A program made the translations under genes and the position numbers. DNA of 64,000 nucleotides from Macrostomum lignano. Taxonomy: Eukaryota. Shown one piece after another: positions 1-64,000 of this stretch. Numbering within the stretch: position 1 is the first letter of the stretch; each line of letters opens with the position of its first letter. The notes beneath the pieces are model-generated. The model was not told the origin of the DNA. It worked only from the letters and a program-made list of their open reading frames with translations, and did not search any database. The stretch covers positions 6,327 to 70,326 of the forward strand of contig NIVC01003907.1 of the NCBI GenBank assembly GCA_002269645.1, given 5' to 3'.

Positions 1-229
1 GTTATATTTCAAATATTTTTTTCCTTATTTTAAGCGCTCTAATATTGGTAAAAATTATTTTTTTAATTATGGTGAAAAATCTCCCACGTGGTATTTTAGG
101 ATTCGATCAGGCCGGTCAGAATTTTAATAACCTAAGTTGATTCATTCCCACAGAACCCAGAGCTGTTAGGTCACTGCAGCTCTATTTCTATTAAGCCACA
201 GCACAGAGAGACCCAATAAGTCAGGCACA

Positions 230-3200
230 ATGGAAGTGGAGGTGGCTCATCCCTCCCAGCCTAACGCTAGCAGATTTGACGAGTCAGCAGCCGCCGCCAT
301 GTCGCTGCCGCAGCCGCCGGCGCCGCAGCAGCGGTCGGGCAACACGCGCAGCGGCCACACCAGCCTGCAGCAGAAGCGTCCAGCGCCCGTCGATGGCTCC
401 AAAATTCTGCGTAACGATGAAGTTTACCGCCAGCTGTTCGAGGCGCAGGTGCAGCTCACGGATCAGCTGGCCGGCACCCGGTGGTGGCGCGAGAACAAGC
501 CGGCCGTGAAGCAGGTGAAGTCCTCCCGGGACCTCAGCCTGCCGGTGGTCCGCAACGCCGCCCCAGCCACCAGCCGCGGCATGCTGGCCGGCCGTCAGGC
601 CGATTGGACGCGCGCCTTGGAGAACGACGGCCGCACGGAGAACCCGGTTGTGGCCAGGCAGACGGCGGAGTGGCTGGACCTGGTGTCGGCCGAGACCGAG
701 TCCGGCCAGCACGCCACCGAGGTGGCCGACCTGCCCGATCAGGTGAGCTGAAACATTCAAGCTGGCTGTAGGACACCGAAAACTTGAGCACCATCATGGA
801 TACGGAAGCAAAAGCCCCGGGCCGAACCCACTGAAATCGATAGTTTGTCGGGCCACTCGGCTAAAGAAAGGCCATAAAGACCAACAGCACTTGGCGTGAC
901 TCAAGACGCTAAGCAGTTGAATGGGAGTTTTAATAAATAAGCATTTTAATCTCGCCGAAGAGTCGTAGTGCAGATCATTGAGTATTGCAAGTACTCTCGT
1001 GCATGTAGACAGTCGAGATTGGTGTTTCTGTCCGATCGGATGTCCGATGTCCGTGTGACTCTACTATAAATTTTTTGTTTCATTCTATAGCCTTAAGTTG
1101 GTAGCCTATGGTCGTAGTCTAGAGGGGTTTTAGCCGAGTGTTTAGAGTGTCTGACTTAAACAACTGAAAGGTCGAAGGTTCGATTCTCGACCCACTTGGA
1201 ACAATTTGTGTCGTTGAGCAAGACACTTAACTCTGCATTGCATCAGTTCAGTTGTAATATGGGTGCCAGCATTAGCTGGGGGTAAGTGAGGGTGTGCATG
1301 TGTGGTGACTTCCCGGTCCTTCAACTGAACAGCCGTACGCATCCTTCAGATGCGCTGCGTAATAGCTGCGGCTGAGCTGTCGGTTGCACGTCTGCACATT
1401 AGGGCAGGTGTACTCAATCTCAACTTAGGGCAGGTTCACCCGCTCTGCTCTGAGGGATGTCGAAGAATTCATAATCGGTCTTCTTCAAACACCAACATCC
1501 CAGGTCCGACCGTCAAAACTGCGCTCCGACGTGATCGACCGGATCAAAGAGAAGCGACGCGAACGACACAACCTCACACTGGAGGAGATGCACCAGGAGC
1601 TCTATCAGGTCGGCGTCACCTTCGAGCCGCTGATTGTCCAGCGTTGCCAGAGCCTACACGAGACGCTGGCCAAGCTCGAGGAGGAGCTGGACCGTCGGCT
1701 GAGCCCGCTGGCGACCAACGAGTCGCTGATGGCGCTGGACCAGCACCAGCTGCTCGGCCTGTGGCAGGGCGTCGCGGAGGTCTTCGCCGATAGACGCAAC
1801 GCCATCGGCAGCCTCGACGAAGACCTGCTGGGTGAGCGGTGCCGGGTTTCAGAACTCATATCATCTGCAGATTTTTCTACAAATGTTACCTCAAACATCT
1901 CAGAACTTCCCATATCCTGGATGATTTATTTTGTTAAATGTACAATTTTATTGGAAGATTCGAGTCCCCACTTCTCCCCCGTGTAGAGTGTGGTGTTTCG
2001 GGAAATAAGTTCGCAATGAGCTGCACGTCTTTCCTGGAAATATTTCATCTTATTTACATTTAGATCGGCTGCTTAATTTCTAAGAAAACGCACTCGAAAG
2101 GCTTAATTTCATTAAAGTCATTAATTCTGGATGTTCTGTGTCTTGGAAATCTCATGCATCGCATACTCATCGAAATAAGTGCATTCTGAAACCTGAATTT
2201 CCTGGAAAATATTTCGCACGCGTTTTGAATGATTTTCAAGCCTCAAACCCCGCCCCCAGCCCTGGAGTCCGACCGGGTCACCGAGATCCGCCGGGTGTTC
2301 CACTCCTACAGCGAGGTCCTGGAACGCGTCAGCCACCTGGCGCCAGCCGAGCTGCACCGGATCGTGGACGACGAGGCTGTGCAGATGAACCAGACCCTGC
2401 TGGGCAACCAGCGCAGCTTCGCGGACCTCAACGCTCGATTGGTCATGTCCGAGCTGGACAGAGAGCGCCGGATGCGCGCCCATTGGCAGGACAAAATTAC
2501 CGAGTGGCGCGCCGGACACGTGGAGGTCGCCGTGGCCGGATTTCATCAGTTCGTGCAGAGCCCGCAGGTAAGATTCAATTAGCTCCTATTGGTGCCTTAT
2601 CTTGCCGATCAAATGATCAAATCTTGCTGATCAAATGCCGAGCTAGCAATTTTTAGAATCGTAACTACAAGTGCATGTGTTTTTTCTATTTTCTCAAGCC
2701 TTTGATGTGCCACCAAAATCCACCTCGAATGCTTTGATATGCCGCCACGAACATCTCAAATCCTTTTATATGCCGCCATGAACGCCTCAAATCTTGTGAT
2801 GTGCCGCCACTTTTCCTCAAATCATTTGATGTACCGCCTCGATCCACCTCGAATGCTTTGATGTGCCGCCTCGATCCACCTCGAATCCTTTGATGTGCCG
2901 CCTCGATCCACCTCGAATCCTTTGGTGTGCCGCCTCGATCCACCTCGAATCCTGTGACCCACCCCGCACTCCAGGTACAGTCCCCGCCCAGCCTGGAGTC
3001 CATCCTAAGCAACATGCGCGCCGAGCAGTCCGAGATCAACTCCCGCCGACTCGAACTCATCGAGGAGTTGAGCAGCTTAGCCCCGCCCAACGCCTGCAAG
3101 TCTGGGGTGGCTGCCTGGCACCAAAAAATGCAGCAAGTCTGCAAGATGCTGGGTACGTGGCAATCTGCTGTTCTACTAATTAGACTACTAATAGTAACGT

Positions 3201-6200
3201 GAGGCAACACTCTAAAGCGCAGGGTGCACACCTGCCCCTGAATTTCTCACGAGGCCTATGGCTACGGACTCTTTAGAGTATAAACTGATGGAAAGTTTTT
3301 GAAGGCCTAATTGGCGTAAACCATTAAAAACCTCTAAGACTCAATCAGTGGCGTGCCCAGGAGTTTTCATTGGAGGGAGTCGCAACCCTAAAGGGCGCCA
3401 GCCAATATTTGGTGTCTTGGCGTGCGCGTCCTTACCCCAGTCTCTTAGGCCGGTGGATGCCACGTCCTAAGACAGCTTAGCTGACTCTTTCAATCTATTT
3501 TTTTAAGAAGCGCAATTTTGAATTGGGGCGATTGGCCCAAGGTTGCGCAGGCCACTGGGGCTCAATGAAGACTTGCCTTGATGATGAAAGCTCTTACTGT
3601 AGTAAACTTACGAAACCGGAGACTAAAAAACAACGCATTGCATCCACTGCGGCTTCAGACGAGACCAACCAGAAGTACCTGCAGCAGGTGTACGAAGACT
3701 ACGAGAGAGTCTGCCAGCACTGCCTGGAGGCCATGGACCAGCTCAAGCAGGGCCTGGTGAGCGACGGCGTGTCCACTGAGCAGGAGGCGGACGCCATGGT
3801 CAAGGAGCGCTGCCTGCCGCTCATCAGCGCGCAGCAGCGCGTGTTCGAGGAGCGACTGGAGGCTATGGATGTGAGCTGCAGATGGAAATTCTACCCTGAA
3901 CCCTACCCGGATTTCTCCCATGTCAAAATAACATGCCCAGTAATTTACTCATTTCTACGATAATCTCCCCACAGTAGATTTTCCCAGCTCTCCGAAATCC
4001 TACTGGGTTTTCCCCGCCAAATTGGGGTTGCACAAAATTCTCCCTTGGCCTGCATAGAAAACCCCAATTACCCCTTATCGCAGCGTCTATTTGAGGCCAA
4101 CGCCAAGCGAATCGGCGTCCAGTTGAAGTCGCTGTACAAGCTGGCACAGGGCGCCGCGCACCTGTGGGATCGGCATCAGCTCGACCTCGCCGGCCTTGAG
4201 CGCACCCTGGTAGAGCGCCTGGACGCCAACCGGGAGCAGCACAACCGGCAGAACCAGGACCGGGAAGCCCAGCTGGACGTCGTGATGGACAAGCTCCGCC
4301 AGGAGTCCACGGAGGCCGGCCTGAAGCACCAGCTCAGCCGGGCGCTGGACACGCTGAAGGCCATCGAGGGCACGTACCGGAAGTTCAAAGACGAACAGCT
4401 GGTTGAGGTTCGAACCTACCCGAAACTGGTCGAAGAAGAGGTCGAAAACCTGGAACGAGCGGTCTGCGAGTACTTCGGACTGGAGAGAGCGGACAAGAAG
4501 AAGGTGAGCTTTCTGCAGTGGACTCCCTCCTCCAATTCACCTTTGATTAGTGGCGACCATAGCGACAAAAGTATGATTAACTTGATCCTTTCATGTTCCG
4601 TGTCTCTCAGCAAAACCTTAAATTTACTGACTGCAATCTGTGCTTCATTTGATGCACGTTGTGACGCCTCCTGACTCACAGCAGTGACACCTCCTGACAC
4701 ACAGTTGTGGCGCCTCCTGACACACAGTTGTGGCGCCTCCTGACTCACAGCAGTGACACCTCCTGACACACAGTTGTGGCGCCTCCTGACACACAGTTGT
4801 GGCGCCTCCTGACTCACAGCTGTGACACCTCCTGACACACAGTTGTGGCGCCTCCTGACACACAGTTGTGGCGCCTCCTGACACACAGTTGTGGCGCCTC
4901 CTGACTCACAGCTGTGACACCTCCTGACACACAGTTGTGGCGCCTCCTGACACACAGTTGTGGCGCCTCCTGACTCACAGCTGTGACACCTCCTGACACA
5001 CAGTTGTGGCGCCTCCTGACTCAGCTGTGACACCTCCTGACGCACAGTTGTGGCGCCTCCTGACACACAGCTGTGACACTCCTGACACACAGTTGTGGCG
5101 CCTCCTGATACACAGTTGTGGCGCCTCCTGACACACAGTTGTGGCGCCCCCTGACACAGTTGTAGCGCCTCCTGACACACAGTTATTGCACCCTGACTCG
5201 CATTTTTGCCCTCCAGAAACCCAGTTGTGGCGCTTCCCTGACGAATCAATTTCCTCTGACTATATTTATGATTTTCAATTGACTTAACCGCCTCCGACTT
5301 TGTCTGAATTGTTTGGTCAATCAGTCGGATTCCGAGGAGGCCTCAGAGCCCGATAATGCCGACACAGCCCCCCAGCCTTATCAGGCTGACAGAGTGGGCG
5401 CTGGGTCTCAACCGGACGCTCAGCTGCAGGTTGGTTGCAGACGTTGTCAAATTTTCCTGTATAGTTTTACTATCGCTGCAATCTTTCCTGCACTGCCTTA
5501 ACATTTTTTGCGATACACAAAGACTCATTTTGTACCTGCATGTCACAGTGACAATACTCTATTTAAATCTTTAACTTATTTTTTCCGCTACTTCTATAGC
5601 TCCTACAATTTAATCGGAAATCACACTCACGTATTTTCACAATAATTCTGTGCTGCATATTTATACAATTGGAATTTATATACGGACCTATTAGAAACTC
5701 AATATTGGCCAATTGCTAAAATTTTCTAATAAAATGCATTTACTTCTACTTTCTTATGGGCATACGAGTGCGCACGAATTCCTAAATTTTTATGCTGCGC
5801 CAAAATCTTCTATACGACGTAGTTTTAAAACAGACAGTCCAAGCCGTAAATTCCTGGATAATTTAGCAAACTTAGTGCGTAAACAACTTGTTTTCGATGC
5901 AGTCTGTTATGATGTACTTTAGCGAGCACCACTGAGAATGTACATGGCTGAGGGAGGCAATAAAATGGGGATGGGACGCTCCCGGGTACGGAGAGAGGGA
6001 GGAGAGGCTGCGTGCGGTCAGAGGGTTTGAACTGGGGGTAAGAGGAGATCGATAAATGAACCAATAGGAAGTCACGAGGAGGAAAGAGAGGATTGCATTG
6101 TACATAGCGTAGTCAAAGATGTGCTAAATAAAATCAATTATAAAATTTACTTCGCGCAGAAATTTAACCTAAAAACTCCAATTAGACGCCCATCGAAAGT

Positions 6201-9200
6201 AGCTTAGCATGGTTCTTTTAGTCCAGCTATTAATCGTTTTACAACACTTAAATTTTACTTCGTATCCTGAGGGGTTGTTGCCTGAGGGGTTGTAGCCTGA
6301 GGGGTTTTAGCCTGAGGGGTTGCTGCCTGAGGGGTTGTAGCCTGAGGGGTTGTAGCCTGATGGGTTGTAGCCTGAGGGGTTGTAGCCTGAGGGGTTGTAG
6401 CCTGAGGGGTTGTAGCCTGAGGGGTTGTAGCCTGAGGGGTTGTAGCCTGAGGGGTTGTAGCCTGAGGGGTTGTAGCCTGAGGGGTTGTAGCCTGAGGGGT
6501 TGTAGCCTGAGGGGTTGTAGCCTGAGGGGTTGTAGCCTGAGGGGTTGTAGCCTGAGGGGTTGCTGCCTGAGGGGTTGTAGCCTGAGGGGGGTTGTAGCCT
6601 GAGGGGGTTGTAGCCTAGTGGTTAGAGCGTCGGACTCGCGACTTGAAGGTCGGGGGTTCGATTCCCGATCCCTTGTGTCCATTGTGTCCTTGAGCAAGAC
6701 ACTTAACTCTGCATTGCTTCAGTTCACCCAGCTGTAAAATGGGTGCCAGCATTAGCTGGGGGTAATTGAGGGTGTGTGGCGACCCCCGGTCCTACGCCAG
6801 AGCCGACAGAGCCTCCTACAGCCGTACGCAGCCTTCAGATGCGCCGCGCAATAGCTGCGACTGAGCTGTCGGTTGCACATCTGGCCCAATTGGGGCAGGT
6901 GTAATCACGTGTAATCAGTGTAATCACAATAATCATTTCTACTATTTTAGTTTCCAAACTATTTTTAGCTCAGAGGCTAAATGTTTTGCATTGAAGTCAG
7001 TGTTCTGCATATTACGATCTATTATTCTTAACTTTCTAAATCAGCTGACCGGTTTTACTTCAGGTGGAGAAGAAGAAAGTCAAAGCGACTCTGAAGCCGG
7101 CGGAGCTCGCCAAGATCAAAGCCGCGCAGGAGGCTCGCCTATCCGAGGTGAGCTTTTTGTGAAATTCAGCTTATTATACCATTATAAACTCTTTATTCTA
7201 CTAACAAGTAGAAAAATGATTCACGATATTATTCGAAAAAAATAGAATATAAAGAAATTTTCGCTAGTTTCGGTTCAAATTCGAATAAAGCTTTTGTAAT
7301 TTGATCACCAATTAAGCAAATGATAGTGTACTAGTATTTGTTTATCAGAGCTACTTTAGTTTAGGCTCAACAACACTTCAGTCAACGATTACAACTAAAT
7401 TTTAGGGCTACTGAAATTCAAAAGCAAAGTTTTCGAATAAAATTGGTGCAAGCAAATGATAAATAAATAGTCGCATAGTCGACAGCAACAAGTCAACGTA
7501 AAGTAGTGTCTCTTCTCTAAGCGGCTCCAAAAATCAGTAGAACAGCTCCTCAGCGCCGTTGTCCAGGCTGGCGTTCAGCGCAGAGATCACGCGGTCTTCC
7601 TGGCCACCGCTGCCGCTGCCGCCTCCGCCGCCTCCGCCGCTGCCGCTGCCGCTGCCTCCGGCAATTTGCCTCTCGTGCGCTCCGTCGTGAAAGCCGTTGC
7701 GGTTGCCGCCGCCGCTGCCGCTGCCGCCGCTGCCACTCGGCCCGGCTCCGTCTTCGTCCGGCACGTACAATGGATTCCGGGTTATTTTGGCAGCGTGCGG
7801 ATGGTGCTGCTGCGGCTGCGGCTGCTCCTGTTGCTGGTAGACATGGTTGTAGGCACCCAGCTCGTAGTCCACTTCGTCTCGCGGCTGACTCCGTCTCTGC
7901 TCAACTTGAGCAAGCTGCTGCGGCAGTCCGTACGGATTGTTCTGATCATCCAGCTCGTCAGCAAAGCGCATGGTGATGACCTGAGAGTCCGGCGATCCCT
8001 GGGGTCGTTGCTGCGTCTGCTGCTCCTGCGGCTCCGGCTGCTGCTGAGGACCTTTGATCGGCTGGTAGAAATTCTGCGGCATTGGCGGCTGCAGCTGTTT
8101 CTGCTGCGGCTGCGGCTGCGGCTGCGGCTGCGGCTGCGGCTGCTGCTGCCTGGCGGACGCTGGCCTCTGCTGCGATACGTTGACATAGAGCGGCTGCTGA
8201 ACAGGCCGCTGCTGCTGCGCTGGCGGTAGCTGCTGGTCCACTCGCGGCTCCTGCTTACCCTGGTAGATAATCCGAGCCGATCCGACCGTGGGACTGGCGC
8301 CGTCGGCCACTGTGGCCTCGCCGGCCAGGCTGTTCTCAATGGTGTCCAGCTTTATCTCGTCCGGCAGCTGCAGCCCAATCAGCACCGGCGTCCGCAGCTG
8401 CACGGGTTCCTGACTGCGCTCAACCTCGGCTTTGAACACCAGCCAGTAGCGCACGCCGATGATGCTGGAGTTGGGTAGGCCGCTCGGCGGGATGAAGCGC
8501 GGCACCGTCAGCCCCACGTGGCGCCACTGTCGGTCTGTTGGAAAGATTAAGCAATCAATCAGTGATTATCAGTTGAGCAGGCGTGTCTAAAGCAGCAGAA
8601 ACAGTCTGGTTAACTTACTCTCCTGTTGTCGCACCACATACTTGTCCTCGTAGTCAGTCACAATCAGCCGTTCAGTGTTCACTCGACCGCGGACCCGATA
8701 TTCGACTTCCATCACCAGCGCAATGCTCATGCTCCGAACCACCTTGCGTGACGAGTTGATGAGGTTCAGATTCACGAAGATGTTGTCTCCGATGTCGTAG
8801 GCTCGTCTCGGCATGAACAGCGACACCTTGATTGAGTTGGAGCCAGTCGTCAGAGCGGAGGTTTTGATCGGGTGCTTGTAGTCAATCCGGTAGGAGTTCA
8901 GGTGATTGGCCATGCCCTCCAGGGGGAGTCGTGACTCCACCATGAAGACGTTGGTAGTGATGCAGGGCTCGCGGTGAACCGGCTCATTTCGGTCAGCCTG
9001 GATGACCACCTTCACCAAGTAGGACACGTTGCCGTAAGACCCTGTGAAAGTCGCTGGCAGTTCGAATGGCAGGTCGCAGGCGAACGGGAACACGTGCTCA
9101 CCCGGCGACAGCGTCACCATCTCATAGCTTCGCTTGCCAACGAGCTCGGCGATTTCGTTCAGGTAGACCTCGTCGTCGGAAACGAGCTCGTCACCCTGCA

Positions 9201-12200
9201 GGGTGCGCAGCCGCCAAGCCGCGCAGCTCGCCGGCGAATAGACGCCGATGCCGTTCGGACCGTCGCTGCGGTCCAAGATGATCTCGAAGCTCTGCACCTT
9301 GCCATTGGGCTCGAACGGCACGTTCCTGGGCCGCTCGATGGCGTTGCTTCGCTCCATTATTTTTTCCGAGTTCGAGCTTTGGACTGAGCTGTTTGCTGCC
9401 GAGTATCAAAAAGCTTTTGTCTCTACCTGACCAAGCCGGGCTCATCTGGCTTGTTTTATTGCGACCCGCTGGTGTGGGGTGGACCAGGGTAAGAAAAAGA
9501 GGGTCTGACAGACTGGGCGACCAGAGAATGAAATGAAATGCGCGCCATCGCCGAGCCTCAGCCGCAGCTGTTTGTTTATCTCGTCCTTCGAGAAACTTCA
9601 TTCTTGGCAGGGAGGCCCAGAGCTCCTCTGAGCAAAGCAACAACTGCTCAAAACTGGGGTGGGATGGATCGAATAGCCATGCATCCATCTAGAATTCTCT
9701 TTCTCTGCATCTTGCTAAGGCGACTCACCCACCCACTCAGTGTCTGCTGAGACACTCAGTTACCTGGCAATCGCAAAATTCCATTTTTTATTCTGATGCT
9801 CCGCGCGTGCACTTCAAACTGGCTTGCTATTTTCTACCTGAGCGAGACTGCTTTCAGAAAAAGACACGGAATGGGCAGTCAGAGACTGCTCTACTCAAAC
9901 CTCTGCGCTTTTGAGCAGAGTTTACTCGTCGCGTCATCTTAGAAACATCCACCCAGTCTCCGACCGAAAAACACTGCAAGCCCCATCGCCCCACTCTTTG
10001 GGCGTTGCCTTCAAAGAAAAGATCTGTACACTCCGTTTGCTGAAAACTTCTTCTAACTGGCTTGCTAATTTTGCAAAGCAAAGTTAGAATGGCAGGCTAG
10101 ATGAAACATAATGAAAAATTATGTATAAAGTTGGGCCAGACGACAGAAGCTGAATCTTTACCAAAGTAGTAAATGAAAAACAGGTTCTATAAAATTTTAA
10201 GAATTTAAAGAAAGAAAGTCGAGCAACGACTGTGAGGGGCTACGATTAATTCTCTAGGGAGGGACGGAGAGAGGCGGATTCAGGGACTGAGGCTGAGCGG
10301 AGAGGCGGATTCAGGGACTGAGGCTGAGCGGAGAGGCGGATTCAGGGACTGAGGCTGAGCGGAAGAGCGGAGAGGCGGTTTCAGGGACTGAGGCTGAGCG
10401 GAAGAGCGGAGAGGCGGTTTCAGGGACTGAGGCTGAGCGGAGAGGCGGATTCAGGGACTGAGGCTGAGCGGAGAGGCGGATTCAGGGACTGAGGCTGAGC
10501 GGAAGAGCGGAGAGGCGGTTTCAGGGACTGAGGCTGAGCGGAAGAGCGGAGAGGCGGATTCAGGGACTGAGGCTGAGCGGAGAGAGGCGGATTCAGGGAC
10601 TGAGGCTGAGCAGAAAGGCAGATTCAGGGACTGAATCAGAGCGGAGAGACAGATTCAGGGAAAGAGTCAATGTGAGATAGACATGGAATACACAGCCTAC
10701 ATTTCTAATATTAAAAGCTTGAAGGAAAGTCCAGTTTAGGCTAAAAATATGCTTTTTATGCTACTGGCAGTAGACAGATGCTGAACTCTCTGAAACGCTG
10801 CAGGAGGATGAATGGATTCGCACGGCGTTTCGCGAAATTTTGTTCACCAGCCGCGGCTCTGAGTTCCGGGTCCTGACAGAGGCCGGCGTGCATGGAATTC
10901 CACCGCCAGACGCTGAAAGCCTTCAGCAGCCGCCGGCGGCGACAAACCAGCAATCGTCGAACCAGCAGGAGTCGCAGGCGAAGCACGGCTACATCACCTT
11001 GCTGCCCGCGGACGCTACGGACAAGGCCGCCGAGGAGGACGAGAATGTCCGCAGCGCGGCGGTGCCCCGGCGAACCATCTTGGAGGCGAAGATTGCGTAA
11101 GTGTCGCAATGGATGGCTGAGTCATTTTGCAATGGCGTAAGCCCATGCTGAATCCCGACGGTTTCGTTTATTTTTCAAAAAACATTTCGCACACTCGGGC
11201 TTTGTCATCGGGGGTGGCTTGGGTGGATCAGTCTTTGCACCCGTCCTCCTGATTCCACTATGGGTTGGCGGTGTCTTAGTCCATAGGCTTGGGTTAGTAG
11301 CATCCAAATAAGGCTTCACCGGGCCTTGAGTTCTGGTCCCAATCTGGGCCACTCGGGCTTCGGCCCCAGGTAGTATGGCCCCCTACAAGATCCAGCGGCA
11401 GAGCCCTTCCTTGGGCTGATCCGCGGGTAGCCCCGGCTTCCCACCCCGTTTAACAACAACAAACAAAAGGTCTCATCCCGCTACTTATAGTAATCCATGA
11501 TCCAGATGATGAAAAATATCAACCCCGAGGCAAAATCGGTCTAAAAATTCCAATCTCTTCTGCATCAACCTCGCAGCATCCGGCAGAACTTTCTGGACTT
11601 TCTCGACTCCTGGCGACCGGAAGCGGCTCAGCGCGGCGCCGGCATCGTCCGCGCCAAAACCGAGGAGCTGGAGGCCGAGCTGCGCCTCCGCCTGCACCTG
11701 CACGAGCCTCGGGCCCGCCGAGCCGAGCTGGACGTTCACAACGTGCGCGCTGCCGAGCTCGTGATGCACTCGGAGCGGGTGACGCGCCACACCAAGGGCG
11801 TCCAGCAGACTCTGGACGCCATGAAAGCGGAATTTGCCGCCATGAACGAAGAGCACGAGTGGCTCATGCGCGAATTCGCCACCAAGATTGACGGAATGAC
11901 AGAGGCCTACACCAGCGCGACAAAGTCTGCCAAGTAAGCGCTTGCTTTTGGTACTGCGGCGCACTTCTATTGATATAAAACTTAAAAATTGAAACCCATC
12001 TACATAGAAGAAAAATACATGTTAAGAAGTCAAAGGCTTGGTGTAGATTTACTACGAGATGTATTATATAAAGTGCTCTAGGTAAAGTTAAGAGAGCCAA
12101 AAGTTTGCAAAATACAGCTCAAAACCACCTTAAAACTTAATAATCGTGAAGCATCGTAAGTGCGTAACAAACTGTCTATATTTGATGCCTTGTATTTGTT

Positions 12201-15200
12201 CGTTCATCAAGTACGAGTTGTAGCCTAGTGATTAGAGGTTAGTGGTCAAAACTCACGACTTGAAGGCCTGGGGTTCGATTCCCGATCCCACTGGAAGCAA
12301 GAGCGCGAACTTGAGCAAGACACTTAACTGTGCATTGCTTCAGCTCACCAGCTGTAAAATGGGTGCCAGCATTAGCTGGGTTAATTGAGGTTGTGTGTAG
12401 CGACCCCCCCCCAAGTCATTGGACTGAACAGCCGTACGAAGCCTTCAAGATGCGCCTCGAAATAGCTGCGGCTGAGCTGTCGGTTGCACACCTATTATTA
12501 GTAATTTTATTATCAAATAAAGCAAGCCTTTTCTGGATGTCCAGGTAGCGTACAGCTTCTGAGTATTCTAGTAGTATCATGACTAGTAGCATACATAGCA
12601 TAGTGCTGCCTCCCCCCAAAGTAACTGTTGAAGCGACAACACCTGAACCGCTTGTGGAAATTTGGTTTCAACTTACGCAGACTCGTCACGCTCAGCTCAC
12701 AGTGCACCACCGAGGTGGAGACTCTCATGGAGGGCATCCGCACCAGCCTGCGCAAATTCCGCCAGGGCCTTGACAACAAGCTCCAGATGCTTCGCGAGGC
12801 TAACGCCAGGTTTGTCAAGTCGTTCAAGCTATTCTCCGAGGGCGGAAACTTCTGCCCGGAGGAGGTTGACGACTACCGCAAGCGGCTGGACAAGATGACG
12901 AGCCGAGTGGACGCGGCGGAGTCCAGCATCCTGTCCGAGTTGGAGGGAATGGAGAAGAAAAGGTTGGACGCGGCTAATGCAAAAGTTCGCGAATTCGAAG
13001 AGCAGTTCCGAAACCACATGGTGGACCTGGTGTTCATGGAGAAGGTGGCGCGGTGGCTCACCAACACTCAGGTACGCAAAAATGAGTACAAATTTTGAGA
13101 TGATCGAGGAATGACATTCTGCGCTGACATAAATTGAAATTTGAACGCGCGTGCGCTGTCTCATTAGATGATCAACTTTTCTATGTACTAATTTGTTCAT
13201 AAAGGCAGGAAGTCCAAAGCTAAGCCAAACTTTCGCATCAATTTCAATTCTCAGGTCAAAATCAAAGCGGAGGTGTCTGACAGCAACTCGCAATCGTTGA
13301 AGCTCGTGGAGACTCTGGACAGCCTTGCCAAACGCGTGGACGCCTGCGCCCGGCCGAACCTGGACAAGGAGACCGTCCGACCCGAGGACCTCTACGGCGG
13401 GCTGCACGATATCTTCGACATGTTCAACGATCGGAGCGTCTACTTGAACTGCATCGGCACGCAGAAGCCGCCGCCTGTGGTTGTCACTGTTGACGAAGCT
13501 GCAGCCGCGGCACCAGCCGCCGGGAGTTCGAGCTCTCCGGACGCTGCCGGAACTGGCGGGACCGCGACAAGCAGGTAAATGTCACAGGCAAAGTGTTTAA
13601 CTTTTCATTTCTAAAAGTGTTATAGCATTAGGGCAAGATGAATGCTCAGAAATAACACCATATACTTTGTGCTTTCTTGATCTTTATGGTGAGACACAAC
13701 TACGGTGAGAAATTTCTTACGTCCTATTGGATGTCGTGTCGGAGAGCCTTTAAAACCACAACTTATTTGCCACTCCTGCAGGCAACAGCAGCTAGTGCGG
13801 CTGCCCAGCACCCAGCCGACTCCAGTGAGCCGGCCCGGCAAGCAGCCGCCCGAGGAACCGTCAGCCGGGGTCATCAAGCGCATCATGCGCACCCAGCGAG
13901 CGCGAGCGCACGGCGGCGGCGAGGTGGTGATCGAGGCTGACCGAGACGAAGCCGGAGGCGCTGGCGGCGGTGCCGGCGGCCTGGCCGGTGCCAAAGACAG
14001 AAAGCTGGCAGCCAGAAAGAAGAAACCTGGAGATGCAGAGCCCCAACAGGAGCAGCAGGTGATTTTGAGACATTCAGTGGATTTCAGTGGATGACTTGCC
14101 TCTAGACAGATACTCAGATTCGATACTCAGATCGAAGTTTTATAAGCAAACTTGGTTTGTCAATTTTGCAGGCATCGCAGGCAGCTGGCACAGGTGACAA
14201 CACGCACACTCCGTCGCTGCAAGGTCCGGGCCACGCCTCGGTCACCAAGATGGCGTCGAGACGCGAGTCTGGGGAGCCGCAGCAGCAGCAGCAGCCGACG
14301 GGAGGCGGTGGAGGCGGCGCTCATCCGCCAGTGAACCGCAGGACATCAGCGTGAGTTCTTCGTTACCAGGGCTGTCTTGGGCGACAAGAATTAAAGCAAT
14401 AGGAACTGAATCATATTTGGCAAAGTAGTTTGTTTATTTTCTCCTAAGTTCATAACACAATTCCCTGTCTTTGTTTATGAGCTTTCTCTGTTCCCTTGTT
14501 TTAGTGGTTTTTATTTTCTAAAATTTGCCATCGACTCGTCTTCCAGCCGAGGCCGGCCCGTCGTGTACTTTACCTGGAGAACTGTCTCCATGCAAGTTTC
14601 CGACTGAACTATAAAACCCGTATTGCCTCTAGAATGTGACTGTACCGTGATATTTGCATTTTCAGTAGCTAAACCAAACTTAGCTGACTTGGATTAACAA
14701 CACTTTGAGTAGGAAAATTTTACACTGTTTATTTTTACAGCACCATACTAACTTATTAGGGCAGGTAAAATGCTTTCAAATTTGTTTTGCTTTGGAAGCT
14801 GACCCAACTTGGGACGATGAGCTCTGGTTTATCCAGCATCTTCGTTAGCTCAACCAGCTCGATGCAGCGCCGGAAGTCTTCCAGCATTGGTTCGAATCTC
14901 TCCACTTTAAAGGGCCGGCATTCGAAACTCGACTGGTCGGCAGAGCAGCCGCATCAGCACCATCCAGGAGGCCTCAGCAGGTGGTGGCCACATGCTGCAG
15001 GACCTGAAGGCTCTCGTAGAGAAGGAGCTGCAGGATGCCATGGCGTAATCAACAGTCGAATCTGTTTTTTTTATTTTCAAACAGTTTGAGCACACAAAGC
15101 CAGTTGCTTGCTTTTGCTATTCTTCATTTATAATCAAATCAATTTTATTCGATATTTTTGCACCCTAGCTGAAAGTAAACTAAATTTTTCCTGTTCAAAT

Positions 15201-18200
15201 TTATTTCATTTTTGCACATGTCTGTCTGTTGGCTCTTTCACAAGAGTAGTAGTAAGACCGACTTTCCTACAGATGCACTTCTGATTGCTTGTGAAGCCTT
15301 TCATTTTTATTATGGTTTGGTCGAATAATTATTTACGCGTAAATTTAAGTACTTTCATCTGGCTTTTTTGGAAAAAAAGTTCTAAGAGTACTGGTTAAGT
15401 TTGTCCTGATCGGTTTTCAACCCTTTTCTTCAAACTGCCAGTTCGCGCAAGTTTGTTGCCAAAAACCAGCGCCTCGACAAAAAGTACATGGTGTTCGGCG
15501 AGGGCGAGGACCCGGCTGAGGCGCAGCATTTCCTTGGCCGAGTCAGGCGGATTTGCCGAGAGGCTCTGGACGGCATGCTGCTGGCTGCCGAGCTGTACTA
15601 CCGGCAGAAGGGCAGCCGGCCAGTCACCCGGCCTCAGGCGCTGCACGAGACCTTCGACCAGTGCTCGGAGGTGATTATCTCGAAGCTGCAGGTGAGCGAG
15701 AACCTTCTGTCTTCGTAGAAACAATTGTCTAAACTCTGTAATGTGACACGCCTTCTTGCTTAATGTGAAGTTTTTGTCTTCGATCCGTCATGTCGTTGCG
15801 TTTGGACTCCGCTTAATCAATGAGTCAATCACCTAAAATGTTTCGGATTGTTTGTCACCTACAGTGACTCCAAGTCGTAACTCCGCGCATCCGCAGGCTT
15901 ATTTCGGCCAGGCGGACGCCTATCACAACTCCTGCGTGATCGAGCTGCGCAACCAGCTCGAACGACTCGAACGCCTTGCCGAGCAAATCCCGCGACTGGC
16001 CTTCGAGGATCTCTACAAACGCTGCGTCCAATCGGTGCGCGCCGGCCTCGACAGGCTGTCCGCCGAGGCGGCGTCAGCACTGACGGAGCTGGAGCAACGA
16101 CGGCGCAAACACGAGGAGACGCTGTCGCCGGCACTTGGCCATCCGGAGCGTCTGCACCGTCTGGAGGCTGTCTGCCGCGCCGAGCAGCAGCGCCACGAGG
16201 AGCTTCTGGCCGCCCTAGCCGCACTGAAGACCGACAAGCAGGTGCGTCTATGATCTGTTTAGTCCTGTGAGAGTCTGTTCCGTGGCCTAACTAAAGGAAA
16301 GGTCACTAACTGAGAGCTAGATAGTTAAAGCTACCTGGTGCCGAACAAGCATGTATTTGGCGCAAGTCCTTTTACCTGGGTCTCTCATGGTAACGATAGT
16401 TTGTTCGCACTGGAAATGCACTCGTAATGTAGGGGCTTACATACTCTGTCTATGAGCTACGAGCTATAAAAGTATTGAATTTCAGACCCTTATTCCGGCA
16501 AATTATTTACCAGTTATTTAAAAACGACTCCTACTATCATACTTGTTGTGTATCGAGCTTTGCAGATAACAGTTGTATTTTAACTTAGGAAATAAGATGT
16601 AAGCATAGCAGGTCTTAAAGAAAGAAAAGGAAAGCTGGGGCTTTTAGCTGCTTTGGTGGGGAATTGAGGTCATAGATGCTCGTATAACTGTAAAGAATCA
16701 AGGCTAACATTGAAGGAATAAGTAACGATGGGGGAGCGATTCATAACAAGTAACGGTGAGGGCGATTCTTCAGGGCACAACATGTCCCCTCTTGGTGGAG
16801 CTTATGTTGTTGCAGTATTAAAGTTTTTCGAAAATCGGAAAATAGTTCATGACACAAAGCGATCAGGCGCGGTCCGGTTCCTGCTTCCTCTTCGCGGGAG
16901 CGTATCCTCTCCAGGCTCGGGGCTTTTGTCCTCAGCAGTGCCAGGCTCCTCCCTGGTGACCGGAGCGTGTTGGTCCTCCTCATCTTCTGACTCAACTCCT
17001 GGCGATTGAGAGGCTAGTGGGGCGATCTGGTTTGTGCTGGTGAAGCGAAGGTTGTCCTCGGTCAGGATCCAAGCCGTATTGCGGCCAGCCGTCATGACGA
17101 AAGTCACTGGGTTGCCAACGGCAGAACTATTGGGCGTGTAGATGACGCTGTCACCCTGTTCAAAGTGCGACACAACCGGGACACGGAGTCGTCATCCAAA
17201 AATTATTTCGGCGGGGCAGCCTCCTCGGGACGAAGCAGAATTCCGATGATGCAGGAGCACCTTTTGCAGGAAGTGGCTGAATTTCATATGCGTTAATCTT
17301 TCCGACCAGGCCCGCAGTGCCGACTTGACCGTTTGCACAGCTCTTTCAGCTGCCCCGTTCGCTTGCGGGTAGTATGCCGGTGATTCCAGTTTGCTCGGGT
17401 AAACTCGGGCGCGTTGTCTGATACAACAACCTCTGGAACCCCAAAGCGCGTGAATACTGTTGTGAGGCACCGAATGACGGAGTCAGTTGTCCGGTCGCGA
17501 CTAGGGAAGGCCTCTATCCAGCCTAAGAACGCGTCCACAACTATTATAGTGTTTCCAGCGTCCTTTACGAATGCCCAATCCATATGAATCCGTTGGAATG
17601 GGTATGTTGACGGGGGCCAGTGGTCTCTGTCACGCCCAGCGTGTGGCGCAGTTGGTTGCACCCGGGGCAGCGCTGCACATATTGAGCGACATCATGCTGC
17701 ATCTCAGGCCACCAACAGGTCGCAGATAGCAAATTGTAGGAAGCCTGCACTCCGGAATGTGTGCTTTGAATCGTGTTGAAGGCGGTCTGTCGTAAACGAG
17801 GAGGTATGTATACGCGCCTCTGCATGTAGAGCAGGCCATTCTCCAGCGTCAATTTTTCGGCAACCTTCTTAAATTGTGCTTCTGCCTGGCTGCAATTCAT
17901 CCATTTCCTTGTCGCACCCGATTGAATATCTTCTGTGCAAAGCCGTCGACGTCTATTTCAGCGGCAATCCTTCTGGCGTCAATAACGGGCGATTCAAAAG
18001 CCACTGAGTTAATTGCTTCAAAAGTTGTCTTGTCATCAACCGTGCTGCCCTTAAAACGCAGTCTTGAGAGAGCGTCAACGTGCGGATTGCTGCTGCCACG
18101 TACATTCTGTATTTGGTAGTCGAACTGCATCAGGTACATCGCCCAACGGCCGATCCGTGCGGATGCATTTAGCGGAATGCCGGTGCCAGACCCAAACAAA

Positions 18201-21200
18201 CGCAGAAGTGGTTGATGGTCGGTACGGATGGTGAAGGGTCGGCCGTGGAAGTAATGTTTTAGACGTGCAGTCGCCCAAACTATAGCCAGAGCTTCGCTCT
18301 CTATGTTTTAATAGTTGGCCTCAGCGGAAGACATGCTGCGTGACACGTATATGACGGGATGGCCATCCTGCGTTGCCACGGCGGCGAGCGCTCCCTTGGA
18401 CGCATCGGTGGTGAGCGTGAGCTCTTTCGTCAGACTGTATGGTTGGAAGACAGGCGCTGACGCAATCTCTATCTTGAGACTCTCGAATGCCCTGGAGCAT
18501 TCATCCGACCACACAAAAGGTATGCCGGCCTTTCTCAGTCTGTTAAGAGGTGCAGTCTCGCCCGCAAAGTTCGGGATCAGCCGCCCAAAAAATGACTATC
18601 CCGAGGAAGTGGGCGAGCTCCGATTTGTTTGCAGGTGCACACACATGACGAATTTTCTCGACCACGCGATCATTGGGCTCTATGCCTGCAGCAGAGATCC
18701 GAAAGCCTAAGAATGAGGCGGAATCGCAATAGCTAATGCAATTTGACTCGTTGATGGTCACGCGCTTTTCAGTGAGCCGCGTCCGGACGGCAGTAAGACG
18801 CTTTTCTAGGGTTGTTTTGTCTGGTGCGTGGACAAGAATGTCGTCCTGGTAGATCAGTAAATCCTTTATGTCCCCTAGAATGGACTCTATTGTTCTTTGA
18901 AAGATAAAAGAGGCGTTTTTCATGCCCATTATCGATTTACTCGATAGAGCCCGCGGGACGTATTGATAACTGACAGATCTCTCGCCGCTTCGTCTAGCTC
19001 AATCTGCCAGTATGCGGAACGCAGGTCGACGGTGGCAAATGTCTTGGCATTCTTTAGTTTCGAGAACATGGTTTCCACGTGTGGGATCGGATGCGAATCT
19101 GATTTGATCTTTGAGTTGACATGCACACTATAGTCTGCGCACATCCGCAGTGATCCATCCTTTTTTTCACCCATACCACGTGGGAAGAATTACTGACTGG
19201 GCCTTCTATTGGTTCGATGACACCTAGTCGGTGAAGACGGTATAGTTCAGCGTTGATCTGGTCTTCCAGGGCCAAGGGAACTGGGCGCGCACGGCAGAAT
19301 GTGGTCGAGCACCATCTTTCAACTCCATTCAGGCCTTGACACCTCTGATGGTGGGCAGGTGCTCCGCAGCTGTGTTGCTGGCTGGTGACTCTGTGTGGAA
19401 GAGACCATCAGAATCGAGGAGGTCCCGACCCAGCAAGCCATACGGTTTAGCGGAAGTCACCACAATGAATTCTGCCGAGTGTAGACGCCCTCGTAGCTCT
19501 ACAGTCGTAGCCATCTTGCCGAGTGACCGCATCACATGCCCGTCAAAAGCCTCTAGGCGTCGGTTGCAGCGTAGAAGTGGTGGCTGGCCCAACTTGGTCC
19601 ACTGCGCGCTCGATAACACGGAGACGGATGCACCCGTATCAACTTGCATCTCTAGCCTTTTGTCATTGATGCGCACTGCTTCGGTCGTGGCTTCGATTGA
19701 GTGTAGGGGGTCGGTTAGATGGAGCACGGTCGTAGGTTGCTCCATGCTTCCTGCTGCGGCTTCCTGCTGCGGCGACGCGTGGGTCGACGCCAACCGGAGA
19801 GACGGCTCAGCGTGCTTGGCTACGCCGATGACCTCGCCCTGCTGTCCTCGACCGTCGAGGGCGCCCAACGACAGCTGGATAGGTTGGTTGCCGTTGCGGC
19901 GAGAGTCGGCCTGGTGGTCAACACGCAGAAGACCGTCGTGCTATGCGTGCCGGACGACACCGAGGCTGCAATCTTCTGCCGAGGCGCTGACGGACAGGCG
20001 AGTGAGCTTCCAAGATGTCAGCAGTTCTTCTACCTCGGCGGTCTGGTTCCCGACGTCCGCGAGGATCTGCGGCGTCGCCGAGGACTTGCCTGGGCTGCCT
20101 TTCGTTCTATAAGGTCAGTCCTGCAGTCCGAGGCCCTACCGGACCGCCAGAGGGCGGCGCTGTTCCAGTCGGTGATCGAGACCGTCCTGTTATACAACGC
20201 CGAGACCTGGACGCTGACAGACTCGCTCGAGGCTCAAGTCGACGCGGCGCACGCTGGCCTGCTGCGCGCCGCCTTCAAGATCGGCAACGAGCGAGTCACC
20301 AACACGGCGCTCTATCATCGCGCCGGCCTGGCCCGTCCTAGCGATCTGCTGCGCCGTCGGCGACTCCAGCTGGCAGGCCACATCATCCGCGCCGAGGCCT
20401 ACTGTCCGAAGCCGGTGCAGGAGGTGCTGCTACTTACGTTGCAGGCACCCTACCGGCGGAGACAGGCGAGGACTCGGCGCTACGTCGACTGTCTGCTGGC
20501 TGACGCCGGCGCCCCGGACTCTGCCGGCGGTGCGGCCTTTGTTCGCGCCCAAGCTTCGAAGCGCGCCATCTGACGCTGCTTTTGCGAACTGACAGCGTAC
20601 TCTGTTGTTGTTGTTGTTGTTGTAGGTTGCGGATCAAGTCTTGTGTCTTCTTCATCAGCTGTGGTGTGATGTACGGGTCGAGAGGCCGCTGATTTGCAGA
20701 CAGCACTAAAGTGGTTCTTTTTTTCCGCACTTAGAACAGATCTTGCCAAAAGCTGGGCATTTTCCTTCAGGATGCGGCTTGTCACAATATCGACAAGCCG
20801 TGATTTTCCGGCAAGTGCCGCCTCTGTCAGGTCGCTGTGACTGAGTATAATGAAGGGTCGAGTCATCGGATTGAACTGTGACAGCAGTCTGCGCGGGTGG
20901 CACCGAGGGGCCTGCTGTCGTTTCCATCTGTTTTAAGACGAACTTGTCAACTTGGGTCATGTTTCGAATGCAGTCTACAATCTCAGAAACGGAGAGCTCA
21001 GTGAGTTGCAATGTCTCAAGCACACGTTGTTGCTTCCGGCCGTCACGAAGTCCGGCGATCAGTGCCATTCGTATCAATTCTTCCAAAGAACTTTGATGCG
21101 TCTTGAGTGAGTCAAATTTGCAATCGGCTGCCGCATGCCGCAATCTGATGACAAAGTCAGTGACTGGCTCAACAGGTAGTTTCTGCATCGTAAAAAAACG

Positions 21201-22430
21201 TGCGCGTTCTGCGATAGTAAGCTTCTCCTTCGGACGCAGATAGGAGGTGAGTGCTGCTTTGATGTCAGTAAACGACAACTCTGTTACAGCGCGCGGTGAT
21301 ATTAGGCTTTGCAGTTTTTCCAATGTAGTCAGTCCACAGCAAGCAAGAAAGTTGTCAGCGATGGTTTTCCTCTCAGTAGTATCGGACCAGCCTTTGGCTC
21401 TAGCAAGCGCTTCAAAGGCAGTTAGCCAGACCTGGGCACGGTCGGGCTTGCATAGCGGTAGTTCGCCCAACGAGGATGGCGACGTCAGTGTTGTGTATCG
21501 AGCTTGGCAGATAACAGTTGTATTTTAACTTAGGAAATAAGATGTAAGCATAGCAGGAATTGAGGCCATAGATATAACTGTAAAGAATCAAGGCTAACAT
21601 TGAAGGAATAAGTAACGGTGTGGGAGCGATTCATAACAAGTAACGGTGAGGGCGATTCTTCAGGGCACAACAATACTTTTAGTAGGCAAAACATACTAGT
21701 GACGAGTATCTTGACAAACACAGGACTCTTTCCAGCCAATCTAAAAGAATTTGTTAACAATGCGGAATCAGACAGAAAGACAGGAAGTGTCAACCCAATA
21801 GATTACTCAGATTTCGTGCTAATTTAAGGCTTGTCACTTGCTGAGAACCCAGCCTGAGAATGCCTGTCCCTCAATGCAATGATAGCGCTCATAAGAGCAA
21901 CTGCCGCCGCATTTCCGCACTCCACCACGCCACCGCAGGAGCTGGTAGTCCGCGAGGCCGACTCCTTTGCCAGCCAGGTCAGCCAGCTGTCCGAGCTGCT
22001 CTTCATCAAGCTAGACAGCCTCCTCACAGCCGACGAAGTTGAACGCGGCCGCGTCCCACCCGACCTGCTGCCCACTGCCGACCTGCTGCGCAAGCAGATG
22101 GCCGGCGAGCCACTGCACGACCCCAACAAGGATCAGCTGATCCCGCGGGGCAAAGCCAACTGGTCCGGCCTGCCGCTCAACGAGTTCCAGCCGCCTGAGC
22201 AGCAGCCGCCCAAGACTCTGCGCTGCGCCACCCTGACCGTGACGGCCAAGACCACCATGGCGCACAACGAGACGGACAAGGCTCGCAGGGAGTTCTACGC
22301 CGCGTTTAAGGAATTCTTCCACGAAGTAATGGAGGAGATCCGACGAGCTGCTGCGGAGGCTGACACCCTCGAGACCAGGTGGTTTGACAACTGGCAGAAG
22401 TCGGTGCAGAGAATTCGAGAGCTCTACTGA
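230..22430 (+). CDS. CCDC180: Coiled-coil domain-containing protein 180 (CFAP76; DUF4455/DUF4456), multi-exon. Exons: 230-742, 1504-1831, 2260-2567, 2975-3152, 3659-3870, 4084-4503, (5325-5429 possible), 7064-7147, 10804-11096, 11577-11933, 12681-13071, 13255-13574, 13782-14058, 14172-14350, 15442-15691, 15897-16241, 21939-22430
   Basis: GT-AG exons with compatible phases. Motifs match vertebrate CCDC180 as recalled: YRQLFEAQVQLTDQL, LHRIVDDEAVQMNQTLLGN, LHLHEPRARRAELDVHNVRAAEL, KLFSEGGNFCPEE, FYRQKGSRPVTRP...TFDQC, YHNSCVIELR, and C-terminal RWFDNWQKSVQRIRELY*. Exons in the low-complexity linker are less certain. Confidence 0.9.
1125..1398 (+). mobile_element. tRNA-derived SINE, copy 1 (degenerate)
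   Basis: Degenerate A box, B box GGTTCGATTCT, central TTGAGCAAGACACTTAACTCTGCATTGC...GGGTGCCAGC block, and a 3' tail shared with copies at 6.6 kb and 12.2 kb. Confidence 0.75.
2699..2950. repeat. ~32-bp minisatellite (TTTGATGTGCCGCCTCGATCCACCTCGAATCC)
   Basis: Tandem degenerate copies in a CCDC180 intron. Confidence 0.85.
4660..5200. repeat. ~22-23-bp minisatellite (CCTCCTGACACACAGTTGTGGCG)
   Basis: Tandem copies in a CCDC180 intron. Confidence 0.9.
6268..6612. repeat. 15-bp minisatellite (GGGGTTGTAGCCTGA)
   Basis: About 23 copies running directly into the SINE head. Confidence 0.95.
6604..6885 (+). mobile_element. tRNA-derived SINE with CORE-like central domain, copy 2
   Basis: A box TAGCCTAGTGG (6611-6621), B box GGTTCGATTCC (~6655-6665), central GTGTCCTTGAGCAAGACACTTAAC...CAGCTGTAAAATGGG, and shared tail CAGCCGTACG...GCTGAGCTGTCGGTTGCAC. 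Confidence 0.8.
7534..9357 (-). CDS. Arrestin-domain-containing (alpha-arrestin/ARRDC-like) protein, 2 exons (9357-8619, 8534-7534), ~579 aa, nested antisense in a CCDC180 intron
   Basis: Arrestin_N motif LSPGEHVFPFACDLPFELPATFTGSYGNVSYLVKV. Arrestin_C motifs LFMPRRAYDIGDNIFV and LTVPRFIPPSGLPNSSIIGVRYWLVF. An 84-bp GT-AG phase-1 intron joins the two ORFs in frame. Q/G-rich tail. Confidence 0.85.
10262..10650. repeat. ~31-bp minisatellite (GAGCGGAGAGGCGGATTCAGGGACTGAGGCT)
   Basis: Tandem copies. Confidence 0.9.
12216..12491 (+). mobile_element. tRNA-derived SINE, copy 3
   Basis: A box TAGCCTAGTGA (12221), B box GGTTCGATTCC (12272-12282), and the same central block and tail as copies 1 and 2. 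Confidence 0.8.
16544..16782 (-). repeat. 3' LTR (239 bp)
   Basis: Matches 21489-21672 apart from 4 substitutions and 49-bp and 6-bp indels. Confidence 0.95.
16900..19740 (-). pseudogene. Retrotransposon pol (aspartic protease, RT, RNase H, integrase) broken by multiple frameshifts
   Basis: VDTGAS (protease); DLRSAYWQI and YQDDILV (RT); TTDASKGALAAV (RNase H); HSG...CPGC, RIHMDW, VSDNAPEF and YYPQANGAAERAVQTVK (integrase), spread over several frames. Confidence 0.9.
19741..20621 (+). mobile_element. 5'-truncated non-LTR retrotransposon (RTE-like) inserted in the gypsy element
   Basis: RT C-terminal half (YADDLALL, YLG, VLLYNAETWTL), stop at 20573, short 3' UTR with ACGCTG/CAGCGT stem, (TTG)n tail, and 9-bp TSD GTAGGTTGC (19732-19740, 20622-20630). 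Confidence 0.92.
20631..21470 (-). pseudogene. Retrotransposon gag with two zinc knuckles; frameshift in an A7 run at ~20716-20724
   Basis: FVIRLRHAAADCKF gag motif. Knuckles CRYCDKPHPEGKC and CSKCGKK|NHFSAVC, the second split across two frames. Confidence 0.85.
21489..21672 (-). repeat. 5' LTR (184 bp)
   Basis: Direct repeat of 16544-16782, adjacent to the gag start. Confidence 0.95.
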
Positions 22431-23298
22431 TGAGGCAGCTCGGACCTCAGCATGGCTATTTTGCTTTGAATCTTGACCCGAAACAGCATCAACTGAATTT
22501 GAATTCCTGCGTGCTCTGATTTTCAGTTTTGAAAATTTATCTATATTTCATCGCTTTTGTCAGTGAGAAAGCTTATATTACTACTTAGGTCAGCCTACTT
22601 TCACAAACTTTTCCCAAATACGTAAGAAAAAAATTATAATTGGGTGTTGGTTAAAAATTGATTACTAATTTAAACATACTCGAAAATAGACATGTGTTAC
22701 GTAACTGCTCATCACTGCTATTCGATAACAATTTTATAATATACCATGAGTTTTTATGATCGCGATAGATCGCCTGGTTGAAATCTAAAATAATATTCTA
22801 TGAAGTTAACTGCCGTCTACTCATTTTTGAAAACAAAAAAGCACGATTTACATTTTACTGCTTCTGATACATGATACTATTAACTGACTATTGCATTTTC
22901 GCATTTTTAGTTAATACAAAAAGCAACTAATGCTCTGAAAAATCAGATGAAAATCTTCTACAAGCAAACAAAGAAAGCAGTTTCCGGATTTTTCACGCAG
23001 ACGTCGCCGAGAAAAATCGGCTTCCGAAAAACTGCAACAACGGAAATTGCCAACAGGCCGCTCGCCAAGACTCCTCCCCGATGCCACAATGTCTGTCGCT
23101 ATGGGGTGGCTCCCACCGAGCGTTTCTATTGTGTTTCTTCCCAACCATAAAAACTCCTGCTACAAACGAAGCAAAAGGGGTTTAAAACTTCTTATTGTCT
23201 ATAGAAGCAGTGCCATTTCTGAAGCTAGACTTGAAAACTACCGAGACAAAACCTAAACCTAAAGCAGCAAGGCGACAGCCATCTCTATCCAGCAGAGC

Positions 23299-24319
23299 AT
23301 GCGCCCGGTAAGCGCTCTGGCAGCCGTGTTGTTCCTGACACTCGCTGCAGTCCAGCTTATCGGGTGCCAGGCCAGTGCTGGAATAACAAAATGGAGATTC
23401 AGTCCGGGGAGACTCTTCGACTACGAGCCCGCGAAGTCGCTCTCAGCTCAGTCCAAAATCGAGTGCACTGTCGCTGCCACCGGTGACCCCGCTGTGCAGC
23501 TGGTGGCGTTCAACGCCAGCTCCGGCCTGTGCGCTCACTTCAGGTGTCGCCTCGGCCTGAGCCACTGCAGGAAGTGCCGTGCTGCGAACAAGGGAGCTCA
23601 GCGAGTGTGGGTGAGTGACAAAAATCCACTCCTAAAATTCGAGTATTATGTTTGCTAAACCAACCCACTTGTTTTCTGTTGCAGACAGCCGGCAGTGACT
23701 GCTGGACCACCGTGCAGCACAGGGTGTCCGGCTCAGTGGACTTTTACCGCAACTGGACTCAGTACCAGAGCGAGTTCGGCGAGGGACCCGACGGAAACTA
23801 CTGGATCGGTGAGTGCATCCCAGATCTGCTCCATTCGCTTCCTTTTCCAACTCGGACTTCAATGACAAACACCGCCATGACGTCCGCATCTTCCCAGGCC
23901 TGAACTCTCTCCACGCTCTCACTGCTTCTGGTCCTCGGAAGCTGAGGATCCTGATGAAGGCGTGGAACGACTCTGAGCACTGGGCTGAGTACTCCAGCTT
24001 CTCCGTGGGTCCCGAGTCGGACAACTACCGGCTGAGCGTGTCCGGCTTCTCCGGCAGCGCCGGCGTCGGCAACTCGATGTCTCGCAACAATGGCCGCCAA
24101 TTCTCGACGAGAGACGCTGATCACGACACCTATCACCAAAACTGTGCGGACAGGTTTTTCGGAGCCTGGTGGTTCTCAGATTGCTCTGATTCATTCCCCA
24201 ATGGACAATACCGAGATTTCAGTGCGGCCATTGGAGGCCCATTTGCTGAAGGCGTCATCTGGCGGTATCCCTTCGGCTCCTACTACTCACTGAAAGAATT
24301 TGAAATGCTAATTCTTTAA
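23299..24319 (+). CDS. Secreted fibrinogen-related domain protein 1 (signal peptide + PAN-like domain + FBG). Exons 23299-23610, 23685-23808, 23898-24319; 285 aa
   Basis: FBG motifs [48 protein letters not shown]. Canonical GT-AG introns in phases 0 and 1. Hydrophobic N-terminus. Confidence 0.9.
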
Positions 24320-24705
24320 AACTGGGCCTTTTGAGCATCGAGATCAATTGACTCTGTTGAATACACACTGTCCTAGTGATTAGGCAATGCTATCAGAAAA
24401 AAATTAATAACTTTATTTTGTGAGAAGCGATCAATATATGACAGAAAAACTTTGCAAAAAAACTTGTTTGCGGTCAAGCGCATCACCAGAATCCTTTGAT
24501 TTGTCTTAACCTAATTATAAATACATGTATCGATTAGTATAAGTAATGCGGTTTTTTAGTGACATCTTGACATCTAAAAGGACAACTAAGTAAAGACATG
24601 AAATCTAGAAGCTATTGCTGATAAATCGACTACTTATTAACAAATAGGAGCCACCTGCAAGGCATGAAACTTAAAACTTGGTACCCCTGCCGGCGTGACC
24701 CCCTT

Positions 24706-25871
24706 TAGGGATGTTCGGGTTCGGGTTTCGGGTCGGGTTTTGGCACCGGGTTCGGGGTTCGGGGTAGGCGTTTGGGGTAGGCATTTGGGTCGGGTTCGGG
24801 GTTCGGGGTAGTGTGTTCGGTTTCGGGTTTCGGGTCGGGTTTTGGCACCGGGTTCGGGGTTCGGGGTAGGCGTTTGGGGTAGGCATTTGGGTCGGGTTCG
24901 GGGTTCGGGGTAGTGTGTTCGGTTTCGGGTTTCGGGTCGGGTTTTGGTACCGGGTTCGGGGTTTTCGGGTTTTTTATATTTTTACGAGTTGAAACGAAAT
25001 TAAGCGTAAACTGAGTATTTCCAGGTTTTTTTCGCGTATATTTAATTTTTTAAATCGTTATAAATATCATTCTAGTACGCTACCTTGCTTTATAATGCGG
25101 AACAACTTACACAAATGATAAATTAAGGCTTTGTCAAGAATCCGTTTAGAAAAAAGTTGATTTTGTAATACTATAAGCCTTCTCCAAGCAAAAGAAGACC
25201 AAATTGGTGCGTTTGCATTGCTTGCATCATACTGAGCTGAGGAATGTCTTGACTAATATTTTTATTATGCAATCATATTATTCAAAAATTCATTGACAGA
25301 ATCTTTAATAGTTCGCAGTGCCTCTATTTTCGAATCTGCTGATTCCAAATTCTGAGGCAAGTCTCTGGGTTAAAATGAAAAAATGGACTATATCAATGTG
25401 ATTTTCTAAATTTAGTTGAATTTTGACAGTCACTATGACTCAACAATTAAAAACTGTATTATGATATGATGTTGTTTATCTGAAATAGGGGTGTTCGGGG
25501 TTCGGGGTCGGTTCGGGTCGGGTTCGGGTTCGGTAGGGTGTTCGGGTCGGGTTCGGGTTCGGTAGGGTGTTCGGGTCGGGTTCGGGTTCGGTAGGGTGTT
25601 CGGGTCGGGTTCGGGTTCGGTAGGGTGTTCGGGTCGGGTTCGGGTTCGGTAGGGTGTTCGGGTCGGGTTCGGGTTCGGTAGGGTGTTCGGGTCGGGTTCG
25701 GGTTCGGTAGGGTGTTCGGGTCGGGTTCGGGTTCGGTAGGGTGTTCGGGTCGGGTTCGGGTTCGGTAGGGTGTTCGGGTCGGGTTCGGGTTCGGTAGGGT
25801 GTTCGGGTCGGGTTCGGGGTTCGGCGTTAGAGCTACCCGAACCCGAAAAAATGGAAAGCCGAACACCCCTA
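24706..25871. mobile_element. Non-autonomous hAT-like DNA transposon with GGGTTC-rich subterminal arrays
   Basis: TIRs TAGGGATGTTCGG (24706) and CCGAACACCCCTA (25859-25871). 8-bp TSD ACCCCCTT / ACCCACTT (7/8 match). A second left-type TIR TAGGGGTGTTCGG lies internally at 25486. Confidence 0.7.
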
Positions 25872-26344
25872 ACCCACTTCTAGGCGTGTTGAGCCCTAGG
25901 GTGACTGGAACCCGTTCTACGAGTATAACAGCAAAGAGCACAAGTGGAAAAATTTCCATTTGAAGACTTGCTTTGAAGATATTCCCTACATCTATACTTC
26001 TTGCTTCGACTTACTGCTAAGGAGGCAGTTTTGACTATTGAAGGAGTATCTTAGCACAATTCAGCGAGCGTCAACGACTGCTTTCTTTCGCTTCCCAGGG
26101 TGATTCAAATTTCTTTCATGGATCAGAACAAAAGCTGCCAGGAAGCGAAGCCAGCAACAGCCTACTCCCTTTGGCTTTTGTTTCTCTTTGTATCTGCTGT
26201 CCATTGTTTCCCGGTTCCGGCAAGGCATCCGTCAGCAATCGCTATTTTTAGTAACGTTTGCAGCTTCTCAACCTGGCTCGTTCAGTGCTCCAAGCAAAAT
26301 CTTTTTCGCCTCAGCTGCTAGCAAATTTCTGCTCTATTATTCAA

Positions 26345-26600
26345 TCTACAGCAATCCACAGCAATCCACAGGAATCCACAGCAAAATACAGCAATCTACA
26401 GCAATCTACAGCAATCCACAGCAATCCACAGCAATCCAAAGAAATCCAAAGAAATCCACAGCGATCCACAGCAATCCACAGAAATCCACAAAAATCCACA
26501 GCTATCACAGCAATCCACAGCAATCCAAAGTAATCCACAGCAATCCACAGCAATCCACAGAAATCCACAGCAATCCACAGAAATCCACAGAAATCCACAT
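26345..26600. repeat. 10-bp repeat (CAGCAATCCA)
   Basis: Degenerate tandem copies. Confidence 0.9.
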
Positions 26601-27253
26601 CAACATACTTCTGGGCTTCCTCACAGAGCACTTCCGAAGCTTAAGCTATAGATGTTAAATAGGCAGGTTGCTGGTCATTATTTTGGGGGAAAAATGGATA
26701 TGAACTTCAAATTTTGTTTCAAGGGACGCCCTGATCCACTGGTCACATTAGTCACTACAGTTGATGCAGTCGTAGCGCAGGATGAACGCGCATTATCTCT
26801 GAAGCCTTTCAAAAAACTTCAAGAAGATATTATCGACTTTAGATTTTTATAGTAGGTCAGAAAAAGTCAACTTTTTATGTGATCTTACCGCTTTATTTAA
26901 GTGTGCACTTTCAAACGTCTTGAGAGAACAAAAAATCTTAACAAAAATTTCATTCTTATCAAAGAAACAGTTACAAGTTTAAAAGACTTTTTTTAAACTC
27001 AGGTTTTACAACTTCCGATTTTATCTATACGAGCCAGATTGAGGGTGCAGACAGAAAACAGGTTTACATCCAATTAAAATATTACATGTAAGATTGTTTT
27101 CATGTAAGTATTACATGTAAGAATGTAAGAATATTTCTGATGTTTTTGTTTCGCTCAAGAGCCATCATTTCGCTCAAAAAAAGTAAATAAATAATTAAAT
27201 AGACGATAATCACTGGTCCTCATTGATACATTTTCCAAAATCACCCACAGTAT

Positions 27254-28264
27254 CTAAAAGATCAGCATTTCAAACTTTTTCAATGAGTATTCCCTGTCGA
27301 AGGGATATTTCCAAAGAATTCCCAGATTAGGTGCACCACCAATGGCTGAAGCGGAGTCCTTGTACTCTCCGTTCGGGTTGGTGTCAAAACAGTTGGAGAA
27401 CCACCAGGCACTGACGAACCTCTCGGCGCAATTGTAGGTAGCTTGAACGTCATGGTCGGCGTCCTTGGTGGTGAACTGGAAGCCGTTGCTTCTGGCCAAC
27501 GAGTCGCCGATGCCGGCGCTGCCGGAGAAGCCGGACACACTCAGCCGGTAGTTGTCCGACTCGGGACCCACGGAGAAGCTGGAGTACTCAGCCCAGTGCT
27601 CAGAGTCGTTCCAGGTGGTCATTAAAATGACCGGTTTTCGAGGACCAGAAGCAGTGAGCTTGTGAAGAGTGTTCAGGCCTGGGAAGTTGAAAAGTTGAAC
27701 ATAGTTCCAATTATCCAAATTTAATTACAGAATATTAAACAGCATTCAACCCCACCGATCCAGTAGTTTCCGTCGGGTCCCTCGCCGAACTCGCTCTGGT
27801 ACTGAGTCCAGTTGCGGTAAAAGTCCACTGAGCCGGACACCCTGTGCTGCACGGTGGTCCAGCAGTCACTGCCGGCTGTCTGCAATGTAAAAAGTTTTTG
27901 CAAAAGTGCCAATTCAGACTATGGGGATGCAAAAGCTGCTGAACACAGGACTCACCCACACTTGATGATCTCCTTTGTTCGCATTGCGGCCCTTCCTGCA
28001 GTGGCTCAGGCCCAGGCGACACCTGAAGTGAGCGCACAGGCCGGAGCTGGCGTTGAACGCCACCAGCTGCACAGCGGGGTCCGAGTCCGCAGTCGCCATG
28101 CAGCTGATGTCGCTCCGTGCCCAAAACGAAGAAGCAGCCTCATATTCGGCAAGGCCGTCTCGACTCAGCCGCCAAGTTCTCTCAGCTGAGACAACTCCGG
28201 CCACGCGGGGATTTAGAGCTGCGAACAGCAGGATCATCCATTTAAATCCGTTTGTCGAGCACAT
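27254..28264 (-). CDS. Secreted fibrinogen-related domain protein 2. Exons 28264-27956, 27879-27756, 27678-27254; ~285 aa
   Basis: Same 3-exon structure, phases and motifs as paralog 1. The start could be either of two Met codons. Confidence 0.9.
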
Positions 28265-28876
28265 AGAGATAATTTATTGGTCTTCGATTTTCGATCTGTA
28301 TCGATTTATGTAAAAATAGCCGGTCTGCAGCTGTGTCTCAGCCCAGTGGCTCCTCAACGGAAAGGTTCTGATGATTTCGAAGTCAGGTAGAGTCGAGGTG
28401 ATCTTTCAGCGACAATTTTACCCATCGGCAGTTCTGGCCATTCCGCAGACACCTGAGCTCACACAAGCGCGCCAATACTGCACGCAGGCACGGCACTCAT
28501 ATGCGCTCACACAGGCTGTACAGCAACCTTGACTTACTAATCATCAAGCATGCACACCCTCTGTGCTTTTAGGGCTTTGCCCACATGAGTGTGTGAACCG
28601 CACGACAGCCCTGGCCTCGTATTAAATGCAACGATCAGTATGAAAATTCCTTTAAAACTCTTAGAACTACAGGTGTACTCGGCGTTTCTCTGAGACTCTG
28701 GCGCCCCAGAATCTGTCGTCCACGCTACATATGTTCACGCCCCGGCTCAAAGTCGCGCCTTGTAACACTGTCTTTCGTTAATTATGTTCCCTTTTAAGAT
28801 CTCAAAACAGCTGTCTGATGTATTTTGGTTTGCTTGTTGTTGGCTTGTTGCTCAAGCAGCCTCGAGAAAATGGATG

Positions 28877-28933
28877 GCAGACTGTTGTAACACCGTGCAA
28901 CAGAGGACGTCCAGCTCAGCGAGCTTTCAATGA
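28877..28933 (+). pseudogene. Relic of a fibrinogen-related exon 2
   Basis: Translates ADCCNTVQQRTSSSASFQ*, versus (G)[19 protein letters not shown] in paralog 4. In-frame stop. Confidence 0.45.
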
Positions 28934-28972
28934 ACCCTGCAACTGCTCAATAATGCCAAGCCCTAGCCTCTA

Positions 28973-29671
28973 AGTAGAATGCATGAGGGGGCTTCTGGGA
29001 CAAAATTTTTCACGTCCTCCATAATCCCATTAAATCCATCCATATTATTATGAAATTTTTTTTCAAAGGGTAAGGACCCTGGGTTAGGGGATTTAAAGTT
29101 TTAGGGATGTGGTAGCACGTTGCGGATTGAATGTGGGGAGAAGAATGCAGATTATTTTCTGATTGTTTCGAAGATGCTATGGGTGGATGTCAGTGGATTA
29201 TGTAGGACACCTGTTATGCTCTGATTCTGTCATGGAGGAAGGAGGATTAGTTAGGAGGATTATAGATGACGTTTTGTGAGCGAGTAGGACACCTGTTATG
29301 CTCTGATTCAGGGATAATATGGATGGATTTAATGGGATTATGTTCGAAGTTTTCGGAGCAAGTAGGACACCTGTTATGCTCTGATTCTGTCGGGAACAAT
29401 ATGGATGGATTTAATGGGATTATGGAGGACGTTTTGTGAGCGAGTGCGACCCCCCCCCCGTTTTTTTCTGATTCTGTCAGGGATAATATGGATGGATTTA
29501 GGATTATGTTCGAAGTTTTCGAACTTCGAACTTCGAACATAATCCTCGAAAGGGGGGAGCAAGTGCGACCCCCCTTTTTTCTGATTCTGTCGGGGATAAT
29601 ATGGATGGATTTAATGGGATTATGGAGGACGTGAAAAATTTTGTCCCAGAAGCCCCCTCATGCATTCTACT
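28973..29671. mobile_element. Foldback/MITE-like element with ~75-bp terminal inverted repeats
   Basis: AGTAGAATGCATGAGGGGGCTTCTGGGACAAAATTTTTCACGTCCTCCATAATCCC... at the left end is the reverse complement of the right end. Internal degenerate repeats. TSD imperfect (CCCTAGCCT / CCCTAGTCT, offset). Confidence 0.7.
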
Positions 29672-30354
29672 CCCCTAGTCTATATTTTTATACATTGTTA
29701 TCCAGACACACAAGATCTGCTTGACTGAGTATTTGACTGAGACTACTGTGCATTGAACTACCAACACAACTGAACCTTCGAAATGCAACTCAAATAATAT
29801 AAAACCCCACGTTCAAGTGTGTCACGTCAAATCGGTAACGAATTTGCGAGAATTTTCTACTTGAGCAGCATGTCTGAATGCAAATGAATGAACATTCAAG
29901 AGTCTGAGACTTGACTTTATCGTCTTAACAGGTGTTGGACAGCTAAACTTGTCGAGTTTGTAATTGCGTGTAACGATGGAGAGGAAAAAGCCAGTTTATT
30001 TACCGGCAATATGCAATAAACAAAAGGATAGATTCTAGTTTTGGTTGAAGATCGCGTAGCTACGTGCGTAATCCCACTGGAGGATTTCCAAGAAACAGTC
30101 GAGCAAGCAAATGACAAAACCCAGTCAGAAAGGAGAAACTGAAAATCAGGCACTCATTGTGCGTAGTACTGGATAAACCTCATCGACAGACCTGTGTAAA
30201 ACCTGATTACGTGCTCTGCTCTGAGTTTGACGATGACGTCTACAAAATATAATCCAATAAGTAAACTGTAAGTGAAAAAAACTTGACACGAATATTTATA
30301 AGTCCATAAAGTCGATTAACATCGACAGAATTAACTTTTGCAAACTTTGTTGCC

Positions 30355-31375
30355 TCAAAGGATGAGCATTTCGATCTCTTTTAGCGAGTAGTACGGACCG
30401 AACGGCGACTTCCAGATCACACCTTGAGCGCGCGGGCCACCAATGGCTGACGAGAAATCGCGGTACTGTCCGTTCGGGTGCGTGTTGTGGCAGTCAGCGA
30501 ACCACCAGGCTCCGAAGTAGCGCGAGCCGCAGTTGTCGGAGTGAACGTCGTGGTCGGCGTCCTTGGTGGTGAACTGGAAGTCGTTGCTTCTGGCCAGCGA
30601 GTCGCCGATGCCGGCGCTGCCGGAGAAGCCGGACACGCTCAGCCGGTAGTTGTCAGATTCGGGACCCACGGAGAAGCTGGAGTACTCAGCCCAGTGCTCA
30701 GAGTCGTTCCAGGCCTTCATCAGAATCCTCAGCTTCCGAGGACCAGAAGCAGTGAGATCGTGAAGAGTGTTTAGACCTACATTGAGAAAGATAAATAAAA
30801 TCATTATGATGTCACTTAGCTAAAAATTGCAGACAAAGAAGCAATGCCAATAAAAATCTTATAGAACCATACAAATGGTTACCTATCCAGTAGTTTCCGT
30901 CGGGTCCCTCGCCGAACTCGCTCTGGTACTGAGTCCAGCCGCGGTAAAAGTCCACTGAGCCGGACACCCTGTGCTGCACGGTGGTCCAGCAGTCACTGCT
31001 GATGGTCTGAAAGGGGAAAAACTATAAAAGTCAAAATTAAAATTTGACTCCATACGAGAGCACAGTGAGAAGACTTACATTTCGATTCAGCCACACTATT
31101 TCAGCCCCACTGTTTACATCGCGGCACTTCCTGAAGCTGCTCAGGCATCGGTAGTGAGTGCACTGGCGAGAGCTGGAGTTGAATGCCACCAGCTGCACTG
31201 CAGAGTCGTGGCTTGCAGTACCAGTACATTGGATCTTGGACTGAGCCGTGACCGACCTTAGTGACTCATAGTTAGAGAGGCGGTCACAGCTTGACCACCA
31301 GCTTGTCAACAAAGCATCGCTGAATGTCAGCGAAGTTTCTGCAGCCAGCAGCAGTAAGCAAGTCAAGTAGTTCAT
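30355..31375 (-). CDS. Secreted fibrinogen-related domain protein 3. Exons 31375-31079, 31006-30883, 30776-30355; 280 aa
   Basis: Same structure, with a more divergent exon 1 ([29 protein letters not shown]). Confidence 0.9.
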
Positions 31376-32379
31376 TGGAGATATTGTATCTTTGTCTGAA
31401 TTTTGGCGAAAGACAGTGGCATGCAGAATAAGAATCAGAAAGCCGTAAGTATTAAGTAACAGTGCACTAACGACTATGATGCCTCAGCTACTTCACCAAA
31501 CGAATGAAAAGCCTTTGTCTTGGCACAACTTACGTTTTATGAAAACTCTTTGCTTACGTAGTAGGCTTATAGCAGGTTCCGATTAAGCTTCCCATGTGTC
31601 AGGGTGGCTTCCTCGCAGGGCCTCATTAGTTTTATAACTTTCCCGCCCAAAGCAGACAGATGCGTGGTCTTTTTTGACGGAGGTGATGCTGCTGGAAGAT
31701 GCAGGGTTAGGAGGCTTTAGCTAGAGCCCATTAAGGTAGACTTTGGGTATAGAAAAGCTAAAGAAACTGTCATTTGAAACTCACTCAGTTTTTTACTGCC
31801 ACAGAAGCACCGAAATTCTGCGGCAGTAGCTAATTGGCAATTGCGCATTAATTTTTAACGGCACGAGCAGAGTGGCTGCATGCGATGCTGTTGAATTACC
31901 TCAAAAATACAACGAGGTACTTTCAAGAGCTTCCATGTGCTCTTTCTCAGCATCCATCATACTTCGTAGTTGAAACATTGGGATGCATGATGAACTTAGT
32001 GCGGCAATGTCAAGAAAAAACTACAATTTTCCCAAAGAGATCCCAAAGCTCATTAGTGACATGAACGCAGGGGTAGTGCAGAGTCTTTAACAGCCGCTGG
32101 AATTCTTGGATGAAGGCTCGCATTTGTTCCACGGCCTGTGCTGAGTACCCCCCGCGCCTTGCCGCTGTGTCCCTTCCGGGACAGCCCTGCAGCTAAGAGG
32201 CTGAGTAGCTTTATGTCGCGCCGATGTTCCATGGGTTCGATTCGGCAATGTGCAGGCTGCATTGGTTCGGATTTAATGAACGGACGAGGATATAGAGGTG
32301 TACAGAAGACCTGTGATTGCTGTTGATTTTAAGCGCGCTCCATTTATGCTGTCGGGGTCAATACTTTGATCGAGTAAGG

Positions 32380-32650
32380 ACTAGTTGGCAGGTAAAGGCT
32401 GGGCCTCTTGCTTGTCGGAGGAAGGACTAGTTGGCAGGTAAGTGCTGAGCCTCTTGCTAGTCGGAGGAAGGTCTAGTTGGCAGGTAAGTGCTGAGCCTCT
32501 TGCTAGTCGGAGGAAGGTCTAGTTGGCAGGTAAGTGCTGAGCCTCTTGCTAGTCGGAGGAAGGTCTAGTTGGCAGGTAAGTGCTGAGCCTCTTGCTAGTC
32601 GGAGGAAGGACTAGTTGGCAGGTAAGTGCTGAGCCTCTTTCTAGTCGGAA
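32380..32650. repeat. 46-bp tandem repeat (CTAGTTGGCAGGTAAGTGCTGAGCCTCTTGCTAGTCGGAGGAAGG[A/T])
   Basis: About 5-6 near-identical copies with no spacers. Confidence 0.9.
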
Positions 32651-32848
32651 ACGCGATTTCGAGACAGCTGGTTTGGTGAGCCAGTTCGCACAGGCTTGTA
32701 GATTAGCCTATCTCCGGATCAGCTTATTTATACCTTTACAGATTCTCCCTGTTTGTCTCTCGCTGTTCTCTCTGAGCTATAAAACCCAGATGCTCGCCGC
32801 GACGATATCGAAACGTAAACTGTACACAGGGCTAATAAGCCCTCTCGA

Positions 32849-32850
<2 letters not shown>

Positions 32851-32900
<50 letters not shown>
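32851..32900. repeat. (AT)n microsatellite
   Basis: About 25 AT units. Confidence 0.95.
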
Positions 32901-32902
<2 letters not shown>

Positions 32903-33337
32903 CAGTCAGTCAGAATCAGCCAGCGTGGAGGGGGGTGGGTGAGATGGGCCTGGGCTAAATCAGCGTACATAGCGAACTATATAAAGCACGTTCATTAAAT
33001 CACGCAATGCAAGGAAAATCAATACATTAATAGTCTACCTCCGAAACACTGATCATCTGACAGGAGTGGGAGGCCAGAGTATTATGTGATTGATCTGTAT
33101 GCTTTCAGGCCCGGCAAGCCTCTCATCAAGTTGAAGCCTTCAGAATTTAGGCTATACGAGTGTGTTAGAGGGAAGGAAAATAATCTTCTTACTCTATAAT
33201 TTTGAAGCCAACTAACAATAAAACACTAACTACCAAATTTAGTCAAGTTCTATTCAAATAGTAATAGCCTTATTTAACCATTACCGATTCATTGTTTATC
33301 ATAGTCTCATAGAACAAGCAACAGCAGATCTGTTTCT

Positions 33338-34370
33338 TTAGAGAACAAGCATTTCGATCTCTTTCAGCGAGTAGTACGGACCGAACGGCGACTTCCAGAT
33401 TATACCCTGGGCCCTCGGGCCATCAATGGCTGACGAGAAATCGCGGTACTGTCCGTTCGGGTGCGTGTTGTGGCAGTCAGCGAACCACCAGGCTCCGAAG
33501 TAGCGCGAGCCGCAGTTGTCGGAGTGAACGTCGTGGTCGGCGTCCTTGGTGGTGAACTGGAAGTCGTTGCTTCTGGCCAGCGAGTCGCCGATGCCGGCGC
33601 TGCCGGAGAAGCCGGACACGCTCAGCCGGTAGTTGTCAGACTCGGGACCCACGGAGAAGCTGGAGTACTCAGCCCAGTGCTCAGAGTCGTTCCACGCCTT
33701 CATCAGAATCCTCAGCTTCCGAGGACCAGAAGCAGTGAGATCGTGGAGAGAGTTCAGGCCTGAGATGGAAATGTGAAGATTAACACGAAGCGGAATACTA
33801 GCTAAACAAAGGCATGTAATGTAGCATGTAAATTTATATTTTTTTTAAGTTCAAAGCTACCGATCCAGTAGTTTCCGTCGGGTCCCTCGCCGAACTCGCT
33901 CTGGTACTGAGTCCAGCCGCGGTAAAAGTCCACTGAGCCGGACACCCTGTGCTGCACGGTGATGCAGCAGTCACTGCCGGCTGTCTGCAATGTAAAAAGA
34001 TTTTTTGGAAAAGTGCCAATTCAGACTATGTTAATGCAAATTCTGCTGACACAGGACTCACCCACACTCGCTGAGCTCCCTTGTTCGCATTGCGGCACTT
34101 CCTGCAGTGTCTCAGGTCCAGGCGACACCTGAAGTGAGCGCACAGGCCGGAGCTGGCGTTGAACGCCACCAGCTGCACAGCGGAGTCACTTCTGGCAGCG
34201 GCAGTGCACTGGATTTCAGAAGAAACTTTCAGCGACCTCAAGGCCTCATAGTCAAAGAAGCTGTCGCGGCTTGAGCTCCACTTTCTTTCGGACGACCCGG
34301 CGTGGATTTCAAAGTACTGGATTGAAAGAATCAGAACACAGATGATATGCTTGATTTCGATAGAATCCAT
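33338..34370 (-). CDS. Secreted fibrinogen-related domain protein 4. Exons 34370-34062, 33984-33861, 33759-33338; 284 aa
   Basis: Same structure. Exon 3 is nearly identical to that of paralog 3. Confidence 0.9.
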
Positions 34371-37300
34371 CGGCAGTAACTCTTAGAGTTGAAGAAGTGA
34401 GACCTCGTGATTTCGGCCTGCTTAGTCTTGGGGTAGGTTAGTCTCCAGGGTGCTTTTTTATGCAAAAAATGTCATAAATAGTTGTTTAAGTATAAAGCGA
34501 ACGTTATCGATCGAACTGCAACTAATGGACGTTTTTAAATGCCTGTTTTTATCAAAGCTTCAGTTTCTATGCAACAATGCAAAGATTTTACTGACATTGC
34601 GAAGATACGCAGAATAAAGGTAAAACCCCATCGTCAACGGCCTGATGGGAGATATTTACGCGATTACGCGATTTTTACTGTTGTAAAAGTGACATCTCTA
34701 AAATCGATATGCTGCTTTTAGCTTTTTCAAAGCTCTGCCCAAGGTCCGACTGGGGTGAACTGTAGCTAGCGCTCCAGCTGGTTTGAACAATGAGTATGCA
34801 TAGCAACAAGACGGGCCACTCAGCATTGAATGAATAAATGCCTATGGGCTATGGCACTACTCTTAAATCTAGTAGCAGGCTCACTTAAAAAATGCGTAAA
34901 GGGTCGTAGGTAGTCCAGACGGCAGATTCTATATAATCTAGATGTGTCCCTCCATCTTTCGCTAATGTATTTATAGGCTGCCACTGAGGCCCCGAAAACC
35001 CCGCCGGTGATTGGGCCACAGACACTAGGGGTACTGCTAATGCTTGAGAGAAGCAGAAGCTTTAGTTTATGGTCTTAACCCCGGGGTTTTCGCGCCAGGC
35101 GGCTGGAATGGCACATCTCAGATAATATACATGTAGAATCTGTAATCGAGACTGGGTATTTGCTGTCTATGGTCTTAAAATCGGTATGCATATACATGTA
35201 CGTGTTACGTCTGGTGCATTTGAATAGAAGCTTACAAAACACTGTTGCGGAAAATCTTCGAGTCATGAACAGACCCAGACCACTGCGCAGCTGTAAGCTC
35301 AGAAAGCTGTATCTATCATCACAGACACTAGGGGGACATTAATCGAATGGTACCCCTAGTTTCGTCTATATTGTAGACCGGGCTGGTTTTGCGATGCTGC
35401 CTACCAAATCTGAGTATATGAGCGTATTGCGGGCTAGCTTTTAAAGACCGCAGACTCCATAGACAGAGCTTTCTGCTGTTGCGTTGAATACAAATTGTTT
35501 TTCTTCACACTAAGCTAGACCACAAACAATCAAGGTTGAAATCCTATACATAAAAGTAGATTATAAGACCATATGGACATCACGATGGACATCTCTACCT
35601 CATTTTGAAACTAATAATAGACAAGCATGCGCTTCAAATTGGACACCCAGGCTTTAATCTAAAGCCACTTCTCCCCATACGAGTAATTTTCAAAGGCTAT
35701 AGATCCTGTACCTAGTACCTAGTGGCTAGACTCAACGCGGTTTTTTGATAAATAAAATTTTCTGATGCATGCGTATGCAAGTAGTGTGTGCAAGCTTTCT
35801 TCTTAGCCTACACTAATTCTTTTGGGATCAATAACATATTTTTTTATGAAAACATCAGATTTGACGGTTTTGCTTCTCACTTAAACTATTTGCATTTAGT
35901 TAGTTATGATTTAGCGCCGCTTTCGGTGCTTGATATCTAAAAGAGGCATTTTTTGCAAGCTTGTTCCAAATTTATAAATAAAGTTCCGTCGTCAAGCGTC
36001 CGTCTGAAAGGTCGCACGGTGTAAAGGGTTTTGGGGTCTGGAGTTCAGCCAAAGTACATTTTTAGAGGCTTGTTCGATTCACACCCATCAGATCAAGTTA
36101 CCATGTCACAGATATAGTGTGTAGGAGAAAGAGTGTGAGTAGAAAGTCAGGGCCAATGTACGCCATGTGTGAGCGTGTGCATGAGTGCATGTATCCGCGT
36201 GCTTGCCTCAGAATCGCCAGAATGGCAATTAATCAGCAAATTTTTGTCCAACATGTAGAACCATCCTGCGAATATTTATTATCTTATCTATTCGAACCCG
36301 TTTGATGGAAATCTACAGCATCTCATTCAGACATTCAATCAGCTGCATTTTCCAGGACCGAGTCTGAACATCCGCCATGTTCTCCGTGGCCCCTTTTTGA
36401 TGCTGTACTCGTAACCATCAGTCATCATCGTCTTCAAGTTTGGTCAAACTCAGTTTAAAGGAACTGCGAGTTTAGTAAAAAAACAAATTTGATCATTGAA
36501 GTTTTCTAGTTTTCCTTTGTCTACGCAAATTAAAGCCAACTACATATATTCAACAATATTAATATCCATGGACCGACGTATGGACCAACATGGAAAACTT
36601 TTTAATTTCAAATTCTATTCAGATTTTTTTATTTAAAACTGTGCAATAAAAGTAAAATTGTTTATAACAAAATACTATGCATTTTTAGCATAGCCTAGAG
36701 TATAACTTGACTACTTGCTTTATGCAGTAAAGTAATTTAAAATTTATAAAAATTATATTAAGTTGTTTGCACGTGATTTTGACTCTTCGTGTATTTTTCA
36801 GACAATTAATTCTACTACTACTTTTTAGTCGTCCGTCCCGATTAGGGCCTATAAAAATCATCGTCGGCACTTTAAGGCTTTTCATATAACCAATTCCAGA
36901 ACCAGAATCGGTTCGGATCTTCCAAAAAAACAGCAGTAGAAGTATTTAATTCTGTTGAATGTTTGACTGCCTTAACAACCTCACTTAGCACAATTTTTCT
37001 TTTTCTTCCTGGCGATTGTCATTCAATAATAAAAACTTTATAGCATTTATCTCCCTCTAGTTAAGTTATGGAGACAAACAGTTATACTTCACAAATTGGT
37101 TCTGGTTTAGGAACCAGAAGCAATATGAAAAGGCCCTTTGTGTCCTTAGTACTAAGTACCTTAGTCGGCCTGCCCTTAGTCTATTTATATAGGGCCTAAT
37201 TAAATTCTTAATTGATAATGTAATAATATGAATTTAGCATAAATAAAATTTTATATTGAGCCGCTTAAGCAGCATCTTAAATAATGTGGAATCAGAATGA

Positions 37301-40300
37301 CAGAAATAGCTGGCGCCTTGCAAGTTGCCATTCCATTTCTAGGTGTCTAGTGTATTAAGAGTGAGACTATGGACTTATTTACCCTTTTAACTTAGAAAAT
37401 ACACAAATTATTTAATAATTATTAATAAACAATAAATACTTATATTTAAGTTGCAGCTTAATATCTAATTAATATTTATTAATATTGCCCATTATTAATA
37501 TTGCCCATTATTAGGCCTAGCCCTTGCCTAGCCCTGGCCTAGGACCTAGGTCTAATATTAAGCCAAGGCCTAGCTAGGCCTATAATAGTTGTCTTATGTC
37601 TATATAAAATGTTGTGATTTAAACTTATTTTCAATTATGCATGGCTAAATGCTCATCGCCTAATGCTCATTGAGGCCCTAGATAAATCACAATCAAAATA
37701 TTATGCTTAAGTGCAAACTAGGTATTTACTTGTAGTAGGAAAATAAACGTCAACAAAAACATAAAGAGTAAACTTTGTTTAATTCTAGCCAACGTGTTTC
37801 ATCAAACACAAGAGCAGAGCCATGCCTATTTATTATTTTTTCTCTTTTTCACTTTGTTGTGTACTTGGCACTTTCTTAATTCTACTGGACTGTTTTGACC
37901 TACCTCTGGACTATACAGTGATTTTTGCTTAAATATATTGGTGGTGTGATCTTAGGTTGATTGAATTTGCCTTGACGATGTCTTGTGTATGACGAAACAC
38001 TTTGGCTAGAATTAAACAAAGTTTACTTTTTATGTTTTTTGTTGACTTTTTTTCCTACTATTTGTTAGACAAGCTACACTTCCAGATATTTACTTGGCTA
38101 TTTCTGTGGCTATAGGTCAAAATCACAAAATGATGACAAATCAAAAAGACAATAGGCCTAGTCAAAAGGGCAATGCAACAGTCTAAAAAGTGACAGTCAC
38201 AATAATATAGGCCTAATGAACAATAATATGTTTATTATAATTACAAGTTCATGTTACATATTAGACTTCTATATATAGTTAGGTGGCTATATATATATCT
38301 TGGTCATGGCACATGAGTCATGACCAAGATGGCCACACCAAGATTACCATAGCTTTAAATATTTAAATCAATAATTATAAGCCTAGGTCTTTATATTTCA
38401 CTTATTTCTTAGTGATAGTATTTTATATTAAGTATAGATCTTCAAGTCTTAAAAAGATAGATACTGTAGGGTAGCCCATATAACATGCCTGATTAATAAC
38501 ATTAATAACTTTTGTCATTTGCAACCAATGCTGACAAAATTTTACAACGTTGCCACATGTTTAGTATAGCATTATATTTGCAAAATTTACACATGCAAGC
38601 AAGCACTCATACACATATAAAAGGAGGTCCTAAGTTGAATTTCAAAAAAGCAAGCTGCAAGCATGCGCTGCATTCACTATGCTTTCTATATGTGAGTGTA
38701 TTTTAGTGTGCATAAATTTTGCAAATATAGCCTAATGCTATACTTGTTGCAATGTTGTGTTAATATTTTGTCAACATTGGTTGTGAATAATTAAAAGTTA
38801 TTAATGTTTTACTTTAAATCAGGCGCATTATATGGGCCACCTATATAATAGAACTATATTATATAATAGGCCTAATCATTCCTTTTGGCTTCCATTTTAT
38901 TGTAACCTGACTAATAGATATTTATCCACTAAATAAAGCAAGTATATAGCCTAATACAAAATAAAAACATTGCTGCCAGATATTTATCCCATTTTTATGA
39001 TAACCACTAGCAATGGTTTCTTGATAAACTAATAGTGACAGATCAGATAGATGTAGGCTCTAATGATAGAGAATAAATTGGCACAAACATAGAAAAGATT
39101 AAAGTTTTTGTATTATAGGTAATTAGTTTCAAATCTATTATTTGTTTCACTATTTATGAATATGACTGATTAAACATTTTACATAATAATTAATATAATA
39201 ATAGCTATTAAGTTTCTAATTAATGGTAAAAAGAGAGTAGATGTAATAGAGATTCAATATTGTGGCTATCTTGATATGTGGCCATCTTGGTCTTACAATA
39301 TGAGAAGTCCTAGATGTTAAAATGTATTTGTTGAAAATGAGTGAATAATTTAAATTAGGCCTAGACTAAGGCCTATTTAAATATATTTGTTAAATGTGTT
39401 AAAATGTATAAATAAGCCTATCCAATATAGAATATGTTAGAATATGTATAATAATAATTTAGACATAGGGATTCAAGTTAAAAAAACATTTTAAATGCTT
39501 AATTTTGATACTTTCACTGTTTGACTATTTCAATATTTTAAGTAAACTTGTTTTGTCAATATACTAAAAGCTTGATCAAGTGCTTGACTCTACAAAAGTA
39601 CAAGTACAAATACTTGTACCAATACAAAAAATGCTAAAATACAATAAAAAATCAATGAAATTTGTTGCACTTAATTTATTTGAAACATGTTTTTATTTAT
39701 TAAAGATTATGAATAATATTCAAAAAAGTTTCAAAACTAAAATATGACTTTTGTTTTGTATATTTAACTTTTTAAAATTATTTGCTATATTTAAATATTT
39801 TTTGTTAGTTTGCTATCATAGATCTGGAAAAGCTGCCTAGTATAACAAATATGTTTATTACTAATCTAATACAAAGTATGTATTGATTATGTATAATAAT
39901 TTTTTGCTAGAAGTATTTACAATTTTTGTTTTTATTGTACAGCAAAACCATTGAAATGATACAAAATCTATATATAAATTTTACAATGTTAGTCTGTTTG
40001 TATGTCTATAATGTTTTAAGAACTTTTGTACCAATTTTTTAAAACTAGCTTTATAAATGTAATTCTTCAGTGGTCATGCATAAGATTTTTTATGAAACTT
40101 TCAAATTGAAAGTATGACAAATATTTGAAAAATGTTTTTAATACCTTTCAGTGGGTGCTCCATTTGAATTTTGTTCCTTATTGTGCACACTGTGTTGTAC
40201 AAAGCACCTGGCTTTGTTTAGTTCAGCCATTTACATCTCTCCTTGACTAATGTATACTGTAGAATGTATATTTATTAACAAAAGCTAATAAGTTTTTTTA

Positions 40301-40702
40301 CCTTTTGCTTAGGCTTGTAGTTTGTGGTATTGATTGAGTTTTATTGTTTACCAGTCAGATAGACAATAAAGACAGGGGGTTCTAAAACTGGCCTGAAATG
40401 CAATGCACAGACAAAACAAGCCTTTTTCATCCCCTTAAACTGCTCTAGTATTGTTTGTATTATTTTGCAACACAGAAGGCAGCACAGTTGCAGATGGGGG
40501 CAATAATGAGCCCAATTAATTCAGACTCAAAATAATGAAAAAACAATGAAAAATTCAGATTGGAAGTCAATCAAATATGAAATATGATGTTTTTTAATGC
40601 TTTCAACCTGTTTCAGGTATTTTCAAACCATGTGATGTGAGCTTTGGCCAAGCTTTTGCTGCTGGCTATCTGGAGCAAACAACTTTCATCCTACACTGAA
40701 AG

Positions 40703-41364
40703 ATGGAGAAGCATCACAGAATTTCATTTCGAAGGGATGTAAATTTTACACTTGAGAGCTGCTTATTGCCTCTGCAGCAGGTGAGTCGGCGACGGGGTGT
40801 ACATTGTTCAACTTTCATTGATTCCAGGCATCGTTTATTTGACCTTATCTGACCTCCGCCATTCAAGCACGAGGACAAGAAAGAGATTGACCTGTCCGCC
40901 ATTGTTCAACGCCTGACTGACGCCCCTTTGGAGCCGGGGCTGTTCGCCAAGTACCTCAGCCACCAGCTGAACCTGCTGGCCAGGAGGCTGCGGCTTCGAT
41001 TGGAGAGCCCGGGCATCGGCGCCCAGTTCACCCTCACCAGGCCTGATGGCGCCTTCGCTTTCCGGATTGTGCTGGACAGCTTGAAGGGCGCCGTCTGCCA
41101 GGTTGACGTCTGCCCCGGAGATAAATGCATTGTGAGTGCGGCCTGTGCTGCCCATCTCTGACAGCTCTGGTGTTCGCTGGGGTACACTGTGATTTTTAGG
41201 CCTTGTGAAACTGGATGCTTAAAACTTAGGCTATGAGAAATTCAGGCCTTGTGAAACTGGATGCTTGAAACTTAGGCTATGAGAAATTCAGGTCTTGTGA
41301 AACTGGATGCTTGAAACTTAGGCTATGAGAAATTCAGGCCTTGTGAAACTCCCCGTATTCGCTG

Positions 41365-41397
<33 letters not shown>

Positions 41398-41400
41398 TGG

Positions 41401-41441
<41 letters not shown>

Positions 41442-41516
41442 TGGTGTCTGTCTGTCTGTATTGGTGTCTGTCTGTCTGTCTTGGTGTCTGTCTGTCTGTC
41501 TGTCTGTCTGTATTGG

Positions 41517-41557
<41 letters not shown>

Positions 41558-41560
41558 TGG

Positions 41561-41601
<41 letters not shown>

Positions 41602-44600
41602 TGCTGTCTGTCTGTCTGTCTGTCCGTCTTTCTGTCTGTCTGCCTGCCTGTATAACTGCCATAATAGCTGCCTCTGTTGGTCTGTCTGAATGTCTACTAA
41701 GGTTTTTTTCTAGGGTCTCAATATCTGTCCGACTGGTTGTCTGTCTGAGTCAGTCTCCCTGAGTGACTGTCTCAACGTCCATCTGTTATCGGCTAGCGCA
41801 AATCTTGCTGACAACCCTCGCGCCACCCACTTGCCCTTGCAGCCCTGCCCGCACCTGGTCAACAAGTTGAACTCGTGCGATTTTGACGAATTTACCCGAC
41901 AAGTGAATTCCCTTAACGAATTCTGCGATCAACCGTTTGAAGGGTGAGTAGCGCAATAGAAATGAGTATTATTTCTCTCAAAAGTACAAATTGCCTGGTT
42001 AATTGCTGGAGTGCATGAATTACTAGTTTGAGCCTGTCTGTGTCCACCCCCGGCTCTGCTCTATCGGTGAAGATGCGACAGAGGGGATGGAAAATTTGGT
42101 TCAGAATAGCAGTGAGCTGAGGCAGGCGGTCGAGGGTGAGGAATTCTAGCAGGGAAAGCTGGGACTCTTCCCTGCCGCTAGTAGAGGATTTCTGTCCCAT
42201 TGGCGGATCAAGTAGGAATAGTTAACTTGAGAAACTAGCTGAGGATGAGGGCGGGGAGGGTGAGGGTAGAAGGGATTGAAATGAGTGCTCCATAAAAATA
42301 TGAGCATCTGAACTTCCGCTGGGGCTGCTGACGGGACTGGCCAGTAGCTGAGTGAGTAGCTGGGTGAGTAGCTGAGTGAGTTGCTCAACTGGCCAGTAGC
42401 TGAATTAGTAGCTGGGTGAGTAGCTGAGTGAGTAGCTCAACTGGCCAGTAGCTGAGTGAGTAGCTGGGTGAGTAGCTGAGTGAGTAGCTCAACTGGTCAG
42501 TAGCTGAGTGAGTAGCTCAACTGGCCAGTAGCTGAGTGAGTAGCTGGGTGAGTAGCTCAACTGGCCAGTAGCTGAGTGAGTAGCTGAGTGAGTTGCTGAA
42601 CTGGCCAGTAGCTGAGTGAGAAGCTGAACTGGCCAGTAGCTAAGTGAGTAGCTGAACTGGCCAGTAGCTGAGTGAGTAGCTGAACTGGCCAGTAGCTGAG
42701 TGAGTAGCTGGGTGAGTAGCTGAGTGAGTAGCTCAACTGGTCAGTAGCTGAGTGAGTAGCTCAACTGGCCAGTAGCTGAGTGAGTAGCTGGGTGAGTAGC
42801 TGAGTGAGTAGCTCAACTGGTCAGTAGCTGAGTGAGTAGCTCAACTGGCCAGTAGCTGAGTGAGTAGCTGGGTGAGTAGCTGAGTGAGTAGCTCAACTGG
42901 TCAGTAGCTGAGTGAGTAGCTCAACTGGCCAGTAGCTGAGTGAGTAGCTGGGTGAGTAGCTGAGTGAGTTGCTCAACTGGCCAGTAGCTGAATTAGTAGC
43001 TGGGTGAGTAGCTGAGTGAGTTGCTCAACTGGCCAGTAGCTGAGTGAGTAGCTGGGTGAGTAGCTGAGTGAGTAGCTCAACTGGTCAGTAGCTGAGTGAG
43101 TAGCTCAACTGGCCAGTAGCTGAGTGAGTAGCTGGGTGAGTAGCTGAGTGAGTTGCTCAACTGGCCAGTAGCTGAATTAGTAGCTGGGTGAGTAGCTGAG
43201 TGAGTAGCTCAACTGGCCAGTAGCTGAGTGAGTAGCTGGGTGAGTAGCTGAGTGAGTAGCTCAACTGGTCAGTAGCTGAGTGAGTAGCTCAACTGGCCAG
43301 TAGCTGAGTGAGTAGCTGGGTGAGTAGCTGAGTGAGTTGCTCAACTGGCCAGTAGCTGAATTAGTAGCTGGGTGAGTAGCTGAGTGAGTAGCTCAACTGG
43401 CCAGTAGCTGAGTGAGTAGCTGGGTGAGTAGCTGAGTGAGTAGCTCAACTGGTCAGTAGCTGAGTGAGTAGCTCAACTGGCCAGTAGCTGAGTGAGTAGC
43501 TGGGTGAGTAGCTGAGTGAGTTGCTCAACTGGCCAGTAGCTGAATTAGTAGCTGGGTGAGTAGCTGAGTGAGTAGCTCAACTGGCCAGTAGCTGAGTGAT
43601 TAGCTGAGCCTGCCAGTAGAGTAATGATATGCCAGCAATATTATTGTTAGCGTTTCTAAAGCAACTCTTAAATAAACCCCCCCCGATATCCTCATAGCAA
43701 TCTTCGCCGCCAGCTGCCAGTGCTGCTGCAGTCCCTGGAGACCGACATTGAGAGTCTGTGCACAGTCGTGACTGATTCTGAGTCTTCTGCTTCTATCAAT
43801 TCTTGCCCAATTGGCAGGCTGTTGCACAAGGGTTGCAGTAAGTGTTTAGCTTCTATGCACTCATATTAATCATCTTTATAAGGCTTTCTCATTAGAGTTA
43901 TCCAAGAGTCGTGTGAAAATTAATCCGAGAAAAACAGCCCAAATTACTCCCATAAAGAATCGCAGATCGCCCCGGACACCCAAGATAATCGCCCCATACA
44001 CCCCTAGATAATCGTTTTAGACATAGCCTTGAGAATCGCCCCAGACAGCCCTTGAGAATCGCCCTCAGGCAGACCTTGAGAATCTCCCAGGCAGCCCTTG
44101 AGAATCGCCCTCAGGCAGCCCTTGAGAATCGCCAAGGCAGCCCTTGAGAATCGCCCTCAGGCAGCCCTTAAGAATCGCCCTCAGACAGCCCTTGAGAATC
44201 GCCTAAGACAACCTTTAGGAATCGCCCAGGCAGCCCTTGAGAATCGCACCAGGCAGCCCTTGAGAATCGCACCAGGCAGCCCTTGAGAATCGCACCAGGC
44301 AGCCCTTGAGAATCGCACCAGGCAGCCCTTGAGAATCGCCTAAGACAACCTTTGGGAATCGCTCAGGCAGCCCTTGAGAATCGCCCCAGACAGCCCTTGA
44401 AAATTGCCGCAGATTTGACGCAGATACGGGACGCCCCAAGCTGGCCGACTCCTACAGTAGCACGCAGTCCACCCTCCCCCTCCGGCCCTCTCATCAGGTC
44501 TCCTGGTAGGCCGGCCGCAGCGCCTTCTGCTGTACCGTCTGGCAGGCCAGCAGCAGCAGCCATCGCAGCGGCTCCAGTGGCTGTCTCTGCCCGCCTCGCC

Positions 44601-47600
44601 CCCCTCCGAGCTTACCGCAACCGTAGGCGTGACTCACACCAGTGCGGCCTACACCCTGCCAGTGATTCCCATCGTGACTGTGACTCGAACAGGACCCGGT
44701 GATCGCAGGTAAGCTACTCACTGCTCACATCTTTAGTTATAAAATATGAGTACCGCTTCACTAATTTATAATCGTAACTTTATTCCCTCCCGCAGCAGCC
44801 CGACTTTCTCCCAGCTGTCTCAGAACAGCAGCTGTCCCGTGCGGGCCGCCTACTGTCTGCGGCTGGACCGGCCTCTGCCAATCTGCGTTGAGCAGCTCGA
44901 CCGCCTGCAGGAGGTCACCGGCGTGCCAGTGCCCCTGCCAGCATCGCCAGCGTCAGCTCAGGATGACCAGCCACCGCCCGCCACCATGCTTGCCTTGATT
45001 GGAGATCTGCTGGACCAGCCGGACTTGTCTACTGAGACTCCGCTGCGGCTGGTGAGGCTGCTCGTGACTATTGATGAGGCTTTGGTTTTATTAGATGCGG
45101 CTTTGGTTTTATTAGATGCGGGGGAGGAAAGTGAAAAACGGATTGCTAGTCTAGCCAATCATTAAATAGGAAAGTGGATTGCTAGTCTGACCGATTATTG
45201 GATAGGAAAATGGATTGCTAGTCTAGCCGATCATTAGATAGGAAAATGGATTGCTAGTCTAGCCAAACTAGCAATCTAGTGCGGCCCCCCTTCGGGGCGC
45301 CCAATAAGAAAGGAGCAAAAATAGTTCATGGAAAACAATAAAAAAACACATTTTCTTAAACACTAATTCCTTCTTCACATTTTAAAAATCACCTTATTCG
45401 TGTAAAATTGTCACGGACTAAGATGTTTGCAAAATTAAAAAATCACTTTTTCTCTAAAATTAACAAACAGTCAACAAAATATCGTTTCACTAAATAGAAA
45501 ATATTCCCAAGACAGCAAGCAACCCCCTCCAAAAGTGAACAATCGCAGATAGCAAGCATCCTCTAATGCTCATAGCAAGAATCACCACAGATAGCAAGCA
45601 TCTGCAGATTAGCAAGCACCCCCCAGATATTATAGAAGCATCCACCCAGATAGCAAGCATCCACTCAGATAGCAAGCATTCTGCAGATATCAAGCACCCC
45701 CAGATATTATAGAAGCATTCTGCAGATAGCAAGCACCCCCAGATATTATAGAAGCATTCTGCAGATAGCAAGCATCCTGCAGATATCAAGCACCCCCAGA
45801 TATTATAGAAGCATCCTGCAGATAGCAAGCACCCCCCAGATATTATAGAAGCATCCACCCAGATAGCAAGCACCCCCAGATATTATAGAAGCATCCTGCA
45901 GATAGCAAGCACCCCCCAGATATTATAGAAGCATCCACCCAGATAGCAAGCATCCTGCAGATAGCAAGAATCCCTAAATAGCAAGCATCCTGCAGATAGC
46001 AAGAATCCCTGAATAGCAAGCATCCCTGGATAGAAAGAATCCCATGCATGTAGCCAGTACCCCCTCTCCCAAATAGCAAGTATCCCCCCTCGAGAGCAAG
46101 CATCCACGAGACAGCAAGTAGCTAGTGCAAATGTTACTTCCGCTAATGCAATAATCGCTTTCTCAGGTTGTGCAACAATCCACGTCTCAGCGAGCGCAAT
46201 AATCTCTTTTTTAGACAGCGCAGTAATCAGCTTCTCAGCTAGTGCAATAATCCTTGGTTTATTAATAGCAATAATCCTTGATTAATCAAGTGCAATAATC
46301 CTTGGTTTATCAAGTACAATAACCCTTGGTTTATCAAGTGCAGTAATCTTTGGCTTATCAAGTGCAATAATCCTTGGTTTATCAAGTGCAATAATCCTTT
46401 GTTTATCAAGTGCAATAATCCTTGGTTTATCAAGTGCAATAATCCTTGGTTTATTAAGTGCAATAATCCTTGGTTTATCAAGTGCAATAATCCTTGGTTT
46501 ATCTAGCGCAGTAATCCTTGGCTTATCAGGTGCAATAATCCTTGGTTTATCAAGTGCAATATTTGTTTATCAAGTGCAATAATCCTTGGTTTATCAAGTG
46601 AAATAATCCTTGGTTTATCAAGTGCAATAATCCTTGGCTTATCAACTGCAATAATCCTTGGTTTATCAAGCGCAGTAATCTTTGGCCTATCAAGTGCAAT
46701 AATCCTTGGTTTATCAAGTGCAATAATCCTTGGTTTATCAAGTGCAATAATCCTTGGTTTATCAAGTGCAATAATCCTTGGTTTATCAAGTGCAATAATC
46801 CTTGGTTTCAAGCAATAATCCTTGGTTTATCAAGTGCAGTAATCCTTGGTTTATCAAGTGCAGTAATCCTTGGTTTATCAAGAGCAATAATCCTTGGCTT
46901 ATCAGTGCAGTAATCCTTGGTTTATCAAGTGCAATAATCCTTGGTTTATCAAGTGCAATAATCCTTGGTATCAAGTGCAATAATCCTTGGTTTGCCAAGA
47001 GCAATAATCCTTGTTTATCAAGTGCAATAATCCTTGGTTTATCAAGAGCAATAATCCTTGGCTTATCAGTGCAATAATCCTTGGTTTATCAAGAGCAATA
47101 ATCCTTGGTTTATCAAGTGCAATAATCCTTGGTTTATCAAGTGCAATAATCCTTGGTTTATCAAGTGCAATAATCCTTGGTTTATCAAGTGCAATAATCC
47201 TTGGTTTATCAGATGCAATAATCCTTGGCTTATCAACTGCAATAATCCTTGGTTTATCAAGTGCAATAATCCTTGGTTTATCAAGTGCAGTAATCTTTGG
47301 CCTATCAAGTGCAATAATCCTTGGTTTATCAAGTGCAATAATCCTTGGTTTATCAAGTGCAATAATCCTTGGTTTATCAAGTGCAATAATCCTTGGCTTA
47401 TCAACTGCAATAATCCTTGGTTTATCAAGTGCAATAATCCTTGGTTTATCAAGTGCAGTAATCCTTGGCCTATCAAGTGCAATAATCCTTGGTTTATCAA
47501 GTGCAACATCTTTACTATCAAGTGCAATAATCCATGGCTTATCAAGTGCAATAATCCTTGGTTATCAAGTGCAATAATCCTTGGTTTATCAAGTGCAATA

Positions 47601-50600
47601 ATCCTTGTTTATCAAGTGCAATAATCCTTTGTTTATCAAGTGCAATAATCCTTTGTTTATCAAGTGCAATAATCCTTGGTTTATCAAGTGCAATAATCCT
47701 TGGCTTATCAAGTGCAATAATCCTTGGTTTATCAAGTGCAATAATCCTTGGTTTATCAAGCGCAGTAATCCTTTGGCCTATCAAGTGCAATAATCCTTGG
47801 TTTATCAAGTGCAGTAATCCTTGGTTTTCAAGTGCAATAATCCTTGGCTTTTGAAGTGCAGTAATCCTTGGTTTGCCAAGAGCAATAGTCCTTGGTTTAT
47901 CGAGTGCAGTAATCCTTGGTTTTCCAAGTGCAGTAATCCTTGGTTTATTAATAGCAATAATCCTTGGCTTCTTGAGTGCAGTAATCCTTGGTTTGCCAAG
48001 AGCAATAGTCCTTGGTTTATCGAGTGCATTAATCCTTGGTTTTCCAAGTGCAATAATTCTTGGCTTCTTGAGTGCAGTAATCCTTGGTTTGCCAAGAGCA
48101 ATAGTCCTTGGTTTATCGAGTGCAGTAATCCTTGGTTTTCCAAGTGCCGTAATCCTTGGTTTATTAATAGCAATAATCCTTGATTAATCAAGTGCAGTAA
48201 TCTTTGGTTTGCCAAGAGCAATAGTCCTTGGTTTATCGAGTGCAGTAGTCCTTGGTTTATTAATAGCAATAATCCTTGGCTTATCGAGTGCAGTAATCTA
48301 AGTGTTTTTATTTAGTCCTTTAATAAAACCTTTTAATAAAAAATTTTACACTACTACTTTTAAACTACTTAGATTCGAACCTAGGTCGCTGCATTAGCAG
48401 TCTGGTCTGTTCAGCTCTAGGCTAGCTCTCATCGAAGTTATCAGTGATGTTGTACCACTTATATAATTCAACACTCACACCAAGTCAGGTAGAGTAAAAA
48501 GTCTCACGAAGCAGTTATGACATAATCAATTTCTTAGGCAAGTCAGTACCAGTGTCTATGAAAGTTTACAATATGGTTACGTAATATAAATTCAGTACTG
48601 CGCTATGCTTTCACACTCAAAGCTGTGACGCAATTCAATTGAGTGTCAAATTCAGCCAGTACACAGACGATAAATAAAGTGTATTGTGATGCAATCTATT
48701 TCAGAATCAGAATTCAACCAGTCAGTTTTTCTGCTAGCATTCTTACGATGCATTTCAAGTCGAAAGAGCTGCTTGACCTTTGCAAAAAAGCATGTTTTTC
48801 GAATATTTAATCCCTTTAGCATCGAGCAATTTCTTAGCCACGATGCATGTACTGTCACGGGAAAATTTCTGATCGAACAGTGCAAGTTCGAAGAAAATCG
48901 GTTGAGCCGTTTTTGCTAAAATCGATCACACACACACACATACACACACACACATACCGACAGACCATTTTTAGTATATTGGATGGAAAAGGAAAACATT
49001 AGAGAAGAAAATGGATTGCTAGTGTAGCCAATCATTAGATAGGAACATGGATTGCTAGTCTAGCTAGCCAATTATTAGATAGGAAAAAAAATGGATTGCT
49101 AGTCTAGCCAATTATTAGATAAGAAAATGGATTGCTAGTCTAGCCAATTATTAGATAAGAAAATGGATTGCTAGTGTAGCCAAACATTAGATAGGAAAAT
49201 GTATTGCTAGTGTAGCCAATCATTAGATAAGAAAATGGATTGCTAGTCTAGCCAATCATTAGATAAGAAAATGGATTGCTAGTCTAGCTAGCCAATTTTT
49301 AGTTAGGAAAATGGATTGCTAGTCTAGCCAATCATTAAATATTAAAGTGAATTGCTAGTATAGCCAATAATTAGATAGGAAAATGGATTTCTAGTCTAGC
49401 CAATCATTCAATAGGAAAATGGATTGCTAGTCTAGCCAGTAATCAGATGTATAAAGGGATTTTCATTAATTACTCAAACCACGAATTCCAGAACCTGCCT
49501 GACCAGCTCGTGTCCATCAGATGCTCTCTAAGAGGTCACGTGATCGAATCTATCCCGTTCAGCAGTCCGGCAGTTCTGTCCCAGGTGTCCACCCTGATCA
49601 GACAGCAGTTTGTGCTCAACCAGCTGCTGGCTTCGTGTCTACAGCTGACTACTCATAGGGGTGAGTTGTCAATCAATCAATCAATTGATCAGTCACAATG
49701 CTAAATCGATTATTCAAATTCCCGCCTCTCCAATTCGACAGCTAATTTGGAGCCCGGCGTCACCTGCTTTGAACTGGAAGTCCTTGGCCCCACAGACTGC
49801 CGGGTGGCCATCATGCGCGGTCTCGGCTTTAAAATGCGTTCGTGTAAGTAGTATAGAAATAAGTTAGTAGTACAATGCTAGTAAATCAAACTAAAGCCAG
49901 TATAAAATAGTACTACAGCCAGTATATTACAGTACTACAGACAGTATAAAACAGTACTACAGCCAGTATATTACAGTACTACAGACAGTATAAAACAGTA
50001 CTACAGCCAGTATATTACAGTACTACAGACAGTATAAAACAGTACTACAGCCAGTATATTACAGTACTACAGCCAGTATATTACAGTACTACAGCCAGTA
50101 AATTACAGTACTACAGCCAGTATATTACAGTACTACAGACAGTATAAAACAGTACTACAGCCAGTATATTGCAGTACTACAGACAGTATAAAACAGTACT
50201 ACAGCCAGTATATTACAGTACTACAGACAGTATAAAACAGTACTACAGCCAGTATAAAACAGTACTACAGCCAGTATATTGCAGTACTACAGACAGTATA
50301 TTGCAGTACTACAGACAGTATAAAACAGCACTACAGACAGTATAAAACAGCACTACAGACAGTATAAAACAGCACTACAGACAGTATAAAACAGTACTAC
50401 AGACAGTGTAAAACAGCACTACAGACAGTATAAAACAGTACTACAGCCAGTATATTACAGTACTACAGACAGTATATTAAAGTACTACAGACAGTATAAA
50501 ACAGTACTACAGCCAGTATATTACAGTACTACAGACAGTATAAAACAGTACTACAGCCAGTATATTGCAGTACTACAGACAGTATATTGCAGTACTACAG

Positions 50601-53501
50601 ACAGTATAAAACAGCACTACAGACAGTATAAAACAGTACTACAGACAGTGTAAAACAGCACTACAGACAGTATAAAACAGTACTACAGCCAGTATATTAC
50701 AGTACTACAGACAGTATAAAACAGTACTACAGCCAGTATATTACAGTACTACAGACAGTGTAAAACAGCACTACAGACAGTATAAAACAGTACTACAGCC
50801 AATTACTGATGCCTGTCGCCCCGCAGACTCGCTGCACCTGCGCAGCCCAGACTGCAGCCCGGCTTGCCGACGGCTCAAGCCGCCATCGTCCGCGTCTGCC
50901 GACTCTGCCAAGCCCGAGATCGGCGATTCTGGCGCCGGCACGGCGGAGCCCTCCGCTCAGTTTCTCGGGCGCGCGCTGCGCACCAGCGGCCTGTCGCTGC
51001 CGCTGGCCGTTCGCCGGCTTCAAAGGCTCCGCGGCCGTCCCCGCGGCTGTCAACGGCGCCGGCGGCTGATCGACTCTCCGTCCGCGCCGCAGTCGCTCCG
51101 CCGGGTCGCCTCGACCTCCGCTCTGGCCGCCATCGCCAGCGGCCTCGTCGAAGTCAAAGGCGTCGTCGCCTCCGTTGCAGCGTCTGCCGCCTCGCTGCTG
51201 CCCGCCAGGCCGCGCTTCTGCCTGGAGGCGCCGGCGCCGCGCCCCAAACGGCAGCCGCTGGGGCCGCCTGCGCCGGTCGAGTTCCAGCCGCCGCCGCCGC
51301 CGATGCCGATGCCGCCGAACTTCGCCGGCGGTCACCACCCGCTGCAGCAGCCGCAGTTCGGGCCTCAGTTCAGCAGGCAGCTCAGCCACCCTGCCGGAGC
51401 TGACGGCGGCGGCCATCACCATCCGCTGCCGCATCATCACATGCCGCAGTTCCAGCATCCGCAGGGTTACATGCCGGGCCATCAGCAGCACCAGCTGTAC
51501 CAGCAGCAGCTGGTGGGAGGCCAGGCCACGCCGCCCCATCACCTGTGCAGGCAGGGCCCGCCCCACCTGGCTGGTTACCACCCGCACCAGCGGATGCCGC
51601 ACGGCCACGGCTACCCGCCGCCGCCGCCGCATTCGCAGACTCCGCCCTACGGTGTTCAGTTCAGGCCGGGGGCCCAGCCTGGGGGCCCGTACTACCAAGG
51701 ACCGCCTTCTCAGCAGCAGCAGCAGCAGCAGCCGCCACCGCATCATTCACCTTCGCCCTACCATTCGCAGTTCGCTGGTCCGCCCGGCTACGGACCTCAG
51801 CCAGCCACGCCAGCCGGCTATGCACAGCAGATGCCGCCGGCGTCTCCCCACCACTTGATGCTTGGCTCGCCCGCGCCGCACCTGCAGCAGCCGCAGACTC
51901 CGCAGCCCCACACGCCGCACACGCCTCAGCCGCTGCACCACCCGCCAAGCACCCCGGCGGCCTCCAACATGGAGATCAGCGGGCCTGGCACGCCTCTCGA
52001 CCAGCAGCTGATGAGCCACCATCTTGGAGACAGCAGCGGCGGTAGCGGCAGCGGCTTCCCACCGCACACCCCCATGGACAAGAGCAACCAGAATCCCGTG
52101 CTCATCAGCCTGCTGCAGGAGGACTCAACCAGCTGCGGCACCCCAGTTCCAGCCCAGCAGATGCCGATGCAGCACCACGGCCAGCAGCAGCACCGCCAGA
52201 TGTTTCCTCACGGAGCTCCGCCTCCGGCCTACGGCCAGCAGCAGCAGGCGGTGTACAGTCGGAACCCCGCCGCCGGTCAGCGGGCCTTGCCGCCGCAGCC
52301 CCAGATGACCAGCCCGCAGCATCAGCAGCAGCAGCAGCAGCTGCTCGACCCCGCCGCCTCGTCATCGTCCGTCGGCGGCGCCGGCGTCAGAGCCGGCAAC
52401 AGCGGCGGTGCCAAGAAGCCGCGCAAGCCGCGTCGTTCAAATCCTTCCTCGGCGGGGGCGGCTTCGGCGACAACGCCAACTGCTCCGTCTTCGTCGGCGT
52501 CAGCGACTGGATCCTCGTCTACGGCGGCTGCGATGCAGAGCCGGATGGGGCCGGCAGGCGGCGGCCAGGCCTTCGATCCGCAGCAGCAGCAGCTCGGCCG
52601 CAGCCTGGACAGCCAGATGCAGTCGGCCTACATTGGCGGGCCGCAGCAGCAGCAGCGCCACCATCCAGCTGCCACCGCCGTGTTCGACACCAACGTGAGC
52701 CGCATGGCCCAGATGACAGAGCAGCTGGGCTCAGCTGAGCCTCATCACCCGCAGCCCCATCAGCAGATGCTGCCGCAGCATCAGCAGCAGCTGCGCTATC
52801 CAGGTGACATGCCTGGTCAAGGCGCATTCGCAGGCCAGCAGCAGCAGCAGATGCATCCTCATCATCACCAGCAGCAGCAGCAGTCTGCCATGGCCGCAGC
52901 TTCTGCTCAGCTTCATCACCAGCATCACCAACAGCAGTCATCGAACGGTCTGGTCCTCATGCCCGGCAGTGAGGGGGCCAGCTTCCCCCAGTCTGATGAG
53001 GCGTCTTCAGGCCGGGAACAGCAGCAGCAGAGCCTCCGCCTCACCATACCCAAGACCAAGCTGGGCCCCCAGGACCACCAGGCCCAGAAGAACCCGGAGA
53101 GCGTCTACGACTTCGACCCGGCTAAAGAGGAGGCCACCAAGGCCTCGTCTGTGGAGGCTCGCAACAAGCCGCTGAAGGTCACCATCAGGATGAACCCTGC
53201 CTCCTCCGCCGCCGCCACTGCCGAAGCGTCGTCGTCAAGAAAGCCGCCAGATTCCTCTGCCGGTGCGCCTCGCCGACCACCGCCTCTTGGCAAGCCGTAC
53301 AACTACGCCTTCCACCAACAGCAGCAGCAGCAGCCGCAGCCGCAGCAGCCACCGTCGCATCTTCAACATCAGCAGCAGCACCTTCAGCAAGAGCGAGCTG
53401 TTGAGTCCTCCGGCACCGACTCGGCACCGGCCTCTGTGGAGGAGAACTCCAGCGGCGCCATGGACGATCAGCAGCACCAGCTGCAGATGCAGCGTCAGCG
53501 T

Positions 53502-53540
<39 letters not shown>

Positions 53541-55263
53541 CAACAACAACTGCAGATTCACGATGAGTCCAGCTGGACCACCAAGCAGCAGCTGCGGAAA
53601 AAGTTGGAGAAAAGCCGCAAAGCCGAGGCCGCGCCTTCTGGCGCATCCGCCTTGCCAGCAGCTGCGACCGGGCCAGCTGGCCTCGGCGGCAGCGGAAACA
53701 ATGGCCGGGCAATGTCCGCCGGGCTGAACCCGGCCAGCGCCGCCGGCTCGGCAATGCCGGCCGCGGGTCCGGGGGCCGCCATCTACGGACCACCGGCCGC
53801 TAAGAAAAGTCGCCTGCATGCCGACAAGGTGAGAGAATTGTGGCGTCGTGTTTTGGGTGCTGGGTGTTTCATTCTAGGACTGCACTCGGTTAGTGTGTTT
53901 TATTCTCGGACACTCTGGTTGGGTGCTTCATTCTCGGACATCCAGGTTGGGTGTTTCATTCTCGGACACTCAGGTTGGGTTTCTATTCTCGGACACTCGG
54001 GTTGGGTGTTTCATTCTCGGACATCCAGGTTGGGTGTTTCATTCTCGGACAATCAGGCTGGGTGTTTCATTCTCGGACACTCTGGTTGGGTGCTTCATTC
54101 TCGGACATCCAGGTTGGGTGTTTCATTCTCGGACACTCAGGTTGGGTTTTTATTCTCGGACACTCGGGTTGGGTGTTTCATTCTCGGGCTGCACTCGGGT
54201 TTGGTGTTTCATTCTCGGACACCCATGTAGGGTTTTTATTCTCGGACACTTGGGTGTTTCATTCTCGGACACCCATGTAGGGTTTTTATTCTCGGACACT
54301 TGGGTGTTTCATTCTCGGACACCCATGTAGGGTTTTTATTCTCGGACACTTAGGTGTTTCATTCTCGGACACTCAGGTTGGGTTTTTATTATCGGACACT
54401 TAAGTTGGGTTGTTTTTCTCGGACACCCAAGTTGGTGTTTCATTCTCAAACTATACTTGGGTTGGGCGGCTCATTCGGAGACTCTGGTTGGGTGTTTCAT
54501 TCTCGGACACGGGTTAGGTTTGTTATTCTCGGACACTTGGGTTAAGTTTGTTATTCTCGGACACTTAGGTTGGGTGTTTCATTCTCGGACACAGCTCAGT
54601 AAACTAAGCAATGGATTAAGCATGAGCATCGCAACCCCTCGCCAGCCTCCGCAGGCCAAGAAGTCCAAGAAGCACAGGCGGCTCGACGCCTCCGTTGACT
54701 CGGCTCACCTGTCCACTCCTAGCAGCAGCGCGGGCGCGAGTCCCGCCACCCCCGCCGACGCTTCGTCCGCCGCTTCAGCTCCCGCGTCGGGTTCGCGGCA
54801 GAGCTCCGCCCTGAAGTCTTACAAGATTCCGCGCAAGAACACGGCCTCTGAGGATGCGGCCTCGAGTGCTCTCCAGCAGCAACAGCAGCAGCAGCCGCCG
54901 CCGCCCCCGCAACAGCAGCCGCCGCCGCACCCTCTGCCTCCCCGGTTTCAGCAGGCGGCCAGCTTCGCTCCCGCCGGGGGCATCCGCCAGCAGCTGTACC
55001 AACAGCGCCATCCGGCCTACCCCGCGCCCCGTCAGCATGTCCAGCATCACCAGCATCATCAGGCCAATTTATTTGAGCAGTTCCGGCAGCCGCAGCAGCA
55101 GCGCCAGTTCATCACGGATCCGGCAGGCCTGCACCAGCACAGCAAGGACACCCCTGACAGCCCCGCTGATGGCCCGGCGTCGCCCTCACCCGGCGGCGGC
55201 GCCGGAGGCAGCGGCGCTGGGGTCGGCGGTCAGGCGGCCACCGTGAGCATCATCCCGCACTGA
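40703..55263 (+). CDS. MED1: Mediator of RNA polymerase II transcription subunit 1. Exons: 40703-40780 (tentative), 40868-41131, 41843-41943, 43698-43837, 44498-44708, 44796-45051, 49492-49660, 49742-49843, 50827-53828, ~54655-55263
   Basis: Phase-compatible exons reproduce the Med1 domain in order as recalled: [53 protein letters not shown]...[20 protein letters not shown]...[37 protein letters not shown] box [11 protein letters not shown], then a long Q/P/H/S-rich disordered tail. The start and final exon are less certain. Confidence 0.82.
41195..41660. repeat. 46-bp triplicated unit followed by (TCTG)n microsatellite
   Basis: GGATGCTTGAAACTTAGGCTATGAGAAATTCAGGCCTTGTGAAACT x3, then TCTG runs from ~41365. 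Confidence 0.85.
42337..43612. repeat. Composite minisatellite of GTAGCTGAGTGA / GTAGCTGGGTGA / ACTGGCCAGTAGC modules
   Basis: About 1.3 kb with higher-order repeat structure, in a MED1 intron. Confidence 0.9.
43975..44400. repeat. ~22-bp minisatellite (CAGGCAGCCCTTGAGAATCGCC)
   Basis: Tandem copies in a MED1 intron. Confidence 0.9.
45500..46120. repeat. Degenerate AGATAGCAAGCACCCCC / AGATATTATAGAAGCATCC repeat
   Basis: Tandem modules. Confidence 0.85.
46190..48300. repeat. 21-bp minisatellite (CAATAATCCTTGGTTTATCAAGTG-type)
   Basis: About 100 copies over 2.1 kb. It produces the spurious repetitive ORFs in the track. Confidence 0.95.
48995..49441. repeat. ~36-bp minisatellite (AGGAAAATGGATTGCTAGTCTAGCCAATCATTAGAT); also at 45165-45266
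   Basis: The same unit lies at both ends of the 4.4 kb MED1 intron. Confidence 0.9.
49900..50800. repeat. ~22-bp minisatellite (CAGTATAAAACAGTACTACAGA)
   Basis: Fills most of the MED1 intron 49844-50826. Confidence 0.95.
53860..54595. repeat. ~29-bp minisatellite (GGTTGGGTGTTTCATTCTCGGACACTC-type)
   Basis: Fills the last MED1 intron and causes read-through of the 975-aa ORF. Confidence 0.9.
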
Positions 55264-55848
55264 GGGCCCAGCACCCCCCCACCGTGAGCATCATCCCGCA
55301 CTGAGGGCCCAGCCCCCCCCCCACCGTGAGCATCATCCCACACTGACGGCCCAGCACCCCCCACCGTGAGCATCATCCCGCACTGAGGGCCCAGCCCCCC
55401 CCCCACCGTGAGCATCATCCCGCACTGAGGGCCCAGCCCCCCCCCACCGTGAGCATCATCCCACACTGACGGCCCAGCACCCCCCACCGTGAGCATCATC
55501 CCACACTGACGGCCCAGCACCCCCACCGTGAGCATCATCCCGCACTGAGGGCCCAGCCCCCCCCACCGTGAGCATCATCCCGCACTGAGGGCCCAGCCCC
55601 CCCCCCACCGTGAGCATCATCCCACACTGACGGCCCAGCACCCCCCACCGTGAGCATCATCCCACACTGACGGCCCAGCACCCCCACCGTGAGCATCATC
55701 CCACACTGAGGGCCCAGCCCCCCCCCCCCCACCGTGAGCATCATCCCGCACTGAGGGCCCAGCCCCCCCACCGTGAGCATCATCCCACACTGACGGCCCA
55801 GCACCCCCCCACCGTGAGCATCATCCCGCACTGAGGGCCCAGCCCCCC
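55238..55848. repeat. ~40-bp minisatellite duplicating the MED1 terminal codons (CCACCGTGAGCATCATCCCGCACTGAGGGCCCAGC)
   Basis: About 15 copies; the first overlaps the ORF end. Confidence 0.95.
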
Positions 55849-57230
55849 GCTGTCTCAAAATTTCGAAACTGGCGCAAATGCGATATGATATGATGAAAAT
55901 TCGTCAAACCGTTAGCTTTGCCATCAGAATTGTATATATAGTTGTTTACTATAATCCTTAATACAGATTATTTATATTATAGTTGTCGGAGTGGACTTTT
56001 TTTAGTGCGTTTTTCCAGCGCTTCAGTTTGTACTTGCTGTCGCTGTTGTCACCAACAATGACCTTTTTTGTCCTTGTCTCTTGGCTCTAGTGCATCAAGT
56101 TTCAACGATTAATTAATGACCTGAAATTTGAAATTTAGTCAATTAAGTCTGCACTACTACTGATAGGCCTACTTATATGAGTAGTACAATATGACTCTTA
56201 AAATTTTTGAGTATTACAAATTTCCCAATTGCCCGTTCATTTTACATGAGTCCCATGCCGCTAACTCAGTGCTGCCCCAGTCTGTATGTTTTTTTCTATT
56301 GTTGATAACTGACTTTTTAAAGGCTTTTTGGTTGTGCCCCAACCCAGAATCCGCCACTTCTGACTTTGAATCATTGCGTCATTTCAGCCACTGCGTCATC
56401 TTTATGGCTCAGCGTTTAAATTATTTAATTTCTAATTGTACTTTTATATCAGAGATTTAAGCCTCGTCATATGCCCCCGCCAGTGCTCCATTTATTTATT
56501 TGTAGCCCCTGAGTTTAGTTTCACACACAGACTGTCTGCCCAGTTGCATCATGATTGACAGTACATTGTGAACTATATATGAATGAGTATATGTCAATTT
56601 GTAATCCTAATAAGTTTGTTTACATGTTACTAACAAACTATTATTATTTCTATATCCATCATATTTTACAGTGAACTGAACTCGGTCCCGCATGTATTTA
56701 AAGCTTACAAATTTGCAAACCGTTCTTGCGATTGTATTATATTATATATTATATATTATATTATAAACTAATTATGGGTCTCTGCTGACTAAACGGTAAA
56801 TACTGTTTTTCATGTCCAACCTTGCTGCTTCATTTTTATGTGATTGCGGACTCGAACTCCGGAGGGAGTTTATTATAAAGCGGCAATCGACATTATTCAA
56901 TTATTATTAGGCAGGTGTATTTCTGCGATTATGTAACAACGGCAATATTCTGCAGCAGTGCAACAACAGTCACGCTCGAGATGCACTTGGTCAAAACCTT
57001 CGCGAACTGCTTTTAGCAGCAGGGAAACTCTGCATTGCATGTCCATATCTTTGTGATTGCGAATTGAGCAAGGGGTCACACAGTCACAGTTGATTTGAAG
57101 TTTACAATTAGCCGTCCGTTAGGGCTCTTCCGTAGCCATAACAGGTGCATGTTCGCGGAGACACTCAATGGTGTTTGCACAACACCCGATAAAGTCTGAG
57201 TTCGAGTCATTCTACTCTCGATGCTCCAAA

Positions 57231-60200
57231 TCACTCCGACTCGTTAAACGCGTCCTCCATCTCCTGCAGCACGTAGCAGATGGTCTTGGCGTAGATCTGG
57301 GCGATGCTGTCGTTGAACCGGTCGGCCAGGGTGATCCTCACCGCTTCCAGGAACGGCTGCTCCATGGCCTGGGGGAATTGGCGCAGTTGGGTTGCTTAGT
57401 GAAATCTCCTCTGCTAATTGTGTCAGTGCACTTTGGCTTGGGGTCTCTGCTGCGGGTTCTGCGGATCACGTGTACTTCAATTCTGGAACAGATCAACAGA
57501 CTTATCTAGAGTTGTACCCGCTGTACACAGCACAGAACCGTAAATTTTGTTTGCGAGGTTATTTAATTAGCAGGTGCGCAGCCCACGCCATCGGATTAAG
57601 GCTAATCCAAGGCTGAGTCCGAATGCTGATTGAAACACAATCTGGTACAGAGGGACGGGGCTCGGCAATTCATCTCTTAACCATCCCACTCATTAGCATC
57701 CTAGCTGGAGCATAAGCGGACAAGCAGGGCTTCTTAAACCCAGCTCAAGCCTGTTCGCTACAAAAAAAGGCAATCTGGATTTCAATGGGTTTGCCGGCCT
57801 GCGCTCTCGTGAGCACAGATCCCCCTTGGTGGGGGGATTTTCAAGCGGGGGAATTGATCCTAGTGATGACCTGCCACCCTCCTTGTTCTTCCCGTTCCGC
57901 TCCGCATAGATACTATTGAATTGGCTGCATTGGGCTTGCGCAGCCATGCTGAGTATGGTTCCACCTCCTCTAAGTTTTTTAGTGAGGCTCTGTGGGTGTC
58001 AGTGAGGCTCTGTGAGTGTCAGTCAGGCTCTGTGGGTGTCAGTGAGGCTCTGTGGGTGCCAGTGAGGCTCTGTGGTTGTCAGTGAGGCTCTGTGGGTGTC
58101 AGTGAGGCTCTGTGGGTGTCAGTGAGGCTCTGTGGGTGTCAGTGAGGCTCTGTGGGTGCCAGTGAGGCTCTGTGGGTGTCAGTCAGGCTCTATGGGTGTC
58201 AGTGAGGCTCTGTGGGTGTCAGTGAGGCTCTGTGGGTGTCAGTGAGGCTCTGTGGATGTCAGTCAGGCTCTATGGGTGTCAGTGAGGCTCTGTGGGTGCC
58301 AGTGAGGCTCTGTGGGTGCCAGTGAGGCTCTGTGGGTGCCAGTGAGGCTCTGTGGGTGTCAGTGAGGCTCTGTGGGTGTCAGTGAGGCTCTGTGGGTGTC
58401 AGTCAGGCTCTGTGGATGTCAGTCAGGCTCTATGGGTGTCAGTGAGGCTCTGTGGGTGTCAGTGAGGCTCTGTGGGTGCCAGTGAAGCTCTGTGGGTGCC
58501 AGTGAGGCTCTGTGGGTGTCAGTGAGGCTCTGTGGGTGTCAGTGAGGCTCTGTGAGTGCCAGTGAAGCTCTGTGGGTGTCAGTGAGGCTCTGTGGGTGTC
58601 AGTAAGGCTCTATGGGTGTCAGTGAGGCTCTGTGGGTGCCAGTGAGGCTCTGTGGGTGTCAGTGAGGCTCTGTGGGTGCCAGTGAAGCTCTGTGGATGCC
58701 AGTGAGGCTCTGTGGGTGTCAGTGAGGCTCTGTGGGTGCCAGTGAGGCTCTGTGGGTGTCAGTGAGGCTCTGTGGGTGTCAGTGAGGCTCTGTGGGTGTC
58801 AGTGAGGCTCTGTGGGTGTCAGTGAGGCTCTGTGGGTGTCAGTCAGGCTCTATGGGTGTCAGTGAGGCTCTGTGGGTGTCAGTGAGGCTCTGTGGGTGTC
58901 AGTGAGGCTCTGTGGGTGTCAGTGAGGCTCTGTGGGTGCCAGTGAAGCTCTGTGGGTGTCAGTGAGGCTCTGTGGGTGTCAGTGAGGCTCTGTGGGTGTC
59001 AGTGAGGCTCTGTGGGTGTCAGTGAGGCTCTGTGGGTGTCAGTGAGGCTCTGTGGGTGTCAGTGAGGCTCTGTGGGTGCCAGTGAGGCTCTGTGGGTGCC
59101 AGTGAGGCTCTGTGGGTGTCAGTGAGGCTCTGTGGGTGCCAGTGAGGCTCTGTGGGTGTCAGTGAGGCTCTGTGGGTGCCAGTGAAGCTCTGTGGATGCC
59201 AGTGAGGCTCTGTGGGTGTCAGTGAGGCTCTGTGGGTGCCAGTGAGGCTCTGTGGGTGTCAGTGAGGCTCTGTGGGTGTCAGTGAGGCTCTGTGGGTGTC
59301 AGTGAGGCTCTGTGGGTGTCAGTGAGGCTCTGTGGGTGCCAGTGAGGCTCTGTGGGTGCCAGTGAGGCTCTGTGGGTGTCAGTGAGGCTCTGTGGGTGTC
59401 AGTGAGGCTCTGTGGGTGCCAGTGAGGCTCTGTGGGTGTCAGTGAGGCTCTGTGGGTGTCAGTGAGGCTCTGTGGGTGTCATTCAGGCTCTATGGGTGTC
59501 AGTGAGGCTCTGTGGGTGCCAGTGAGGCTCTGTGGGTGCCAGTGAGGCTCTGTGGGTGCCAGTGAGGCTCTGTGGGTGCCAGTGAGGCTCTGTGGGTGCC
59601 AGTGAGGCTCTGTGGGTGTCAGTGAGGCTCTGTGGGTGTCAGTGAGGCTCTATGGGTGCCAGTGAGGCTCTGTGGGTGCCAGTGAGGCTCTGTGGGTGCC
59701 AGTGAGGCTCTGTGGGTGCCAGTGAGGCTCTGTGGGTGCCAGTGAGGCTCTGTGGGTGTCAGTGAGGCTCTGTGGGTGCCAGTGAGGCTCTGTGGGTGCC
59801 AGTGAGGCTCTGTGGGTGCCAGTGAGGCTCTGTGGGTGCCAGTGAGGCTCTGTGGGTGTCAGTGAGGCTCTGTGGGTGCCAGTGAGGCTCTGTGGGTGCC
59901 AGTGAGGCTCTGCATTTCGTGTTCAGCCCGTCAGAATTGCTTCTGCCTGTTCCGTTTTTAAGCCTCAGAAAAAAACAAATTCTCTGAAACGATCGAAAAA
60001 GCTCGCTTTAAAATCAAGCCTCTCACATTTTGATGAAGCATTCTACGGTAAAGTGCAAACCGATTGAGGCTGCTCTGCATCACTCAGACTCAGACTACGT
60101 TCAAAAAATCTAAAAAATTCAAAATGTCGATCAGTTTGGAGGGTCGGTGCAGCATCCATCATCTACCAATGGTTTCGAAAACTCTTGGAAGTTTTTAGCC

Positions 60201-61205
60201 AGAATTGCCTGGGAAGGTTAGCGAATTCACTCAGCTACAATCTGAAGTGTTCTGTGAGCCTTTTTTGAAAGCTTCACGGTGGATGCGTTGGAGCCCTTCA
60301 GGGCAGGCATTCTTTTTACCTTTCCAGCGTTCTGAGCAGTGGTCTCCGATCCCCACACACCCTGAGCAGTGGTCTCCGATCCCCATTCAGTCTGAGCAGT
60401 GGTATCCAATCCCTATTCAGTCTGAGCAGTGGTCTCCGATCCCCACACACCCTGAGCAGGTCTCCGATCCCCATTCACTCTGAGCAGTGGTCTCCGATCC
60501 CACACACCCTGAGCAGTGGTCTCCGATCCCCATTCAGTCTGAGCAGTGGTCTCCGATCCCCACACACCCTGAGCAGGTCTCCGATCCCCATTCACTCTGA
60601 GCAGTGGTCTCCGATCCCCACACACCCTGAGCAGTGGTCTCCGATCCCCACACACCCTGAGCAGTGGTCTCCGATCCCCATTCAGTCTGAGCAGTGGTCT
60701 CCGATCCCCACACACCCTGAGCAGTGGTCTCCGATCCCCATTCAGTCTGAGCAGTGGTCTCCGATCCCCACACACCCTGAGCAGTGGTCTCCGATCCCCA
60801 TTCAGTCTGAGCAGTGGTCTCCGATCCCCACACACCCTGAGCAGTGGTCTCCGATCCCCATTCAGTCTGAGCAGTGGTCTCCGATCCCCACACACCCTGA
60901 GCAGTGGTCTCCGATCCCCATTCAGTCTGAGCAGTGGTCTCTGATCCCCATTCACCCTGAGCAGTGATCTCACCCAGAAGAGTTTTCCGTAGAAGCCGGT
61001 GAATCTCCGGTGGGTCGCCGCGGCGCCGCCCAGCCTCTGTCGGATGAAGTCAGGGTTGTCGATGTTCACGATGGCCTCGTCCAAGATGCCCATTACGATC
61101 TGGCCGTGCAGCGCCAGGTCGCCGTTGTCCCGGATATTGTCCGACAGCTCCAGCTTGCTGAACTTCAGGAACATCGCCTGCAGGTCTTGGTTGCTCTTGA
61201 ATAGA
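57231..61205 (-). CDS. Globin, neuroglobin-like (exon 2 61205-60974, exon 3 57368-57231; exon 1 not located)
   Basis: CD1 Phe (LQAMFLKF), distal His (LALHGQIVMG), proximal His (AATHRRF), and FW|AMEQPFLEAVRITLADRF. Introns at phase 2 after helix B and phase 0 in helix G, matching the conserved B12.2/G7.0 positions. Confidence 0.88.
57985..59911. repeat. 20-bp minisatellite (AGTGAGGCTCTGTGGGTG[T/C]C)
   Basis: About 96 copies in globin intron 2. Confidence 0.97.
60331..60968. repeat. 30-bp minisatellite (CTGAGCAGTGGTCTCCGATCCCCA[CACACC/TTCAGT])
   Basis: Two alternating variants abutting the globin splice donor. Confidence 0.95.
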
Positions 61206-61239
61206 CTGGGGATGGGGGAGGTAAGAAGTTGGGTGGGTG

Positions 61240-61480
61240 CCAAACACCCATCTCGCTCCACCAACACCCATCTCACTCCACAAACACCCATCTCACTCCA
61301 AAAACACCCATCTCACTCCACAAACACCCATCTCACTCCACAAACACCCGCCTCACTCCACAAAAACCCGCCTCACTCCACATACACCCATCTCACTCCA
61401 AAAACACCCATCTCACTCCAAAAACACCCATCTCACTCCAAAAGCACCCATCTCACTCCACAAACACCCATCTCACTCAC
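61240..61480. repeat. 20-bp minisatellite (CACCCATCTCACTCCACAAA)
   Basis: Tandem copies just upstream of the globin acceptor. Confidence 0.9.
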
Positions 61481-63654
61481 TAAGATGCTAAGATACTAAG
61501 AAAGAAAGACATACAGACAGACAGACAGACAGACACAAAGAAGTTATGAAATTCAAAGTACTTTGTGTGCTAATATGAATTCAATCTTTCTGTTTCGTTG
61601 ATCACAATACTCTGAACTTTGGCAGATATGACAGTGTCTGTAATCTGGGATGCAACAGTGTCTGTAATCTGGGATGCAACAGTGTCTGTAATCTGGGATG
61701 CAACAGTGTCTGTAACCGAAAGTTGTAACACTGAATGATTTTTGACAAAGTTCACAGCCAATCACTGCTCTGTTTGCAGGTTCTTCCAAGGTGAATTTTG
61801 TTTTTCAACTGAAGATTTCGAACTGTCCAGTACAATCGTAGGCGGTTTTGAACGATATTTTGTTTTTAATTAGGCTGTCTTAGGATTCAGGTTCTTCCGC
61901 AGGAGGAGGATTAGCTGACAAGCTATCAAAGCAGACAGGTAACATTCAGACAGAACCGATGCTGCACAGAGTTTCAAAGGCCACAATGCCCAGTAACTAC
62001 GCGAGTGACTGACTTGAGTTGGCGCTCTCTTCTCTCGCATCGCTGAGCTCGGTAAAACCGTGAAATGGCTGCCCAGCTGCGCTGTGCCCCGGAGTCTCCA
62101 TTAGAGATCTGTTCAATTCATTATCGACTTCTTTTTTCTACCCTGGTATTGCTATGGCAACAACATGTCGATGCCGACTGACACCTCCGCTGCTCTGTGC
62201 CTCTTCCCTTAATCCCCCCCAGTTCCCTCCCGTGCCAATAATGTCCCCACGGTTTTGCGGTAATGAGACACGAAGCAGTTGGCTGGGCTGGAGTTAATTG
62301 AGCTTGCTGCATTTTCAAAGAGCAGAGCAGACTCACTTGCCAGCAGATAGAAGAGCAGAGAAGAGACGAGCCCTGTGCACTTTTTAGAAAAATAATTGAT
62401 GGTTCTGAAGTTTACCGACTTTGGGCGTTCAGGACTGTTTTTGTCTTCTTTTTTCTGTTATCTGTTTTCTGACTTTTTCAGGCCCGGGGATCTCTGCCAG
62501 CTCGCCTCCTACCTAAGGGCTACCGGGCGAGCGGCGATCATCCACCTCCTGGACTCTCCGGAGGGGACCGCGCTGCGGACACCGGCAACACCACCCTCCC
62601 TGCGCGGCATCGCGCATGTCCGGAGACCCCTGCAGCCGAGTCAAGTCAAGTGTAAAAAATGTAAAAAGCTTAGCTGTATAATTCTCCTTGTAAATCGGTA
62701 GCATAAGATTTTCATTGATCGAATGAACATCCTAATGAGACGATTGAAACGCCTTGAATTGTCATTGATTTGGCCTCGATGGAAGAAAGACTTAACGCTA
62801 CCCGAGGGATGACGTGGCTGGACATTGAGTGCAAATGTGACATCGGAAAATGTAAAATTCAGTTACTTTGTCAGCGGTAAAAACATTTGACACCTTTTGA
62901 GATTAATTTGAGATGGTCAAATATTAAAATGAACTTTCTCTTCATGGCAAACGCATCGCTCAATCGCTTTTAACAAAACTTACAATATCCAACCGTCAGT
63001 TTAAACAAATTCAACTGCATGTTAAACCAAGCCAAGTTCAAGCAGCACCGAAAGACTCGAGCAGAAACTTTTGCGAGAGCGCACTCGAAGTTCAAGTACT
63101 CTGCCACGTGATCAGGCCTTTTATTGAAAGGATCAGATGGGGTAAGACACTCACGAAAGACCTGATGTGGCAGGCCCTCTCTGCGTCAGACACTCGCCAC
63201 CACCGCCATCCACTAGGGCTCGGCAAAGTCGAGATAGTGGGATCTACGAGTAATCCTGCCCAACCCCCCGGGAAGAGCAGCTGTGGGAGCGGAGTCCACT
63301 GCACTTAGAGAAATCCTCCGTTCGCTTTTGGGAACTTCCTCGAGAAAAGAAATTCGAGATGTTCAGTTTGATCCCGTGAATTTCGTTTCTGGGGCTTAAC
63401 TGCTTGGGACTTCTCTGTGTGAATTTCTGTCCATCCATGTACGACCAGATCTTCGAGAGTCTACGAGCGTAGTATTAGTTTCAGGTGCCCAAATGTACTT
63501 AGTGGGGTATTGATTAGCGCGTTGTTCAGCCCTTTGAGAGGATTTAGATAAGAATTTATCACTCCCACACTCGAGTATCTCATGCTCAACTTCCCTAATC
63601 CTCGACATAACCAACTATGTTTTTCATTCGCTCCCCTCCCCGTAACTTGACCCC

Positions 63655-64000
63655 TTGAGTCCTTTCATTGTGTCTCAGTCTCTTGTGTCTCAGTCCATTG
63701 TGTCTCAGTCTCTTGTGTCTCAGTCTCTTGTGTCTCAGTTCATTGTGTCTCGGTCTCTTGTGTCTCAGTCCATTGTGTCTCAGTCTCTTGTGTCTCAGTT
63801 CATTGTGTCTCAGTCTCTTGTGTCTCAGTTCATTGTGTCTTCGGTCTCTTGTGTCTCAGTCCATTGTGTCTCAGTCTCTTGTGTCTCAGTTCATTGTGTC
63901 TCAGGCTCTTGTGTCTGAGTCCATTGTGTCTCAGTCTCTTGTGTCTCAGTTCATTGTGTCTCAGTTCATTGTGTCTCAGTCCATTGTGTCTCAGTCCATT
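63655..64000. repeat. 15-bp minisatellite (TTGTGTCTCAGTC[CA/TC])
   Basis: Tandem copies running to the end of the window. Confidence 0.95.

Follow-up and report, generated by a model that had tools for sequence, protein, structure and literature searches.

Four neighbouring genes in a 64,000-nucleotide stretch of Macrostomum lignano DNA (the window) raise the question of what kind of protein is made when a fibrinogen (FBG) domain lacks its usual N-terminal part and a small Cys domain stands in its place. The genes, at 23299-34370, are paralogous and intact, with three exons and a product of 280-285 amino acids each, and are laid out as follows.

g1 exon 1, 23299..23610, plus strand: signal peptide (about residues 1-27), then putative PAN/apple-like Cys module and Cys-rich linker (residues 28-104); ATG, hydrophobic h-region, GTGAGT donor; AlphaFold2 topology, Foldseek PAN matches, hhalign against a PAN profile
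g1 exon 2, 23685..23808, plus strand: first part of FBG subdomain B ([13 protein letters not shown]...NYWIG), phase 0 to phase 1; PF00147 match beginning at profile position 40; 100% nucleotide identity with g2 exon 2
g1 exon 3, 23898..24319, plus strand: rest of FBG B and P, with DADHD Ca2+-site motif, C228-C241 disulfide pair, variable pocket residues and stop codon; product 285 aa
g2 exon 1, 27956..28264, minus strand: signal peptide and PAN-like module; the Cys of 'KCR' is missing (KGR)
g2 exon 2, 27756..27879, minus strand: FBG start (PF00147)
g2 exon 3, 27254..27678, minus strand: FBG subdomains B/P and stop codon (PF00147); product 285 aa
g3 exon 1, 31079..31375, minus strand: signal peptide and PAN-like module, the most divergent of the four; GTAAGT donor four codons further 3'
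g3 exon 2, 30883..31006, minus strand: FBG start (PF00147)
g3 exon 3, 30355..30776, minus strand: FBG B/P and stop codon; 3' part matches g4 at 100% identity for about 240 nt; product 280 aa
g4 exon 1, 34062..34370, minus strand: signal peptide and PAN-like module
g4 exon 2, 33861..33984, minus strand: FBG start; near-invariant 'CWTTVQHR' changed W to C and T to I (reads DCCITVQHR)
g4 exon 3, 33338..33759, minus strand: FBG subdomains B/P and stop codon (PF00147); product 284 aa

The plus-strand gene g1 is convergent with g2, g3 and g4, which lie in tandem on the minus strand. All eight introns (72-106 nt, phases 0 and 1) are bounded by GT...AG, the spliced reading frames contain no internal stops, and tblastn found no fifth copy within the 64-kb window. 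The four-paralog, three-exon plan described in the earlier note was thereby confirmed, and its exon-1 motif held with trivial deviations, g2 having S for E/Q ahead of the first Cys and the spacing following 'RC' being six residues, not four. Having lost the near-invariant Trp, g4 may be functionally impaired.

The C-terminal part of each product is matched by Pfam Fibrinogen_C (PF00147) at E = 1e-43 to 1e-45, far beyond chance, with the match beginning at profile position 39-44 of 221; positions 40-218 of the 221 are covered in the window genes, as they are in each of the eight family members tested. The best PDB sequence matches are the FBG domains of M- and L-ficolin (E 1e-37, about 40% identity), and PDB alignments of this part begin at ficolin chain residue 44. 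Together the two starting points show that subdomain A is truly missing, as had been proposed from the sequence. Foldseek comparison of the full-length model with FBG structures gave E of about 1e-20, the B/P core of about 181 residues superposing at 2.3 A rmsd, with the ANGPTL2 FBG as best match. A comparable body is seen in the fibrinogen-420 alphaEC crystal form (PDB 1FZD, 201 residues), where chain residue 6 aligns with g1 residue 110, leaving B and P with no N-terminal segment and suggesting that B plus P can be a stable unit. The truncation in 1FZD reportedly arose by proteolysis during crystallisation, whereas that of M. lignano is genomically encoded and family-wide. Among the paralogs, Cys losses and gains come in covarying pairs, and both the DADHD motif and the C228/C241 pair have been conserved. 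The variable patches are found at the N-terminus and in the P subdomain, the latter being under constraint by its dN/dS of 0.13-0.28.

Exon 1 encodes the signal peptide and a Cys domain of about 77 amino acids (the N-domain), which the earlier note had taken for a degenerate PAN/apple fold with the outer Cys pair kept and A/V in place of the inner one. Pfam PAN-clan models did not match the N-domain even at E <= 10, nor did a PDB sequence/profile search with it return a match. AlphaFold2 modelling of the N-domain alone predicted five strands and one helix (E6-8, E15-22, H26-34, E41-45, E50-56, E74-76), with pLDDT of 80-92 over residues 11-60 and 75.6 overall; the full-length model has the same elements, and the linker (mature residues 57-80) is of low confidence in both. 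About 30 of the 32 top PDB matches found by Foldseek with the N-domain model were PAN/apple modules, with TM-scores of 0.42-0.56 and a best E of 0.049, none being significant: plasminogen (4dur, probability 0.96), the Sarcocystis lectin SML-2 (probability 0.97, TM 0.56), TgMIC4, HGF NK1, Eimeria 1hky, FXI/prekallikrein and a fungal oxidase. There was no FBG chain among the top 50. Alignment by hhalign of the N-domain profile, which is shallow (19 sequences, single species, Neff 3.3), with a PAN profile validated by its retrieval of FXI, HGF, plasminogen and microneme lectins from the PDB gave a score of 22.9 (E = 0.004 to 0.0006, probability only 8%) that none of 300 column-shuffled PAN profiles reached. 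The register of the Cys positions was the expected one (C1=C, C2=Ala, C3=Leu, F=F, C4=C), and it is precisely the two inner-disulfide positions that carry the conserved Ala and Leu. Spacing of the Cys positions (C1, +4, +12, about +22) agrees with that of plasminogen PAN, as checked via the PAN profile. From these two independent lines, AlphaFold2 with Foldseek and hhalign, the exon-1 domain is, at weak-to-moderate confidence, best described as PAN/apple-like; since Pfam gave no PAN match and no Foldseek match was individually significant, the term denotes a fold-level resemblance rather than demonstrated membership. The earlier proposal thus survives as to fold and outer Cys pair, but without a Pfam match, and with Ala/Leu as the inner replacements.

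Compared with known PAN/apple modules (plasminogen PAp, HGF N domain, FXI/prekallikrein apple, SML-2, TgMIC4, EtMIC5), the M. lignano domain has the same predicted five-strand, one-helix topology, the C1-C4 disulfide spacing and an 'x-A-F-x' strand after the C3 position, in register by hhalign; it differs in having Ala/Leu for the inner C2-C3 disulfide, a beta3-beta4 hairpin two residues shorter and an extra Cys-rich tail (C83, C90, C93). That it is instead a lineage-specific Cys-rich module unrelated to PAN, the resemblance being convergent or an AlphaFold2 artefact of a shallow single-species alignment, is rather improbable. The lack of significant Pfam, PDB or Foldseek statistics, the Neff of 3.3, the modest overall pLDDT and the occurrence of the domain solely in M. 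lignano (among members whose source was checked) speak for such a module; however, the top matches fall in one fold family extending from plasminogen to apicomplexan lectins and a fungal oxidase, the profile signal is independent and in the correct Cys register, Ala/Leu sit precisely where the inner disulfide would be, and the order PAN then FBG is present in other invertebrates. Still less probable, and indeed very unlikely, is that exon 1 encodes a highly divergent subdomain A (Cys1 helix and Cys2 hairpin, cf. 'DC...VYCDM') with a Cys-rich insertion of about 25 residues ahead of the GGGW strand, making the protein an ordinary fast-evolving full FBG with no PAN fusion. Subdomain A and the PAN core do share a generic helix and hairpin with a helix-to-strand disulfide; hhalign of the N-domain with the FBG start places '[17 protein letters not shown]' on 'VYCDMtTDGGGWTVFQRR' (E 0.023), and full-model Foldseek alignments to ANGPTL2, ficolin and FIBCD1 span 236-249 columns, crossing the N-domain in sequence order. 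Yet that E value is owed mostly to the WTVQ(H/R)R part, and in the longer alignments rmsd climbs from the 2.3 A of the 181-column B/P core to about 9 A, with TM hardly raised. The isolated N-domain model matches PAN/apple modules and, among its top 50, no FBG chain; its two extra N-terminal strands and fifth strand make up the PAN five-strand sheet, and the Cys spacing agrees with plasminogen PAN. The subdomain-A profile, an explanation that the earlier note had itself raised against its reading, scored at null level against the N-domain (E 0.43-0.61, one to two aligned columns), whereas the PAN profile beat 300 of 300 shuffles.

The paralogs are mosaics. Their core is 97-100% identical at the nucleotide level and flanked by unalignable introns, with dS of 0-0.09 in exon 2 versus 1.6-2.3 at the gene ends, which are saturated and include the ligand-pocket region. 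Of the codons whose amino acid g1-g4 share, 34 consecutive ones agree in the third position (permutation p of about 1.5e-4), and GC3 is 0.73-0.81 in the homogenised tracts versus 0.56-0.66 elsewhere. Pair-specific tracts, in intron 1 of g2/g4 (85% identity) and exon 3 of g3/g4 (240 nt at 100%), point to recent DNA exchange. A near-identical core between unalignable introns suggests exon-limited gene conversion; most likely a scaffold running from the 3' half of exon 1 through exon 2 into the 5' third of exon 3 is held nearly identical by short, GC-biased conversion events confined to exons, while the signal/N-terminal and pocket-coding ends would be free to diverge. The family is similar to the diversified snail FREPs (IgSF + FBG) in its large lineage-specific expansion, its constant/variable mosaicism and the signs that its paralogs undergo gene conversion; unlike the FREPs, it has no IgSF domains or interceding coiled-coil region and no sign of somatic diversification.

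It is fairly probable, taking these results together, that the locus represents four intact paralogs of an M. lignano fibrinogen-related-domain (FReD) family built of signal peptide, PAN/apple-like module, Cys-rich linker and FBG B/P, serving in soluble Ca2+-dependent recognition and with a core homogenised by conversion. Each gene's product would be a secreted glycoprotein, small at about 28 kDa and made up of four parts. Behind the signal peptide, the PAN/apple-like module spans about 55 residues (strand-strand-helix-strand-strand); of the two PAN disulfides it is predicted to keep the outer one (C56-C78 in g1), with Ala and Leu conserved in place of the inner one. The Cys-rich linker that follows is short ([13 protein letters not shown]...VW) and probably forms two further disulfides, one predicted to pair with C110 just ahead of the FBG Trp. 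The B/P body, without subdomain A, would retain the Ca2+ site and the canonical P-subdomain disulfide, and its predicted ligand pocket is lined by residues differing between paralogs, as might befit lectin-like molecules of diversified specificity. The PAN-like module may cap the surface that usually lies under subdomain A, provide a second site, for oligomerisation or for binding proteins or glycans, or do both.

Which ligands such proteins might bind is bound up with the pocket. The acetyl-pocket Tyr of ficolins (M-ficolin Y271) is F/P/R/R in g1-g4 and the pocket His is retained in g3 and g4 only, which makes classical acetyl-group lectin activity doubtful. These losses, the ANGPTL2 structural match, and rapid divergence with copy-number expansion, typical also of reproductive proteins, favour an extracellular role other than that of immune or mucus lectins, whether seminal-fluid/reproductive, adhesive/ECM or as angiopoietin-like signalling ligands. 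This is the lesser prospect, though a real one: the top sequence similarity is to ficolins, the Ca2+ site is retained, variability clusters around the pocket, a pattern shared with recognition FReDs, and the closest structural matches of the module, SML-2 and TgMIC4, are galactose-binding lectins by their descriptions. As for the near-identical core, it is rather improbable that it is kept by selection on nucleotide or mRNA sequence (RNA structure, a small-RNA target, extreme codon preference). Identity ending at exon borders, with unalignable introns between identical exons, is unusual for contiguous conversion tracts and fits such selection; against it stand dS of 0 over 124 nt versus more than 1.6 elsewhere in the same genes, the pair-specific tracts, and GC3 raised in exactly the homogenised tracts, the g3/g4-specific one included, which fits GC-biased conversion.

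How far a putative recognition family of this architecture is new can be judged from its distribution. When 1.84 billion (1.84e9) proteins were searched exhaustively with a profile, the N-domain was found in only 17 representative proteins, followed in 17 of 17 by the truncated FBG, and every one whose source was checked, divergent members included, came from M. lignano; one member was placed in assembly GCA_002269645.1. The closest database proteins to the window genes are 100% identical M. lignano entries, and the intron between N-domain and FBG is kept in a paralog about 30% identical. The expansion is genome-wide rather than local, as first supposed, with at least 34 M. lignano clusters at 90% identity, including one that matches g1 at 100%. 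With the ficolin, tachylectin-5A and FReD lectins (PF00147) the proteins share the Ca2+-site DxDxD motif, P-subdomain disulfide, WW/NG motifs, small size and predicted secretion, but they lack subdomain A (profile positions 1-39, first disulfide included) and any collagen-like or coiled-coil stalk.

PAN/Apple plus FBG proteins are known from molluscs, among them Biomphalaria FREP1 (Bg179), Lottia FReDs and C. gigas genes (PMC7588048), and the combination was also found in the sea star Patiria miniata ('MFAP4-like') and in Pomacea ('ficolin-1-B-like'), with complete FBG (profile 2-220). These too are secreted, with an N-terminal PAN-type module before a C-terminal FBG, and belong to expanded invertebrate FReD repertoires. 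Theirs, however, is a Pfam-recognisable PAN_1 that has both disulfides and is joined by a spacer to a complete FBG, whereas the M. lignano module is invisible to Pfam, lacks the inner disulfide and abuts an FBG starting at profile position 40. The claim of an undescribed architecture therefore stands for the N-domain with truncated FBG, confined to this family, on which no literature was found, and not for PAN plus FBG as such, nor for the proteins, which UniProt already lists as 'Fibrinogen C-terminal domain-containing protein'. To call the cluster the best candidate for a new system was too strong, the proteins being an architectural variant of FReD: with a PAN-like module replacing subdomain A, they vary a well-known invertebrate recognition family in a way not described before, and do not make up a new kind of system.

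The cluster (23299-34370) lies in DNA of eukaryotic character, with genic GC near 50%, short introns and many minisatellites, and consists of four paralogous genes (g1-g4), the models of which were assembled manually, using the list of ORFs together with the DNA, and then checked by script.

Exons 1, 2 and 3 of the hand-built gene models
23299-23610, 23685-23808 and 23898-24319, + strand: g1
28264-27956, 27879-27756 and 27678-27254, - strand: g2
31375-31079, 31006-30883 and 30776-30355, - strand: g3
34370-34062, 33984-33861 and 33759-33338, - strand: g4

All eight introns are GT...AG, 72-106 nt in length and in phases 0 and 1, and the spliced coding sequences of 843-858 nt are free of internal stops and encode proteins of 280-285 amino acids. 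Gene g1 is convergent with g2, g2-g4 are arranged in tandem, and tblastn within the window found no fifth copy. The script-checked models and tblastn thus bear out in every material respect the observation, made in an earlier note from the sequence alone, of four paralogs sharing a three-exon plan. In g4 exon 2 (33959-33967, - strand), DCCITVQHR is found in place of the DCWTTVQHR of all other family members, changing the near-invariant Trp of the fibrinogen domain (FBG) to Cys (TGG to TGC) and a Thr to Ile; the function of g4 may suffer from this, or the change may reflect an oddity of the assembly or of the allele.

The remainder of the window carries other genes and an unusual abundance of tandem repeats, which extends to the spacers of the FBG cluster.

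Other features of the window
1500-22430, + strand: exons of a long coiled-coil gene just upstream of the FBG cluster, with DUF4455 (4045-4674, E 1e-32) and DUF4456 (15852-16253, E 9e-26)
7534-9357, - strand: gene with arrestin domains (Arrestin_N E 1e-16, Arrestin_C E 1e-10) and a long C-terminal ORF rich in Q/P/G
19329-21470, both strands: retroelement fragments, namely a gag-type aspartyl protease (E 1e-11), part of a reverse transcriptase (E 1e-5, under the Pfam cut-off) and a gag-like ORF whose end is CCHC-like
24712-25824, 26342-26603, 29202-29424 and 32372-32649: tandem repeats in intergenic spacers of the cluster
36000-40000: AT-rich block directly downstream of the cluster (GC 26-35%, against ~50% in gene-bearing parts)
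42336-43619: very large, clean minisatellite, 52/184 bp x 21
46241-48298: likewise, 24 bp x 86
49890-50798: likewise, 22 bp x 41
51303-54230, + strand: open frame of 975 amino acids, extremely Q/P/H/A-rich, in a region of 57-65% GC with long ORFs on both strands
57981-59912: very large, clean minisatellite, 20 bp x 97 (95% identity, strong GC skew)
60413-61291, - strand: ORF with a globin match (PF00042, E 5e-7, residues 30-96)

The two DUF families mark CCDC180, and the coiled-coil gene looks CCDC180-like; the arrestin-domain gene appears to be nested within one of its introns. The globin ORF continues in frame into a 30-bp minisatellite (60332-60971, 21.5 copies) translated as repeated 'LNGDRRPLLRV' units, and is probably a globin exon abutting the repeat and not a real fusion. 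The 975-residue frame could be a low-complexity, transcription-factor-like coding exon or a compositional artefact.

The C-terminal part of the g1-g4 proteins, encoded by exons 2 and 3, is a fibrinogen domain from which the first of the subdomains A, B and P is missing. All four proteins match the Fibrinogen_C HMM (PF00147) at 148-157 bits against a cut-off of 22, and the match begins only at profile position 39-44 of 221, as it does in eight further family members, some only ~30-45% identical. Sequence matches in the PDB (ficolin-1/-2 at E 1e-37, ANGPTL2, angiopoietins, MFAP4) likewise start at g1 residue 109-110, which pairs with the 'GGGW' Trp at residue 44 of the ficolin chain. All four proteins keep the Ca2+-site motif D218-A-D220-H-D222 and the Cys pair C228/C241 of the P subdomain, both aligned with their ficolin equivalents. 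The late starts and conserved motifs together indicate that subdomain A (DC...VYCDM) is absent along with its disulfide, as the earlier note had claimed, and that B and P are of the usual kind. The AlphaFold2 model of mature g1 (pLDDT 81, pTM 0.71) matches the B+P body of ficolin/ANGPTL2 at 2.3 A rmsd over ~181 residues (Foldseek E ~1e-20). That B+P can stand alone is suggested by PDB 1FZD, a 201-residue FBG body aligned from its residue 6 and reportedly a proteolysed alphaEC fragment. A missed exon for subdomain A was considered and rejected, since the introns are merely 72-106 nt and the signal peptide begins exon 1.

Exon 1 encodes a hydrophobic signal-like segment followed by a domain of ~77 residues (N-domain) that ends exactly at the phase-0 intron. 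Pfam searches with single sequences and with 15 N-domain members listed no PAN-clan family at E <= 10 and no other meaningful family, and a profile search of the PDB with the N-domain alignment gave chance matches only (ribosomal eL40, HCV NS5B). Evidence for a PAN/apple-like fold comes instead from structure prediction and profile comparison. AlphaFold2 run on the N-domain alone, with a 19-sequence alignment including members 25-32% identical, gave pLDDT 80-92 for residues 11-60, with the elements E6-8, E15-22, H26-34, E41-45, E50-56, E74-76; the full-length model has the same core elements. The predicted topology is that of PAN/apple domains, an antiparallel sheet of five strands around one helix. 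When this fold was compared with the PDB by Foldseek, about 30 of the top 32 matches were PAN/apple domains, none individually significant (best E 0.049; TM 0.42-0.56). These include the Sarcocystis microneme lectin SML-2 (probability 0.97, TM 0.56), plasminogen (probability 0.96), apple-5 of the microneme lectin TgMIC4, HGF NK1, Eimeria PAN 1HKY, FXI, prekallikrein and the PAN domain of a Colletotrichum copper oxidase. A MANEC domain, likewise PAN-like, ranked 49th, and no FBG chain was present in the top 50.

Against single PAN sequences of the Patiria and Pomacea proteins, hhalign gave short alignments in the right register that were not significant (E 0.2-0.4). A homologue search with the Patiria PAN region returned only six close relatives, and a PAN profile was therefore built by joining these with the Pomacea domains and with plasminogen, HGF and FXI sequences; in a PDB search it recovers the same PAN proteins as Foldseek, at E 1e-24 to 3e-4. 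The N-domain aligns with this profile over 36-37 columns (E 0.004-0.0006, probability 8%), with C29 at PAN C1, A33 at C2, L41 at C3, F44 at the conserved Phe and C51 at C4, the Cys register that had been guessed in the earlier note. Within the N-domain C29, L41 and C51 are invariant and A33 is near-invariant. The alignment scored 22.9, a value that not one of 300 column-shuffled PAN profiles attained (their mean was 9.5, sd 2.1, and their maximum 19.0), and the reversed profile scored 11.2. The competing view, that exon 1 is simply a divergent FBG subdomain A, has in its favor a sole hint of a remnant, 'QRVW-TAGSDCW' against 'VYCDM-TDGGGW' (hhalign E 0.023); against a subdomain-A profile, the N-domain scored 8.3 (E 0.43-0.61, 1-2 columns), which is the null level, as opposed to 22.9 for PAN. 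The PAN/apple assignment of exon 1 is thus upheld at the level of prediction, by AlphaFold2, the Foldseek list and hhalign, and not by a Pfam PAN-clan match. A PAN/apple-like domain in which the outer disulfide is kept and the inner one is replaced by Ala/Leu is probably the best description of the N-domain.

Six cysteines precede the FBG Trp in g1 (C56, C78, C83, C90, C93 and C110). C56 and C78, which are C29 and C51 of the domain, are invariant in the family and align to PAN C1 and C4, so placed that the outer C1-C4 disulfide, from the helix to strand beta4, could be formed. PAN/apple modules have in addition an inner C2-C3 disulfide, whereas the N-domain has the Ala and Leu at these positions. 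In one family member, P0028, C83 and C90 are lost together, as are C228 and C241, and the extra pair C205/C243 is present with both partners in four of four cases. The simplest pairing would be C56-C78, C83-C90 and C93-C110; the linker is modeled at low pLDDT, and a C93-C110 bond would staple it to the start of the FBG.

The closest protein matches of g1-g4 are all from Macrostomum lignano, and one of these (P0004) matches g1 residues 36-285 at 100% identity. The M. lignano clusters (90% identity) that score E <= 1e-47 number at least 34, all named just 'Fibrinogen C-terminal domain-containing protein', and many of the UniProt models are fused, truncated or intron read-through; the public annotation of the family is unreliable. 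Fused tandem units, retroelement-ORF chimeras and intron read-throughs are represented among M. lignano entries P0001, P0002, P0003, P0020, P0052 and P0053, with one read-through peptide being a translated g1-type intron 2. An exhaustive HMMER search of 1.84 billion representative proteins with an N-domain-only profile (E <= 1e-3) gave 17 matches, every one with the truncated FBG directly after the N-domain, and all divergent matches whose source was looked up are from M. lignano. The N-domain is therefore known so far from one architecture in one species, although other Macrostomum species may just be absent from the database. A divergent member, P0059, is located on NIVC01000725.1 of assembly GCA_002269645.1. 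It lacks the second intron and conserves the position and phase of the intron after '...LW', which indicates that the N-domain/FBG boundary is an old exon boundary. Intron 1 at this locus (10290-10612 of the locus sequence L001) is almost entirely a ~38-bp tandem repeat (GCAGCACCGCATCAATATGCGTGCACGAAAT...), and a partial second FBG fragment occurs ~1.2 kb upstream of it (8557-8871).

The combination of PAN/Apple with FBG is already known in other invertebrates. It is cited for Biomphalaria FREP1 (Bg179), Lottia fibrinogen-related domain proteins (FReDs) and four C. gigas genes (PMC7588048). A Patiria miniata protein (P0046) has PAN_1 at 47-112 and a complete FBG at 130-344, and a Pomacea protein (P0048) has PAN, PAN and EB modules with a complete FBG; both cover PF00147 profile positions 2-220. 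The novel element in g1-g4 is that subdomain A has been lost and that a degenerate PAN module directly adjoins subdomain B. A literature search found no paper on FReDs of this type in Macrostomum or other flatworms. The novelty put forward in the earlier note accordingly stands for the architecture, which is undescribed, and was overstated for the family, the sequences being already in databases and the PAN + FBG combination known. Other familiar arrangements also differ. Ficolins have a collagen-like N-terminus, whereas g1-g4 have no Gly-X-Y repeats and no PF01391 match; the snail FREPs have one or two IgSF domains upstream, whereas the only Pfam family in g1-g4 is PF00147 and the N-domain is predicted to be alpha/beta and PAN-like, not Ig.

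The four genes are mosaics, with nearly identical cores (dS 0-0.09) that cover exon 2 in full, the 3' half of exon 1 and ~150 nt at the start of exon 3, against saturated ends of the coding sequence (dS 1.6-2.3).

Near-identical cores (97-100% nucleotide identity)
23480-24100: g1
27480-28080: g2
30580-31190: g3
33560-34190: g4

By Nei-Gojobori estimates, dS is saturated in the first 50 codons (1.8-2.3) and in the P-subdomain part of exon 3 (0.7-1.7, the g3-g4 pair excepted). It falls to 0-0.09 across exon 2, to 0.07-0.36 over the opening 45 codons of exon 3 and, for pairs among g1, g2 and g4, to 0.1-0.2 within the 3' half of exon 1. In genomic alignment the identical stretches end at exon borders, and neither intron 1 nor intron 2 can be aligned (30-50%). 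Exceptions are intron 1 of g2 and g4 (~85%) and 240 nt of exon 3 with 100% identity solely between g3 and g4. Third positions are identical over a run of 34 codons specifying the same amino acid in all four genes (permutation p ~1.5e-4), and GC3 is 0.73-0.81 in the homogenised tracts, including that specific to g3 and g4, against 0.56-0.66 in the ends, which are not homogenised. These patterns would be explained most economically by gene conversion of the cores in short, exon-limited, GC-biased tracts; nucleotide-level selection is a weaker explanation. The dN/dS of 0.13-0.28 in the P subdomain indicates genes under constraint, and this value, with reading frames and splice sites all intact, led to rejection of a pseudogene cluster.

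At the protein level, 13 members of the main subfamily are invariant over residues ~62-200, and variation is found in the signal/N-terminal segment and in P-subdomain patches 205-212, 223-233, 239-246, 251-264 and 268-275. The patches take in two pocket positions: that of the ficolin His located after the second Cys, which is S/F/H/H in g1-g4, and that of M-ficolin Tyr271, identified through the Y271F mutant in PDB 2WNP, which is F/P/R/R. The Tyr283 equivalent is kept. The S1-pocket His and Tyr of acetyl-binding lectins (ficolins, tachylectin-5A) are thus not found as a set in g1-g4, and with the acetyl-binding Tyr lost, GlcNAc/acetyl specificity is not predicted.

The sequons NAS, NWT and NDS are conserved, and we infer that the g1-g4 products are secreted glycoproteins. 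They may serve as soluble recognition or lectin-like proteins that depend on Ca2+ and bind different ligands from paralog to paralog, and the PAN-like module would shield the face bared by the missing subdomain A and/or give a second binding or oligomerisation surface. The PAN/apple modules of SML-2 and TgMIC4 are galactose lectins. In invertebrates, FReDs rank with the principal groups of diversified recognition molecules. The immune role as earlier put forward was overstated, and a non-immune extracellular role, whether reproductive, adhesive or signalling, is conceivable if rather unlikely. The fullest reading in terms of innate recognition is that the PAN-like module took over both the place and the role of subdomain A in a new composite recognition domain, with a constant scaffold and variable pocket maintained through exon-restricted conversion, as a flatworm counterpart of snail FREP diversification; it is speculative, and as a whole we consider it unlikely.

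To our knowledge, almost nothing is known of the FReDs of free-living flatworms. Even with an ordinary function, these results would provide better annotation for dozens of M. lignano 'Fibrinogen C-terminal domain-containing' proteins, and the family offers a compact protein of ~260 residues, in a flatworm open to genetic work, for studies of structure and glycan binding. The exon cores, nearly identical although the introns between them are unrelated and the ends saturated, are a clean natural example in which to study short-tract conversion versus diversification, and the A-less, PAN-joined family shows that replacement of a whole subdomain is tolerated by the FBG fold.
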